Shown in pieces: positions 1-64,000 of a stretch of DNA of 64,000 nt. The DNA is from Acidobacteriota bacterium (GTDB lineage Bacteria > Acidobacteriota > UBA6911 > RPQK01 > JAJDTT01): positions 704,001 through 768,000 of the forward strand of contig CBDCJH010000002.1 of assembly GCA_965217775.1 (NCBI GenBank), written 5' to 3'. A program made the position numbers and the translations under genes. The notes beneath the pieces are model-generated. The model worked only from the letters and a program-made list of their open reading frames with translations. It did no database searches and was not told the DNA's origin. Within the stretch, counting starts at the first letter, position 1. Every line of letters starts with the position of its first letter.

Positions 1-845
1 TGGCCGGGCCGCCTGCCGCCGATCAGGACTGAAGTGATCTGAGGGTGGAACAGCGCCCAGGCCAGGCACAGATCCACCATGGACCGCCCCTCTTCCCGGG
101 ACACGACTCTCAGGCGCTCCACCAGCGAAAAGGCGCGCGGGTGGAAGTAGTCGTCCATCCAGTCATTGGCCAGATCGAAACGGGTTCCCGGCGGTAGCGG
201 CCCCTGAGGCGAGTATTTGCCGGTCAGAAAACCGCCGCCCAGGGGGCTGTAGGAGAGGATGCCCAGGCCCTGGTCCCGGCAGAGCGGCCCCATCTCCGCT
301 TCCATCGACCGGTCCGAAAGGTTGTACTGGGGCTGGATGGACTCGAATCGGGCCCAGCCGTTGGTGTCCTGGGTCCAGAGCGCCTTGCACAACTGCCAGG
401 CGGCCGAGTTGCTGAGTCCCAGGTACCGCACCTTGCCCTGCTCCACCGCTCGTGAAAAGGCCTCCAGGATCTCCTCCACCGGGTCCCCTTCCAGGGGCCA
501 GTGATGAAGCTGGAAGAGGTCGATGACGTCGGTCTGCAGCGTCCGGAGGCTCTGCTCGATCTTCTGCGTCACCTTCGGTCCGTCCAGCGGTCCGGTGAAG
601 CCGCACTTGGTGGCCAGGACGATCTGCTGCCGCGTGCCTCGCTCCCGGAGCCACCCGCCGATCATCCGCTCCGACTCCCGCTTGCTGTAGGACTCGGCGG
701 TGTCGATGAGGGTGATCCCCCGTTCCAGGGCCCGGTCCAGCAGTGTCCAAGCCGTGGACTGATCGATCTCGCGGCCGAAGGTGGCGCCGCCAAAGCCGAT
801 GGAGCTCACCGTCAGATCAGTCTTTCCAAGGCGTCGGTATTCCAT
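1..845 (-). CDS. Aldo/keto reductase (3' end outside window)
   Basis: Manually translated from ATG at 845: MEYRRLGKTDLTVSSIGFGG...LIDTAESY...IVLATK...DVIDLFQLH...GKVRYLGLSN...QPQYNL...SYSPLGGGFLTGKY. Absent from the ORF track because no stop falls in the window. Confidence 0.9.
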   Translation of the reverse strand, partial: MEYRRLGKTDLTVSSIGFGGATFGREIDQSTAWTLLDRALERGITLIDTAESYSKRESERMIGGWLRERGTRQQIVLATKCGFTGPLDGPKVTQKIEQSLRTLQTDVIDLFQLHHWPLEGDPVEEILEAFSRAVEQGKVRYLGLSNSAAWQLCKALWTQDTNGWARFESIQPQYNLSDRSMEAEMGPLCRDQGLGILSYSPLGGGFLTGKYSPQGPLPPGTRFDLANDWMDDYFHPRAFSLVERLRVVSREEGRSMVDLCLAWALFHPQITSVLIGGRRPG

Positions 846-879
846 CGATTTCAGCTTCCGGGAGCGGTCGGCTCCGTCC

Positions 880-2490
880 TCACGAGGTCAACCAGGTCTT
901 CTCGTGGCGGGTCTTCCAGGTCAGCCCGGCCAGACGGTCCTGGTTCCGGTTGGGGAAGATCAGGCTCAGGATCCAGGCCGTGCCGAAGCTGGCAACGAAG
1001 GAGGTGGGCATGATCCAGGTGAACCCCATCCCTTTCTCGATCAGCCGCGGGCCGAAGCTGTCTCCCAGCAGTGATACCAGCGTTTGCTGGGCCGAGGGGC
1101 CGAGAGACTGGAGCAGGGGCTGGGAATAGGCAACGGCGAGGGACGTCAGGAAGCCGATAATGGCCGCGGGCCAGACGGTTCGACGGCCGGCGCGGGGAAG
1201 AAACATTCCGGCCAGAAAGAGCCCGCCCATGGGTCCGACCAGGGCGTTGAAGGTCTTGGGCAGGATGGTGAGGATGTCGTCGGAGCCGGTGAAGTTTTCC
1301 AGGGAGAGAGCTCCCATCATCACCGCCAATCCCACCACCAGGGTGATGATGCGGGCCTGGCGGACCTCGTCCACGGGTTTTTTCTTCTTACGCAGGCGTC
1401 CGAAATCCACGGTGGCCACGGTGGCGAAGGAGTTCACCCCCGAATCGATGGTGGACATGGCGGCCGCCAGCAGGGCGGCGAAGATGGCGCCGGCGAGGCC
1501 GGCCGGGACTCGGGAGGCCACGAAGAACGGAAAGATGCTGTCCCGGTCCTTGCCGCTGGCCAGGTCGATGTGACCGGGAAGGGGCTCGGGTCCCTGGGTG
1601 AAGTAGTAGACCAGGCTGGCGCCCACGATGGTGAGGACCAGGATGATGATGATTCCGGTGACCGCTCCGGTGACCATGCTCCGTTTGCTGGCCGCGACAC
1701 TCACGGTGCTGAAGTAGCGCTGCATGGTCATCTGGTTGGCGCAGTGGGCGACGACAATCCAGAGCGCGTCGGTCAGGGTGAAGGTGACCACCGTCGCCGG
1801 CAGGGTCGGGTCGGGGGAGAAGAAGGTGAAGCTCTCGTTGTCCCGGGCGTTGACCACCTCCATCCAGTCCCAGAGGTTGGTGCCGGTGGCCCAGGCCACG
1901 TAGCCGATGGTGAAGAACCCGCCCCCCAGGAGCAGCGCCACCTGGATCACGTCGGTCCAGACCACGGCCCGGATTCCGCCCATCATGGTGTAGACCGTGG
2001 CCACGACGCCCACGGTGAGGATGATGATGATCAGGGGAATTCCGGTGGCCACGGCCAGGGCCCGGGAAGAGACCAGGACGATCACCATCATCAGCACCGA
2101 CACGAACACCAGGAACATGGAGGCGCCCAGGAGCCTCGCCGAGAGGCCGTAGCGGTGTTCCAGGTACTCGTAAGCGGTGGTGAAGCGGAAGCGGACGAAG
2201 AAGGGAATGGTCAGCAGCAGGATGAAGGCCACGTGGATGGGAAAACCGAGGAACGTGCTCAGCAGGTTTCCGAAGCCGAATCGCCAGACCACGCCCGGAT
2301 AGGCCAGGAAGCTGATGCTGGAGAGCAGGGAGGCGATGATGCTTATGCCCACGGCGAACCAGGGAAGCTGCCGCCCGCCCAGGAAGTATTCCTCACCGGT
2401 CTTTTGGCCCCGGGAGAGGCGCCAACCCAGAAACATCATGGCTCCCAGGTAGCCCACCAGGACCACGTGGTCGGCGAAGTGCAGTTGCAT
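880..2490 (-). CDS. Sodium:solute symporter (SSS family)
   Basis: 536 aa with many TM helices; EEYFLGGR, YEYLEHRY, GGIRAVVWTDVIQ and AAAMSTIDS motifs. Confidence 0.92.
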   Translation of the reverse strand: MQLHFADHVVLVGYLGAMMFLGWRLSRGQKTGEEYFLGGRQLPWFAVGISIIASLLSSISFLAYPGVVWRFGFGNLLSTFLGFPIHVAFILLLTIPFFVRFRFTTAYEYLEHRYGLSARLLGASMFLVFVSVLMMVIVLVSSRALAVATGIPLIIIILTVGVVATVYTMMGGIRAVVWTDVIQVALLLGGGFFTIGYVAWATGTNLWDWMEVVNARDNESFTFFSPDPTLPATVVTFTLTDALWIVVAHCANQMTMQRYFSTVSVAASKRSMVTGAVTGIIIILVLTIVGASLVYYFTQGPEPLPGHIDLASGKDRDSIFPFFVASRVPAGLAGAIFAALLAAAMSTIDSGVNSFATVATVDFGRLRKKKKPVDEVRQARIITLVVGLAVMMGALSLENFTGSDDILTILPKTFNALVGPMGGLFLAGMFLPRAGRRTVWPAAIIGFLTSLAVAYSQPLLQSLGPSAQQTLVSLLGDSFGPRLIEKGMGFTWIMPTSFVASFGTAWILSLIFPNRNQDRLAGLTWKTRHEKTWLTS

Positions 2491-2570
2491 GTCGATCGTC
2501 TCCGTATCCGTCCGGAAGAAAAGCAGTGGAGATCGTATTCGTTCGGGATTGGAGGCGCAAGAGCGTTAGG

Positions 2571-2763
2571 AGGGGGAACTGCCAGTCCCCCATTGGAGGG
2601 GCGACTTTCTTGTCGCCCACTGGGAGCCGGCGGCTTTCTTGCCGCCTGCTCTTCTTGCCGGAAAGCGTAGAGTGGGGACTCCGTCCCCCCTACCCCCCTG
2701 TTCGGCGACAAGAAAGTCGCCGCTCCACCCCCCTTGTTCGGCGACAAGAAAGTCGCCGCTCCA
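2571..2763. repeat. Cluster of REP-like palindromes (GGCGAC-AAGAAA-GTCGCC family) including a ~36-bp tandem duplication
   Basis: Hairpins at 2599-2618, 2629-2646, 2703-2722 and 2739-2758; intergenic. Confidence 0.85.
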
Positions 2764-2772
2764 TGTCGCCGC

Positions 2773-3045
2773 CTACAGGAGCACGACCGACTGCTGGCTG
2801 GGGATTTCGAAGCGCCGGCGGCACCTGGGGTTGGTGCAGAACAGGTATTCGTCTTCCCGGACCATGTAGGACCGGAGGTTGGCGAATCGGCGCCGGTCCG
2901 CCGGGTTGGCTCGATAGGGCAACCGGCCCTTCTTTTCCCGCACCAGCCACCGGACCTGGAAGTCACCCAGTTCCCGGCAGTAGGGACAGGTAACTCGAGC
3001 CCTCTTGGTCTCACGCCGTTCCCGGTAGAAGTCTCTCTCGCGCAT
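2773..3045 (-). CDS. Small putative zinc-ribbon protein
   Basis: 90 aa with CPYC and CTNPRC; starts 3 nt after the aminotransferase stop; GAGG RBS. Confidence 0.75.
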   Translation of the reverse strand: MRERDFYRERRETKRARVTCPYCRELGDFQVRWLVREKKGRLPYRANPADRRRFANLRSYMVREDEYLFCTNPRCRRRFEIPSQQSVVLL

Positions 3046-3048
3046 GCC

Positions 3049-4392
3049 TCATTCCCTCTCGATCTGGTGCCGCACTGCCGTGAGCGACTCGTCCAACATC
3101 TCCACCATCTCGTCGATCTCCGCCCGCGTGATGACCAGGGGAGGAAAGATGCGGACGCTGTCCCCCGGGCTCCCGTCGCCGGGACCTCCCGTCGCTGAGA
3201 TCGATAGTCCCCGGCGAATCAGGTGCCGGTGCACACGCTCATTGACCTTCAGAGTGGGGGGGAAGTAGGTGTAAGGCTTGCGGGAGCTCACCAGTTCGAA
3301 CCCCACCAGCATTCCCAGGCCCCGGACGTCGCCCACCATGGGATGGCTGCGCAGGGTCCGGATCCGCTCCAGCAGGTATTCCCCCATGGCGGCCGATCTC
3401 TTCACGACGTTCTCCTCTTCCATCAGGTCCAGGACGGTGAGCCCGACCCGGGCGGCGAGAGGATTGTTCACATAGGTGAAGACATGGGGGAGGGGATCCT
3501 TCTTGTCTTCCAGTACCTGCCGGATCTCGTCGGTGAACAGGGCTCCTCCCATGGGGAGATAGCCGCTGCTGACGCCTTTGCCGAAGGCCACGATGTCGGG
3601 AACCGCGTCCCAGTGCCGGACGGCGAAGAATCGTCCGGTGCGGCCAAACCCGGTCACCACCTCGTCGGCGATCCAGAGCACGCCGTGGCGGTCGCAGATC
3701 TCGCGAATCCGGGGGAAGTAGTCGGCCGGTGGGATGCCCGGGGCGCCGCCGGCCATGGAGACCGGTTCGGCCACGAAGGCGGCCACGTTCTCCGGTCCGG
3801 CCCGGACGATGGCCCGTTCCAGCTCGTTCGCACAGGCCAGGGTGCAGTTTTCGCCGCAGCCGTCGAAGAGGCACGCCCGCGGCAGGCAGGGGTCGATGTG
3901 CTCGAACCCGGCAAGCCAGGGACTGAAGGCATGCCGGGTTCCGGATCCGGTGGTCGAGAGCGCGCCCAGCGTGGCTCCGTGATAGCTGCTCCAGCGGGCG
4001 ATGACCTGATGCTTCTGGCCCTGGCCCCGCCGCAGGTGGTAGAGCCGGGCCAGTTTCAGCGCGGTCTCGACTCCTTCCGAGCCGCCGGAGACGAAGTAGA
4101 CGTGGTTCAATCGGCCCGGAGCCTTTTCTGCCAGCCGGCCGGCCAGCTCGCCGGCCACCGGATTGGTGAAATGGGAGGTGAATACGAAAGCCAGAGTCTC
4201 GGCCTGACGCGCCATGATCCGGGCGATCCGGCCGCGCCCGTGGCCCAGAATGACGTTTCCGGCTCCGGCGGTCCCGTCGATGTAACGCTTGCCGGTGCCG
4301 TCATAGACGTAGATTCCCTTGCCTCTCTCCGCCACCGGATAGTCGTAGGCAGGGTCCTGAAGCAACAGGGAACCTGAAACCGGCTGGCTCAT
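3049..4392 (-). CDS. Class III PLP-dependent aminotransferase
   Basis: SGGSEGVE, SYHGAT, DEVVTGFGRTG and the PLP lysine in GKGVSSGY; start placed at ATG 4392 after a GAGGAGG RBS. Confidence 0.92.
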   Translation of the reverse strand: MSQPVSGSLLLQDPAYDYPVAERGKGIYVYDGTGKRYIDGTAGAGNVILGHGRGRIARIMARQAETLAFVFTSHFTNPVAGELAGRLAEKAPGRLNHVYFVSGGSEGVETALKLARLYHLRRGQGQKHQVIARWSSYHGATLGALSTTGSGTRHAFSPWLAGFEHIDPCLPRACLFDGCGENCTLACANELERAIVRAGPENVAAFVAEPVSMAGGAPGIPPADYFPRIREICDRHGVLWIADEVVTGFGRTGRFFAVRHWDAVPDIVAFGKGVSSGYLPMGGALFTDEIRQVLEDKKDPLPHVFTYVNNPLAARVGLTVLDLMEEENVVKRSAAMGEYLLERIRTLRSHPMVGDVRGLGMLVGFELVSSRKPYTYFPPTLKVNERVHRHLIRRGLSISATGGPGDGSPGDSVRIFPPLVITRAEIDEMVEMLDESLTAVRHQIERE

Positions 4393-4497
4393 GGTCGTCC
4401 TCCTCGACCGCCATCCTACCAGTTGGATCACCCGTCTACGAATCTGAAGTCGTCCCCGGCTTGGCGACTTCTCGCTGGGATTGATAGAGTCTCAATC

Positions 4498-6045
4498 ATG
4501 TTCAAGAAGGTCTGTTTGCTGGTCTGGCTGGGTCTGTGGTCGGGAAATGCCGTCGGGGGCGGAGCGGAGCAATCCAAGCCCGTCGACATCGGGTCACGGC
4601 TTGAACTTTTCGTGGACGACTTCCTCATCGAGCGGATGTCGGGCGTGGAATTGAAGCTCCAGCGGCCCCGCTCAGCGGGAAAAGTCCTCATCTTCGACCG
4701 GCCCTGGGAAGGGAATACCAGCTTCTACGTCAGCGTCGTCAAGGATGACGACCGGCTGCGCATGTACTTCCGGGGGAGCAACAACTCCGGATACATGGAC
4801 CCGGGATTGCTGAAGCCCGGAGAAAAACAGGTCGAGGACCATCCCAATACCATTGGCTACGCCGAGAGCCGCGACGGCATCGTCTGGGAGCGTCCCTCGC
4901 TGGGGCTCTACGAGTTTCAGGGATCGCGTGAAAATTCCATCGTCTGGCTGGACAAGCCGGGAGACCAGACGGTCACCGACTGCATGAGTGTCTTCAAGGA
5001 CGGCAATCCGGCGGCTCCCGACTCCCAGCGCTACAAGGCGTTGGGGGGAAGCAGTTATCCGTTGATCGCGCTGGTCTCTCCCGACGGGCTTCACTGGACC
5101 GAGTTGCAGGGCCAGAAGTCGCTGATCCGGAAGGGGCTCCACCGGAACGCCTTCGACGCCCTCAACGTGGCCTTCTGGGACACGTACCGGAAACGTTACA
5201 GCATCTTCTTCCGCGATTCGGACCGCGGGATCAGCCCTCACTCGCTCCCGTTCGACGCCACGGCCGGGCCTCCGTACAACTACGGCAACCGCAGCTTCAA
5301 GTTCGCCACGTCGAAGGACTTCGTCAACTGGGACATGCCCCAGTGGGTCGATTTCGGAGGAGCCGCCACCGAGCACCTCTACACCAACGGAACGACGCCC
5401 TATTACCGGGCGCCCCACATCTACATGGCGTTTCCCAAGCGCTTCCAGCCCTGGCGGAAGCGGTTCGCCTCGACCCCCTATCCCGGCGCCTCCGAGGCCG
5501 TCTTCCTGACCAGCCGCGACGGTCTGCACTGGGACCGGCGCTTCATGGAGGCCTTCGTCCGTCCCGGCCGGGACCAGCGCAACTGGACGCACCGGAACAA
5601 TCTGGTCGGGGTCGGAGTGCACCCCACGGCTCCCGATGAGATCTCCCTCTACGTGGTTCGCAACTACAATCTGCCGAGCTGCCATGTGGAACGGATGGTC
5701 CTGAGGACCGACGGATTCGTGTCCGTCCACGCCGGGTATCCCGGAGGCGAGCTGGTGACCAAGCCCATCGTGTTCCAAGGGGAGAACCTGTTCCTCAACT
5801 ACGCCACCTCGGCGGCGGGAAGCATCCGCCTGGAAATTCAGGACCTGGCGGGGAATCCGCTGGCCGGTTTCGCCCTGGAGGAGTCTCCCCTGATCTGGGG
5901 CGACGAGATCGAGGAGAAGGTGAGGTGGGTGCGGACCCACGCCAAGGGCACGTCGGACCGCCCCCTGCGCCGGATCGCCGGAAGCCCGGTGCGGCTCCGT
6001 TTCGTGATGAAGGACGCGGACCTCTACTCCATACGCTTCAAGTGA
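4498..6045 (+). CDS. Secreted Asp-box beta-propeller protein, putative glycoside hydrolase
   Basis: Signal peptide MFKKVCLLVWLGL; four Asp-box motifs (SRDGIVW, SPDGLHW, SKDFVNW, SRDGLHW). Confidence 0.7.
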   Translation: MFKKVCLLVWLGLWSGNAVGGGAEQSKPVDIGSRLELFVDDFLIERMSGVELKLQRPRSAGKVLIFDRPWEGNTSFYVSVVKDDDRLRMYFRGSNNSGYMDPGLLKPGEKQVEDHPNTIGYAESRDGIVWERPSLGLYEFQGSRENSIVWLDKPGDQTVTDCMSVFKDGNPAAPDSQRYKALGGSSYPLIALVSPDGLHWTELQGQKSLIRKGLHRNAFDALNVAFWDTYRKRYSIFFRDSDRGISPHSLPFDATAGPPYNYGNRSFKFATSKDFVNWDMPQWVDFGGAATEHLYTNGTTPYYRAPHIYMAFPKRFQPWRKRFASTPYPGASEAVFLTSRDGLHWDRRFMEAFVRPGRDQRNWTHRNNLVGVGVHPTAPDEISLYVVRNYNLPSCHVERMVLRTDGFVSVHAGYPGGELVTKPIVFQGENLFLNYATSAAGSIRLEIQDLAGNPLAGFALEESPLIWGDEIEEKVRWVRTHAKGTSDRPLRRIAGSPVRLRFVMKDADLYSIRFK

Positions 6046-6106
6046 TCCGGCTTCAGTTCCAACCGCATTGACCGCCGGCAGTGCCGGAAGACTTCGGGGC
6101 TCAGGC

Positions 6107-7279
6107 TCAACGGACTCCCAGCAGCAGGTCCACGGTGAGTTGGTCCAGGCGTTCGTGGCGCAGTTTTCGCTGTGCCAGTTGGTGGCGGTCCAGCGGGGCG
6201 CCCAAGATGGTCCGGGCGGTCTCGGGCGTGTAGCTCTGCATGGTTGTGGCGGAGACCAGGGAATCATTCTTTCGCAGGTCCGCCAGGATTTCCTGGATCT
6301 CCTGATCCTCAGCGAACCGTCGCGCCTTCTCCTTGAGGATCAGGTAGGTGCGCATGCAGCCGGCGGCAAAGTCCCGGACCCCCTCTTCGTCCTCTGTCCG
6401 GTAGGCGTGGGCATCGAAATGCCGCGGCCCTGAATATCCCACCTCCTCCAGGAACTTGACCAGGAAGAAGGCCGCCTTCAGGCCCTCCGATCCGAACCGG
6501 AGATCCTGGTCGAAGCGATTCGGCTTCTGGTCGTTGAGGTCGATGTGGAACAACTTGCCGGCTTCCCAGGCCTGGGCCACGGCGTGGTAGAAGTTCAGTC
6601 CGGCCATGTGCTCGTGGGCCAGCTCCGGATTCACGCCCACCATGTCCGGATCGTCCAGCGTGTAGGTGAACGCCAGCATGGCGCCGGTGGTGGCAAAGTA
6701 GATGTCTCCCCTGGGCTCGTTGGGTTTGGCCTCCAGGGCGAACTTGAGGTCGTAGCCGTTGTCCTTGACGTAACCGATGAGGAAATTGAGGCACTCCCGC
6801 ATGCGCTTGATGGCTTCCGAAGCGTCCTTGGCGGCGTCCACCTCGGCCCCCTCCCGGCCTCCCCAGAAGACGTAGATCCGGGCTCCCAGTTCCACCCCCA
6901 GGTCGATGGCCCGCATCGTCTTCTGGAGCGCATAGGCACGCACGTCCGCGTCATGGGACGTGAAGGCCCCGTCCTTGAAGACCGGTTCGCTGAAGAGGTT
7001 GGTGGTGGCCATGGGGACGCAGACGTTGTAGTCGGCGAGGGCCTGCCTGAAGTCCTTCAGAATCCGGGCTCGCTCCCGGGGTGTGGCGTCGATGGGGATC
7101 AGGTCGTTGTCGTGGAAGTTGACGCCGTAGGCTCCCTCTTCCCCCAGCAGCCGAACCAGCCGGTGCGGAGGAATGGACGACCGGGTCGCGGCGCCGAAGG
7201 GATCGCGGCCCGGATTGCCCACCGTCCAGAGTCCGAAGCTGAACTTGTCCTCCGGGGTCGGTCGATAGTCGCCGTTCAT
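6107..7279 (-). CDS. xylA: Xylose isomerase (short, class I type)
   Basis: [33 protein letters not shown] and DQDLRFG motifs. Confidence 0.96.
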
Positions 7280-7282
7280 GGA

Positions 7283-8806
7283 TCAGTCCTTTCTGTGGAT
7301 CAGTTGTCGATGGCCGGGAAAGACGGGGCTGTCGATCAGCGTGTCGCTCAGGCTCCGGTAGACGGAATAGACCTGCTCGTAGAGTTCCAGGCCGGATCGA
7401 GAAGGAATCCGCCGCGTGTTTTCATCCAGCCGGACGTATCGGTCCACCCAGGTCTCGAGACTCTCCTCTTCGCGGCACCATGCCGCCTGAAGCGCGGCTC
7501 CGAAGGCTGGGCCTTCCTCCTGGGTCAGGGTGACCACGGGACATCCGAAGACGTCGGCTGCGATCTGCCGCCAGACCCGGCTCCTGGAACCTCCTCCGAT
7601 GAGCCGGATCTCGTCCGGCCGGGCGCCCAGCTCCCGGAGGCGGTCCAGCCCGTAGCGGAGCCCCAGCGTGACGCCCTCCATGCTGGCCCGGGCCAAGTGG
7701 CCGGGCCGGGCGGTCCGGGGACGCAGACCCAGGAGCACGCCCGTCCCCTCGGGGACGTTGGGCATCCGCTCACCCTCCAGGTAGGGAAGCAGGATCAGCC
7801 CTTCGGCGCCGGGAGGAACCCCCTCGATCCGGCGGTTGAACTCTTCCAGCGTGTCGGATGAGAACCCGGACCGAACCATCTCGGTGGCCACTGTCACGTT
7901 CATGGTGCAGGCCAACGGCAGCCAGCCTCCGGTGCTGTCGCAGAAGGCCGCGATCTCGCCCTGAGGATCCAGCACCGGAGTGGAACTGTAGCAGTAAAGG
8001 GTTCCGGAGGTTCCCAGGCTGACGGTGACCTTGCCGCCGGAGACGTTGCCGGAGCCGATGGCGCCCATCATGTTGTCGCCACCGCCTGAACTGACCCGGA
8101 CGTCGCCGGGAAGGCCCCACTTGCGAGCCAGGCTCGGCCGCAACTGTCCCGCCGGATCGCGGGCGCCGATGAGACGGGGCAGGCAGGCGCGGAGGTCGCG
8201 TTGGGGATCGAGCCATCCCAGGGCGCGGTCCGACCAGGACCTCCGGGCCACATGGAAGTATCCTGTCCCGGAAGCGTCGCCTGCTTCGGCCGTCTTCTCT
8301 CCGGTCAGGTACAGGTTCAGGTAGTCGTGGGGCAAAAGAATGGAGCTGATCCGGCGGTAGGTGTCGGGCTCGTTCTCCTTGACCCACAGGACTTTGGAGG
8401 CGGTGAAACCGGGGGGCAGACTGTTTCCGATCTCCTCCCTGTAGGTGTCGAGTCCGCCGGCCGCTTCCAGAATCCGCCGGCACTGGTCACCGGTGCTGGT
8501 GTCGTTCCAGAGCTTGGCCGGCCTCAGGATCCGGTCCGAGCCGTCCAGAAGCACCAGACCGTGCTGCTGGCCGGAGACACCGATGGCTCGTACCCGGGAC
8601 AGGTCCGCACCCAGGCCGGCGAACCGGTCCATGCAGGCGTCCAGGGCGTCGATCCAGTCTTGGGGATGCTGCTCCTTGTGTCCGGGAGGAAGTCCCGAAA
8701 TCAAGTCGCAACTCTCGGAACTGGAGACCAGCGATTCGGAATCCGGGTCCCAGCCGACGACCTTGAGGCTCTGGGTACCGCAATCCACACCGAGATACAT
8801 CGCCAC
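7283..8806 (-). CDS. xylB: Xylulokinase
   Basis: FGGY kinase: GVDCGTQS, SGQQHG, WNDT, GGGDN, SLGTSG; adjacent to xylA. Confidence 0.95.
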   Translation of the reverse strand: MAMYLGVDCGTQSLKVVGWDPDSESLVSSSESCDLISGLPPGHKEQHPQDWIDALDACMDRFAGLGADLSRVRAIGVSGQQHGLVLLDGSDRILRPAKLWNDTSTGDQCRRILEAAGGLDTYREEIGNSLPPGFTASKVLWVKENEPDTYRRISSILLPHDYLNLYLTGEKTAEAGDASGTGYFHVARRSWSDRALGWLDPQRDLRACLPRLIGARDPAGQLRPSLARKWGLPGDVRVSSGGGDNMMGAIGSGNVSGGKVTVSLGTSGTLYCYSSTPVLDPQGEIAAFCDSTGGWLPLACTMNVTVATEMVRSGFSSDTLEEFNRRIEGVPPGAEGLILLPYLEGERMPNVPEGTGVLLGLRPRTARPGHLARASMEGVTLGLRYGLDRLRELGARPDEIRLIGGGSRSRVWRQIAADVFGCPVVTLTQEEGPAFGAALQAAWCREEESLETWVDRYVRLDENTRRIPSRSGLELYEQVYSVYRSLSDTLIDSPVFPGHRQLIHRKD

Positions 8807-9081
8807 TTCCTACCGGATCTCATCCTACACTCTACGGGAGTCGTGCGCCCATACATCCGGCGACACGGCGTGCTCTCGCGGAGATTCAGATTTTTGTATG
8901 GTCTAAGTTCTTGTTTTCTATTGGTTTAGGAGAAACGTGGCGGATCTCTGAACCAGATAATTGGATTTTCGCCCGGCGGCTGGATCCGGAGGCGCTGTTC
9001 CCGATACGTGTTTCTGTTTGATATCAAATGGTTTACGGGGTTCCATAGGGTTTTCGGCACGGGACTTGCTAGACAATACGC

Positions 9082-9179
9082 CGAAAGCAGCACTGGGAAG
9101 TGGCCGGGGTTCCATTACGAATTGAGCCTGGGATGCAACTAGTAACTTGGATATTCCCCGGCACCTTCCCGCTGCTTCG
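9082..9179. ncRNA. Candidate structured ncRNA (long interrupted hairpin); strand uncertain
   Basis: Six nested complementary segments in the xylB-pdxH intergenic region; family not recognised. Confidence 0.45.
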
Positions 9180-9259
9180 TTCCTGACCGCCCCGCGCCGG
9201 CAAAGTCCCTTGAATCCTCCGAGTCCGGGAATTATCGTGCAGACCGCCGGGAGCGGAAG

Positions 9260-9853
9260 GTGAGCGAGGATCTGTACCAGGAAGCTTTGGAGGAATTCGG
9301 CCGCCGGCTCCGCCGGGGGCGGGAAGAGGGGCTGATTCTCCAACCCACGGCCATGACGCTGGCCACGGCGGATGCTCGGGGACGACCCTCGGCCCGAACC
9401 GTCCTGCTCAAGGACTTCGGCCGGGACGGCTTCGTCTTCTACACCAACCGGGAGAGCCGCAAGGGCGAGCAACTACTGTCCAATTCCTGGGCCGCCCTCT
9501 GTTTCTATTGGGACCCCTACTGGGAACAGGCCGTGGTGGAAGGTCCGGTGCAGGAAGTGAGCCCGGTGGAGGCCGATCTCTATTGGGTCACGCGTTCCCG
9601 CCTCAGCCAGTTGGGAGCCTGGGCCTCGCGGCAGTCCCGGCCCCTCGCCAACCGTGACCAACTGATCTCCGACGTCACCGCATACGAAACGAAATATCGG
9701 GGTTCGACCGTCCCGCGTCCGGAGTACTGGTCCGGATTCCGGGTGATCCCGCATCGCATCGAGTTCTGGACCGGACGCTCCTTCCGCCTCAACGACCGGC
9801 TGGTCTACGAAAAGACGGGCCGGGGCTGGACGGTGCAACGACTCTACCCCTGA
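9260..9853 (+). CDS. pdxH: Pyridoxine/pyridoxamine 5'-phosphate oxidase
   Basis: AMTLATA, RTVLLK, FVFYTNRESRKG, EFW...RLNDR and RLYP motifs. Confidence 0.95.
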   Translation: MSEDLYQEALEEFGRRLRRGREEGLILQPTAMTLATADARGRPSARTVLLKDFGRDGFVFYTNRESRKGEQLLSNSWAALCFYWDPYWEQAVVEGPVQEVSPVEADLYWVTRSRLSQLGAWASRQSRPLANRDQLISDVTAYETKYRGSTVPRPEYWSGFRVIPHRIEFWTGRSFRLNDRLVYEKTGRGWTVQRLYP

Positions 9854-9920
9854 TTGCAAGGGTGTGTGCGGGCGGCTTTGGGTCGCCCTCTCCCTGCTCG
9901 GCGGATTGTTTCTCCGGAGT

Positions 9921-9945
9921 TCGGCGGCTGGAAGCCGCCGCTCCT
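9921..9945. repeat. REP-like palindrome CGGCGGCTGGAAGCCGCCGCTCC
   Basis: Same stem and GCTCC tail as the 2571-2763 family. Confidence 0.7.
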
Positions 9946-10007
9946 CGCCGCCGCTTTAAGTCCGGCCGGCAAACGTGCTAGAGTTCCCTTTCCTGACTCT
10001 TCAGCGT

Positions 10008-10083
10008 GGGGCTGTAGCTCAGTTGGAAGAGTACCTGAATGGCATTCAGGGGGTCGTGGGTTCGAATCCCATCAGCTCCACCA
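10008..10083 (+). tRNA. tRNA-Ala(GGC)
   Basis: 76 nt; acceptor stem GGGGCTG/CAGCTCC with the G3:U70 Ala identity pair; anticodon arm CCTGA-AT-GGC-AT-TCAGG; GTTCGAATC T-loop; encoded CCA. Confidence 0.98.
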
Positions 10084-10501
10084 ATCCCATCCTGATTCCT
10101 TCCGGATATTTCGGCCGTATCCTCTGAAAAATACCGATTTAGGTCCCCCCGCCTGACACCGGGCGATTCACCGGCCATGTCGCCCTTGGGTGGGATAATG
10201 AGTGCCCGCCGTAAGGTGGAATTCGTCGGATTCAGTGAAGTAGACGGAGGGTGGATCCTGACGGTTTTTTGCTCTTTGATGACGTTGGGACGCGAACCGG
10301 TCACCGTTACGTCCGCGCCGAAACCTCCGTTCACCTTTCAAGCCTACTCTCTCGAATAGTCATTCAAAAATGTCGACCGGCGACCAACCAGCGCAAGAGT
10401 TTTCTATCCGCCTTTTCCTCTCGCACTCCGCTCTCGTCGCAGCTCGTTTCCCGGATGTTTTTTGAGATGGTCCGTGGAGGCATGTCCCCAACGGCCGGAA
10501 G

Positions 10502-13500
10502 ATGAAAAAACGGGACTACCCATTAGGCATCGCGTCAACCTCGGGCGCCCGATGGCGTGGACTGCTCGGGGCTTTCGCGGTTATCTCCCTGCTGGTTGAG
10601 CCGATTCAGACCCAGCAACCACAAGCGGTGGCTGGCGGCGCCTTTGCGAGGAAGGCGGGGCCGGAGGACCCGGCCTTATGGCAGGAGTTCCGGTCCGCTG
10701 CCCGGGTGAGTGTGCGGGACGTTCGGAGGATTCCGGGAGGCGGCCCGTCCCGAGGCAGCGTCCTCCGGCAAACGGCTGCGATGCGCCGGACTCACGGTGT
10801 CGACGGCACCGGGATTGGGATCGGCGTGATCTCCAGTGGCGTAGCGCCGCTGGAGACCGGTGACGCACCCGACGACCTTCTGGACCGGGTGACGGTGCTG
10901 CCAGGGCAAGCAGGAGAGGGCGACGCCGGGATGGCGGCTCTCGGGACCCTCCGTGATCTGGCTCCGGGCGCCGAACTCTACTTCGCGACCGGGTTGGGTG
11001 GGCCGGCGCGGTTCGCGGCCAACGTCGAGGCGCTCTGCCGGGCCGGCGCGGACATCATCGTCGACGAGGTCTTCGACTTCCAGGAGACCATCCACCAAGG
11101 CGGCGTCAAGGCACAGGGGATCGCCCGAGCGGTGCGAGACGGCTGCGTTTATGTCTCTGCTGCAGGGGACCGGCCGGGTGCCGATTCGCGATCCGCCGCC
11201 CGGACGTGCGTGACCGCGACGACTCCGGATTTTTCGACCCTTTGCGGCAGTGCGGCCACACCGGTCCAAGCGTCGGCGCTGGCGGCTCTGATCCTGGAGG
11301 CTGCCGGCGGCCGCCACAGCGTCACGGCAGGAGAACTCCGCGCGGCAGTCTCGGGCGCGGCCCTTCGGATCGCGTCTCCGACCGCCGCGATTGAGGGCAC
11401 GAAACGACCAACGGTGAGCAAGATCGAGATGAGTTCGATTCCTCCGGACGACCGGGAGGTTTACGGCGTCGGCGACTCGATCGAAATCACGGTGACCTTC
11501 AGCGAGATCGTGAACGTGATCGGGACACCCCTTCTGGGGCTGGACGTGGGGAACGTCACCCGGCACGCGGTCTACACCGGTGGCACGGGAACGGCAGCAC
11601 TGACTTTCTCCTACTCCGTAGCCGAGGGCGACGAAGACACCGACGGAGTGAGTCTGGAGGCCGACAGCCTGTCCCTGGGTAACGGAGTGATCGAGGACGG
11701 TTCGGAAAATCCCGCGGTGTTGGGCCACGCGGGATCGGAGGATCAGGCCGGCCAGAGGGTGGACGGCATCAGGCCGTCGCTCGTGACCGGCGATGAGGCT
11801 ACCGTGACCGGGGCCAGACTGACGCTGAAGTATGACGAGCCGCTCGACCGGTCATCGGCGCCTCCGGCCGGGGATTTTAGAGTGACCGTCGGGGGCGAGG
11901 GACGGGAGGTCACCGCAGTCGCCGTGGCCGGGAGCACAGTGGCGCTGAAGCTGGCCTCGCCGGTGGGTCGGGGCGAGCCGGTGACGGTGAGCTACGCCGC
12001 GCCCGCGCCAGGAACGGCGGAGCCGATCCGGGACCCGGCCGGCAACGAATCCACGGCCTTCAGCAACCAGTCAGTGGCAAACCGGACCGGTGAGGCAACG
12101 GATCAGGCCGGGCGGAAACTGTCAGCGAAGACCGCAAAGCAGATACAGGCCATCCTGGCCGCGAAGGCGCAGCGGACCCCCGCCCAGAAAAAGGTGAGTT
12201 CGGAGCTTCTGGACGCGCGGCGGATGGCCGGCGGGGTCATTGTCTCGGACAAGGCCGGCAAACGGGCGGCTCCGGGCACAGACCCCTTGAAGGAGCCGGT
12301 GACGGTGGACATCCGGGCGGACGTGACGCCTGAGGTCCTGGACCGCATCCGGAGCCTGGGGGGCACCGTGATCGACAGCGTGCCGCGGTACCGGTCCATT
12401 CGGGCCCGGCTTCCCTTGGGCGCCGTAGAGACATTGGCGGAGCTCGACGCGGTTCAATCGATCCGCACCGCCGACAAAGCGATGACACGCGGCCCAGTGA
12501 AACGCCTCCCATCGGCCCTCCGGGCGGTCGCCGGAGATCGACCCGTGACCCGCAAGGTCAACACGACCCAAGGCGACGTCGCCCACCAGGCGAAATTGGC
12601 GCGCGACACCCACAAGGTAGACGGCACCGGCATCGGGATTGGAGTCCTCTCGGATGGGGTCGGCTCTCTGGGGGCGCGGCAGGCTTCGGGCGACCTGCCG
12701 GACCGGGTGACGGTGTTGCCGGGAGAAGCGGGTGAGGGGTACGAAGGGACGGCGATGCTGGAGATCGTCCATGACCTGGCCCCGGGTGCGGAACTTTACT
12801 TCGCCACGGCGCTCGGTGGGCAAGCCCGGTTTGCAGCCAACATCGAGGCGCTCTGCGAGGCTGGAGCGGACGTCATCGTCGACGATGTCGGCTATCTTTT
12901 CGAAGGCGCGTTTCAGGACGACATCGTTGCAAAAGGGGTGAACGTAGCGGTCGCCGACGGCTGCTATTTCTTCTCGGCCGGCGGCAACAACGGCAATCTG
13001 AACGACGGCACCGCAGGGGTCTGGGAGGGCGACTACGCTGCGGGGAGTTCCATCACTCTGGACGGAACTACGTTTGTGGCGCACAACTTCGGCGAAGGCG
13101 TCATCCAGAACGAGATCACGCAGGAAAGCGATTTCGGGACCTACATTCTCCAGTGGGCCGATCCGCTGGAGGCCTCGGGTAACGATTACGACCTCTTCCT
13201 GATCGACGAGCACGGCAACGTCCTGGACAAGTCGACCTCCACCCAAGACGGCACACAGGATCCGTTCGAAACCGTCTATTCGGATGAAGCGGATCATGCC
13301 GGTGCGCGGCTCGTCATCGTCAAGACCTCCGGTTCGAATCGGTACCTCCGTCTGGACACCCTGGGAGGCCAATTGGCCGTCGCGACCGCCGGCAACCTTT
13401 ACGGCCACTCGGCAGCGGAGAACGCGATCGCGGTTGCTGCAGTCGGCGTCCACACCGCTGGTGGGACCGGCGGCGTCTTTGACGGAACCGAGTCGGTCCG

Positions 13501-16500
13501 AACCTCCAACTCCGACGGGCCGCGCCGGATCTTCTTCGAGCCGGACGGCACCCCCGTCACGGCGGGAAATTTCTCCTCCACAGGGGGGGATCTGCTGCAG
13601 AAACCGGATCTCGCTGCGGCGACCTGCGTCCGCACGGCGACGCCCGGTTTCTCGATTTTCTGCGGGGTGTCTTCCGCGGCGCCGCACGCGGCGGCAATCG
13701 GCGCCTTGATGCTGGAAGCGGCCGGCGGGCCCGGCAACCTCACGCAGTCGGAGCTGGTCACCGGCATGACCGGGGCGTCCCTCGATATCGAGGCCACCGG
13801 AGTCGACCGTGACTCCGGCGCCGGCATCGTCATGGCGCCGGGCGCCGTGGATGCCGTCGACGTCGCGGCGGCGGACCGCAACGGGGCGCCGACTGAGATG
13901 GGCACTCTGCCCGACCGGACCTTCGGTCCGGGCGACGCCGCCGTGACCATCGATCTCTCAACCAAGTTCACCGATCCGGACAGCGACCCGCTGACCTACG
14001 AGGCACTGTCCAGCGACGACCGGGTGGAGGTCGTTGTCACGGATTCCGATCTGACCGTGACGCCACGGCTGCCCTCGGCGGCCACGGTCTTGGTGCGTGC
14101 CGTCGATCCGGACGGCCTGGGCGCGGTTCGAGACTTCTCCGTCTCCGTCGCGTTGGGGAACCGGGACTACGACGGCGACGACGACAACCTCATCGATGTT
14201 TCCAATCTGGCGCAGCTCGACGCCATACGTTACGACCGGAACGGCGATGGGGTCGTGGACGGAATGAACTGGCAGCCCTATTACGACGCCTTCGAAGAAG
14301 CTGCGGAAAGCATGGGATGCCCCGACCGGTGCATCGGATACGAGCTGAGGAGCGATCTGGACTTCGACACCGACGGGGATGGCGGCGTCGACTCAGACGA
14401 TACCTATTGGAACGGCGGCGACGGTTGGGAACCCATCGGGGACTCGAGCGATCCGTACACGGCGATATTCGAAGGCAACAGTCAGTCCATCGCCAACCTG
14501 TTCATCGACCGGGCCTCGGATGACGGGGTCGGTCTGTTCGGCTATGTCGACCGGGGACTGTTCGGTTTGGCCGAGATACTGGACGTCGATCTGGTCGCTG
14601 TCGACGTCGCCGGCGAAGATCTCGTCGGTGGTCTTGCCGGTGAGGTCAAGGCAGCACTGGTCGTTGGCAGCCGGGCTACCGGTCAGGTCTCCGGCGGAGA
14701 TGATGTCGGTGGCCTCGTGGGCTGGTCTGACAGTCTCATCGCGGACAGCTTCGCCGCCGTCCAGGTGTCGGGGACAGAAGCGGTCGGCGGATTGGTCGGC
14801 AATCAGTTCGACGGCTGGATCATCCGAAGCTATGCCAACGGGGACGTGTCCGGCGACTACGCTGTCGGCGGTCTGGTGGGGTCTTCCAACGATCCGATCC
14901 GGGCTTGTTACGCCACCGGGCGCGTTTCCGGCGAAGGGGTCCGCCGAACGGGCGTGGACAATTGTGAGTTCGGCGGCGTCGGTGGATTGGTTGGCAATGC
15001 CTGCAGCTTGATTCGAGCCAGCTACGCCACAGGAACCGTTTCCGGCAACGCGGTGGTCGGTGGACTGGCCGGCGCCGTCTCTTCCGAGGTCAGGTTTCGT
15101 TATAGCTACTGGGATCTCGAGACCTCGGGCCTGCGCGTCGGGGTGGGCGAGAACGACCTGAACAGCAACGGCCTGATCGACGGTTCGGAAACGCAGATGG
15201 TCGGCCTTGCAGGCCAAACCACTGCCAACCTGCAGGCGCCCACGGATTACGACGGCATCTATGAGAACTGGAACCTGGACGTGGATCTGGACGGGAAGCC
15301 GGACACTCCCTGGGATTTCGGGACCTCCAGCCAATATCCGGTATTGGCCACCGACCTGAACCGGAACGGGAGATCCACGTGGCAGGAATTCGGCTACCAG
15401 GTTCGGCCGGGCTTGACCCTGACAGCGGCGACGACCGATGGCCAAGCCCAAGTGGACCTGAGCTGGTCTGCGGTTTCGACGAGTCCCTGGAGTCCCGCGC
15501 CGGACGTCAGCTACGACCTCATCCGCGACGACGGAACCATGGAAGAGACTCTCGCGGAGGGCACTACGGCGCGCCAGCATACCGATACCGACGTGACCAC
15601 CGGCAATACCTACACCTACCGGGTGACGGCCCTGCTCGACAGCGGTGAAGTGGCCCGCAGCCGGCCGGTATCGGTGATCGTGGGTGAGGCCAGCCAGTCG
15701 CCCGTGGCGGTAGGGGCCTTGGAAGATCTGACCCTGCGAGTAGGTGAGGGTACGAAAGATGTGGACATCTCCGGGGCGTTCATGGACCCCGAAAGCGACA
15801 CGCTGACTTATGGGGCGTCCTCCTCGGCGACGGGCGTGGCCACGGTCACCCGCTCGGCGGCCCGGCTGACCATCACACCAGTGGCCTCGGGCCGGACGAC
15901 GATCACTGCAACGGCGACCGACACGAGCGGCTCCAATACGGCCGCCACGCAGCGCTTCACCGTAGAGGTCTGGTCGGCCACCGAGGTCGACTACGACAGC
16001 GACGAGGACGGGCTCATCGAGATCGCGACACTGGCGCAGTTGGATGCCGTCCGCCACGATCTGGACGGCGACGGAACTCCAGTGGCCAATGGGAAAACCT
16101 CTTACGATGCGGCGTTCGCGGATGCCGTGGAACGGATGGGATGCAGCCGGCTCGGCGGGTGCGTGGGCTACGAACTGGCATCGGACCTGGATTTCGACAC
16201 CGACGGGGATGGAGATGTCGACTCAGGCGATGACTACTGGAACGGCGGCGACGGCTGGATTCCCATCGGTGGGGACGGCTCCATCTTTACTTCCGCGGCG
16301 TTTGCGGCGGCGAATCCGTTCCTGGCGATCTTCGACGGCAATGGGCATACCGTGAGCAACCTGTTTATCGACACCGATAATCCGATTCTAGTGGGTCTGT
16401 TCGGCTATTCCTTTATCGGCATCGGGAACCTCGGATTGATCGATGTCGATGTGACAGGAGCCGAGCTCACCGGCGGGTTGGTCGGTTTCAACCGCGGATT

Positions 16501-19500
16501 AATTCTCGGGTGCTACGTTGCGGGACGTGTTTCCGCGGCCGACAACGTGGGCGGTCTGGCCGGGATGAACTTTTCCGATGGGGCGATTCGCGGCAGCTAT
16601 TCCACAGCCTACGTGTCGGGAGACGACGACGTGGGCGGGCTGGTGGGGGACAACCGCAACGAGATCTCCGCCAGCTATGCCACCGGCCGGGTGTCCGGGA
16701 ATACCGATGCGGGTGGGCTGGTAGGGAACAACAAGTCCGCCGGCGAAATCACGGCCAGCTACGCCACGGGTCCTGCGTCGGGTGACGCCAATGTCGGCGG
16801 CCTGGTCGGTTCCGACGAGGGCGGAACGATCACCAACAGCTATTGGGATACGCGAACCTCGGGCCTCCGTTCCGGGTCCGCCGGTACAGGCAGGACGACA
16901 GCGCAGTTGCAGTCGCCCACAAGTTACGGCGGCATCTTCCGAAACTGGAACCTGGATTTGTACGGAGACGACGACAAGGATGATCTCTGGGACTTCGGCA
17001 CGTCCAGCCAGTACCCGGTCCTTTCCATTGACGTGGACGGAAACGACGACACGACGTGGGAGGAGTTCGGCTACCAGCTTCGTAAGGGACCGGTCGTGAC
17101 GGCGACGTCCACGACACGGTCCCCCGACCCGGCCCAAGTGGTGGTGACCTGGACCGAAGTGGCTGTAAACAGCGAGTGGATGCCGGCGCCGACTGTGAGC
17201 TACACCGTGACCCGCGTCGACGGCGACACCGTCGAGACCCTGGCGGAGGACCTCTCCGTGCGGACGTACACCGACTCCGACGTGACGGCCGATGAAGACT
17301 ACACGTACCAGGTCGCGGCGGTCGTCTTCGGCGGAGAAGCAACGCGTAGCGCAAGAGTCACGGTGAAGGCGCGAGGCAACGGGGCGCCGATGCCGGTGGG
17401 GTACCTGCCGGACCGGACGTTGCGCGTGGGCGACTCGGCCATGACGGAATTTTCGGGGGCGTTCCAGGACCCGGAGGGAGACGCGATCATCTACGGGATC
17501 TCGTCGTCGGATACGAGTGTTGTCCTGGTCACCCGTTCGGGGACGCGTTTGACGATGACTCCCGTCGGCGAAGGGGATGCCGTCATCACGGTGACGGCCA
17601 CCGACGACGGGTCCAACCGGAGTTCGACCCAGGAGTTCAAGGTGGTGGTGCTCTCGACATCCACGACCGACTACGACACCGACGACGACGGACTCATCGA
17701 GATCAGCAATCTGGAGCAGCTCGATGCGGTCCGTCACGATCTGGACGGGGACGGTCTTCCGAGCAGCGGATATGCCACGTATATCGCGGCGTTCTCCGGC
17801 GCCGGCGATGAATTGGCCTGCGGCGGCCTCTTCGGGTGCGTGGGGTACGAACTCCGCGCCGATCCGGACTTCGACACCGACAACAGCGGCGCCGTCGACA
17901 GGGGCGACAACTACTGGAACAGCGGAGCCGGGTGGGTGCCCATCGGTGACTCATCCAGCAGCTTCGCGGCCATCTTCGAAGGGAACGCGCGGACCATCAC
18001 CAATCTGTTTATCGATGGTAGTGGAAACGACGTCGGATTGTTCGGTGAGACCACGTCGTCCGCAGTCATCCGGAACCTGGAGATGGTCGCGGTCCAAGTG
18101 ACGGGAACGGACCAGGTCGGCGGTCTGGTGGGTTCCAACAATGGCGCCGTCAGCGGGTGTTTTGCCACGGGTAAGGTGTCCGGCGACGACGATGTCGGGG
18201 GCCTCATCGGAGCCAACCTGAGTGACGGGGCCGTGACCGTCAGTTACTCCACCGTCCACGTGACGGGGGACGACCGCGTCGGCGGGCTGATCGGGTCCAA
18301 CAGCGGAGTCGTGACCGCCGCCTACGCGACGGGCCGAGTCGTGGGGGATTTCGAGGCCGGAGGATTGATCGGCCGGAACACCGGTGACGTCAACATCAGC
18401 TATGCCACCGGTCTCGTATCGGGCCGCAGCACCATCGGTGGCCTGGTTGGCCGCAACAGCGGGGGCGGCAGGATCACCGACAGCTATTGGGACAGCGACA
18501 CCTCGGGGCGCACCACGGGATCCTACGGCCAACCCCAGAACACGTCAGCGTTGCAGATGCCCACGGACACCAGCGGCATCTATCAAAACTGGAACGTGGA
18601 CCTGAACGGCGACAGCATGAACGACGACCCCTGGGTCTTCGGAACCTCCAGCCAGTACCCGGTCCTGTCGGTGGACACGAATGGGGTCGGCGGGGCGACG
18701 TGGCAGGAGTTCGGCGAACAGATTCGAAACAGCCCGGCCCTGATGGCGACCCCCGCGCTGGGCCAGGTGACGCTGACCTGGTCCGCCGTTTCGAATGTAA
18801 CCTACAACCTCTACCGCACCTCCGGAAGCACCGTCGAGATCATCTCCGAGAACACTTCAAGCCGCGCATACGTCGACACCGACGTGACCGCCGGCGCCAC
18901 CTATGTCTATCAGGTGGCGGCCGTGATCAATAGCGGCGAAGCGAGCCGAAGCATGCGGGTTTCGGTGGTCGTGCCGATCCCGGATGTGACGGATCCGACG
19001 GTCAGCAAGGTGGAGATCACGTCGGACCCGGGATCGGATTCAACCTACGCGCTCCGGGATGTGATCGAGGTGACGGTGACCTTCAGCGAGGACGTCTTCG
19101 TGACGGGGTCGCCGGAGTTGACCCTGAGGGTGGGGGACGAGGATCGAACGGCGGACTACCAGAGCGTTACCGACGAGGAGATGTTGTTCCGCTACCGGGT
19201 GGACACCGGCGACGTGGACACCAACGGCGTCAGCATCGCGGCGAATAGCCTGTCGGTCAATGGAGGGACCATCGAGGACGGATCGGACAACGAAGCCGAT
19301 CCGGATCATCGCGCATTGGGGAACAATTCGCGGCACAAGGTGGACGGGATCAGGCCGGAGTTGGCGCCGACGCGCGGGGCCGTGGTGAATGGGACGACGT
19401 TGACGCTGACCTATACCGAGCCTCCGGACTCGACATCGATGCCGCCGTCCAGCGCGTTCTTCGTCTCGGGGGGCGCTTCGTCGCGCACCGTTTCTGGTGT

Positions 19501-22500
19501 CGCGTTTAGGGGCAGTGCGGTGGATATGACTCTCTCCTCCGCGGTGGCGCATTGGGAGACGGGGATCCGTGTGAGCTACACGGTCCCGACCGGGATGGGG
19601 GCGATGCCGATTCAGGACCGGGCCGGCAACGACGCGGACGGACTGAGCAGCGTGCCGGTGATAAACGAGACGCCGGACCGTATCCCTCCCACGGTCACTT
19701 CCATCGAGATCACCTCGGATCCGCCGGACGGCCGGGATGTCTACGGCATCGGCGAGGAGATCGAGGTGACGGTGACGTTCAGCGAGACGGTCACGGTGTC
19801 CGGGAACCCGGGAGTGACGCTGAAGGTGGGGGCACGGGATCGATCGGCGACCTACGAGAGCGTCACGGGGGCGGTGGTCGTGTTTGCCTACACGGTGGCC
19901 GTCAACGACAGCGACACGGACGGGGTGAGCATCGAGGCGGGCAGCCTGTCGGGCGGGACGATTCGGGACATCGCCAGGAACAATGCGGTCCGGACCCACT
20001 CGGCGGTAGCGGCCGATACGGGACAGCAGGTGGACGGCATCAAACCCGTACTGGCGACGACCGACGGGGCGGTGGCGAACGGAACGATGCTGACGCTGGC
20101 CTACAGCGAGCCGCTGAATTCGTCGTCGGAGCCGGACAACGACGCCTTCTCCGTGACGGGAGGGAACGAGACGCGAACGGTCACCAACGTCCAGGTAAGC
20201 GGGAGTGCAGTGGAGCTGACCGTGGATCCGGCGGTGGAGCATGGAGAGACGGGGCTGCGGGTGAGCTACACGATCCCGACGGGAACGGGAGCGAACCCGA
20301 TCCAGGACCAGGCGGGCAACGACGCGGACCGGTTGAGCAACCGGAGCGTCACCAACGTCACGGGAGACACGACGGGACCGGCGGTGCAGACGATGAGGAT
20401 CACCTCAAGTGCGGTTTCGGATTCAACTTACGCCAGAGACGATTCCATCGAGGTGACCGTGACGTTCAACGAGACGGTGGTGGTGACGGGTACACCGCGG
20501 TTGACGCTGAACGTAGGCGGACGGAATCGAACGGCGGAGTACCTGAGTGTCTCGGGCTCGGCCGTGAAGTTCGAGTACAAGGTCGTCTCGGGCGATCGGG
20601 ACCGGGACGGGGTGAGTATCGACGCGGACAGCCTGTCGCGGGGCGGGGGGACGATCCGCGACGGAGCGCGGAATGACGCGACCCTGACTCACGCGGGGGT
20701 GGCGGCCGATTCGCGGCACAAGGTGGACGGAGTGCGCCCGATGCTGGCCACGACGGACGGGGCGGTGGCGAACGGAACGACATTGACGCTGGCCTACAGC
20801 GAGCCGTTGAACTCGTCCTCGCGACCGGCGGCGAGCGCCTTCACCGTGACGGGGGGCAGTGAGACGCGAACGGTGACGCGGGTGTCGGTGAGCGGGAACG
20901 CCGTTTTCCTGACGTTGAGCCCGGCGGTGCAAGACGGAGAGTTCGGCCTCGGTTTGAGCTACCAGCCGGGATCGAATCCGATCCGGGACGTGGTGGGCAA
21001 CGCGGCGGACGAGTTGAACAACGAACCGGTCACGAACCGGACGGGAGACACGGCGGGGCCGAAGGTCGAGACGGTGAGGATCACGTCGAACGCGGGGTCG
21101 GATCAGACCTATGCCATCGGCGAGACCATCGAAGCGACAGTGGCATTCGACGAGACGGTGTTGGTGACAGGCACGCCGCGCCTGACGTTGAACGTGGGAG
21201 GCCGGAGCCGGACGGCGAACTACCAGGACGTCACGGGGGCGGCCGTGAGGTTCGCATACCAGGTGGTCTCGGGCGACACGGCCGCGTATGGGGTGAGGAT
21301 CGATGCGAACCGCCTGTCGGGCGGGACGATCCGCGACGGCGCTCAGAACAACGCCGTGCTGAACCACGCTCCGGTGGCGGCCGATACCCAACACCAGGTG
21401 GACGGGGTCAAGCCGACGCTGGCGACCAGCGACGGAGCGGTGGCGAACGGAACCACGTTGACCCTGGTCTACGGCGAGCCATTGGATACCTCTCCGCTGC
21501 CGTCGACGGACGACTTCACCGTTACGGGAGGGAGCGAGACCCGGACGGTCACGTTGGTTCGGGTCGACGGGAGTGCCGTTTTCCTGACGCTGAGTTCGGC
21601 AGTAACGGACGGAGAGAGCAGCCTGCGAATGAACTACGAGCCGGGATCGAACCCGATCCAGGACACGGCCGGCAACGATACGGATCGGTTGAGCAACCGA
21701 AGCGTCGCGAACAAGACGGGAGACACGTCGGGCCCGACGGTGTCGACGGTGCGGATCACGTCAAGTGCGGGGTCGGACCGGACCTACGGGAAGGACGAGA
21801 CCATCGAAGTGACGGTGACGTTCAACGAGACGGTGGTGGTGACGGGGACGCCCGAAGTGACCCTGAACGTCGGCGGCCGGAACCGAACGGTGGAGTATCG
21901 GAGCGTCTCGAACCGGGCGGTGAAGTTCACCTACCGGGTGGTGACGGGCGACGAGGACGAGGGCGGCGTGAGCATCGAGGCGAACCGGTTGTCGCGAGCC
22001 GGTGGGACGATCCGGGACGGGGCGGGCAATGACGCCACCTTGGACCATACGGCCGTGGCGGCCAGTACGAGCCACCAGGTGGACGCGGTGGCTCCGGCCC
22101 TGGCCCTCACCGACCCGGCGGTGGTGAACGGGGCGACGCTGACGCTGACCTACCACGAACCGCTGAATACGTCCTCCCGGCCGGCCGCGAGCGACTTCAC
22201 CATCGCTGGGGGCAACGAGACGCGAACCGTGACCGCGGTCCGGATCGGCGGGAGCACGGTGCAGTTGACGCTGAGTCGCCGGGCGGAACACGCAGAGATG
22301 GGGATCCGGGTGAGCTACGAGCGGCGATCGAATCCGATCCGGGACCGGGTGGGCAACGACGCCGAGGGGTTCACAGATACGTTCGTAGACAACCAGACGC
22401 CGGACACGACGGCGCCGTCGATCGAAGGGATCGAGCTCAGTTCGGACCCGGGGACGGACGAGACGTACGCTATCGGAGACCTGATCTCGGTGACGGTGCG

Positions 22501-25228
22501 TTACGACGAGACGGTGACGGTGGACACGGTGCGGGGGACGCCGACGCTGGATCTTCTGGTGGGGACCTGGAGGAAGCGGGCCAGCGCCAGTGTGGGACCG
22601 GACCGACCGGCCGTGGTGTTCGTCTACACGGTGGAGAAAGGGGACGAGGACGAGGATGGAGTGAGCGTCCCGCGGGGGAGCATCGCGCTCAACGGCGGGA
22701 AGATCCTGGACCTGTCGGACAATGCGGCGGCGCGCAATTATGAGGCGCTGGAGGCGCAGGCGGACCACAGGGTGGATGGGGCGGAACCGGAACTGGAAGA
22801 CGTTACGGTGTACGGGTCGCGGGTGGCACTGACCTACGACGAGGCGCTGGATGAGGGCTCGATACCGTCGAATTCCGACTTCGAGGTGACGGTGGAGGGG
22901 AATGATCGGCCGGTGGTTCAGGTCGAGGTCAGAGGCAGCATCATCATCTTGACGCTGGCCTCAGCGGTGGGGGCCGGCGAAACAGTAACGGTGAGATATA
23001 CGCCGGGGTTGGACCCGATCCAGGACAAGGTGGGGAATGGGACCGAGGTGTTGACCAACCGACGGGCCGACCCGCCGCTGGTGACCATCGAAGCCAGGCA
23101 GGGATCGGAGACGGTGACGGAAGGCACGACGGTGGAGTTCACGCTGACGCGGGGGCCGCCTACGGAAGCGTCATTGACGGTGAACGTGGAGGTCACCGAA
23201 AGGGGGTCGGTGATCGAGACGTCGGGGTCATACGAGCCGCCGGAAGAAGTCGTTTTCCAGGCCCGGCAGGAGGCGGCGACGCTGTCGGTGCTGACCGATG
23301 ATGACGACGTGGCCGAATCCGCCGGAAGAGTCACCGCCCGGCTGCAGCCAGGAGACGAGTACCGGCTGGGACCGACGTCGACGCAGAGCGCCCAGGTGAC
23401 GGTTCAGGACAACGAAGTCGCTCCCCCTCCGCCACCACCCCCACCGCCGCCTCCTCCGCCTCCTCCACCGCCTCCTCCGCCACCGCCCCCACCGCCACCG
23501 CCCCCACCGCCTCCTCCTCCGCCCGCCCAGACGGCGCCCACGGCGCCCTTGAACCTGCAGGTGGAGGCCGGGGAGAGTGAGGTGACGCTCTCCTGGGAGG
23601 TGCCCGAGAGCGACGGCCGCTCGGTCATCATCGATTACGAGGTCCGGATCGACCGGACGGGCGAGTGGATCTCCACCGGGTCGGCGGACCGGACTCACAC
23701 CGTGAGCGGACTGACCAACGGCCGGACCTACGTCTTCGAAGTGCGAGCGGTGAACGCAGTCGGTCCGAGTCCTCCGTCCGACCCAGTCGAGGCCACGCCC
23801 ATAGCGGACGAGGTGATCCTGGAATTCGCCCATTTCGGAAATGGGTATTCGAGCAACGACGTGCTGATCACCTCCGACTTGGTCTTGGTGAACGTCGGTG
23901 AGGATGAGATCCGTCCCGTCGTCTATTTCCATGGCCGGCCGGGAGATCTCTTGGCGGCCGAATCATTGGTGGATTTGGGGAACGATCTGAAAATTCAAGA
24001 GGACGGAGGACTGTCCACCGGCACGGCAGTGCCCCCGTTGGGCGAACTGACGATCTCGACCCACGGACGGGGAGAAGTGGTCACGGGATCGATCCAGGTC
24101 GTGTCGGATGGACCCATGGGCGGCGTGGTGCGCTTCGACATCCCCGGAATCGGGGTCGCCGGCGTGGGCGCCAGCGAACCCACCGGGGACGCCCTGTTCC
24201 CGGCTCGGCGGCAGGCGGGAAGGATCCGCACGGCGGCGGCGATCCACAACTTGGGGATGGAGGCCGTGGACGTGCAGTGCCGGTTGATGAAAAACGGAAT
24301 GGTGCTGGAAGAGGGGGAGATTCCGTTGAGCGCCAACGGTCAGGACGCCAAGTTTCTCGAAGAACTGTTCACCGTGACAGACACGACGGACTTCGTGGGG
24401 TCGGTGCGCTGTACGGTCCCGGCAGGCGAGTCGTTTACGGGCGTGGCGGTGGAGATGGATGACGGCAACGGGATCTTCACCACCCTGCCGGTGGTCCCGG
24501 TGAATCCTCAGGGCTCCCAAGGGGAGGGAACGACTCTGACTTTCGCGCACTTCGCCAATGGGACTTCCGACGACGGGACCTTGATCACGTCGGGTCTGGT
24601 GCTGGTGAACGTGGCCGCTTCGACGGCCCGTCCCGCCATCTACTTCTACGATCAGCGCGGCGAACTGCTGGAGCCGGAATCGACGGTGGACGTCGGAGAG
24701 GATCTTCGAGTCCGAGAGGACGGAGGACTGACGGTCCGAACGGCCATGGCTCGACTGGGCGAGCTGACGGTCTCGACGCATGGCCGGGGAGCGGTGGTGA
24801 CGGGATCGGTGCAAGTGGTGTCGGCGGGGGCTATGGGCGGTGTCCTGCGTTTTGACATCCCCCGCGTCGGCGTTGCCGGGGTGGGCGCGAGCCGACCCAC
24901 GAAGGACGCGCTGTTCCCGGCGCGCCGGCAAGCGGGAGAGGTCCGCACGGCGGCGGCGATCCGCAACCTGGAAGCGGAACGGACGACGGTTCGCTGTTGG
25001 CTGATGCGCGGGGGGTTGGAACTGGAATGGGTGGACATCCATCTCGCCGGCAACGGGCAGCACGCCGGGTTCATCGAAGAGCTGTTCACACGAACGGACA
25101 CGACGGACTTCGTGGGTTCGGTGAGATGCAGGGCGCCCGGGGAAGAGATGTTCACGGGAGTTGCGGTGGAACTGGACACCGGCAACCGGATCTTCACCAC
25201 GCTACCGGTGGTTCCAATTCAACCGTGA
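10502..25228 (+). CDS. Giant (4908 aa) secreted modular protein: S8/S53-like peptidase, GLUG repeats, FN3, Ig-like and SwmB-like repeats, polyproline linker, duplicated C-terminal domain
   Basis: Uninterrupted 14.7-kb ORF; GVLSDG, EGTAMLEIVHDLAPGA and GVSSAAPHAA peptidase motifs; VGGLVG repeats; repeated LTLxYxEPL...PIQDxAGN units. Confidence 0.9.
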   Translation: MKKRDYPLGIASTSGARWRGLLGAFAVISLLVEPIQTQQPQAVAGGAFARKAGPEDPALWQEFRSAARVSVRDVRRIPGGGPSRGSVLRQTAAMRRTHGVDGTGIGIGVISSGVAPLETGDAPDDLLDRVTVLPGQAGEGDAGMAALGTLRDLAPGAELYFATGLGGPARFAANVEALCRAGADIIVDEVFDFQETIHQGGVKAQGIARAVRDGCVYVSAAGDRPGADSRSAARTCVTATTPDFSTLCGSAATPVQASALAALILEAAGGRHSVTAGELRAAVSGAALRIASPTAAIEGTKRPTVSKIEMSSIPPDDREVYGVGDSIEITVTFSEIVNVIGTPLLGLDVGNVTRHAVYTGGTGTAALTFSYSVAEGDEDTDGVSLEADSLSLGNGVIEDGSENPAVLGHAGSEDQAGQRVDGIRPSLVTGDEATVTGARLTLKYDEPLDRSSAPPAGDFRVTVGGEGREVTAVAVAGSTVALKLASPVGRGEPVTVSYAAPAPGTAEPIRDPAGNESTAFSNQSVANRTGEATDQAGRKLSAKTAKQIQAILAAKAQRTPAQKKVSSELLDARRMAGGVIVSDKAGKRAAPGTDPLKEPVTVDIRADVTPEVLDRIRSLGGTVIDSVPRYRSIRARLPLGAVETLAELDAVQSIRTADKAMTRGPVKRLPSALRAVAGDRPVTRKVNTTQGDVAHQAKLARDTHKVDGTGIGIGVLSDGVGSLGARQASGDLPDRVTVLPGEAGEGYEGTAMLEIVHDLAPGAELYFATALGGQARFAANIEALCEAGADVIVDDVGYLFEGAFQDDIVAKGVNVAVADGCYFFSAGGNNGNLNDGTAGVWEGDYAAGSSITLDGTTFVAHNFGEGVIQNEITQESDFGTYILQWADPLEASGNDYDLFLIDEHGNVLDKSTSTQDGTQDPFETVYSDEADHAGARLVIVKTSGSNRYLRLDTLGGQLAVATAGNLYGHSAAENAIAVAAVGVHTAGGTGGVFDGTESVRTSNSDGPRRIFFEPDGTPVTAGNFSSTGGDLLQKPDLAAATCVRTATPGFSIFCGVSSAAPHAAAIGALMLEAAGGPGNLTQSELVTGMTGASLDIEATGVDRDSGAGIVMAPGAVDAVDVAAADRNGAPTEMGTLPDRTFGPGDAAVTIDLSTKFTDPDSDPLTYEALSSDDRVEVVVTDSDLTVTPRLPSAATVLVRAVDPDGLGAVRDFSVSVALGNRDYDGDDDNLIDVSNLAQLDAIRYDRNGDGVVDGMNWQPYYDAFEEAAESMGCPDRCIGYELRSDLDFDTDGDGGVDSDDTYWNGGDGWEPIGDSSDPYTAIFEGNSQSIANLFIDRASDDGVGLFGYVDRGLFGLAEILDVDLVAVDVAGEDLVGGLAGEVKAALVVGSRATGQVSGGDDVGGLVGWSDSLIADSFAAVQVSGTEAVGGLVGNQFDGWIIRSYANGDVSGDYAVGGLVGSSNDPIRACYATGRVSGEGVRRTGVDNCEFGGVGGLVGNACSLIRASYATGTVSGNAVVGGLAGAVSSEVRFRYSYWDLETSGLRVGVGENDLNSNGLIDGSETQMVGLAGQTTANLQAPTDYDGIYENWNLDVDLDGKPDTPWDFGTSSQYPVLATDLNRNGRSTWQEFGYQVRPGLTLTAATTDGQAQVDLSWSAVSTSPWSPAPDVSYDLIRDDGTMEETLAEGTTARQHTDTDVTTGNTYTYRVTALLDSGEVARSRPVSVIVGEASQSPVAVGALEDLTLRVGEGTKDVDISGAFMDPESDTLTYGASSSATGVATVTRSAARLTITPVASGRTTITATATDTSGSNTAATQRFTVEVWSATEVDYDSDEDGLIEIATLAQLDAVRHDLDGDGTPVANGKTSYDAAFADAVERMGCSRLGGCVGYELASDLDFDTDGDGDVDSGDDYWNGGDGWIPIGGDGSIFTSAAFAAANPFLAIFDGNGHTVSNLFIDTDNPILVGLFGYSFIGIGNLGLIDVDVTGAELTGGLVGFNRGLILGCYVAGRVSAADNVGGLAGMNFSDGAIRGSYSTAYVSGDDDVGGLVGDNRNEISASYATGRVSGNTDAGGLVGNNKSAGEITASYATGPASGDANVGGLVGSDEGGTITNSYWDTRTSGLRSGSAGTGRTTAQLQSPTSYGGIFRNWNLDLYGDDDKDDLWDFGTSSQYPVLSIDVDGNDDTTWEEFGYQLRKGPVVTATSTTRSPDPAQVVVTWTEVAVNSEWMPAPTVSYTVTRVDGDTVETLAEDLSVRTYTDSDVTADEDYTYQVAAVVFGGEATRSARVTVKARGNGAPMPVGYLPDRTLRVGDSAMTEFSGAFQDPEGDAIIYGISSSDTSVVLVTRSGTRLTMTPVGEGDAVITVTATDDGSNRSSTQEFKVVVLSTSTTDYDTDDDGLIEISNLEQLDAVRHDLDGDGLPSSGYATYIAAFSGAGDELACGGLFGCVGYELRADPDFDTDNSGAVDRGDNYWNSGAGWVPIGDSSSSFAAIFEGNARTITNLFIDGSGNDVGLFGETTSSAVIRNLEMVAVQVTGTDQVGGLVGSNNGAVSGCFATGKVSGDDDVGGLIGANLSDGAVTVSYSTVHVTGDDRVGGLIGSNSGVVTAAYATGRVVGDFEAGGLIGRNTGDVNISYATGLVSGRSTIGGLVGRNSGGGRITDSYWDSDTSGRTTGSYGQPQNTSALQMPTDTSGIYQNWNVDLNGDSMNDDPWVFGTSSQYPVLSVDTNGVGGATWQEFGEQIRNSPALMATPALGQVTLTWSAVSNVTYNLYRTSGSTVEIISENTSSRAYVDTDVTAGATYVYQVAAVINSGEASRSMRVSVVVPIPDVTDPTVSKVEITSDPGSDSTYALRDVIEVTVTFSEDVFVTGSPELTLRVGDEDRTADYQSVTDEEMLFRYRVDTGDVDTNGVSIAANSLSVNGGTIEDGSDNEADPDHRALGNNSRHKVDGIRPELAPTRGAVVNGTTLTLTYTEPPDSTSMPPSSAFFVSGGASSRTVSGVAFRGSAVDMTLSSAVAHWETGIRVSYTVPTGMGAMPIQDRAGNDADGLSSVPVINETPDRIPPTVTSIEITSDPPDGRDVYGIGEEIEVTVTFSETVTVSGNPGVTLKVGARDRSATYESVTGAVVVFAYTVAVNDSDTDGVSIEAGSLSGGTIRDIARNNAVRTHSAVAADTGQQVDGIKPVLATTDGAVANGTMLTLAYSEPLNSSSEPDNDAFSVTGGNETRTVTNVQVSGSAVELTVDPAVEHGETGLRVSYTIPTGTGANPIQDQAGNDADRLSNRSVTNVTGDTTGPAVQTMRITSSAVSDSTYARDDSIEVTVTFNETVVVTGTPRLTLNVGGRNRTAEYLSVSGSAVKFEYKVVSGDRDRDGVSIDADSLSRGGGTIRDGARNDATLTHAGVAADSRHKVDGVRPMLATTDGAVANGTTLTLAYSEPLNSSSRPAASAFTVTGGSETRTVTRVSVSGNAVFLTLSPAVQDGEFGLGLSYQPGSNPIRDVVGNAADELNNEPVTNRTGDTAGPKVETVRITSNAGSDQTYAIGETIEATVAFDETVLVTGTPRLTLNVGGRSRTANYQDVTGAAVRFAYQVVSGDTAAYGVRIDANRLSGGTIRDGAQNNAVLNHAPVAADTQHQVDGVKPTLATSDGAVANGTTLTLVYGEPLDTSPLPSTDDFTVTGGSETRTVTLVRVDGSAVFLTLSSAVTDGESSLRMNYEPGSNPIQDTAGNDTDRLSNRSVANKTGDTSGPTVSTVRITSSAGSDRTYGKDETIEVTVTFNETVVVTGTPEVTLNVGGRNRTVEYRSVSNRAVKFTYRVVTGDEDEGGVSIEANRLSRAGGTIRDGAGNDATLDHTAVAASTSHQVDAVAPALALTDPAVVNGATLTLTYHEPLNTSSRPAASDFTIAGGNETRTVTAVRIGGSTVQLTLSRRAEHAEMGIRVSYERRSNPIRDRVGNDAEGFTDTFVDNQTPDTTAPSIEGIELSSDPGTDETYAIGDLISVTVRYDETVTVDTVRGTPTLDLLVGTWRKRASASVGPDRPAVVFVYTVEKGDEDEDGVSVPRGSIALNGGKILDLSDNAAARNYEALEAQADHRVDGAEPELEDVTVYGSRVALTYDEALDEGSIPSNSDFEVTVEGNDRPVVQVEVRGSIIILTLASAVGAGETVTVRYTPGLDPIQDKVGNGTEVLTNRRADPPLVTIEARQGSETVTEGTTVEFTLTRGPPTEASLTVNVEVTERGSVIETSGSYEPPEEVVFQARQEAATLSVLTDDDDVAESAGRVTARLQPGDEYRLGPTSTQSAQVTVQDNEVAPPPPPPPPPPPPPPPPPPPPPPPPPPPPPPPPPPAQTAPTAPLNLQVEAGESEVTLSWEVPESDGRSVIIDYEVRIDRTGEWISTGSADRTHTVSGLTNGRTYVFEVRAVNAVGPSPPSDPVEATPIADEVILEFAHFGNGYSSNDVLITSDLVLVNVGEDEIRPVVYFHGRPGDLLAAESLVDLGNDLKIQEDGGLSTGTAVPPLGELTISTHGRGEVVTGSIQVVSDGPMGGVVRFDIPGIGVAGVGASEPTGDALFPARRQAGRIRTAAAIHNLGMEAVDVQCRLMKNGMVLEEGEIPLSANGQDAKFLEELFTVTDTTDFVGSVRCTVPAGESFTGVAVEMDDGNGIFTTLPVVPVNPQGSQGEGTTLTFAHFANGTSDDGTLITSGLVLVNVAASTARPAIYFYDQRGELLEPESTVDVGEDLRVREDGGLTVRTAMARLGELTVSTHGRGAVVTGSVQVVSAGAMGGVLRFDIPRVGVAGVGASRPTKDALFPARRQAGEVRTAAAIRNLEAERTTVRCWLMRGGLELEWVDIHLAGNGQHAGFIEELFTRTDTTDFVGSVRCRAPGEEMFTGVAVELDTGNRIFTTLPVVPIQP
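23423..23524 (+). repeat. CCN tract encoding 34 consecutive prolines
   Basis: 102 nt of mixed CCN codons in frame within the giant ORF. Confidence 0.95.
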
Positions 25229-25250
25229 TTCCTCAAGGGGAGTGACGACC

Positions 25251-25312
25251 GGCGGGGCGACTGGAGGCGACTTTCTTGTCGCCCTCTTGGGAAGGGCGAC
25301 TTTCAGTCGCCC
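25251..25312. repeat. REP-like palindrome cluster between convergent genes
   Basis: GGCGACTTTCTTGTCGCC and GGGCGACTTTCAGTCGCCC; the second contains the stop codon of the 25303-25755 gene. Confidence 0.8.
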
Positions 25313-25755
25313 GCGAACCTCTCCCCGGCCCAGCCCATGGCGGCTCCTCCCAAGACGAACAGAACCAGGCCATCGACGCCCCACCAGACCACGATCGTCA
25401 TGGGCAGGGCGATCACTCCCGAATAGCCCAACAAAGTGACGAAAGAGAAAATGCCCATATAGAGCCCCCACGTCATCCCGCATTTCCAGCCGGGACCCTC
25501 GAAAGCCTTGCGCAGACAACTGTAAAGGCCGGCTACGACCAGACTGCTGATCAGTGACACGACGATCCAACGCGGCATGACGGCCGCCAAATCGGGTGGG
25601 TCCTGCCGCAGGGGTTCGATCCACAGCATCTCGGTTGCTCTGTACATCGGGTCGAGGATTGAGTTGTGGATGATGGGGCCGGTGACACCCAATCCCAAGA
25701 TGTTGGTTACCAGCCAGAAGACCAGTCCACCGATAACGATCAGTTTCCAGTTCAT
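25303..25755 (-). CDS. Hypothetical membrane protein (about 4 TM helices)
   Basis: 150 aa, hydrophobic; strong AGGAGG RBS. Confidence 0.8.
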   Translation of the reverse strand: MNWKLIVIGGLVFWLVTNILGLGVTGPIIHNSILDPMYRATEMLWIEPLRQDPPDLAAVMPRWIVVSLISSLVVAGLYSCLRKAFEGPGWKCGMTWGLYMGIFSFVTLLGYSGVIALPMTIVVWWGVDGLVLFVLGGAAMGWAGERFAGD

Positions 25756-25847
25756 TCGCCTCCTCCTTTACTCGGTCTCGGATATCCGGTTCTTCCGCAC
25801 GATCAGCGCTATTTCCGGGGACCGTCCTCGTCGTAGATCACGCCAAT

Positions 25848-26288
25848 TCATGGACTCGATGACTCGGCGAACCACCGTTCAACGTGCCCCGCGAACTCCT
25901 CGAAGTCATCGAGTTGTCCGGAGAGGATCTCGGCGATCAGGTCGAGGTCGACATCCAGGTAACCATTGACAAGCACCTTCCGGAAACCGGCGATCCGCCG
26001 GAACCGTTCCCCGAAGCGCGGCGGCAGGACCTCGGCCTCGACCAGGCAGTCGATGGACGATCCGTACGTCACCGGGTCGAAGCCCAAGGCTGAACCGAGA
26101 TGAGTCGCGATGTCGAGGGCCGCTTGAGCGGCTAGTTGAAGCCCGTGTTCGATGGCCCAGCGGCGGTCGATATCGGCGCGAAGCTCCTGCGGCGTGCATC
26201 CGGCGTGTCGGCGCAGTACGGTAGCGGCCCGCCGCAGCGCGATGAGCCGTCTCTCCACGGCACGGTGATCCGGGCGGCCGGGAGTCAC
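25848..26288 (-). CDS. hepT: HEPN/DUF86 (HepT-like) toxin with degenerate RNase motif
   Basis: Overlaps the upstream MNT gene by 4 nt; motif reads FRKVLVNGY in place of FRNxLVHxY. Confidence 0.8.
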   Translation of the reverse strand: MTPGRPDHRAVERRLIALRRAATVLRRHAGCTPQELRADIDRRWAIEHGLQLAAQAALDIATHLGSALGFDPVTYGSSIDCLVEAEVLPPRFGERFRRIAGFRKVLVNGYLDVDLDLIAEILSGQLDDFEEFAGHVERWFAESSSP

Positions 26289-26740
26289 CGCCGATCCTCG
26301 TTGGCGGTGCCGGCGGCATGCCGTCGTGCACGGTCCATCTTGTCCAGTTGCGGCAGGAAATCGAAGTAGCGGGAGAGCGCCTGTCCTGCACGTGTGGTCG
26401 TCGCCCGGAGGTCCCGCGACAGAAACCGGACACCGTCACGCAGAACCCGGTGGTACAAGAGAATGGAGGCCCTGTTGAGCACGACGACGTCGACGTCGTT
26501 CGTGCCGAGCGCCACCATGAGGTCGGTCGTGAGTTGCGCCTGATAGCCCCAAGCGCCGTCATCGGCCACGCCGTCATCGATGTAGACGGCGACGTCGATG
26601 TCACTGTGCGGTTGCGCCTCACCACGGGCATGAGATCCGAAGAGGTAGGCTTCGAGGATCTCCTCCCGTCCCTCCAATGCATTCGTGAGCCGCGCGAGGA
26701 GATCGCCGTGCAGTTGGTCGCGTCCCAGAGTGCCCATCAT
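26285..26740 (-). CDS. mntA: Minimal nucleotidyltransferase antitoxin (MntA-like, type VII TA)
   Basis: YLFGSHARG...SDIDVAV (GSx10DxD) and VDVVVLN. Confidence 0.88.
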   Translation of the reverse strand: MMGTLGRDQLHGDLLARLTNALEGREEILEAYLFGSHARGEAQPHSDIDVAVYIDDGVADDGAWGYQAQLTTDLMVALGTNDVDVVVLNRASILLYHRVLRDGVRFLSRDLRATTTRAGQALSRYFDFLPQLDKMDRARRHAAGTANEDRR

Positions 26741-26873
26741 GATGCCCTCGACTCATTGACCAGGGTTCGATGCCGCGTCGGATCGACCATATCCTCTCGA
26801 GCCCCTTCTATCTACCGCCAGGAGTCTTGGACGGTGTTGAACGGAGCCGGATATGGGTTTCTCCGGTTTTCCA

Positions 26874-27319
26874 TCATTGTCCGGGCCGCCCCGAGCCGAT
26901 GACCTCGACCAGCTCCGCCACCACTGTCACGGCATCCTCATCCTCGGTCGTCAGTTCGATGGGCTGGAATTCCGGATTGACCGGTTCGAGCAAAATCCTG
27001 ACATGTCTCCAAACCTCCTCATCGGCCGTCTTCTCGCTCCGATAGCGCTTCACCGTGAAACGCTGGCCCGTATCGGGATCCACTTCATCCCGTCGAGATA
27101 GAGGCAGATACCCTCGTCCGGCTCGTCGTCCTCGGCACGGTAGATGACGTCCGGCGTGGTGGCCGGCTGCAACGGTGGTATGTCGTGGTCGAAGGACAAA
27201 CGGCGTCCCCACTCGTCGAATCGAAGGATCTTCGGTACACCTTCACCTCGCGATTCGAGGAATACCTGACCGGTGCGCCGGCTTCGAATCCTGGACCCGA
27301 AACTGACCGGGAGCTGGTC
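26874..27319 (-). pseudogene. Mosaic of three gene fragments: AlbA_2/HATPase tail, probable helicase tail, S24-like C-terminal domain
   Basis: SRIRSRRTGQVFLESRGEGVPKIL matches the 30203 gene; then TTPDVIY...EGICLYLDGM; then DPDTGQRFTVKRY...LEPVNPEFQPI...VAELVEVI*. Confidence 0.65.
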
Positions 27320-27401
27320 CGTTCTGAGTAGAGGTCGGAGAGACCTTGGAGGGGGCGCCAGAAACTTGTGATTTCCGACCCGCCCGGGTTCTGGCGTTCC
27401 C

Positions 27402-28688
27402 TCAGACAGGTGTCGGCGCGTCCTCCCCATCTCCACCGGCTGCATGGATCGTCAGCAGCAGTTCCGCATCGCCGATCAGGCGGTACTCCGGCGTTCTACC
27501 GGACAAGCGTTCGCTGTTGTCCAAGATGATGGGCACACCTTCTCCACGCTTCTCCGTCAGGGTTCGCCGATCCGTGTGAAGCCAGGGCTCATCCGGTGCG
27601 GGGCACTTCGTCACCAGGCTGCAGAGCGCTTCGTTCCGGGCCGACTGCATGAAGGGGAGACTCTCGATGGTCATGGAGTTGGCGATCGTCCCTGGAGAGT
27701 AGAGTTCCAGTCGGTTCTCGAACAAGCGCAGCCGGACCTTGGACCCGTACACCGAATAGTCACGATGCACGACGGCATTTACGACCGCCTCGAACACGGC
27801 CGTCATGTCGAACTGCGGACGGTCGATGCGCCCCTGGTCCTTGAACGCGGCGATCCTCATGTTTTTTGCGACGAACCGACAGGTCTCGATCACCTGACGG
27901 TCCAACGGCCCGGAAAGGTTCGCGGCGTCCAATTGATAAATGGCCCCCGGGTGGGCTCGAATCCTGTTTCCCCGATATGCGACCGCTTGAACGTAGGCGT
28001 TGGGCAGCCATCGCTGCGGGTCCTCACTGGCCATGAGCACACCGGCGACAGTGGGCCTCCACACGCCCTCCTCGTCCACCTGCGCCAGGTTGAGCTTTTC
28101 CAGAAAAGCCTCCCGGTCGTCGCCGGAGCGGGCGGTTCGAAAACGCTTCCAGAGGTGGGAGGAGAGATCGTCCAAGCGCGCCCGCGGAACGACCTGCTCG
28201 TCGAATCGGATAAGGCGAGTCTGGCTGCGTTGTTGAAAAAGTCGGGCGAGGTACTCCGTGGACATCCGCCGCTTGGCGTTGGCCATGCGGTGCAGATAGC
28301 CTCCGGGACTGCGGTGGACGAACAGACTGCGCGGCACGTCGATCTTGACCAAGGCGAGCTCTTCACCCGTGCGCGCAGGCAGTCGCAGATGTTCGACGAC
28401 AAGGGGCTCTACGGGCGGGTCGATCAAGTCGATGCACACTTCGCGGACAAAGTCCGTCACCGTTTCAAGACGATCGAGAGGAATGCCGACGACGTCATGC
28501 GTCTTGGCCTCGATTCCCAGGACGAGCCCGCCGCCGCGCGTGTTGGCGAAAGCGGCGATGGAGTCGGCAAGTGAGTCGCGGTGTGGTGCGGTGACCCGAT
28601 GACCGGCAAACCGCACCTCTTTGACTTCAAGGTAGGAGTCTTCTCGCAGTCGAATCTTGTCCAGCAGTTTCTTCCTGCCATTGAACAT
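27402..28688 (-). CDS. Schlafen/AlbA_2 domain + HATPase_c_4 (RecG C-terminal-like) protein, copy 2
   Basis: EDSYLEVKE, AFANTRGG, EAVVNAVVHRDY, RLELYSPG and EKRGEGV motifs. Confidence 0.88.
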   Translation of the reverse strand: MFNGRKKLLDKIRLREDSYLEVKEVRFAGHRVTAPHRDSLADSIAAFANTRGGGLVLGIEAKTHDVVGIPLDRLETVTDFVREVCIDLIDPPVEPLVVEHLRLPARTGEELALVKIDVPRSLFVHRSPGGYLHRMANAKRRMSTEYLARLFQQRSQTRLIRFDEQVVPRARLDDLSSHLWKRFRTARSGDDREAFLEKLNLAQVDEEGVWRPTVAGVLMASEDPQRWLPNAYVQAVAYRGNRIRAHPGAIYQLDAANLSGPLDRQVIETCRFVAKNMRIAAFKDQGRIDRPQFDMTAVFEAVVNAVVHRDYSVYGSKVRLRLFENRLELYSPGTIANSMTIESLPFMQSARNEALCSLVTKCPAPDEPWLHTDRRTLTEKRGEGVPIILDNSERLSGRTPEYRLIGDAELLLTIHAAGGDGEDAPTPV

Positions 28689-28874
28689 CCTGAAGCTCCC
28701 GGGGACTCGACACGGGGATTCTCGGACCCACGAGCCTACGTCGTCGCCGCCGGAATGCCGGAGGGACGCATGGAACGGAAAGTATGCCAGCAGAAAATGA
28801 AGACTTCAGCCCCTGCGGGACGAGTCGTCAGGTCTTTTCGGCGTGGGATGGCCCTGCGTCGACAGGCTCGCAAG

Positions 28875-28903
28875 TTGACATTCGGTAGCGGTCGACCTAT
28901 GGT
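28875..28903 (+). promoter_or_regulatory. Sigma70-type promoter of the Xre-RES operon
   Basis: TTGACA-17 nt-TATGGT, 23 nt upstream of the ATG at 28927. Confidence 0.65.
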
Positions 28904-28926
28904 CGCGATCCATCGGAGACTGAAGG

Positions 28927-29376
28927 ATGAAAACAGTCGCAACCATCTGCAGACTCGGCCCGGAAGAGGCGGCCGAGCAGGTATTCAGAGCGCACGAGCA
29001 CGAAAGCGCCTGGCTCGACGCTTTTGCCAACAGCCTTGATCGCCGGCGCGCGGGCGGGTCCTTGGCGCGAACCCTCGAGGTATGGGATCTGAGCCAAGCC
29101 GAAGCGGCCCGTCTTTTCGGGGTGAGCCGCCAGGCGGTCGGCAAATGGCTGCGACGGGGCGTGCCCCCGGAGCGCGCTGGTGCAGTCTCGGACTTGGCGG
29201 CTGCCACCGACCTCCTCGTGCACTATCTCAAACGTGACCGAATCCCGGCCGTCGTGCGCAGGCCGATCCCGTCGCTTGGTGGCGTGTCCCTGGTGAACCT
29301 GCTGGCACAGGGTGACACGCGAGCGTTGGTGGCGGCATGCCGCGACATGTTCCGGTTCGAGCGAGTGCAGGCGTGA
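28927..29376 (+). CDS. Xre/MbcA/ParS-like antitoxin (HTH)
   Basis: LSQAEAARLFGVSRQAVGKW HTH; RRPIPSLGGVSLVNLL C-terminal toxin-binding motif. Confidence 0.8.
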   Translation: MKTVATICRLGPEEAAEQVFRAHEHESAWLDAFANSLDRRRAGGSLARTLEVWDLSQAEAARLFGVSRQAVGKWLRRGVPPERAGAVSDLAAATDLLVHYLKRDRIPAVVRRPIPSLGGVSLVNLLAQGDTRALVAACRDMFRFERVQA

Positions 29377-29969
29377 CCCAGGAACTGCGGCGTGAAACGG
29401 TTCCGGATGTCCACGTCTGGTGGCGTATCGCCGATCCGGCATGGACCGATCCGCTGGATCCGAGTTTGGCGGGGAAGCAAGGTGGACGCTGGAACCCGCC
29501 GGACAGTTTCCCCGTGCTCTACCTGAACGAAGACATGATGACGGCGCGCCTGAATCTTCGGGCTTTCATCGCCAAGTGGCCATATGAACCGGAAGACCTT
29601 CGCGATGACACGGGTCCGATTCTGCTGGGCTGCGTCCTGCCGCGCCGGCAGGTCGTCTGTGACGCACATTCCCAGGTTGGTGTTCGCGCTCTCCGGCTAC
29701 CCGACACCTATCCGTTCGAAGCGGACGGAACACTGGTGCCGCAGGTTCGCTGTCAGTCCATCGGAGTGCGGGTCAAACCGGCGCGTCTACGCGGCGTTCA
29801 CGCACGATCGGCGCAATCCCGGGACCCTTCTGATCGCGAGTTGGCCTGGTTTCCCGCCTCTGTTCGCAGCGTTGCTCGACGGGTGCGAACGCTCGCGTTC
29901 GCGGCGTGGTATCGGGGTTCGCCTCGGCAGAATCGATCTGTTCAATCGGCGCGCCAGTTGGACAGGTGA
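29373..29969 (+). CDS. RES-domain toxin
   Basis: WWRIAD, GGRWNPPDSFPVLYL and RSAQ; GTG start overlaps the antitoxin stop (GTGA). Confidence 0.82.
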   Translation: MTQELRRETVPDVHVWWRIADPAWTDPLDPSLAGKQGGRWNPPDSFPVLYLNEDMMTARLNLRAFIAKWPYEPEDLRDDTGPILLGCVLPRRQVVCDAHSQVGVRALRLPDTYPFEADGTLVPQVRCQSIGVRVKPARLRGVHARSAQSRDPSDRELAWFPASVRSVARRVRTLAFAAWYRGSPRQNRSVQSARQLDR

Positions 29970-30005
29970 TCCTTCAGGTCCTCCAGCAACGGTTGGAGGT
30001 CGCTC
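29942..30005 (-). pseudogene. 3'-terminal remnant of a second ABC-ATPase/TOPRIM gene
   Basis: SDLQPLLEDLKDHLSNWRAD* versus SDLQPFLENLKDHLSKWRTD* at the end of 31550-33103 (16/20 identical). Confidence 0.8.
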
Positions 30006-30029
30006 TGGAGAAAAACATCGGGACGCCCA

Positions 30030-30188
30030 GGACAGGGACATCCTTGTCCCCCACACTCCCCCCGGAATCGGCGGCAAGAAAACCGCCGCTCCCCCTGCCA
30101 CTCTTCTTTCTCACGGTTTTCCTCCGGTCCCCGGTGTAGTGGTCCTGACGGCACAAGAAAGTGACCGCAAGAAAGTGAATGTCCCCTT
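30030..30188. repeat. REP-like palindrome cluster
   Basis: GGGACATCCTTGTCCC, CGGCGGCAAGAAAACCGCCGCTCC, and duplicated CAAGAAAGTGA followed by ATGTCCCCTT. Confidence 0.65.
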
Positions 30189-30202
30189 CTACACGATCGA
30201 AG

Positions 30203-31420
30203 TCAGGCGATGGGCTCGGGGTCCTTTGCCCACAGCGTCAGTCGAAGCTCGTCCCCGAACAGCTCGTACTTCGGGCGGCGCCCCGAGTGCGCTTCGCCGT
30301 CCTTGAGGATCTTCCGCACGCCCTCGCCTCGCGATTCCAGGAATACCTGTCCCGTGCGCTTGCTCCGGATCCTGGACAGGAAACTGACGAGGAGTTGGTT
30401 GCGGGTGAATGTCCGGTAGGGCATGTCCTGGAGCGTGATGGTATTGGGCAGCTTGCCCGGGCTGTACAGTTCCAGCCGGTCAGCGAACAGGAAGAGACGG
30501 ATCTTGGAGCCGGCGATGGCGTAGTCTCGATGGGCGACCGCGTTGACGATGGCTTCGTCAACGACGTCGATGTCGTACCGGGCACCAGCACCGGCGGAGA
30601 CTCCGGTTGGCATGAAGCGGGCGACGAAGGCGATTCCGGCGTCGATCTGATCGGATACGGGACCGGCCAACCGCTCCGCGTGGATCAGATCCTCCGAGGA
30701 CAGGCGGGTTCCGTGGTAGCATGCGGCTTCGATGGACCCGGAGGCAAGAAACTCGGTCGGCTCCGTTGCGAAGACGAGCAAGCCGGCAACGGTCGGTCGG
30801 TCCACCCCATCCTCGTCCCGGGACACGACTCGCGTATTGCGCAGCAGGTCGAGCCAGGGGATGATCGGCGACCGCCCGAAAAACGCTTCGAGTCGATTTC
30901 GGCTGAGATCTCCCACGGTCGCGGCAAGCACGAGCTGTTCGTCGAATACGTACTCCCGGCCGCGCTGCTGGAAGAGCCGGGCCAGTTCCGAGGGCGCCAG
31001 ATCCCGTTTCGTGGACCCGACCCGCGTGTAGTAACGGCCACCCGAAGTTCGGTGAACATAGAGGCCCCGGGCAACCTCCACCAAGACGATCCGCTCATCT
31101 TTCGCACCATCGCCTGGCAGCACCGCCTTGCGGACCAGCGGCCGGATCGGCGGGTCGCAGTTGTGGGTCGCGACGTTGAGGAGCCAGTGCTCGACGACGT
31201 TCATTTTCGCCAACGGAATCCCGGTCACTGCACCCGAATCATCAACGCCAAGGAATACGACGCCGCCCTCGGCGTTCGCGAACGCCGCCAACTCGCCGGC
31301 GAGTTCTTCGGTGTTGGGAGATAGGACGCCTCGATCACCGAAGCGCACCTCCTTGAACTCAGTCCGACCGTCTTCACCGGCACGAAGTTGGTCCAGAATC
31401 TGGTCTCTCGTGTCGAACAT
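30203..31420 (-). CDS. Schlafen/AlbA_2 domain + HATPase_c_4 protein, copy 1
   Basis: EDGRTEFKE, AFANAEGG, EAIVNAVAHRDY; start at MFDTRD (GGAG RBS) by analogy with the paralog MFNGRK. Confidence 0.88.
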   Translation of the reverse strand: MFDTRDQILDQLRAGEDGRTEFKEVRFGDRGVLSPNTEELAGELAAFANAEGGVVFLGVDDSGAVTGIPLAKMNVVEHWLLNVATHNCDPPIRPLVRKAVLPGDGAKDERIVLVEVARGLYVHRTSGGRYYTRVGSTKRDLAPSELARLFQQRGREYVFDEQLVLAATVGDLSRNRLEAFFGRSPIIPWLDLLRNTRVVSRDEDGVDRPTVAGLLVFATEPTEFLASGSIEAACYHGTRLSSEDLIHAERLAGPVSDQIDAGIAFVARFMPTGVSAGAGARYDIDVVDEAIVNAVAHRDYAIAGSKIRLFLFADRLELYSPGKLPNTITLQDMPYRTFTRNQLLVSFLSRIRSKRTGQVFLESRGEGVRKILKDGEAHSGRRPKYELFGDELRLTLWAKDPEPIA

Positions 31421-31549
31421 CGATCTACTCTCCAAGTCGTCCGGTATGAGGTCGGCATCGGTCAGTCACAGGTAGCGCTGAGCCATAGCACAGGTCGTTA
31501 CGATTGTGGAATCGGCGGGACGCTTGTTGTCGGAAGGAGGGCCATCGAC

Positions 31550-33103
31550 TCAATCGGTGCGCCATTTGGACAAGTGATCCTTCAGGTTTTCCAGGAAAGG
31601 CTGGAGGTCGCTCGTTTCGTCGGCAGCTTCGATCCGGGCGATCAATCGGCAGACTTCGGGACCGGTCCGGTTTTGTGCTTCCGCCAAGTTGTAGAGCTTG
31701 GTCTTGGCAATTGCAGATTCGATATCGGTCGCGGTGCTGTAAAGTGCGTCCAAGCGCCGGATTTCTCTGGCCAGGCTCTCCGAGTCGATTCCCAGCTCTT
31801 GGGCATAAACGTGGGGCGCCTCTTTCAAACGTCTCCAGATCCAGATTTCCGGAGCATGTTTGCCGGGTAGATACAAGATTGGGACACGGATTCTGTCGGC
31901 GCTCTCGCGTATTTTCCGAGCCACATCGCTCTTTTGCTGATCACCGTCAAGGACGAACACGAAATTGTCCAGCAAGCCGAACTTCCTGAACGCCGCGGCG
32001 TGCATCGCGAACTCGTCGGCGCCCGTATTGCGGCCGACCTGAATCGACTCTCTTCTGATTCTCTCCTTGGGGATGAGATGGTCGAGAACCCCGTTCAGAA
32101 TTCCCTCGGCGGGTTCGTCCTCACAAAGCAGATTCAAAGCGTCGCGGGACCGGCCATAGAGCGCATTCCGGATGATGTCCCGGTGGGCCGGGTACAGCGT
32201 CACCTGCCCGTCGTCGCCGCGCTCGAGGAAGATCCGTCCATTGCCCGGCACCGAATCGAGCACTACCGGACTGTGGGAAGTGACGATGACCTGCAGATCG
32301 TTGCGGAGAGCAAGCTGTTGCAATTGGAGCATGAGAAGCTGTTGCACCCACGGGTGCAGGCCGGCTTCGACTTCGTCGATCAGGACGAGGGCGTCCCTCA
32401 GTTGCGCGATTTCCAGGGACAACCGTAGGATGGCGCGTTCTCCCGCCGCCATGTGCAGTTCGGAATAGGAGGCTCCCGTCTCCTGCTCCGCGAACAGCAG
32501 ACTCTTTTTCCCGCTGGACAGATGGACGACATCGGAGTAGCTGAACGGCAGCATCTGCTGTGCGAAGTTGATCTGGGAGGCCGTCAGCGATGTCTCCTCG
32601 GGTGCATCCTTCAGATGAGACATCCGAAGCACCCGGCGCACCTCCGACGGATTGCTGAGGTTGGTCAGGGTGCGCAGGTAAACGGGGCGTTCGGGTTGCA
32701 CAGCGCCCTTGCGGCCGAAGAAGCTTCGATTCCAGCCCTTGACCCGCCGCCAGCGCATGGAACGTCGGCCGTTTGGTGTCGAGTACTCGAACTCGATGGT
32801 GACCGGTTGTCGTTCGTCCTCGCGGTCACCGTGCCGGGGACGGTAGTCGGGGAAGAGAGTGGAGGGTACGAAATCCTTCACGCCGGCCCCTGGGACCTTG
32901 TAGGCGCTGGCGGTGGCAAAAAGCACGGTGGACTTGCCGCTGGCGTTGCCGCCGGCAATGACGCTTACCGGGTAGTCGAAAGGCACCGTGAGATTCCGGA
33001 TGTCCCGGATTCCGGCAAGGCGAACCTCTTCGAGAAAATGCGGCATGCTCCGCTTTTTCGCTTGAAGTCGCGGCCACAGTTCTTTGAGCCTCCGGGCGGT
33101 CAC
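31550..33103 (-). CDS. ABC-type ATPase with C-terminal TOPRIM-like domain (OLD-like architecture)
   Basis: Walker A GGNASGKS, signature MAAGE, Walker B LIDEVEAGLHP, H-loop TSHS; C-terminal LLCED...VLDGD; start overlaps the MTase stop. Confidence 0.85.
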   Translation of the reverse strand: MTARRLKELWPRLQAKKRSMPHFLEEVRLAGIRDIRNLTVPFDYPVSVIAGGNASGKSTVLFATASAYKVPGAGVKDFVPSTLFPDYRPRHGDREDERQPVTIEFEYSTPNGRRSMRWRRVKGWNRSFFGRKGAVQPERPVYLRTLTNLSNPSEVRRVLRMSHLKDAPEETSLTASQINFAQQMLPFSYSDVVHLSSGKKSLLFAEQETGASYSELHMAAGERAILRLSLEIAQLRDALVLIDEVEAGLHPWVQQLLMLQLQQLALRNDLQVIVTSHSPVVLDSVPGNGRIFLERGDDGQVTLYPAHRDIIRNALYGRSRDALNLLCEDEPAEGILNGVLDHLIPKERIRRESIQVGRNTGADEFAMHAAAFRKFGLLDNFVFVLDGDQQKSDVARKIRESADRIRVPILYLPGKHAPEIWIWRRLKEAPHVYAQELGIDSESLAREIRRLDALYSTATDIESAIAKTKLYNLAEAQNRTGPEVCRLIARIEAADETSDLQPFLENLKDHLSKWRTD

Positions 33104-36100
33104 GAGGGGTTGTCCTTTCTTCGCGGTTGACGGAAACCCTCCATTGCCTCCGCTGGCGGGGGGAATAGGGGCTTCTGACTGGGTGTTGCTTCACCGTAGT
33201 CGGAACGCCGCTCCGCCACAAGCGGGAGGGAGTCTTCGGACGTGCCATCGCCGGAGGCAGAAACCAAGCGTCCGTATTCACGGGCGCCAAGCAGGTTTCG
33301 GGCGTGCAAGTGGCATTCACGCCAGGACTCGTCGGCGCTTTGAACCAGTTGCCAGTCGAAGCACCGCGGCCCGAGACGGCTTGCGACGGGCTTCGGAGTC
33401 AGTCCAAACAGATTGGGCGAAGCACACGGATGCACCCAGGGATTTAGCTGCACGACAAGTCGTGCCATGTACTTCCTGGCCCGTTCAACCTTGGGTAATG
33501 CTATCTCCGATAGCATACTCCAGACTAAGTGCGCGGCACCGCCGCGCTGTCGGATCTGCCAATCGAAGACAAAGGAATTGAGGTATGCCAGAACGCCAGG
33601 ATCAATGATCTCCGAATCCTTTTCAGAGCAAAACACGGGGGCGGAATGGCCGCACGGAAAAGGAGGAAGCAGTGCGCCAATGAAGGACCTGACATCGGTA
33701 TCACGCGAAATATCTCGAAACCCTACTTTCATGGCGGAAACGTGGCGCTTGTGGTCTCGAGCGTCGTTCATTGGCATTAGATATTGTGGATCCCATACAA
33801 GATTCAGCGGATCAACGTAGTTCCATTTTGCCCTGAGACCGGTCCCGCTCAACCATCCTCTCGCGCTCGGCATGAACGGCTGGATCATGATCCCTTGGTA
33901 CAGTGGTAGTGCGATATCCTCGATGCGGTCCTCCCAGATCCACGCATTTCCTCCGCGTGAGAGGATCACTCCCGCTCGAATCTTTGCCCGCGAAATTGGC
34001 AGTCGATCATAGGGCGGTCGAGCGCAGCGCAGGTACCAGTCGGTGCGGGCGACATCTCCGGGGTTCAGCAGGTGACCGTGGACGAATTGCGTCTCGGCTT
34101 CCCGGCGTTCGGGGCCTGCGGTCGTATCGAACAGCCAATCTTCAAGCTCGATCTCCGCCGGCTCGGGCCGGGACGGATCGACGCCGAGTTCTGCCCAGAG
34201 TTCCTCGATGGGCCGCCAGTCGCCCGGCAGCCACCAGTTGTACTCGTCGGGGCGATAGCCTTTTGCCTCCCACCGCGGGCGGGGCGGGAAGAGGCGGGAG
34301 TCGTTCGTCATGTCGAACTCTCTCGCATAACGGATCCCCCACCCATCCGGCCCGTCATCGCCCAGGAGTACGGAATTGGCGTAGATCTTCTCCAGAATCT
34401 CCAGATCGCGCTTCGACTGGATTTCAAGAATGGCCCGGCTCCGGGGACTAAACCGTTCGACCTGCGCCCGGGTATAAGACGTAGCCAGTCCCTCGGCGCG
34501 CTCCCAGTCGTCCAGATTTCGCCGCATGAACGTCGTGCGGATGGCTTCCGTGGCGCCGCCCTTCTCCACGATGACCGGGTTGAACTTGTAGCTCCTGTGA
34601 ATCGCGAAGACCTTGTTGCGGTTCTCGATACCGAACAGCCATGCCCAACGGCAGCGCTCGAGAAACAGCCGTCTCAACGCGCCCGTCCCGTTGTCGGAGT
34701 ACAGCCCGGAGGGAATGATGAATCCAAACCGGCCGCCGCCTCTCAGCAGCGCGTGTGCGGCTTCCAGAAAGAGCTTGTACAGGTTCAGATCCGCCGAGCC
34801 CTGATGGCGGAATGGATGGGACGGATCGACGAAACCCGTGGCGCGGTCGCGGGCTCTCCTCCATCGTGAGTGAAGCTGTTGGTTCTTGTTTCCCCGAACC
34901 ACCAGGAAGCGACGCTGGCTCTTGGCGTTCTCTTCGGGGTCTCCGAACGGGCTTGCGGCATGGCTCGCGTAGTTGGACTGGGCGCGAAAACGAGCGTTGT
35001 AGTCCAACCAGTCACGCTCCACAGAGGCGTCTTCGAAGTAACTCGACTGCCTCCGCAACGCTTGCTGCTTGCCGTAGGATCGATAAAGAGGATCAATGTT
35101 GGAAAAGAACTCCTTGGAGATGGGTTTGGCGATGTCTCAGGGCGGATTCCCGAGGATTGCATCGAAACCCGAACCCGGTTCTCGATATACGTCCGGGAAC
35201 TCCAATTCCCAATGAAAGAATCGCATCTCGGACTCGATCTGACGGGCCACGTCCCGCGTCTCCTCCGACGGCTCGGCGAAGGTGCTCGGCAACAGAGCGA
35301 CTTCGATCACCGGATAGTGCCGGAACTGGTCGAACCACGCTCCGATCAGAGAGTTTCCACACTTGATCTTGTGGTCGAGGAACCCGAACGGCAGGGTGCG
35401 GTCCATGGTCTCGATCCAGAGGGAGAGACGGCAGAGCTCCACCGCCAGGGGGTCCAGGTCCACGGCGTAGATGCACCGTTCCACCACGTGTCGGCGCAAC
35501 ATCGCCTTGAGGCGCGACTCGAAGCGGTCGTCGTCCGGAGGGCAGGGGATCAGCTCGTCGGCGAGGCGCGGCTCTTGTGTGGTGTCCGGGTGCTTCTCAC
35601 CATCGATGCCCAGCAGCCGGACCAGGGAACGCGCCCCTTCCGGTTCGATGCGGCCGTGATGCTGGAGCGAGGCGTACAGCGCCTCCGTGAGGAAGCGCAA
35701 AGCGGCCAGCGGAAAGGTCCCGGACCCGCAAGCCGGGTCGCAGACCTTGAGCTCCAGGATTCGTTCGGGGAGCTTCGGTGTCCAGTTTGCCGGCGCCGCA
35801 TCCCGATGTACTCGGAGGAGAGATCGGAGAAGTCCACAGGGACCACGGCTCGAGTGCCGCCGCGGCCCTGACGGATCCGGATCGTCGTCCGGGTCAGAAG
35901 CTTCAGCATCTCGTAGACGTCGTGATCCGGCAGGACTTCGCTCTCGAAACAGGCGCTCTCGAACACGGAGAGTGCATGGGAGAGACCCTCCGCCGCATCG
36001 GGCTGTCCCGGTGAGAACAGGTCCCCGCCATACGCCGTCACCGGCAGGTCGGGGTGGTGCGACCCGTCCCGCACCAGCGCGAAGAGGGCCAGCACGCGAG

Positions 36101-37080
36101 GCCACCCACCGAAGCTGTGCGCGAGAGCGCCGGGGCGGGTCGCCGCCCGTTCAAGTTGGTCGAGGAGGCCGTTCAGTCCGTAGCTCTCGTGGTAGAGGGA
36201 GTTGTCGCGGGGCAGCAGTTCCCGGGACTCGGCGAACAGGATCACCACGAGCCGCATCGCAACCCGGCAGGCGGCGCGGTAGATGTCGGCGGGATCGACG
36301 GTGCCGCATCGCTCCTTGAGCGCCTCGCCGTGGCCCTGGATCAGGAGTTCCACAGCCTCGCGGACCCGCTCGCCCAGGACTTCCGAGAGTTCCGCCTGTC
36401 CCTTGCGGGTGTCCCGAATCGCTTGCAGCAGCGGAGCTTCGGCACCCTCGCTCTCAGGCGTCCAGAGTTCCGGCCTCAACAGCGTGCGGAGCGCCGTCAC
36501 CTGCGGGGAGAGTTCGCCATGCTCGAACCACAGTTCCAGGTCCCATTCGCACCAGGCATCGAAGTCGAGCCCGGCGAACAACAGTCTCCACTGTCGGCCG
36601 TTCGTCACTACCGCCAGGTGATCGTTGCCGACGCGCAACCAGCCCAGTACTTGGCTCACGGTGCGGCGGCTCCTGCCGATGCCGAGGCGCTTGCCGCTCC
36701 GGTCCAGGAAGACGGGCAACCTTCCACCGTTGGGACCCGTCCAGAGCTGGCGGGGTTTGACGGTCTCGCCGGTGACGGCGCGGTGTCCCCAGGACGGGGC
36801 GACGTGGCTGCCGCGCGTCCAGTCGCCCGCCGATGGGTCCAGACCACAGACCCGTTCCAGAACGAAGGTTGCGAACGAACGAAGGTTGCGAAGGATGAGG
36901 TGTCGCCGTCCCCGTCCAGCATGGAACTCGCATGCTGGCGGAGCTGGCGCTCGGTGTGTTCGTCGAGAGGACCGGGCGCACTTCGGGCAATTGCGCCCAA
37001 CCGCTTGGGATCCAGGAGCCGTCCGCCGTGGCTGAGGCGCCCCCATCCCGGCAGACCGGGAGTGTGGACTTGGCGCCTTG
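33100..37080 (-). pseudogene. Large N6-adenine DNA methyltransferase (Eco57I/DrmMI-like), disrupted
   Basis: LVVTNGRQWRL, YGGDLF, DPACGSGTF, AVDLDPLAVELCRLSLW, FHWELEFPDV, GNPP*, DLNLYKLFLE; frameshift at ~36876, deletion at ~35800, stop at 35137-35139; 5' boundary approximate. Confidence 0.85.
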
Positions 37081-37128
37081 TTCTCACGATTGGCGCTCCA
37101 ATGGAGCCGCGTGTTGATGTCAAGGTCG

Positions 37129-37519
37129 CTACGCACCGTCGAGTCGAGACATGGCTCTATCGAAAGTGCCGACTGGAGTGTGGCCCGCCTTGCGGGCCGC
37201 CGCCCGCCTTGCGGGCCGCCTCGACAATGAGGCAATCGGAGAATCGGACCGATGGATGGCGCTCAAAGGCCGCGTGCGCCCTCCGGACCGCATCCTCATG
37301 TTGCAAGGCCATCTGGTCGTGTTCCACAAGCATGCCGACGGTGATTCCGATCTGGCGGCGGCTCAGTCCGTAGACGGACTTCAGCACCCAGACGGTCTCC
37401 ATGAGCACCAGAAGCGAAATCCATGCTCCCGGCCCCACGAACGTTTCGGCGTCATGGACCTGTTCCGGGTCGTCCCGGACAATCAACCGGATGAGAACAC
37501 TGGTGTCAACGGCTCGCAT
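37129..37519 (-). pseudogene. vapC: VapC/PIN toxin, frameshifted by a 19-bp duplication
   Basis: MRAVDTSVLIR...ETVWVL...FSDCLI; the native tail GHTPVGTFDRAMSRLDGA* is in another frame. Confidence 0.82.
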
Positions 37520-37768
37520 GTTTGCGTCTCATTCGAGATCCGATGCCGTCATCCATGTCCTTAAGGCTCCTGCGGGCCGGAACCGCGGCGAACACGGCTT
37601 CGTGAATGTCCAGCGACGAGTATTTGGTGGCCCGCCGAACGATCACACGTCGTCCCCCTGCTCGCGCCACTCGATTCTTGAACCCGGCGCCAAGCTCAAC
37701 TTACGGCGGATCGCAGCCGGCACCGAAACCTGCCCCTGTGACGTTATCTTGGATTCGATAGGTCTCAT
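37506..37768 (-). pseudogene. AbrB/MazE-type antitoxin, frameshifted
   Basis: SKITSQGQVSVPAAIRRKLSL; GTG-TG-ATC 2-bp insertion at ~37644; continuation IVRRATKYSSLDIHEAVF in another frame. Confidence 0.75.
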
Positions 37769-37811
37769 ATCCGTGTTTCCTCGATGGCGTTCCTGAAGAC
37801 TGTCTCTCCCA

Positions 37812-37823
37812 TTACCATGGTAA
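37812..37823. promoter_or_regulatory. Perfect 12-bp palindrome TTACCATGGTAA, probable TA operator
   Basis: About 45 nt upstream of the AbrB-type antitoxin start. Confidence 0.55.
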
Positions 37824-37849
37824 ATGAAGCTGGCGCCGACCATCGACTC

Positions 37850-39708
37850 CCTCGGATTGACCGCTTGGGCAGGCGAATCTCCACTGCCACGGGAAACACC
37901 TGGACACCACCCGCCAGGGTGAATCGGGCCGGCAGGAGGTGATTCAGGATGCGGGAGCGTTCCCGCCCCAGTTGTTCGCGGATTTCTTCGTAGTGGATCC
38001 GTCGGCGCTGGAGTTCCTTTTCTCTTTCCTCGATGGACTGTTCGATCTCTGAGAGGCGTTCAGTGCCATCGAAGAGTCGGCCCTGGCGTTTCCGGGTCTT
38101 GAGGCGCTCGATATCTCGTCTGAGTCGGGCCATGGTCGATTGCTGGATCAGTGCCGACACCTCCCCCTGGCGTTGCCGGTAGCGGTCATCCTCACGTTAG
38201 CGGGCCGCCTCTCCATCGGCTCGAAGCCGGCGGCGAAAGCATTCGGTCAGCTCGTTCGTGTAGTTGCGCAACCATCGGCGCAGTTCTGCGCGCATCTCTT
38301 CCAGGACGTCGTCGGCAAGAATCCGGTCGATCGCATCCTCGGACCCGCACGCCCCGCGAAGCGTCCGGGCGGAAGCATGAGGCAGCGGTTCGTCGAACTC
38401 TCCGTCTCGAACGGGCAGCGCCACCGTTCGCACCCAGCGGTGAAAGGTCTCGCGCAGTTGGTTCACTCCCAGTTCTTCGACGCTGAGCAGGGCCACGGCT
38501 TCGGCGCCGTCGGGAACGCTCCCCAGACGCACCGTCCAGCGGGAGACCTCGCTGCCGCTGCCGGGATAACGGCGCCGGGTGAGGACGCTCAACGCCCGCT
38601 GCATCATGGGGTGGACCAGGTGCATGAGCAGTGCGTCGGGGCGGGGAAGGAAGACGCTCAAGCTCCCAAAAGGTGATCGATGAACGGCTCGGTGCTGAAA
38701 GCGAGGCGCGGCATCGCCCCGTAACCGCCCCCGGGAGCAGGACGCCGCACCGATTCATCGATGACGTTGCGCCAACCTGCGAGACCGGGGTTGCGGACTC
38801 TGTAGAAACCGGGCTCCTCGGCGACCTGGAGTTGCGGCCGGCCGGCGGGAATGGCCATGGCGGTCTCCAAGGTGTCGTAGAGGGCGAGGTCGTCGCCCGC
38901 TGTCTTCGCCGAAGGGGGACGGCATCAGGTTATGGCACTCGTCGACGATCAGCAGGTCCCAGGGCAGATGCGGCGAGCCCGGCGGCGTGCGGCAGGCCGA
39001 CAGGAACTGCTCCTGCACGTCGGGTTGGCGCAGGTAGTGATAGGAGGCGACGATACGGCTGAACGAACGCCACGGGTTGGCGTCCATGCCCAGCCGGCGA
39101 CGCAGGCGCTCGGTCTCCGGACGGTCCACGACCTCGAACCGGAGCGAGAACTTTTCCCAGAGTTCTTCCTGCCATTGCCGGCGCAGCGAGGCCGGCGTCA
39201 GGATCAGGACCCGCTGAATACGGCGGCGAAGCAGCAGCTCGGTGAGGATCAATCCGGCCTCGACGGTTTTGCCGAGACCGACGTCGTCGGCCAGCAACAG
39301 GCTGACGCGGGGCATGCGGAGGGCCTTCAAGAGGGGGACAAGCTGATAGTCCTCGACGCGCACGCTGCCGTGGAACGGACTCGCGACCGGCTGGCGGCTG
39401 GAAATGCCTTCACCTCTCGGGTCTACGTAGGGAGAGAGCGCCGTCCAGCGCGCCGCGCGAAGGAGCGCGTCGAAGTCTTCGGGGCTCATGGGGTCCGCCC
39501 AAGCCGGGTCCGGCAAGTCGGTCGGTTCCAGAAGGTTTCGTTTGGGTTCCAGTTCCCACAGCAGGCGCTCCTCGCCTGGCGCGTGGTCGTCCTGGTATTC
39601 CAAGTGAACGAGGTGGATGCGCCCCTTGTCGCCGTCGAAGGGTTCGACGGACGCGATCACGCCGACCCGATTACGGACGGTGGCGAGCGCCGGTGCGCGG
39701 GATGTCAC
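37850..39708 (-). pseudogene. SNF2-family helicase (DISARM DrmD-like), internally deleted and frameshifted
   Basis: EDYQLVPLLKALRMPRVSLLLADDVGLGKT, LIVDECHN, LMHLVHPMMQRAL, VNQLRETFH, VFPVAVEIRLP; second RecA domain missing; stop at 38197-38199; 3' end approximate. Confidence 0.85.
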
Positions 39709-40039
39709 CAGTTGCGGTCGGGGTGGTCACGGTTCACTCCGCAAGCGCCGCCTTCGAGCCATGAGGGAAATCCTGGAATGTCTCGTTGAGCGGGGGTCTC
39801 TCTCCCTGCGAATATGATACGAGTCGGATCCAAGATTGGCGAGTGATGGGCGCTGGGATGACGAGGTTGGTGCGGGAAGTTCCGTTCCCTGCGAGGGCTT
39901 GTCGTGTCCAGTCGTAGCTACCTAAGGGTAGCCTGTGCCCGTTCTCGAAGCCTGAGGTTGTCGACTTTTCTGCGTCACACGAATCTTCGTCGACGATCAC
40001 GATGTCTGAGCAAATTCTGAACACCAGAACGAGCGTCCG

Positions 40040-40054
40040 TGTACAATATGTACA
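40040..40054 (+). promoter_or_regulatory. TGTACA-ATA-TGTACA operator overlapping a TACAAT -10 box
   Basis: TGTACA is the established YefM-type operator core; directly upstream of the Phd/YefM antitoxin. Confidence 0.65.
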
Positions 40055-40078
40055 GTTCGAGTCATTGAGAAAAAGAGT

Positions 40079-40324
40079 ATGCAGGACAAGACACAGACCG
40101 CGGGCGTCAAAGAAGTCAGAATCAATCTGGCTGCGATTCTTCGGGCGGCCAATAGGGACGGTACGGTGACCGTGGTCACCAGGCGTGGCGTTCCGTACGC
40201 GGCTGTCGTGCCGGTGTCGAAAGCGGTCCCCCAAGGTCCGAAGTTCGGGGCTCTGCGGGGTTCCGCACGGGGTTGCTTCGGCGATGCTGCGAAGTTCGTC
40301 GAGAGGCTGCGCAACGAATGGTGA
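40079..40324 (+). CDS. Phd/YefM family antitoxin
   Basis: GVKEVRINLAAIL...VVTRRGVPYAAVVP; ends LRNEW; overlaps the PIN gene start. Confidence 0.85.
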   Translation: MQDKTQTAGVKEVRINLAAILRAANRDGTVTVVTRRGVPYAAVVPVSKAVPQGPKFGALRGSARGCFGDAAKFVERLRNEW

Positions 40325-40767
40325 TGGACGTCGGCGACCTGCCACCGCGCGGGCGAATCGTCGTGGATAGCGCGCCCATTATCTATCTGCTTGAAGATCA
40401 CGCCGTTTTCGCATCTCGCTATGCGCCCCTCTTCGAGCGGGCTGAAGCTCAGCACTACGAGTTGGTGATCTCCACAGTTACACTTCTCGAGGTGCTGACC
40501 GGACCGCTACGCGCCGGCGATTCGGCGTTGGCGGAGAAGTACCGGACCGCCTTGACGTCGCCGCCGACTTGGCGGGTTGTGGATTTGAACGCCTCGATTG
40601 CCCATCGGGCGGCGCAGATCAGAGCGCGTTCACGCCTGCGCCTGCCTGACGCGGTTCAGATGGCAACGGCTCTGGAGACCTCCAGCATCGCGCTGGTGAC
40701 TCATGATCGCGACTTTTCGTCTTCCGCTCTTGATGCGCATTCTGCTGGCGTGACCGTATATTGCTGA
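40324..40767 (+). CDS. vapC: VapC/PIN toxin
   Basis: VDSAPIIY, LLEVLTG, LPDAVQ and THDRDF: acidic tetrad intact. Confidence 0.88.
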   Translation: MDVGDLPPRGRIVVDSAPIIYLLEDHAVFASRYAPLFERAEAQHYELVISTVTLLEVLTGPLRAGDSALAEKYRTALTSPPTWRVVDLNASIAHRAAQIRARSRLRLPDAVQMATALETSSIALVTHDRDFSSSALDAHSAGVTVYC

Positions 40768-40917
40768 CGCCTGTTGCGGGCTGACTCGGGACAGCGTTCC
40801 AGCGATGCGGTTGCCCTCGAATCCAGAACGACGCGTGCTGAAAAGCTGTACCGGCCGATGCGTTGAGTTCCGTCTCGGCCGGTGTCTCGCTGTGCCGTCG
40901 CGTCGTCGTGGAACCGA

Positions 40918-41535
40918 CTAGGCGAACTCGTCAGGGTTCGTGACTTTAAAGACTAGTGAGGCCGCGACGCCGCCGGCGACAGGTCCCAGAAGGTAGATCC
41001 AGATGTTCCCCAATGAGCCGGAGACGATGTTGTGGCCCAGCGCCACCGCCGGGTTGAAGGCCCCTCCCGAGATGGGACCCACTGAAACGGCGCCGACGAA
41101 GATGGTGAATCCGATGGCCAGTCCGTAGAAGGAGTTGTTCGGGTGGTCCTTGGAGGTGGCGACGTTCAGGACCACCGAGGCCAGGGCGAAGGTCAGGAGG
41201 AACTCGGCCAGGAGCGCATTCGTGGCGCTGACGCCATCACCGGGGGCCACCGTGGTCGCTTGGCCGCTCAGGAAGGTGGCTGTGCAGGCTCCTGCCAGGG
41301 CTCCCAGGATCTGACTCACGATGTAGATTCCCGTGGTAGTTCCGTCCAGAGCGCCTCGGACCAGGCAGGCGATGGAAACGGCCGGGTTGTAGTGGGCCCC
41401 CGAAACGTGGCCTCCCATGTAGACCATGATCATCAGCGTGCCGCCGATGGCCAACGGCGCCAGATCTCCGGATGCCAAGCCGATGACCAGCACCAGGAAG
41501 AATGCCCCTATGAACTCGGTCACGTAGCTATTCAT
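40918..41535 (-). CDS. Aquaporin / MIP channel
   Basis: Two NPA motifs (SGAHYNPAV, SGGAFNPAV). Confidence 0.95.
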   Translation of the reverse strand: MNSYVTEFIGAFFLVLVIGLASGDLAPLAIGGTLMIMVYMGGHVSGAHYNPAVSIACLVRGALDGTTTGIYIVSQILGALAGACTATFLSGQATTVAPGDGVSATNALLAEFLLTFALASVVLNVATSKDHPNNSFYGLAIGFTIFVGAVSVGPISGGAFNPAVALGHNIVSGSLGNIWIYLLGPVAGGVAASLVFKVTNPDEFA

Positions 41536-41599
41536 ACCTCTCTACCCCCTCGGTTCTGATTCGAAAAGCGGAAAAATCGGGGCAAATGGTAGCATCCGC

Positions 41600-41731
41600 A
41601 CGCGGCGGGTTTCCAGCCGGCGGACAGGAGCGGCGATTTCCAATCGCCGAACTCCCAGAGGAACAATGGGGCGAGCGTGTGTAGGTGAATGGAAGAGTGG
41701 GCGACAGGAATGTAGCGCGGCCGGTCGCCCC
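41600..41731. repeat. REP-like palindrome cluster
   Basis: GGAGCGGCGATTTCCAATCGCCG and degenerate relatives. Confidence 0.65.
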
Positions 41732-41751
41732 TTCTATGTGCCTTCGAGATC

Positions 41752-42150
41752 CTAAGATTCGGCGGTGGGTGAGCCTCCGCCCGTCCGTGCCCGACCGCTC
41801 CGGTTGCAGTAGGGGCAGCGAAACTCCACCGTGTCGTCGGTGAATTCGGTGCAGACGATGTAGGAATCATCCACCGGACAGCGGGGCGTGTCCCCTTGAC
41901 GGTACCGTTCCAGGCAGTAGGAGAGCTGAATCGAGGTCCAGGCTTCCCGGTCCCGGTCCTGTTCCCAAATGAATCCGGCGCGGCAGTCGGGGCAATCCAC
42001 ATGGAGCCGGTAGGGAGAATCTCCTGAGGGGTATCGCGATTGGAACCCAAGGTCCTCTCCACAGTCGGGGCAGAGCGGCTCGTCTTCGGACGCCGAGCCG
42101 AAGTACTCCAGGATGATCTCCTCCCGTTCCTTGTCGGTGTAGGCGCTCAT
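41752..42150 (-). CDS. Hypothetical double zinc-ribbon protein
   Basis: CPDC, CPDC, CPVD and CPYC motifs; ATGA overlap with the nfo stop. Confidence 0.75.
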   Translation of the reverse strand: MSAYTDKEREEIILEYFGSASEDEPLCPDCGEDLGFQSRYPSGDSPYRLHVDCPDCRAGFIWEQDRDREAWTSIQLSYCLERYRQGDTPRCPVDDSYIVCTEFTDDTVEFRCPYCNRSGRARTGGGSPTAES

Positions 42151-43022
42151 GGTTCAGGGCTGTCCAAGAGCGAGCGCAGCACCTTCAGGTTCCTCCGGTC
42201 GGCCACCCCCTGGTTCTCCTTCGGGGTCTCCAGCAACTTTGGGACCTGGACCAGCCGGGGGTCGTTCAGAAACCAGCTGAACCCCGCCTTCCCGATATGG
42301 CCCTTTCCGATGTGCTCGTGCCGGTCCACCCGGCTTCCGAAAGCTCGCTTGCTGTCGTTGAAATGGAGGACTTCCAGTCTTTCCAGTCCCACCTTCTGAT
42401 CGAACTGGTCCATGACGCCGATGTAACCCTCCTCGGTTCTGATGTCGTAGCCGGCGGCGAAAACGTGGCACGTGTCCATGCAGACCACGACCTGCTCAGA
42501 AGAACCGCAACCCGCCAGGATGTCCCGCAGATGTTGGAAGCGGTGACCCAGCGTGCTCCCCTGGCCGGCGGTGGTCTCCAGGGCGACCTTGACCCGGTAG
42601 GAGGCTGTTGTCTCCAGGATCCGTTTCAGGGCCGCCGCGATCCGGTCGATGCCCCAGGCCTCGCCGGCCCCCACGTGGGCTCCCGGGTGGGTGACCAGAT
42701 GGCTCAGGCCCAGCCGTTCGCAGCGATCCATCTCATCCAGGAAGGCGGCGATGGACCGTTCCCAGAGTTCCTCTTTGGGCGACGCAAGATTGATCAGGTA
42801 GGAGTCGTGGGCCACCACCTGGCGGATCGGGGATTCGGCCCAGCGTTGCCGGAACTCGTGGACCTCCGGATCGAGCATGACCCGGCCCCGCCACTGGTTG
42901 TTGTTCTTGACGAAGATCTGGAGGACGTTGCAGCCGACGTCCAGGGCCCGGTCGAGGGACTTCGGAATGCCTCCCGCGATCGACATGTGGGCGCCCAGAA
43001 GGGCATCTTGTTGGTTCGGCAT
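42147..43022 (-). CDS. nfo: Endonuclease IV
   Basis: GAHMSIAGG, HDSYLINLAS, HPG, LETTAGQG, DTCH, HFNDSK and DRHEHIG; start at ATG 43022. Confidence 0.96.
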   Translation of the reverse strand: MPNQQDALLGAHMSIAGGIPKSLDRALDVGCNVLQIFVKNNNQWRGRVMLDPEVHEFRQRWAESPIRQVVAHDSYLINLASPKEELWERSIAAFLDEMDRCERLGLSHLVTHPGAHVGAGEAWGIDRIAAALKRILETTASYRVKVALETTAGQGSTLGHRFQHLRDILAGCGSSEQVVVCMDTCHVFAAGYDIRTEEGYIGVMDQFDQKVGLERLEVLHFNDSKRAFGSRVDRHEHIGKGHIGKAGFSWFLNDPRLVQVPKLLETPKENQGVADRRNLKVLRSLLDSPEP

Positions 43023-43156
43023 GTCTCTCAGGTTAACTGGGCGGAGGGCGGTGGGGAAGGTAGGAGGAACGATTTCTAGTCTCCCCCTCTCCCACGTTCC
43101 CTCCGGAATTCGGCGGTTGGAAACCGGCGCTCCAATTTGACCTGGAATGGACCGCA

Positions 43157-43464
43157 TTGGAGAATAACCGGCTGTCGGCCATGACCCTTGAAGAGATTTC
43201 CGACTATTGCCGGCTGCGGGATTGCCAAGTCTGGCTGGGGAGTTCCGATACCGGCTTCATCCTTGTCAGTTCGGGGGGCTTGGAACGCTCCAACAACTAT
43301 GGCCGGTTCCTCGCGTTGAGTGAGATGAGAGGCTTGCCATCCACCACGGAGGTGATTCGGCGGGCGGAGTTGTTTCGGGTGGACGGACCCGAAGAAACCC
43401 GCGAGTTGAACCGCGAGGCGTTCCTGCAGGAGTTGGAAGACCTGCTGCGGAAGGTGGGCCTGAG

Positions 43465-43468
<4 letters not shown>
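43157..43468 (+). CDS. Hypothetical protein
   Basis: 103 aa; ATGA overlap with the ubiD start; start codon uncertain. Confidence 0.65.
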
Positions 43469-44934
<1,466 letters not shown>

Positions 44935-44952
44935 TTCTCCCTGCGGTGTCCG

Positions 44953-46380
44953 TCAGTTCGCCGGAATGGCGCCGCCGGTGCCGGCGTTACCTGGGTCGAC
45001 CATCATGGAATGCAAGGTTGCACCCGGATGCCGGCCCCGGAGTCGCCTCAGCGCGACGTTCGCTGAGGAGATCACGTCGGCATTTTCGCTCCGGGTCAGA
45101 GGCTCCACGACTTGCAGGGACGAGGCGTTGCCGCGCTGACCGATCACGTCCAGAAGGCGAATCTGAATGGCGGGTTGCCTGGTGTGGAGGGGGAGGAGGG
45201 GATGGAGCTTGGGAACCTCCTCCGGTTCCAGTTCCAGCAGGTAGAAGTAGGCTTGATCGGTATTGATCCGGTCCACCAGTTCGGGGAGATGCGCCTCAGC
45301 GCCCAGACGAAATAACGCGAAACTCGCGGCCAACAACACCTCGGGCTTTTCCTCCATCTGAAACATGTGCGCTAACGTGGGAACGAGGCTCGAGTCTCCG
45401 AGTCGGCCCAGGCCCTCAGCGCCGTATCGACGGAACGGCGTTCGCTCGTCCGTGATCGCCTCCAGAAGGATCGCCCGGGACCGGGGATCGGCAATGTAGG
45501 CGAGCGCCTCCAGGGTCTTTAGCCTCAGATCGTGGCTTCGGCTCACGGGGACCAGCCCGCCGAGTATTCTCTTCCGCTCCGTGACCCCGCTGTTGTAGAG
45601 TTCCGTCAGCGCCGGGACTGAGGATTCCACCTTCAGGCGTCCCAGAGCGAAGATGGCTTCGTCGTGGACCTTCTTGTCCGGGTCCCAGATCAGGGGAATC
45701 AGCGTGACGCCCGCTTCCGGATCTCCGATCTTGTAAATGGCGCGGATCATCTCCACCTTCACGCCGTTCTCCGGCTCCAGCTCCAAGGCTTCCTGGAGGG
45801 CCGGTAGGCCTCGATGGCCGCGAAGGATTCCCAGCGCATGGGCGGCGTTCCTGCGAATGTCCGCGTCCGCGGAGCCCAGCAAAGTGGCCAGGGTATCGAT
45901 CGCTTCCGGGCTGACGGAAACGTAAGGTTCCACGATCAGGGGGTTGTAGTCATCATTCGCGGGATTCACAAAATCGACGACGCGTTTCATCCCCTGGATG
46001 AAGCCGTCCGGAGTGGTCACATAAAGACTGACCAGTCCGCGAATCGCCATGAGTTGGGTCTGCTTCCTGGAATCGTGGCAGAGAGTCATCAGAGCCGGTA
46101 CAGCCCTGATATCGCCGATCTTGACCAGAGCCCGGGCCAGCGCCATCCGGAGCAGGTCATCCGGATCCTTGACCAGCCTCGACAGTTCTGGGACAGCCCG
46201 CCGAATCCGATGCTTTCCCAGCGCCACGACGGCCGTCTTTCTTCGGTCCAACTCCGGGTGCCTCAGGTCGAAGATGAGTCCATTGACATCCCGCAATTCC
46301 TCTTGGCCGTGCAAGTCGGGCGCGGCAGTCAGGAGCAAGGTTGCAATCAGAGCTACGGTCAGGGCTCGGTTGAAGGACAT
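44953..46380 (-). CDS. Secreted HEAT-repeat protein
   Basis: Signal peptide MSFNRALTVALIA; repeated xRxxAxxALG units; GAGGA RBS before 46380. Confidence 0.85.
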   Translation of the reverse strand: MSFNRALTVALIATLLLTAAPDLHGQEELRDVNGLIFDLRHPELDRRKTAVVALGKHRIRRAVPELSRLVKDPDDLLRMALARALVKIGDIRAVPALMTLCHDSRKQTQLMAIRGLVSLYVTTPDGFIQGMKRVVDFVNPANDDYNPLIVEPYVSVSPEAIDTLATLLGSADADIRRNAAHALGILRGHRGLPALQEALELEPENGVKVEMIRAIYKIGDPEAGVTLIPLIWDPDKKVHDEAIFALGRLKVESSVPALTELYNSGVTERKRILGGLVPVSRSHDLRLKTLEALAYIADPRSRAILLEAITDERTPFRRYGAEGLGRLGDSSLVPTLAHMFQMEEKPEVLLAASFALFRLGAEAHLPELVDRINTDQAYFYLLELEPEEVPKLHPLLPLHTRQPAIQIRLLDVIGQRGNASSLQVVEPLTRSENADVISSANVALRRLRGRHPGATLHSMMVDPGNAGTGGAIPAN

Positions 46381-46680
46381 GGCTCGTTCCTCCAAAAATT
46401 CAGTCGCGGTTTCGACCCGAATGGGTTCCACCATGGTCAAAGCGACAATCCACCACAATACCCAGGTCAAGGTATCAGGCGGGTCTGACCTGTCGGGAAA
46501 GGAAAGAGGAAAAGAGAAAAAAGGAAAGAGAGAAGAAGAGGTGGCGAAGGTCGCCTCTTCTGATGGCTGGACCTCGCTCGATGCAGGTTGTGCATTCGGG
46601 ACGGAGGGGTGCCGCGGGAAGCGAATGCGGCAGCGAGACTTGCTGCTTGTTGTTAGAGTGCTTCTGACTCGGTGGTCTGA

Positions 46681-47589
46681 ATGCGTTTCCAGGTGCTGAT
46701 ATCGATTGAGATGGTGGCGGTTGCCTGGTTGGTGGTGGGTTCTCCTCTCGTTTCCGCCGCTGGTCAGGAGGGTCCGGCCGAGGTGGAGCGGTTGTTTCTG
46801 GCAGACGAGGCCGGTGCTGGGGATTTCCGGGCGGTGGCTTCGTTTCCCGAATTGCTGGATCGCCGGCCGGTGCAGATAAAGGTCTTCCGGTCCCTGGCCT
46901 CCAAGGATCCCGAAATCTTCCGGGCGGCGGTCGGACTGTGTCTCGAGGCGCCGCGACTGGAATCTTTCGCCATGATCCGGAGGCGGTTGAGTCTGGCATT
47001 CCGCAGTCAGGATGCGTGGAAGCGCAAAGCGATTCTGCAGTTGGCCCGGGACGAACCGGGGCGATTGCGGGATCTCCGTTTCGTGAGTCTCTTGAGCGAG
47101 GCGTTGAGGGACCCGGACCCCGCTCTGGCTGAGTTGGCGCTCGCACTGATTCGAAGCCGGCCTGAACTGCGCGACCTCCCGGCGATCTCAGAAGGCCTGA
47201 CCCAGCTCCCGGGAGAAGGTCCGGCTACGGATCCGGCGCTTCCTTCCCTCCAAGTCTTTCGGGACCGCGTCTTGCCCCTGCTGCAGACAGTGGGAGCCGA
47301 CGACAAGTCCTGCTTCGACTGTCACAAGTCTCACGTCATCTTCCGCCTGGAGCCGGCTCAGGAACGGGCCGGACCGGAAGACGTCCAGGGTTACTATCGT
47401 TCGGCACTGCGGGTCATTGACCTGAAGCGGCCGGAGCAGAGCCTGATGTTGCTGAAGCCCACCCGGGAGCAGCCTCCCCAAGGAACCCGGGCGTCCGGCT
47501 CTGACCAACATGGCGGAGGTGTTCGATGGAATCGGGAGTCCGCGTCCTTCCGAACGATATTGGAATGGGTCCAAACGGGCGGCGACTGA
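46681..47589 (+). CDS. Secreted HEAT-like protein with C-terminal c-type haem motif
   Basis: Signal-like N-terminus; CFDCH motif; SLMLLKP...HGGG. Confidence 0.7.
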   Translation: MRFQVLISIEMVAVAWLVVGSPLVSAAGQEGPAEVERLFLADEAGAGDFRAVASFPELLDRRPVQIKVFRSLASKDPEIFRAAVGLCLEAPRLESFAMIRRRLSLAFRSQDAWKRKAILQLARDEPGRLRDLRFVSLLSEALRDPDPALAELALALIRSRPELRDLPAISEGLTQLPGEGPATDPALPSLQVFRDRVLPLLQTVGADDKSCFDCHKSHVIFRLEPAQERAGPEDVQGYYRSALRVIDLKRPEQSLMLLKPTREQPPQGTRASGSDQHGGGVRWNRESASFRTILEWVQTGGD

Positions 47590-47599
47590 GCAGGGGAGA

Positions 47600-48673
47600 T
47601 CAGTCGAATCGGACCAGGGAGATCTCCAGTCGCCGCGTGTTGGATTCGGGCCGGTCCCATTGAACCAGGATGGGGCTCTGGTAGGTTCCGTGGACGATGG
47701 AGCCATGGCCGTTGCCGTTGGCATGGGCGTTGGAGACCAACAGGATCAATGAGCGCTCCATGCCCAGGAAGTGGTCGGCGGGCGCCCTGACGAATCTTTG
47801 CAGCAGCCGTTCGAAGACCGACTCGCTCAACCCCAGCGCGTCCACGGTCTGATTGAGAATCTGGACCAGATCGTATTTGGCGTAATCCCTGGCCCTGCCC
47901 GGAATTGCCCTCGGGTTGCCCAACATCTGCCGGCCGCTCTTCGCCATGAAATGCAGGGGATTCCTCAGGACCCTGGCCAGATCGTGTTTCATCAGCAGGG
48001 TCTCGTACTCGTTCACGGTGAGGCCCGCATTCCGTTCGTCCGGCGCCAGTGAGATATCGATGCGCCCCCGGTCGACACCGTGGGTCCGGATCAGTTCTTG
48101 CACCCGGGTGAAGAATCCAAGTCTGGGATCCATCAGGTTGATGGAATCGATGGGGTGCCGGGACACCGGGACCGGAAGGTCCACACGATCGACCACCTGT
48201 TCCTCATTGAATGCCATCACGGTGGTCCGGCGCCGGCGCCGGATGTCGTTCCAGATGCCGTCCAGGTCCACGAAATAGACGGGGGTATCGGGATTGTTCT
48301 CGTACGTCGCGCAATTGGTGAGGCCGGAACTCATGAAGGTGAGGTGGGAGTCGGCATTGTGGGGCTCCGTGACCTTCTGCTCCTGGCTCAATTCGGTGCG
48401 AAGATCCATCTGGTCGTGGCGGTATCCCCGCCGGGAAGGGAAGAGCGTCTGGAACATCTGCACGAAATTGCGAAGGGCCTCGCCGCTGTGATTCAACTGG
48501 GCCGAGAGCTTCTCACCGAAGTAGCCGGCCGTGGTGTGGTAGGAGTAGAAGACCGACTTGGAATACTTGGAAAACCGGGAGTGGATCCGATCCGGAATCC
48601 GCTCGCGGACGTTGATCACGTCCACCCGGGATTCGGGCTCGATCTCCAGCGTGACCTCAGTTTCCAACGACAT
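47600..48673 (-). CDS. Hypothetical protein with tandem YjbQ/UPF0047-like domains
   Basis: HTTAG and NADSHL in the first half; NAGLTVNE and GTYQ in the second half. Confidence 0.65.
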   Translation of the reverse strand: MSLETEVTLEIEPESRVDVINVRERIPDRIHSRFSKYSKSVFYSYHTTAGYFGEKLSAQLNHSGEALRNFVQMFQTLFPSRRGYRHDQMDLRTELSQEQKVTEPHNADSHLTFMSSGLTNCATYENNPDTPVYFVDLDGIWNDIRRRRRTTVMAFNEEQVVDRVDLPVPVSRHPIDSINLMDPRLGFFTRVQELIRTHGVDRGRIDISLAPDERNAGLTVNEYETLLMKHDLARVLRNPLHFMAKSGRQMLGNPRAIPGRARDYAKYDLVQILNQTVDALGLSESVFERLLQRFVRAPADHFLGMERSLILLVSNAHANGNGHGSIVHGTYQSPILVQWDRPESNTRRLEISLVRFD

Positions 48674-48877
48674 GGCTCGGCTCCCTACGGATTAGCGTAG
48701 CGGGAACGCCATTTAAGAGGGCATGATATTGAACCGGTCGCGTTTCAGTCAAACCAATCCCAGGCGAACGAAGTGTTTGGGGGCCCATTCCGATTTCTGG
48801 CACGGCCCCCGAAAACCCTCCGTTGCCTTCGGAATCGACCGCCGGAAAGGTGACGACGCGATTTTCGGCGAAGGGCG

Positions 48878-50122
48878 TCAGGGAACCGCTTCGCCTCGGA
48901 CCAGATCCTCGAGCGTTTCTCTGGCCCGGATCTCTCTCCACTCATCTCCATCCACCAGGATCTCGGCAGCCCGCCTCCTGGAATTATAGTTGGAAGATAA
49001 GACAAATCCGTAGGCGCCTGCGCTCATCACCGTCAGGAGGTCTCCCGGGTGGGCGTCGGGAACGCGCTGGCTGCGGGCCAGGAAATCGCCGCTCTCGCAG
49101 ACCGGCCCGACCACGTCGGCCGTGATCCAGGATCGATCCGCCTGTACCGGAAAAATCTGGTGGTGGGCGCCGTAGAGGCTGGGGCGAAGGAGGTCGTTCA
49201 TGGCGGCGTCCACCACCAGGAAGACCTTGCCGCGATTGGTCTTCCGGTAGAGGACACGAGTCAGCAGGACGCCGGCGTTTCCGACGAGATACCGGCCGGG
49301 CTCCATGACGATGCGGTAGCCTTCCCCATGGTGAGCCAAAGCCTCGGCGTACCGTTGTAGATCAGGGCCCGTTTCGCCTTCGTAGGAAATTCCCAGGCCG
49401 CCGCCCAGATCCAGATGTTCCAGTGGAAACCCCCGGTTCCGGATCCGATCAGCGCATTCCCTCAGTCTGTCGAACGCGTCCAGAAACGGCTGGACGTCCA
49501 AGATCTGGGAACCGATGTGGTATCCGAGGCCCACAAGCCGGATTTCGGCGGAGTCCTCGATGATCTTCAACAGGTCGTCGATCTGACCGGCCTCGACCCC
49601 GAACTTGTGTTGGTGCAGACCGGTGGCGATGTAGGGGTGGGTCCCGGCGTCCACGTCCGGATTGATTCTGATGGCCACGCGGGCTTCGCGGCCCATCCTC
49701 CGGCTGATCCGGGCAAGGGTCTCCAGCTCCTGCCGGGACTCGACATTGATGCTGAAGAGCCCCCATTCCAGGGCCATCTCCATCTCCGGGACCGTTTTCC
49801 CGACGCCGCTGAAGACGATGCTCCCGGGGTCGGCGCCGATCTGCTGCAGCCGAAAGAGTTCTCCTCCCGATACCACGTCGAAACCGCTGCCCTCCTCCTG
49901 CAGTATCCTCAGCAGGGAGAGGTTGTCGTTAGCCTTCAGGGAGTAGCAGATCAAGGGATCCACGGCGGCAAAAGCGCTTTCCAGCCGGTGGTAGCGGTCA
50001 CGAATGGCACGCCGGCTGTAGACATAGCTTGGCGTTCCCGCCTGCCGGGCGATTTGCGTCAGGGGAGTTCCTTCGCAGCTGAGCTCCCCGCCGTCATAGA
50101 GAAAGGCGTCGAATCCGGTCAC
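48878..50122 (-). CDS. lysA: Diaminopimelate decarboxylase
   Basis: YSLKAN, DVVSGGEL, HIGSQ, EPGRY, GPVCESGD and GAYG...SNYN. Confidence 0.96.
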   Translation of the reverse strand: MTGFDAFLYDGGELSCEGTPLTQIARQAGTPSYVYSRRAIRDRYHRLESAFAAVDPLICYSLKANDNLSLLRILQEEGSGFDVVSGGELFRLQQIGADPGSIVFSGVGKTVPEMEMALEWGLFSINVESRQELETLARISRRMGREARVAIRINPDVDAGTHPYIATGLHQHKFGVEAGQIDDLLKIIEDSAEIRLVGLGYHIGSQILDVQPFLDAFDRLRECADRIRNRGFPLEHLDLGGGLGISYEGETGPDLQRYAEALAHHGEGYRIVMEPGRYLVGNAGVLLTRVLYRKTNRGKVFLVVDAAMNDLLRPSLYGAHHQIFPVQADRSWITADVVGPVCESGDFLARSQRVPDAHPGDLLTVMSAGAYGFVLSSNYNSRRRAAEILVDGDEWREIRARETLEDLVRGEAVP

Positions 50123-50143
50123 GGCGGGATAGTAGCAGAATCT

Positions 50144-50193
50144 GTAGGGGCACCCCTTGTGTGTTTGGTGCCCTCTTCCCCTTGTGGGTGCCC
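50144..50193 (+). repeat. GTAG-type REP (GTAGGGCACCCCTTGT...GGTGCCCT) with internal duplication
   Basis: Related copy on the minus strand at 58252-58278. Confidence 0.65.
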
Positions 50194-50277
50194 TCTTCTA
50201 TCATTCCACTCTCCTCAAAAAAGCTGCGAACCATGGTTCGCTTTCATTCGTGCTGTTAGTCTCGTTTTGGGATAGTC

Positions 50278-53058
50278 ATGCAGTTGAAGTTTGGTTCGTG
50301 GCGCACGTTGGCAATGATGGCGGCGTTGTTTCTCGCCGTGGCGGACACCGGCGGCGGGCTTTGGGCCCGAGTGTGGCGTCATGAGGGTTTTCAGGCCTTT
50401 TCCCAGGGGTCTTTCGAGGACTCCGGATCCAATATTTACGTGTCCCGGCGGGGCAGGATCCAGTTGATCAACCGGTTGGATCTGAACCGGGACGGTCACA
50501 TCGATCTGTTCGTGGCCAACGGCCACGGACACAGTGAAGACGAAGACGCCTACGTCTACCTGAACAACGGCGAGACCATCGATCCTCTCCACCGGATCGC
50601 TCTGCCTACTGACGGAGCCGTCGAGGGATTGGTGGCCGACTTGGACCGGGACGGCGTCAGCGACGTCGTGGTGGTCAATGGGACGGGCGGTACCACCAGC
50701 AAGTCCGAGAGCTTCATCTACTACGGGGCCGAGGGACGGTTCCCCGTGTCCAAGCGCCGGCAACTGAGGTCGTGGGCCGGGAAGGAAGCCGCCGTCGGGG
50801 ACTGGAACCGGGATGGGTGGCCGGATCTGGCCTTCGCTTGCGCCAATCCGGGTCGAGAGGCACAGGCAAGCTATTCGGTCGTCTATTGGAATTCGGACCA
50901 TGGTTTCGATCCGGATCGTCGGACTTTGCTCCCCGGCCCCGGGACGGCGGTCCTGGCCGCCGACTTGGCCGGAGACGAAGCGCTCGATCTGGTTCTGGCT
51001 GCTGGATCCAATGTCTTCGTCTACGCGGCGGGGGAGGACGGGTTGGACCTGGAGAAGCCGCTGGTCCTGGATCTGGAGGCGCGGCATCTGGGTGCGGGGG
51101 ATCTGGATCGAGACGGAAGGATCGAGCTGGTTGCCGCCGTCGAATCGGGGGTTCAGGTTCGGGCGGCGGCTGCGGACGGATTTAAGGTCTTGCAGCGGCT
51201 GCCGGTGGAGAACCCTTGGCAGTTGGTGGTTCAGGATCTCAACCGCGACGGACTCCCGGATCTGGCCGTGACCTCTTCCGACCGCGGCGGGAACGGGTAC
51301 ACCGACTCCCTGGTCTTCTGGAACCGGGATGGACGGTTGTCCGAGACCGACCCGACCGCACTGGCAACGGTCCATGCCCGGGGGATCAGCGCCGGAGACC
51401 TGGATGGGGACGGCTGGCCCGAACTGGTAGTGAGCAACAATCATTCCTTCAACGACCTGAACGTCCAGTCCTTCGTCTTCTGGAACCGGGAAGGGAAGTT
51501 CCTCCCGGCGCACAAGTCCATGCTGGACACTCGGAGCGCCCACGGCAACGGCATCGGCGACGTGGACAACGACGGGCGCCCGGACGTGATCTTTTTCAAC
51601 CTGGAAGGGGGGCTCCGGACCGGCTACAACCCAAACTTCATTTACTGGGGCGACGGGACGCGCGACTACTCGACCCAGCGCCGCAGCCAACTGTGGGCGG
51701 GCTATACGGTGGGCACCGCCCAGGCCGATCTGGACGACGACGGCTGGGTGGACCTGGTGTCGGCTGAGGCTCGCTACGCACTGGGCCGGCCGGTGACCCT
51801 CAACGGGGTCTACGTCTGGTATGGGGGAGCCGGCGGCTACGATCCACGACGCCGTACCGTGCTCTCGGTGGAGGACCCGGAAATGGGGGCGGTCACTGTC
51901 GACCTGAACCGGGACGGCTATCTGGATCTGGTGATCGGCGCTGCCGAGCGGGATGCAGACGGTCACCGTGGCTATGTCATCCTCTACGGTGCGGAGAACG
52001 GATTCTCTCCCGCCAGACGCGAGGTGATTCCCATCGGTGGACTGGGTTTTCCCCCGGTGGTGGCCGATTGGAACCGCGACGGGTATCTGGACTTGGCGGG
52101 GGGCTCCGCCAAGCAGGGCCTGCACCTGGTCTACGGTTCGGAGGAAGGGTTTCGAGAGAACCATCAGCGGTTGATTGCCAAAGGAAGGATCCCCTATCTG
52201 GAAGCCGCCGACTTCAACTCGGACGGTTGGTTGGACCTGGTGGCGCCGGTCAACGACTATCCCCGGAACAAGGAAGGCGAGATCCGGATCTACTACGGAT
52301 CCGGGGACGGGTTCCAATTGAGAGAAGGCCGGCCGCTCCGGCACATGTCGGCCCTGGACCCCAGCGTGGCCGACTTCGACCGGGACGGATTCCTGGACCT
52401 GTTCGTGCCCAACTACTCCAGCAACACAGCCAGGAGCATTCCGTGCTTCCTCTACTGGGGAAGCGCCTCCGGTTTCGATCCGAACCGCCGCCTCGACCTG
52501 CCCGGGGACTCCGGGACCGCCTCCCTGGCCGCCGATTTCGATGGCGACGGCTGGACCGACATCTTTCTGCTCAACCACAAGCGGGACGGCAGCCTGCAAC
52601 GCCCCGGGGATCCCATCCAACACACGACGCCGTCGGTCCTCTATTGGAACGGGCCGGACGGGTTTTCCCCGCGGAAACGGACCTGGCTTCCCACCGTCGG
52701 GCCCCACGGCCAGATGATTCGGGACCCGGGCAACATCTACACGCGGGAATTGGCCGAGACCTATGTCTCTCCGCCGCACCGATTCGGGCCGGGCGTCCGT
52801 CCCGTCTCCATCGGATGGGATGCGGAGACTCCCTTGGGAACCACGATCGCGCTCCAGATTCGAACTGCCGAGAGCAAGAAATCCTTACAGGAGGCAGCCT
52901 GGAGGGGTTCCTCCGGTCCAGGCACGTGGATCCTGAAGCCGGGTCCGATTTCGGTCGGCGGGTCTTCCGGCTCCTGGATCCAATACCGGGCTCGGCTCGC
53001 GAGTCCCAATGGCGGAGCCAGCCCCGTTCTGACCCGGGTCGAGGTCAGGTTCCGATAG
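50278..53058 (+). CDS. Secreted FG-GAP/VCBS-repeat protein
   Basis: Signal peptide; more than 10 D(L/F/W)(N/D)xDGxxDL repeats. Confidence 0.9.
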   Translation: MQLKFGSWRTLAMMAALFLAVADTGGGLWARVWRHEGFQAFSQGSFEDSGSNIYVSRRGRIQLINRLDLNRDGHIDLFVANGHGHSEDEDAYVYLNNGETIDPLHRIALPTDGAVEGLVADLDRDGVSDVVVVNGTGGTTSKSESFIYYGAEGRFPVSKRRQLRSWAGKEAAVGDWNRDGWPDLAFACANPGREAQASYSVVYWNSDHGFDPDRRTLLPGPGTAVLAADLAGDEALDLVLAAGSNVFVYAAGEDGLDLEKPLVLDLEARHLGAGDLDRDGRIELVAAVESGVQVRAAAADGFKVLQRLPVENPWQLVVQDLNRDGLPDLAVTSSDRGGNGYTDSLVFWNRDGRLSETDPTALATVHARGISAGDLDGDGWPELVVSNNHSFNDLNVQSFVFWNREGKFLPAHKSMLDTRSAHGNGIGDVDNDGRPDVIFFNLEGGLRTGYNPNFIYWGDGTRDYSTQRRSQLWAGYTVGTAQADLDDDGWVDLVSAEARYALGRPVTLNGVYVWYGGAGGYDPRRRTVLSVEDPEMGAVTVDLNRDGYLDLVIGAAERDADGHRGYVILYGAENGFSPARREVIPIGGLGFPPVVADWNRDGYLDLAGGSAKQGLHLVYGSEEGFRENHQRLIAKGRIPYLEAADFNSDGWLDLVAPVNDYPRNKEGEIRIYYGSGDGFQLREGRPLRHMSALDPSVADFDRDGFLDLFVPNYSSNTARSIPCFLYWGSASGFDPNRRLDLPGDSGTASLAADFDGDGWTDIFLLNHKRDGSLQRPGDPIQHTTPSVLYWNGPDGFSPRKRTWLPTVGPHGQMIRDPGNIYTRELAETYVSPPHRFGPGVRPVSIGWDAETPLGTTIALQIRTAESKKSLQEAAWRGSSGPGTWILKPGPISVGGSSGSWIQYRARLASPNGGASPVLTRVEVRFR

Positions 53059-53148
53059 CGGCAGGTGTTGCGGACGGGGACGGGGAGTCGTAATCTCACC
53101 CGCAGGTCAGGGAGGCCGGTTCCAGGAATAAATACGGCGAGCGGTGTG

Positions 53149-54396
53149 ATGGAATCGGAAAAGCAGCCCAGATACGGTCTCTTGCAGGCACGTTGGATTC
53201 CCTGGTGCGCCGCCGCCTCCATCGTAGCGTCGCTCATTTCCATCGCGGCGGCCTACATTCTCGCCGGGACCGCCCTGCTCCTCTGGGTCATCGATACTCT
53301 CCGGCGGCGGCGCCTGCGCCTCCGTTGGCCACCTTTCGCGCTACCGCTTCTCCTCTATGTGATTTCCATCGGGATCGCCGTCCTCTTCTCGGAAGACCCC
53401 GGGACCAGTTCGAGCTCTCTAAAGAAGCTGGTGCGCTTCCTCTTCGTTCCCTTGATGTTCACGTGGTTCGGGATTGCTCACGTGGACTGGACCGTGAGGC
53501 GCATTCACTTGGTCTTGGGCGCCAGCGCCGCATACTCTCTGGCGCAATACTACTGGCTGATGGAGCCGGATCTGGCTCACCGGATCACCGGGTTCATGAG
53601 CCATTGGATGACCTTTTCCGGCCAGCTCATGATGGGGGCCGTCTCACTGGGGGTCTATCTGTGCCGGGAGCGGTTCAAGCCAGCCGGTTCCTCGACCGCG
53701 AACGGGGAAGAGAAGGGATGGCGTCGCCTGCCCTCCGTGGGGTTGCTCCTGTTGGGCGTCCTGATTTGGAGCCTGCTGGTGACCTTCACCCGCAACGCGT
53801 GGCTGGGAACGGCCGCGGGCGGCCTGCTGTTGGTGGTCTTGATGAAGAAGACCCGGGTGCTGCTGGTGCTGCTGGTGCTGATGGCCCTGTTGATCCTGTT
53901 GCCCACGCCGTTTCGGGATCGTCTCTACTCCGGCATGGATCTTAGCGACACCACGACCCAAGTCCGCCTGGAGATGGTCCGGGCCGGATCTCGTCTCATT
54001 GCCGACCATCCCTGGACCGGGGTCGGACCCGGCATGGTTTCCCGAGAGGTTCTCAAGTATCGGTCACACCAGGAATACCCCGACTGGGCCTACCAGCACC
54101 TGCACAACAATTTCCTCCAGGTGGCCGCCGAAACCGGCCTCGTGGGGCTGGCGTTCTGGCTGGCGCTCTGGATCGTCCTGATCCGGGACCTGATCCGGAT
54201 GTGGCTCCGGTCCGAATCTGAATGGGTCCGCTTCCTGAGTCTGAACGGGCTCTGCATCTCGGTGGCCTTTCACGTGGCAGGTTGCCTGGAGTACAACTTC
54301 GGCGATTCGGAGGTGCTGATCCTGCTGCTGTTCTTCCTGACGGCTCCGTATGCGGTCCAATACCGCAGGTTGGCGAGGAAGGATCTAAAGGATTGA
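53149..54396 (+). CDS. O-antigen ligase family membrane protein
   Basis: TFTRNAWLG, PWTGVG and HLHNNFLQVAAETGLVG. Confidence 0.88.
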   Translation: MESEKQPRYGLLQARWIPWCAAASIVASLISIAAAYILAGTALLLWVIDTLRRRRLRLRWPPFALPLLLYVISIGIAVLFSEDPGTSSSSLKKLVRFLFVPLMFTWFGIAHVDWTVRRIHLVLGASAAYSLAQYYWLMEPDLAHRITGFMSHWMTFSGQLMMGAVSLGVYLCRERFKPAGSSTANGEEKGWRRLPSVGLLLLGVLIWSLLVTFTRNAWLGTAAGGLLLVVLMKKTRVLLVLLVLMALLILLPTPFRDRLYSGMDLSDTTTQVRLEMVRAGSRLIADHPWTGVGPGMVSREVLKYRSHQEYPDWAYQHLHNNFLQVAAETGLVGLAFWLALWIVLIRDLIRMWLRSESEWVRFLSLNGLCISVAFHVAGCLEYNFGDSEVLILLLFFLTAPYAVQYRRLARKDLKD

Positions 54397-54500
54397 GGCG
54401 TTTCTGAATTGCGGAGAACCGGAGCGTTCTTCCAGCCAACGGCGAAAGGCGACTCATGGATGCCGTGATTCAGGGACGCCGGTAGCACGCGTGAAGGACT

Positions 54501-55477
54501 TCAAGGGCTGGCTTCATCGAGATCGCAATCACCATCGAAACATTTTCGGTCTGGCGGGGTGTTGGTAAACTGGACCGCACCCGATGCCAGTGTGTCCTGC
54601 CGGAGCACCGTAAGGTGTATGAATTTCTCGGCATTGATCATCATGGTTCCCACAAAATCTTCCGGCAGGTCTGGAAACAACTCGTCCACGAACTGAGCCT
54701 GATGCCCCTCCTAGCAGTCCGTGGTGAAAGTCCCGCGAGCACCGAGACCGTTCCTGCGCCCGCCGGACAAGGCGCGATTCGGGTGCATACCGGGAGTATG
54801 TGCCCGAATCGCAACGCCGTCCGCCGGGATGCAGGGACGGTCGAATGCCGTGATGACTTTTGCCACGGGCTGGTAGGGCACCGTCTTGATTTCGAAGGGC
54901 ATACCCTCCGGGTCGAAAATCCCGACGCGAATCTCCTCAGGTCTCAAGGGCACGATGGGGGCTACGGCCACCCAGGCGAACCCGGTTCTGGTGCGGGAGT
55001 TCTGCTGGACCGGAAAGGCGAAATAAAGCCTCCCTCCGTAATGCCGGAGCCCACAGAGTCAATCAGTTGTCCATTTTGTTTCAGTTGGTAGATGAGCGTT
55101 GTAGCGACATCACCGTAAAAGAAAGACCGGTCGCCTTCAATATCGAGGTATCCGGTACGGACCGTAGAGCCACCTGAAATGACGAAGATGGCGGACCCGG
55201 CGGGTTCAAGGGACACCGGAATTTTGTGGAACCACTGAAGTCCTCGCCGTTGACGGCCCATTCCCCCTCCCAGGTCCTGGTCGTCGCCGGTCCCGAGCGT
55301 GATTTCGCCTCTCCATGGTTCAGTGAGAACCTTGTTCGAAACCATGAAAACGCATTCGTAGGATAATCCGGTATCGCTTTCCCCGAGCGGAAATTGGGCG
55401 TAATGGATTCGGGGCCAGCCAGAAGCCATGGACGCGCCGAATACAAGCAGGCAGATTACTGAGATTTTGCCCTTCAT
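54501..55477 (-). pseudogene. Secreted protein pseudogene (frameshifts plus MITE insertion)
   Basis: Signal peptide MKGKISVICLL; frame continues ...EIKTVPY | MITE | EGHQAQFVDELFPDL...; further frameshift near 55030. Confidence 0.75.
54715..54872 (-). mobile_element. 158-bp MITE, copy 1
   Basis: 18-bp imperfect TIRs; flanks CTAC/CTAG on the minus strand; interrupts a reading frame. Confidence 0.88.
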
Positions 55478-55754
55478 CGCGTTTTCCTCCGGTTAGGACG
55501 ATTCTTGACAACCTCGAACCCGATTCCACCGGGTGCCACCTGCAACCCGGTCACTGGAACTGACGGTTCCCGGCGAAGAAAGATTCAGCGGTGTCGGTGT
55601 GGCCCATACCAGCTACGGGCGGACGCATCTACTTCCCGGACGACGAACGGGGATCCTGGTGCACGGCCACTCGCAGCAGCCCGGTCACCGTAGTCGAAGC
55701 TCAAGCGTCGGTTTCATGCTTGGCTTCAGGGAGCCCGCTCTAACTTCTCGATCC

Positions 55755-55802
55755 TTGCTCATTGACTCGACTATGTGTATGATATGGATCTTAAATACAC
55801 AT
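55755..55802 (+). promoter_or_regulatory. vapBC promoter and operator
   Basis: TTGCTC-17 nt-TATGAT; inverted repeat ATGTGTAT (55773-55780) / ATACACAT (55795-55802). Confidence 0.65.
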
Positions 55803-55820
55803 CAATCGGAGGATCTCCAT

Positions 55821-56015
55821 ATGCGTACGAACATCGTCATTGACGACGACCTCTTGGAACGCGCCATGCGCGCGACCGGGGCAAAAACCAAGCGCCAAGT
55901 CGTGGAACTCGGCTTGGCCTCGTTGATTAGATTGAAGGAACAGGAAGAAATCCGCGCCTTGCGCGGCAAGCTTCGTTGGACGGGTGATCTGGAGAAGATG
56001 AGGCGAGACCGATGA
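55821..56015 (+). CDS. vapB: VapB antitoxin (RHH type)
   Basis: MRTNIVIDDDLL...TKRQVVE...LRGKLRWTGDLEKMR; GGAGG RBS. Confidence 0.9.
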   Translation: MRTNIVIDDDLLERAMRATGAKTKRQVVELGLASLIRLKEQEEIRALRGKLRWTGDLEKMRRDR

Positions 56016-56413
56016 TTCTGGTCGATTCCAGTGTCTGGATCGATTTCTTCAATGGTATTCCATCACCAGAAACCGATCGTCTCGATGGCCTGTTGGGACA
56101 GGATATGGTGGCAACCGGCGACCTGATTCTGGTGGAAGTCCTCCAGGGATTTCGCAACGACCCGGATTTCAGGGCGGCGCAGCAAGCACTGTCGAAGCTG
56201 CCGTCTTTCGACCTGCTCGGACGAGAACGGTCGCATCGGGTTGCCGTGCGCTATCGAAGACTGCGCAGGAACGGAGTCACGATCCGCAATACCGTCGACG
56301 TCGTCATCGCCTCCTTTTGCGTCGACGAGGGGATCCCGTTGCTGTTCTCCGACCGTGACTTCCTGCCTATGGTCAAATATCTGGGTCTGAAGCCGGTGAT
56401 ATATCTCCACTGA
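56012..56413 (+). CDS. vapC: VapC/PIN toxin
   Basis: ILVDSSVWIDF, EVLQG, TVDVVIA and FSDRDF; ATGA overlap with vapB. Confidence 0.92.
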   Translation: MILVDSSVWIDFFNGIPSPETDRLDGLLGQDMVATGDLILVEVLQGFRNDPDFRAAQQALSKLPSFDLLGRERSHRVAVRYRRLRRNGVTIRNTVDVVIASFCVDEGIPLLFSDRDFLPMVKYLGLKPVIYLH

Positions 56414-57269
56414 ACTGTCCGTCTGCCGGTCCTCGCACAGCAGCACGATCCTCGTGCTCACCGTTCCCAGCCCCGGGCGATGGTTTCCGAAAGCGACAGT
56501 CCGTCTACGGAGACCTTTGGCTCCGGGTGCACCCGCACGGAACCGTCTTCTTCCCGGTAGAACCACCGGCCGCCGGCGCCCGCCATGTAATCGATGGTCA
56601 CCGGATGATGCGAGACGACGACCACTTGCTCCAGCGACTCTCCGCAGCACTCGACGGCGTGAGCCAGCCAAGGCTGAATCTCCCTCAGGGCGAGAAAGTT
56701 GTCCGGTTCGTCGATGAACAACGACGTTCGGCGCTCGCCGGACAGGAGCCGACCACGATGTAGCTCGCCACCTCCTGCTTGAACCGAGTGAGCTTCCGAT
56801 TGTCCGGTCGGGCGTTCAGGACGCCGATTCCCGACTGCGACCAGTCGAACGGGTACGAAGGGCCCTTCCCGTAATCGTCGTGATAGAGCTGCGCTTCGCC
56901 GTTCCTGAACTCGAAAATCGGTTTCTCCCTGTGTTGTAGGGTCTCCTCGATGATCCGCATTCTGCGGTGGTCGGGAGTGTGCTCCACGGTCAGTGTGTAC
57001 CGATAGGAGTCACCGTCGGTGCTGGTTTCTAACTCAAAGCGCTGTTTCCGGCGGTCGTGGTGAGGGTCTTCGTGCAGCGAGATGTCTCGTGCCGGAAACG
57101 CCGCCTCGACCTTCGAACCCCGCACCACCAGGTTCCGGATGCTCCTCAAAACGTTCAGGATCGAGGTCCTGCCCGTGCCGTTGTGCCCCAAGAGGACACA
57201 AGCCTGGTCGAGCTCGACTTCAAAGTTCTTCAGACAGCGGAAGTTGTCCGCGTAGAATCGCTTCAGCAC
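56414..57269 (-). pseudogene. Internally deleted ABC/AAA ATPase plus truncated start of a TOPRIM-like partner gene
   Basis: NFRCL, Walker A GHNGTGRT (K to R), out-of-frame LFIDEPDNFL...VVSHHP, then GTG-STRIVLLCED cut off at the vapC end. Confidence 0.78.
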
Positions 57270-57364
57270 GAAGAATCACCTCTCCATTCGGCCTGATCCT
57301 GTCGAACCGGACATTTTGAAACCAGCGCCGGAGGCGCGCCTTGGAATCGTCTCGGTGGGGTTAC

Positions 57365-57522
57365 CAGCCCGTGGCAAAAGTCGTCACGGCATTCGACCGG
57401 CCCTGCATCCCGGCGGACTGCGTTGCGACTCGGTCACATACTCCCGGTATGCTCCCTCATCGCGCCTTGCCCGGCGGGCGCAGGACCGGTCTCGGTGCTC
57501 GCGGGACTTTCACCACGGACTG
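57365..57522 (+). mobile_element. 158-bp MITE, copy 2
   Basis: TIRs CAGCCCGTGGCAAAAGTC / GACTTTCACCACGGACTG (15/18 match); perfect TTAC duplication at 57361-57364 and 57523-57526. Confidence 0.9.
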
Positions 57523-57593
57523 TTACAGGTCAAGCGCCGCGCGGCGGCGGTATTTGACCCACGTCTTCATTCGATGGCCCGATCCGAGAGAGT

Positions 57594-58019
57594 TCAGTAC
57601 TCGGAGGACGCCGGTTTCCGGCGCATTTGCTTGGTCCGGCTGCGATGCGCCTTGTCTTCGAGACGTCGCACTCTGGAGCGAGTCGGAATACGGGTTCCGT
57701 AGCGCTTTTTCCGCTTCTCCAGAGCCGACGCCAGCAACAACCGGAAACGTTTCAGAGTCTCCTGCCGGTTCCTCCATTGACTCCGGTGTCGTTGAGAAAC
57801 CACCCGCAGTTCGCCTCGGCGGTTTAGGTGACTGGCGAGTCGCCGTCGCAGTTCGGCCTTCTGCTCGGTGGCCAGGCTGCCGGAGCTCATCAGGTCGAAG
57901 ACGAGGGTGACCCGGGTGTCCACTTTGTTGACGTTCTGCCCGCCCGGCCCGCTGCTGCGGGAGAAGGAGAAGCGGAGTTCGTTCTCCTCGATGTCGACGC
58001 CTTCCCGGATGTGCACCAT
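57594..58019 (-). CDS. arfB: Alternative ribosome rescue peptidyl-tRNA hydrolase
   Basis: RSSGPGGQNVNKV, RSQWRNR and a basic C-terminal tail. Confidence 0.93.
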   Translation of the reverse strand: MVHIREGVDIEENELRFSFSRSSGPGGQNVNKVDTRVTLVFDLMSSGSLATEQKAELRRRLASHLNRRGELRVVSQRHRSQWRNRQETLKRFRLLLASALEKRKKRYGTRIPTRSRVRRLEDKAHRSRTKQMRRKPASSEY

Positions 58020-58251
58020 CGTTCGCTCCCTGGGCGGTCCATTGTAGCAATCGGAGCTCCGACGGAGCGGAAGCAGAGGGGTGGCCCGCCGCTGTCGGGC
58101 GTTGCGCCATGGATGAGGGGACCCCGTTGCCGTTCTCCGAGGGTCCACCTCCTAAGCCGGGGTAGCCGGAATCAAAAATTCTTCGCCGGAGCGGCGGCGC
58201 TCCAACTCCCGGGCCTTCAATTGGCAGCGTCTTGCTCCGATTTGGACCGAA

Positions 58252-58278
58252 GAGGGCGCCCACAAGGGGCGCCCCTAC
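58252..58278 (-). repeat. GTAG-type REP (GTAGGGGCGCCCCTTGTGGGCGCCCT)
   Basis: GTAG tetranucleotide followed by a palindrome; intergenic. Confidence 0.7.
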
Positions 58279-58323
58279 CCCCGACTACGGTGATAATCTC
58301 TGATCTGTAAGGGGAAATGGACC

Positions 58324-59424
58324 ATGGGGATCAAGGTCGGCATCCTGGGCACTCGCGGGATTCCCGCCAACTACGGTGGATTCGAGACCTTTGCCGAGGA
58401 GTTGGCGGTCCGTCTGGTCCGCCGGGGGCACCAGGTCACGGTCTACGGGCGGAGCCATTTCGTGGATCCGAAGCTCACGTCCTACAAGGGAGTGCGCATA
58501 CGGGTCCTGCCTGCGATCCGGCACAAGTACCTGGAGACGGTCTCCCACACTGCCCTTTCCGTCTGGTCCGCCTGTTTTCGAGGCTACGACGTCTACCTGG
58601 TGTGCAACGCTGCCAATGCCTTCCTCTGTTGGCTCCCCCGTTTGGCGGGGCAGAAGGTGGTGCTCAACGTGGACGGCATCGAACGAAAGAGGAAAAAGTG
58701 GAACTGGGCCGGCCGGACCTTCCATCGAATGGGCGAGTCCCTGGCCGTCCGTTTTCCCGATTGCTTCGTGACCGACGCCAGGACGACCCAGGAGTACTAT
58801 CGGCGCCGTTACGGCCGGGAATCGCCGTTCATTCCGTACGGGGCGCCGGTGGGTCGCCTGGAGAGCCGTGAGGTCCTGTCGCAACTGGGCCTGGAGCCAA
58901 ATCGGTATCTGTTGTTCGTGAGCCGGCTGGAACCGGAGAACAACGCCCATCGGGTGATCCGCGCCTATCGGGAATCGGGCCTGGAGATCCCGCTGGTGGT
59001 GGTGGGCGACGCACCTTACAACCGTCCCTACATCGACCATCTGCGGCAGTTGGCGCTCGGGACCAACGTCCTGTTGCCGGGAGCCATTTACGGCCAGGGG
59101 TACCGGGAACTCCTCTCCCACTGCCGCTGCTACGTCTACGGGGGGGAGATCGGCGGGATCCATCCCGGTTTGCTGGAGGCCATGGGAGCCGGTTGCCTGG
59201 TCCTGGTCAACGACATCCCGGAGAACCGGGAGGCCGTGGGCGACGCCGGTATCTTCTACCCCTTCAACCAGGAGGAACGGCTCGCCCAACTCATGGCCAG
59301 GGTCTGCGGGAGGCCTGAAGATTACCGGGAACTGCGGAAGGCGGCGGAGGATCGGGTTCGTCGCCGGTTCGACTGGGAGCGAATCACCGAGCAGTATGAG
59401 GAGTTGTTCTACGGGCTACTGTGA
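58324..59424 (+). CDS. GT4 glycosyltransferase (DUF1972 type)
   Basis: GTRGIPANYGGFETFAE, NVDGIE, SRLEPENN and HPGLLEAM. Confidence 0.92.
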   Translation: MGIKVGILGTRGIPANYGGFETFAEELAVRLVRRGHQVTVYGRSHFVDPKLTSYKGVRIRVLPAIRHKYLETVSHTALSVWSACFRGYDVYLVCNAANAFLCWLPRLAGQKVVLNVDGIERKRKKWNWAGRTFHRMGESLAVRFPDCFVTDARTTQEYYRRRYGRESPFIPYGAPVGRLESREVLSQLGLEPNRYLLFVSRLEPENNAHRVIRAYRESGLEIPLVVVGDAPYNRPYIDHLRQLALGTNVLLPGAIYGQGYRELLSHCRCYVYGGEIGGIHPGLLEAMGAGCLVLVNDIPENREAVGDAGIFYPFNQEERLAQLMARVCGRPEDYRELRKAAEDRVRRRFDWERITEQYEELFYGLL

Positions 59425-59442
59425 CTTCGCCGCGGCGTCACC

Positions 59443-60711
59443 CTATGCCTCGACCATCTCCTCGTTCTCGGAATCCCAGGTCATGAGCTTCCTTCGAGCC
59501 CAAGACTCGTTGCACATGACCACGGCGACCACTCCTCGCATGCCCAACTCGGCCGGACACGCCAGTTTCTTGCCGTCCCGAATGGCCGACTGCAGGTTGC
59601 GATGGTGGAGCGCCATGTCCTCGGCGCCCGTCTTCCTGTGGGTGTCCACGACCTTGCCGGTTTTCTGATCCAGGATCTTCCAACCTCTCTTGGTGAAGAG
59701 CAGGGTGGCCTTGTGTCCGCGGATACAGTGCTCGACACCGTGCTTGTTCGCCATGGTGCCCAGCATGTGAAGCGTCATCCCATTGGTGATTCCTTTCACC
59801 GCGGGATATTCGGCGATCATCTCCAGGTTGTCGGGCACGTCCCGGCCGTCGTCCCAGATGTAGATTCCCCCCAGCCCCGCTACCGAGTTCGGATACGTCA
59901 GTTCGCAGGCTTTCAGCACACGGGTGAGACGGTGAATGAACAGGTCCGTCGAGATCCCTCCCGAGTAGTCCCTGTAGTTGCGCCACTCGAAGTAGCGGTG
60001 GGGGGACCAGGGACGCTTGGTCGCCGGCCCCAGCCAGCGGTTCCAGTCCAGATCCGGAGGTTTCGGTGCGTTGGAGCGGATGCCCCTGCGCCAGGGCCCC
60101 TTATGGAGCGGGTGATTGCGGACATACTCCATCTGGGCTTCCACTACGGTGCCCAGCTTGCCGGCCCGGATGGCCCGATTGGCGCTGGAGTAGCTGTTGT
60201 CGCTCATCCCCTGGACACCGACCTGCATCTTGAGACCCGTCTCCCGGACCCGTCGAACCACCTCCTGAGATTCGGGAATGGTGTGGGTCATGGGCTTTTC
60301 GCAATAGACGTGCTTTCCCGCGTCCAGTGCGTCCAGGGTTTGCCGGTGGTGCCAGTGCTCCGGCGTGGCGATGACGACGTAATCCACGTCCTTCATCTCC
60401 AGCAGGTCCTGGTGGTGGACCTTTTCGACGGCTCTCCCACCCGCCTTCGAGATCCGATCCTGGAACTTCCGGGCCCGGCTCCGGTAGACGTCCGACACGG
60501 CCACCACCTCGACGTTGGCGCTCTCGGACATCTTCAGCAGCTTGGGCAGGTGGTGGCTGCCGGCGATCTTTCCGCAGCCGATGATGCCGATGCGGAGCCG
60601 ATGATTGGCCCCCAGGACCCGCCCGTAGCTTCGAGCCGAGAGAGCGGCAGCGGTGAGTGCGGTTTTCCGGAAGAATCCTCTTCGATCGAACTCTGATTTC
60701 TTGAGTGGCAT
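59443..60711 (-). CDS. Tat-exported Gfo/Idh/MocA oxidoreductase
   Basis: DRRGFF twin-arginine motif; GIIGCG, IATPEHWH and YCEKPM. Confidence 0.92.
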   Translation of the reverse strand: MPLKKSEFDRRGFFRKTALTAAALSARSYGRVLGANHRLRIGIIGCGKIAGSHHLPKLLKMSESANVEVVAVSDVYRSRARKFQDRISKAGGRAVEKVHHQDLLEMKDVDYVVIATPEHWHHRQTLDALDAGKHVYCEKPMTHTIPESQEVVRRVRETGLKMQVGVQGMSDNSYSSANRAIRAGKLGTVVEAQMEYVRNHPLHKGPWRRGIRSNAPKPPDLDWNRWLGPATKRPWSPHRYFEWRNYRDYSGGISTDLFIHRLTRVLKACELTYPNSVAGLGGIYIWDDGRDVPDNLEMIAEYPAVKGITNGMTLHMLGTMANKHGVEHCIRGHKATLLFTKRGWKILDQKTGKVVDTHRKTGAEDMALHHRNLQSAIRDGKKLACPAELGMRGVVAVVMCNESWARRKLMTWDSENEEMVEA

Positions 60712-60757
60712 GGCCTGACCACTATAGTCCCGTGCGCCGACAAAAAGGAAGATGCGG

Positions 60758-60896
60758 GGAGCGGCGACTTTCTTGTCGCCGACCAGAGGGGGTTAGGGGG
60801 TTCGGAGTCCCCCCTCTACACTTTCCATTGGTGGAATGGAAGACGGGGCGACTGGAAATCGCCCTTCCGGGTGGGCGACTGGGAAGTCGCCCCTCC
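60758..60896. repeat. REP-like cluster; 60758-60827 is an inverted homolog of 2660-2727
   Basis: GGAGCGGCGACTTTCTTGTCGCCG plus two GGGCGACT...TCGCCC hairpins. Confidence 0.85.
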
Positions 60897-60906
60897 GTGC
60901 GCCGGC

Positions 60907-61677
60907 CTAACTGAACACCCGGCCGCCACAGACGTTGATGGACTGCCCGTTGATGCCTCTGGCTTCGTCCCGGGCCAGTTGAACGGCCAGGATGGCGACC
61001 TCCTCGGGTACCAGGCGGCGGCCCAAAGGCGTGGATTCCTTCTCCAACTGTTCGAAGCTGACTCCCAGCCGTTGCGAGTCGTACTCCAGGCGCCGGTCGT
61101 TGAGGCGGGAGCGCGTCACGCCGGGACAGACGGCATTGGCGGTGATCCCGTGGGGGGCTCCTTCCACGGCCGTGCTGCGGGTCAACCCCAACAGGCCGTG
61201 CTTGCTGGCGCCATAGGCGGCGGCGTGCTCGTTTCCGATCCTGCCGGCGATGGACGAGACATTGATGATTCGTCCCCATCCCTGGTCCATCATGGAAGGG
61301 AGGACCAGCTTGGTGAGGAGGTAGGGAGCGGTCAGGTTGACCCTGAGCGTCAGGTCCCAGAAGTCGTCGTCGAAATCGACCAGGGCTTTGGGATTCTGAC
61401 TGCTTCCCACGCCGGCGTTGTTGACCAGGATCTCGATGGGACCCCAGGTCTCGGTGACGGTTCGGACGATGCGGGCCGGCGCCGATCGGTCGGACAGGTC
61501 GCCGGGGACCACCAGTGCGTCTCCACCCCCGGCTTTCACTTCCCGGGCCAAATTCTCCAGCTCGTCCACGCTGCGCGCGGTGACGGCGACTCGGGCACCT
61601 TCGGCGGCGAGTCCGACCGCGATAGCGCGTCCGATGCCACGGCCGGCCCCGGTCACTAAGGAAATGCGATTCACCAT
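60907..61677 (-). CDS. Short-chain dehydrogenase/reductase
   Basis: TGAGRGIG, NNAG and YGASK. Confidence 0.94.
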   Translation of the reverse strand: MVNRISLVTGAGRGIGRAIAVGLAAEGARVAVTARSVDELENLAREVKAGGGDALVVPGDLSDRSAPARIVRTVTETWGPIEILVNNAGVGSSQNPKALVDFDDDFWDLTLRVNLTAPYLLTKLVLPSMMDQGWGRIINVSSIAGRIGNEHAAAYGASKHGLLGLTRSTAVEGAPHGITANAVCPGVTRSRLNDRRLEYDSQRLGVSFEQLEKESTPLGRRLVPEEVAILAVQLARDEARGINGQSINVCGGRVFS

Positions 61678-61713
61678 GGGATCAGTCCCCCCTCTTGGGA
61701 GTGCGGTGCGGGT

Positions 61714-63660
61714 TCACTCGGGGAAGAAGCTCAAGTCCCAGTCGCCCAATTTTCGCAGTCGTGAGAAGGGCAGCACTTCCGCAGGCTGTCCCGCTCTCAG
61801 CCAGGCGGCGATCTCTTCGGCGTGTCCGAGGCGTCGCAGGGCCAGTGAGGAGGCGCTGCCGTGGATGACCGTGTCCCAGAAAGCCAAATACTCGACTCCC
61901 GAGCCGTACAAGGCATGGGCCTTTCGCCGGTATTCAGCCACCGGCAGGTTGCGGGGCATGACGTTCAGGGCGAGCTTGGTCCCCGTCCCCCGGGTCAGGG
62001 ACAACCACGCGGCCACGTCCTGCGGGTCCTCCCAAGACGGCTGCCAACTGAAGAGGTGTTTGGCCGACGAGTAGGGGATCAGAGTGTCCACCAGCCCCTC
62101 CCGCACCCAGGTCTCGGGATCCAATCCGAATTCCAGGTTCTCCTCCAGGCTGCCGAAGACCCAGGCCGTGATCTCGTAGGGCTGGTCACGGCCCTGCTCC
62201 CGGGCCGATTCTTCCAGCGTCCGGCGCAGGTCCTTCATGAATTGGGTGGCGGCCCGGCTCCGGTAGGCCAACCAGTCGCGCCACTCCGGGCCCTGCTCGT
62301 CCAGCTCCCTGGGGTCCTTGCCGAACTCTCCTTGAAAACCCTCCACCAGGGGAGCTTCATACTCGACGTACGGGGGCTGGCGGTTGTAGAGGATGGCGAT
62401 GCCGTCGACGGAATAGGCGGCCATCTCCCGCACGAAACTCAGCATGTAGTCTCGAACTCCCGGAAAGGCCAGAGACATGGCGGTCCCGGGCGTGCCGTCC
62501 CGGCGCACGGTCCTCCACTCGGGATGCCGGTCCCAGAAGCCTCCCCGGTTGAAGGCTTCCCAGGGCGGCGGCCAGTAGAAGGGTCCCCACCCCAGCCGGT
62601 AGTTGGCGTGGATCTCGAGACCCATCTCGTGGGCGGCGTCGACCGCCACCTGGAGGGGGTCGATGCCCTTCTCCACGTATTCGGTCCAGGTCTCGACCAG
62701 CAGCCGGTCGCCTATCCTGACGAAATCCTCCAGAGGATAGTGTTCCCGGGTCCACATCCTTCCGACTTTGGTGAAATAGTTGCAGACGTCCCCGTGGATC
62801 CCGTCCCAGTAGATCCGACGGAAGTCGGTGTCGCGATAGGGTTCCAGGTGCGAGCGGACGAACTCGGCCGAGGCCGGCTCCGCGCGCCCCCAGGCCACGG
62901 CCCAGGAGTCGTTGTAGCCGAAGAGCCGGCGGGTGCCGGTACGCGCCTGATCCTGATCGAGGGTTGCCACCTCTTCCGAATTCAGCGGTACCAGCTTGAC
63001 ATAGGCGATCCAGGCCTTCTCGCAGGGGTTGCCGTACTCCTGGTCCGGCGGGACGACCCGTTGGCAGGGTTGCCGCAAGATGAGGTCCTGTCCGCTCAGA
63101 TCGGCGGTCTTGAAATAGACGTCCTGAATCCGGGGCCCCCGGACGGTGTCGTCCTCAGGCACCCCCGAGGCCAGGCCCTCCGGAGCCGGCAGGAACAGCG
63201 TCGAAAAAGCCGGGTCGCCACTCAGCTTGGCCCGCACGTTCAGGTTCTGGTAGGGTCTCCAGGCGGTATTGAACATGCCGACGTAGACGTCGTGGACGCC
63301 CGTCGTGTCCAGACCTAGAGTCAGGTCGGGCGCCTGCGCCTCCTCTCCCGCAAAGACCAGGGTTCCCTTGAAGTCCTCGGTTTCGTAGTCGATGAGTCTC
63401 CAGGCGAAGCGTTTCTCCTGGCGGGTCAGGGCCGAGGCCGGCTGGGCCCGGCTGAGATCGGTGAAGTAGATGGGAGTTTCGGTCCGATGGAAGATGGGGA
63501 GTCGGCCGTCCTCCCGAGTCTCGACCGGCGCCGGTTGAGTACAGGCCGGGAATAGAATTGCAGCGGCCAGGACCATGAAGGACAGGGCCCGGTTGCCGGA
63601 GCCGTCCGAAGCGGCGGTGAGATGCTTCCGGTCGGACACGATTTCCGGCTTCATGATCAC
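61714..63660 (-). CDS. Putative lipoprotein with glycoside-hydrolase-like TIM barrel (GHL10-like)
   Basis: Lipobox-like ILFPA-C; DPLQVAVDAAHEMGL, HPEW, VDGI, DPETWVREGLVD; true start may lie downstream (e.g. 63576). Confidence 0.65.
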   Translation of the reverse strand: MIMKPEIVSDRKHLTAASDGSGNRALSFMVLAAAILFPACTQPAPVETREDGRLPIFHRTETPIYFTDLSRAQPASALTRQEKRFAWRLIDYETEDFKGTLVFAGEEAQAPDLTLGLDTTGVHDVYVGMFNTAWRPYQNLNVRAKLSGDPAFSTLFLPAPEGLASGVPEDDTVRGPRIQDVYFKTADLSGQDLILRQPCQRVVPPDQEYGNPCEKAWIAYVKLVPLNSEEVATLDQDQARTGTRRLFGYNDSWAVAWGRAEPASAEFVRSHLEPYRDTDFRRIYWDGIHGDVCNYFTKVGRMWTREHYPLEDFVRIGDRLLVETWTEYVEKGIDPLQVAVDAAHEMGLEIHANYRLGWGPFYWPPPWEAFNRGGFWDRHPEWRTVRRDGTPGTAMSLAFPGVRDYMLSFVREMAAYSVDGIAILYNRQPPYVEYEAPLVEGFQGEFGKDPRELDEQGPEWRDWLAYRSRAATQFMKDLRRTLEESAREQGRDQPYEITAWVFGSLEENLEFGLDPETWVREGLVDTLIPYSSAKHLFSWQPSWEDPQDVAAWLSLTRGTGTKLALNVMPRNLPVAEYRRKAHALYGSGVEYLAFWDTVIHGSASSLALRRLGHAEEIAAWLRAGQPAEVLPFSRLRKLGDWDLSFFPE

Positions 63661-63666
63661 TGTCCT

Positions 63667-64000
63667 CTATTTTTCGGTCTGGCTCTCCTCAAGGATCCAT
63701 TCGGTCAGGAGTTGGAGCTCCTGGTTTCGGAGCCGGTGGGCGAACTTCGGCATCCCGGAATTCTGGTTACCGTAGAAACGAGGTTGGGAAGAATCCCTGA
63801 TGATTCCGTCCAGCCACTCCGCAGAACCATATCCGGTCAGGTCCGGTCCCAGGGCCATTCCCGACCCCGAAACCTCCGGGTGGTCGAGTTGATGGCACAT
63901 GATGCAACCTTGAGCCCCTTCTGAATTTCCTGACGAGAAAACGTGCGCTCCGAGCGCCATGAGTTCCGGGTCCGCCGCCGCTGATTCGGAATCTCTCGTC
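63667..64000 (-). CDS. Protein with C-terminal c-type cytochrome domain (5' part outside window)
   Basis: CIMCH, GPDLTGYGS and MPKF axial Met. Confidence 0.8.
   Translation of the reverse strand, partial: TRDSESAAADPELMALGAHVFSSGNSEGAQGCIMCHQLDHPEVSGSGMALGPDLTGYGSAEWLDGIIRDSSQPRFYGNQNSGMPKFAHRLRNQELQLLTEWILEESQTEK

Follow-up and report, generated by a model that had tools for sequence, protein, structure and literature searches.

HEC-04 (Hma-embedded candidate 4) and IbfA, which is described as its homologue (PMC12111858), are single polypeptides of ~500 aa in which an OLD-type ABC ATPase is joined to a C-terminal TOPRIM domain, with a Walker A lysine, a TOPRIM glutamate and a DxD motif, and their genes lie between those of a helicase-methylase system. 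As described for one HEC-04 representative, the single gene protected E. coli and mutation of either the Walker A motif or the TOPRIM metal site abolished defence (bioRxiv 10.1101/2024.01.29.577857). The OLD-family nucleases P2 Old and Gabija GajA share this fold and domain order, and a similar logic of ABC ATPase plus TOPRIM, also in the company of restriction-like systems, is found in PARIS (AriA ABC ATPase and AriB TOPRIM).

A second group of relevant proteins combines a Schlafen domain with a GHKL ATPase domain. This supradomain, termed ‘Schlatpase’, is reported for 60,692 of 103,533 prokaryotic Schlafen proteins, mostly small and stand-alone, and its mechanism is described as worked out only in a Schlafen-Argonaute fusion, for which ATP-driven tetramerisation and tRNA cleavage were demonstrated (bioRxiv 10.64898/2026.05.29.728809). 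Another account gives the Schlafen motif as Ex4(E/D)xK and the HisKinase fusion as the commonest architecture, with 34% of bacterial Schlafens; in the assays that it details, stand-alone Schlafen-HisKinase representatives gave no defence in E. coli, and none is reported there as protective (PMC13056530).

Here we describe a locus in a 64,000-nucleotide window from an Acidobacteriota bacterium. The interval at 27.2-33.1 kb is probably a slot for variable cargo in a DISARM/Druantia-like system that has decayed, and separate stand-alone defence genes have accumulated in it. The features, in order of position, are as follows.

26880..27223, minus strand: C-terminal scraps of the core gene on the downstream side, a DruE-like DUF1998 helicase (tblastn)
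27200..27388, minus strand: scrap of a third Schlafen-GHKL gene, GHKL part (tblastn against Alb1)
27402..28688, minus strand: Alb2, intact stand-alone Schlafen-GHKL protein, 428 aa (Pfam, identity to Alb1)
28927..29969, plus strand: HTH(Xre-like)-RES toxin-antitoxin pair, encoded opposite to its neighbours, the two genes overlapping by 40 nt
28927-29376, plus strand: 149-aa HTH gene upstream of RES (weak HTH matches, under curated cut-offs)
29337-29969, plus strand: RES toxin gene (Pfam RES 2.5e-10)
29942..30005, minus strand: what remains (64 bp of the 3′ end, stop codon included) of another, diverged HEC-04-type ATPase gene (DNA identity)
30203..31435, minus strand: Alb1, intact stand-alone Schlafen(AlbA_2)-GHKL protein, 410 aa (Pfam, motifs, fold)
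31550..33103, minus strand: intact OLD-like ABC ATPase-TOPRIM nuclease, 517 aa (HEC-04/IbfA family)
33100..37087, minus strand: DrmMI/type IIG-like N6-adenine methyltransferase pseudogene, a core gene in three ORF pieces
37861..39717, minus strand: DrmD-like SNF2 helicase pseudogene, the upstream core gene (PADLOC, NCBIfam, tblastn)

The original prediction had seen most of this anatomy, and these parts of it stand. The 517-aa ATPase-TOPRIM frame is intact and coupled to the methylase, its GTG start overlapping the TGA stop of the upstream frame (GTGA), with the qualification that this methylase is itself a pseudogene. There are indeed two intact, divergent AlbA_2-HATPase genes (Alb1 and Alb2, 37.6% identical), a 64-bp ATPase 3′ remnant, an inserted Xre-RES pair, of which the RES gene is called by Pfam and the overlapping gene has the weak HTH matches listed above, and a scrap of a third AlbA_2-HATPase gene.

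An OLD-like ABC ATPase with a fused TOPRIM domain

By its sequence, the 517-aa protein belongs to the HEC-04/IbfA family, with an OLD-like ABC ATPase and a fused TOPRIM nuclease. The ATPase is recognised by Pfam (AAA_21 2e-15, AAA_15 3e-14), and the PADLOC HEC-04 profile (PDLC04149) matches at 1e-38 and 131 bits over profile positions 18-416 of 494, as does the ATPase-Toprim_I-B profile at 1e-23. In 10 homologues the Walker A and Walker B residues G51, K57, T59, D243 and E244 are invariant, as are the TOPRIM residues E328 and D386-G387, and D388 is found in at least 90%. The fold matches that of the OLD nuclease 6p74 (E 2.5e-12), with GajA, PtuA and the retron-Eco8 OLD protein among the further top structural matches. 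Pfam TOPRIM models made no call in the TOPRIM half, which we accept on the strength of the two PADLOC matches, the conserved E328/D386-G387-D388 and the match to 6p74. Values of dN/dS between 0.14 and 0.17 show the gene to be under purifying selection.

Within its family the protein is distant, scoring 131 bits where a close family member from this phylum reaches 736, and plasmid-borne relatives are only 22-29% identical to it. The host system also differs, being DISARM/Druantia-like rather than Hma, and the gene is best regarded as a predicted defence gene. It departs from PARIS in the fusion of its two domains and in its AriAB model score (1e-13 versus 1e-38 for HEC-04).

Gabija was considered and rejected. 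No helicase gene lies within 27.2-33.1 kb and, with no UvrD-type GajB neighbour, the 517-aa protein is not part of a Gabija system; its PADLOC GajA matches (1e-13 to 1e-14) are far under that to HEC-04. A true Gabija pair occupies the equivalent slot in another locus (L174).

Two stand-alone Schlafen-GHKL proteins

Judged from their domains and motifs, Alb1 and Alb2 are stand-alone Schlafen-GHKL proteins of the kind published as ‘Schlatpase’ or pSlfn-HisKinase, which they resemble in their small size, in an Ex4ExK-bearing AlbA_2 domain that precedes a PF13749 GHKL domain, and in their place beside restriction-like systems. Both match PF04326 (SLFN_AlbA_2; 5.8e-15 for Alb1) and PF13749 (HATPase_c_4; 3e-18 and 2e-15, the Alb1 value being 3.4e-18 before rounding). 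The E-x4-E-x-K motif, which the original prediction had found kept in both proteins, is present in each, and its residues E21, E26 and K28 show no variation among 29 homologues; in the same alignment the GHKL residues E294, N298, H302-R303-D304 and R369-G370-x-G372, the N-box included, are likewise invariant. Structural comparison of Alb1 returned 3lmm first, then SLFN14, 11, 12, 13 and 5 and also the SAMD9 tRNase, and the GHKL domain matched histidine-kinase ATP domains, HK853 and PDK1. Both proteins end about 10 to 20 residues past the HATPase_c_4 match, leaving no HTH tail, in keeping with the earlier reading that no C-terminal HTH is obvious; in this they differ from many members of the group. 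Pairwise dN/dS is 0.09 to 0.15 for Alb1 and, within the genus, 0.22 to 0.33 for Alb2.

The Alb1 frame as listed opens at a TTG (31435), 114 nt from the end of the ATPase gene. Most Alb1 homologues begin at MFDT, which corresponds to an ATG near 31420, and this ATG is the likely true start.

In the PADLOC Schlafen-pAgo model, Alb1 and Alb2 cover positions 54-436, the N-terminal Schlafen plus GHKL part of Schlafen-Argonaute (SLFN-pAgo, RzAgo). They differ from it in having no Argonaute core and hence no guide-based sensing. By analogy with other Schlafen architectures, ATP on the GHKL domain would lead to oligomerisation and an active Schlafen tRNase, and tRNA cleavage upon activation is predicted for both proteins.

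Linkage between the two families

The original prediction had gone further and proposed that the ATPase-TOPRIM and Schlafen-GHKL proteins form a sensor-effector pair, and that this pair is an undescribed system. Neither proposal survives, and two of the outcomes that the prediction itself listed as refuting were observed: the ATPase matches, by PADLOC, a single-gene system that already has a name, HEC-04, and the genome-wide co-occurrence survey suggested at the time, now carried out, found the two families unlinked elsewhere and uncoupled within the genus. When 18 HEC-04-type loci (10 close homologues and 8 family matches in the phylum) were scanned with a Schlafen-GHKL HMM, a Schlafen-GHKL gene was found beside the HEC-04-type gene in a close relative (L009) and at none of the other 17 loci, and among 66 neighbouring ORFs scanned with Pfam, none had AlbA_2 or HATPase_c_4. 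Conversely, a search of the 6 kb around each of 140 Schlafen-GHKL loci found no HEC-04-type gene at 136; two of the remaining four are close relatives, and the other two (L072 and L108, from unrelated genomes) have the genes in a convergent arrangement, not in an operon. Among nine genomes of the genus, one (G148) keeps the ATPase intact but lacks an Alb1 orthologue, and another (G260) has Alb2 at 98% identity with the ATPase reduced to a 129-aa fragment. The source genome itself has 14 HATPase_c_4 matches versus one HEC-04-type gene, and its BREX locus contains a tandem trio of Schlafen-GHKL genes and no HEC-04 gene. In our judgement, the ATPase and Schlafen-GHKL genes are likely to be neighbours through a common address and not an obligate sensor-effector pair.

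These counts make it improbable that the locus encodes a lineage-specific two-gene system, one in which infection would be sensed by the HEC-04-type ATPase-TOPRIM, which would in turn control the Schlafen-GHKL tRNase encoded downstream or act jointly with it; on this reading the module was once present in two copies, and the surviving ATPase may now serve both Alb1 and the orphan Alb2. The reported activity of the HEC-04 representative on its own (bioRxiv 10.1101/2024.01.29.577857) argues in the same direction. What speaks for such a system is that the order ‘ATPase then Schlafen-GHKL’ does recur, as had been claimed, and is found twice in the genus, co-directional both times. Minus-strand positions 31613..31550 and 30005..29942 are 87.5% identical over 64 bp (E 3e-19), and the translated remnant matches the 517-aa ATPase at 16 of 20 residues and keeps the stop codon. 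A sister genome retains a longer fragment of the lost second ATPase, covering residues 399-517 at 63% identity (L079, tblastn) or 389-517 at 61% (genome search). The two convergent gene pairs also count in its favour; since HEC-04 was detected in just 8 of 401 genomes from the phylum, adjacency in L072 and L108 exceeds random placement, but clustering in defence islands would yield the same result.

It is the Alb2 clade that leaves a pair some slight chance, since this clade is otherwise coupled to a different ATPase: of its 72 homologous loci, 57 to 59 have an upstream gene for Ppl/TrlF, a PHP-ABC ATPase-nuclease, and the two genes usually overlap by 8 nt. This tight coupling indicates that some Schlafen-GHKL proteins do have ATPase partners and that partnership with an ABC ATPase-nuclease is a real theme. 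It does not extend to the Alb1 clade, where none of 68 loci has a Ppl-like gene. The Alb2 clade represents the Schlafen-GHKL half of the Ppl/TrlF cassette, but the Alb2 gene studied here has the tail of a HEC-04-type ATPase upstream of it and no Ppl; the window holds no trace of Ppl, and the DNA upstream of Alb2 cannot be aligned to Ppl 3′ ends. A dead Ppl stub is present in the BREX locus of the source genome. It is conceivable, though we consider it doubtful, that Schlafen-GHKL is an exchangeable second effector for ABC ATPase-nuclease sensors and that this genus swapped its Ppl/TrlF partner for a HEC-04-type ATPase-TOPRIM. Were this so, ‘ABC ATPase-nuclease plus Schlafen-GHKL’ would constitute a modular two-gene class, and the ATPase partner would have been deleted twice in this genome (the 64-bp remnant and the Ppl stub in the BREX locus) with Schlafen-GHKL left intact, so that the tRNase half could stay alone or rely on the surviving ATPase acting in trans.

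The cargo slot and its broken core

Searches by tblastn with intact relatives located core-gene remnants on both sides of the 27.2-33.1 kb interval. The DrmD pseudogene has a 317-aa N-terminal ORF (PADLOC DrmD 3e-76, NCBIfam DISARM_DrmD). Of an intact relative of 1194 aa it matches residues 115-485, 853-924 and 914-1192, the frame shifting along the way, and residues 486-852 are missing. Relative to an intact 1778-aa protein (L001), the methylase pseudogene changes frame near 36878 and 35800, is interrupted by an in-frame stop codon within 35058-35137 and leaves residues 427-628, 795-910 and 1549-1681 unmatched. On the other side, the DruE-like scraps match residues 1639-1728 (40%) and 1889-1974 (69%) of a 1974-aa protein (L080) that contains Pfam DEAD, Helicase_C, MZB and Peptidase_S24 domains. 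The core resembles Class 1 DISARM and Druantia in its matches to DrmD (1.8e-199 for the full-length relative), DrmMI (5e-119) and DruE (6e-98, PADLOC, for the L080 protein) and in its DUF1998/MZB content. It differs in that the gene set is a hybrid, the methylase scores best as type IIG-like and none of the three core genes is intact in the window.

The slot-bearing system is arranged as DrmD SNF2 helicase, small ORF, DrmMI-like methylase, cargo and DruE-like helicase. Its cargo here comprises the HEC-04/IbfA-family protein, which would act as a single gene with the OLD-type ABC ATPase as likely sensor and switch and the fused TOPRIM domain as nuclease effector; the two Schlafen-GHKL proteins; the HTH-RES toxin-antitoxin pair; and, for the rest, pieces left by former occupants. 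We show to which families the proteins belong, that their catalytic residues are conserved, how the slot is built, that linkage is not conserved and that selection is purifying; we infer the triggers of these proteins, their substrates (tRNA or DNA) and any backup role for the dead core. The idea of backup effectors in helicase/methylase systems, raised in the original prediction, agrees with published work, which deals with every family on its own. In 16 methylase-centred loci the slot elsewhere contains Septu-like, Gabija, CBASS-type, Fic, SIR2-STAND, E2/ThiF and transposase genes; a HEC-04-type gene occupies it in a close relative only.

The same loci bear on whether Alb1 could instead be an accessory of the DISARM-like system, serving it as an additional effector or as a guard connected to the methylase and helicases, with the ATPase inserted later between methylase and Alb1. 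Of 68 loci with an Alb1 homologue, 13 to 17 have it immediately 3′ of a DrmMI-like methylase, with a DruE-like helicase next in at least 10 and very short intergenic gaps in one (L017), and Schlafen-HisKinase genes are described as tied to BREX or BREX-related cores in at least 1017 taxa and read as backup effectors (PMC12839542). However, when sampling is centred on the methylase, a Schlafen-GHKL gene is in the slot in four of the 16 loci, three of them outside close relatives, that is, in only 3 of ~14 such loci. Moreover, many Alb1 homologues (73-86% identity) sit amid housekeeping genes (PhyH, ABC transporter, deacetylase, radical SAM), and in the window Alb1 is conserved despite the dead core. 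An accessory role for Alb1 is thus quite unlikely.

That the whole slot is decaying with its core, and that the intact ORFs are functionless and merely unbroken so far, is very improbable. In its favour are the broken state of the core genes, of the second ATPase and of the third Schlafen-GHKL gene, and a close relative (G403/L009) in which the ATPase, Alb1 and Alb2 all seem frameshifted or truncated, though in G403 errors of assembly may account for this. Against it, every catalytic motif is retained here, and the three intact genes have pairwise dN/dS of 0.09 to 0.33. Broken core genes beside intact cargo under purifying selection bear out the earlier view that the core died and the cargo was retained.

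Among the minor contents of the slot, the third Schlafen-GHKL scrap matches Alb1 residues 326-387 with 58% identity across 65 aa (tblastn, E 1.7e-10), and it is also found 3′ of Alb2 in the sister locus L079. The last ~9 codons of the RES gene are antisense to the ATPase remnant. A promoter-like site lies at 28875-28903, though the count of such sites is not above that in shuffled sequences, and the HTH and RES genes occur together in at least 6 other loci.

Layout of the slot

All of the elements named in the original prediction were located at their predicted positions in the interval of ~27.2-33.1 kb, a slot that runs from a methylase to a DruE-like helicase within a decayed DISARM-like system. 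It holds an intact ATPase of the HEC-04/IbfA family and two intact Schlafen-GHKL (AlbA_2-HATPase_c_4) genes, here called Alb1 and Alb2.

Gene layout of the slot and its flanks
39717-37861, minus: DrmD-like SNF2 helicase, broken
37087-33100, minus: DrmMI/type IIG-like methylase, broken
33103-31550, minus: ATPase, intact, 517 aa
31435-30203, minus: Alb1, AlbA_2-HATPase_c_4 gene, intact, 410 aa
30005-29942, minus: tail of a second ATPase, 64 bp
28927-29969, plus (opposite strand): HTH-RES pair
28688-27402, minus: Alb2, AlbA_2-HATPase_c_4 gene, intact, 428 aa
27388-27200, minus: third AlbA_2-HATPase_c_4 gene, 189-bp scrap
27223-26880, minus: DruE-like helicase, C-terminal scraps

The ATPase start and the stop of the methylase frame overlap in GTGA, and Alb1 and Alb2, which are 37.6% identical, both carry the E-x4-E-x-K motif and terminate just past the GHKL match. 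A scan of 27.0-33.4 kb returned one promoter-like site, just upstream of the HTH-RES pair, and seven terminator-like sites vs 0.8 and 5.0 in shuffles, counts so near the shuffle level that they are uninformative on operon structure.

The DruE-like helicase is intact in relatives, where it lies downstream of the methylase. Among 16 loci retrieved via the methylase alone, the methylase-helicase gap measures 1.3 to ~9 kb and its contents include a Septu-like AAA_15/21 ATPase with HNH, a Gabija pair of OLD-TOPRIM ATPase and UvrD helicase together with a Zeta toxin, a CBASS-type combination of bacterial HORMA protein and 4TM effector, and Fic, SIR2-STAND, E2/ThiF, DUF4365 and PIN genes and transposases. 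A Schlafen-GHKL gene lies inside the gap in four of these loci, three of which are not close relatives of the window, and a HEC-04-type gene is found there only in the close relative. The slot thus has the same arrangement as the "embedded genes" described, in the accessible literature, for Hma, BREX, DISARM and type I systems. It also fits the BREX "backup effector" catalogue, the available text of which has TOPRIM/OLD-ABC modules and Schlafen-HisKinase-wHTH genes as separate entries and gives HNH, PD-(D/E)xK and PIN, not Schlafen, as the partners of OLD-ABC (PMC12839542). The component families are already known and their arrangement is a published pattern. The window offers a clear instance in nature of two published ideas: helicase-methylase systems house defence genes between their own genes, and nucleases of the OLD and Schlafen types are recurrent lodgers there.

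Sister genomes carry further cargo in this slot (L001:12210-16389 and L079:7577-8941): a TOTE-type AEP primase-helicase accompanied by an RlaP-like gene, as well as a gene for an RmrA/CapP-like HTH-M78 peptidase. Cargo thus turns over fast within one genus.

Identity of the ATPase and the Schlafen-GHKL proteins

Among 5027 defence models (PADLOC), the top match of the ATPase is HEC-04 (1e-38, 81% of the profile), followed by ATPase-Toprim_I-B (1e-23), and the Septu PtuA, AriA and GajA models align to it in the ATPase core only. Gene content and PADLOC scores rule out PARIS and Gabija. The Walker A, Walker B and H-loop residues do not vary among 10 homologues, and neither do the E328-D329 pair and D386-G387, the start of an Asp-Gly-Asp motif whose last residue, D388, is nearly invariant. 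The best fold match of the AlphaFold2 model (mean pLDDT 72) is the Thermus OLD nuclease, with GajA, the retron-Eco8 OLD protein and PtuA following in that order. The ATPase is a distant member of its family, scoring 131 bits against HEC-04 vs 736 for one protein of the same phylum, and plasmid-borne relatives are 22-29% identical to it. As described in the available text, HEC-04 is an ABC ATPase fused to TOPRIM and embedded in Hma helicase-methylase-ATPase systems, and a single-gene representative defended E. coli, protection being abolished by Walker A or TOPRIM metal-site mutations (bioRxiv 10.1101/2024.01.29.577857); a further report, in its accessible part, calls the IncI1 plasmid protein IbfA a HEC-04 homologue (PMC12111858).

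Alb1 and Alb2 both match Pfam SLFN_AlbA_2 and HATPase_c_4 and align with the N-terminal residues 54-436 of the PADLOC Schlafen-fused Argonaute model; PADLOC gave no Hma match for either, and Alb1 was rejected as an Hma "ATPase". In all 29 aligned sequences of the two clades, the nuclease motif and the N-box and G-box residues of the GHKL domain are invariant and the protein ends immediately after that domain. The first fold match of the Alb1 model (pLDDT 76) is the structural-genomics protein 3lmm, followed by mammalian SLFN14, 11, 12, 13 and 5, histidine-kinase ATP domains, PDK1 and the SAMD9 tRNase domain. In the accessible text of a 2026 preprint, the Schlafen and GHKL unit is the "Schlatpase" supradomain, found in 60,692 of 103,533 prokaryotic Schlafen proteins, most of its carriers being small and having at most a short HTH besides, and in the Argonaute fusion the GHKL domain's binding of ATP leads to tetramerisation and tRNA cleavage (bioRxiv 10.64898/2026.05.29.728809). 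A 2026 Nature Microbiology study, as far as its available text goes, reports the Ex4(E/D)xK motif and ranks the HisKinase fusion first in frequency among bacterial Schlafen architectures (34%); that fusion was among the architectures tested in E. coli, where protection was conferred only by a DUF262 and an Ig-like fusion (PMC13056530).

Linkage of the two families

The original prediction read the ATPase and Schlafen-GHKL genes as an undescribed sensor-effector pair, accumulated in tandem and retained after the core of the system had died. The second ATPase of this tandem was real: the 64-bp remnant matches the intact ATPase's 3' end at 87.5% identity (E 3e-19; 16/20 residues, stop conserved) and is homologous to the end of a longer fragment in the sister genome (L079), in which residues 399-517 are found at 63% ~700 nt upstream of Alb2. 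With the HTH-RES insertion taken out, the tail would lie ~240 nt from Alb2. The final ~9 codons of the RES gene are the antisense of the tail, an overlap that may explain why exactly this piece survived. Retention was likewise borne out, by purifying selection on all three intact genes (pairwise NG86 dN/dS of 0.14-0.17 for the ATPase, 0.09-0.15 for Alb1 and, within the genus, 0.22-0.33 for Alb2), and this adds to the published pattern that cargo can outlive its host system and remain under purifying selection.

The pairing itself did not extend to other genomes, an outcome that the original prediction had named as refuting it. Ten ATPase loci, with homologues 58-95% identical and hosts among the Acidobacteriota, Nitrospirales, Dehalococcoidia, Longimicrobiales, Rhodothermales, Acidimicrobiales and others, were enlarged to 18 by eight HEC-04-family matches from the window's own phylum, where the family is present in 8 of 401 genomes. 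A Schlafen-GHKL HMM (101 sequences) matched one of the 18 (L009, a close relative of the window), and Pfam found neither AlbA_2 nor HATPase_c_4 in 66 ORFs neighbouring ATPase homologues; the neighbours are a HAD hydrolase, valyl-tRNA synthetase, AbiJ, Fic, a UvrD-like gene with DUF2290, transposases and others. Conversely, for 68 Alb1 loci (66-97% identity) and 72 Alb2 loci (53-98%), a HEC-04-type gene lies at most 6 kb away in 4/140, namely L043 (a close relative), L079 (the sister genome's fragment), L072 and L108; in the last two the ATPase is convergent with a Schlafen-GHKL gene and shares no operon with it. The families are also uncoupled within the genus. Of its nine genomes, two have an intact ATPase, the window's own and G148; the gene is in pieces in G403, cut to 129 residues in G260 and not found in the other five. 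Outside the window's genome the only Alb1 orthologue is the frameshifted one of G403. G148 thus has the ATPase without Alb1, and G260 has Alb2 (98% identity) without a working ATPase. Complex prediction for the ATPase and Alb1 with alignments, run without controls, gave scores of 0.00 and 0.00 vs a mark of 0.32, a result that weighs neither for nor against a pair.

The ATPase and Schlafen-GHKL genes are, we consider, probably independent cargo in the slot of a dead system. A true pair specific to this lineage would draw mainly on the ATPase/Schlafen-GHKL order seen twice in the genus and on the precedent of Ppl as an ATPase partner; given the loci counted here it is improbable, and it would, if real, establish a new modular class of systems with two effectors. 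Alb1 and Alb2 are intact, conserved and partner-less, and on the published text available the commonest bacterial Schlafen architecture is not known to have a phenotype, so the two genes are reasonable test cases.

Spread of the Alb1 and Alb2 clades

Alb1 homologues directly follow a DrmMI-like methylase in 13 to 17 of the 68 loci, and at 73-86% identity they also stand amid housekeeping genes in several phyla. Alb1-type genes of this protein identity (L011-L078) occur in Latescibacterota, Gammaproteobacteria, Spirochaetia, Gemmatimonadota, Acidobacteriota, Binatia and others, often with several copies per genome, full or 3'-truncated. Such identity across at least six phyla points to recent exchange of Schlafen-GHKL genes. 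At four loci (L015, L040, L055 and L073) a short C-terminal piece of a DrmMI-like methylase stands alone upstream of the Alb1-type copy, which suggests that the cargo is exchanged by recombination in conserved flanks.

The Alb2 clade has a different ABC ATPase-nuclease, Ppl/TrlF, as its usual upstream partner. A same-strand gene of ~945 aa precedes the Alb2 homologue in 59 of 72 loci and abuts its start in 57; one annotated member matches the NCBIfam "TrlF family AAA-like ATPase" at 597 bits vs a cut-off of 350, and PADLOC Ppl at 6e-126. Where there is enough flank, the cassette lies between pglX and pglZ-brxL of type 1 BREX. Across many phyla (L082-L150, e.g. L086:10-7296, L095:7315-9708 and L115:9614-11668) the Ppl/TrlF PHP-ABC ATPase is followed by Schlafen-GHKL, usually with an 8-nt overlap, and the pglX and pglZ genes of BREX-1 often flank the two. 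Ppl is a published single-gene system, and no paper naming the Ppl-Schlafen pair was found in the literature searched.

A Ppl-like gene was found in 0/68 Alb1 loci, and tblastn found no Ppl trace in the window. One frame upstream of the window's Alb2 has an Arg-rich stretch loosely resembling Ppl C-termini; a Ppl remnant there was rejected because the window's DNA, like that of the homologous loci L079 and L080, is not alignable to the Ppl 3' ends of five other loci. Elsewhere in the same genome, a type 1 BREX locus (C2:540942-551062) has three tandem Schlafen-GHKL genes between pglX and pglZ. Its Ppl/TrlF survives as a dead stub (30 aa of the start, a stop and 34 aa of the end). The Alb2-like gene that abuts the stub is intact (65% identity to Alb2) and has one Schlafen-GHKL gene on each side; the pattern of a lost ATPase and an intact Schlafen-GHKL gene is thus repeated in this genome.

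Two further features of the window lie outside the slot. A giant protein, probably of surface or adhesin-like type, is encoded by a single 4908-aa ORF at 10502-25228 (plus strand) that contains seven SWM repeats, GLUG motifs and a fibronectin type III domain. At 56063-57269 (minus strand) lies what is probably another broken defence gene, a second ABC ATPase of OLD/AbiL type that is now two ORFs (194 and 202 aa); its N-terminal piece has AAA_15, PDC-M25A, AbiLi and HEC-01A matches.
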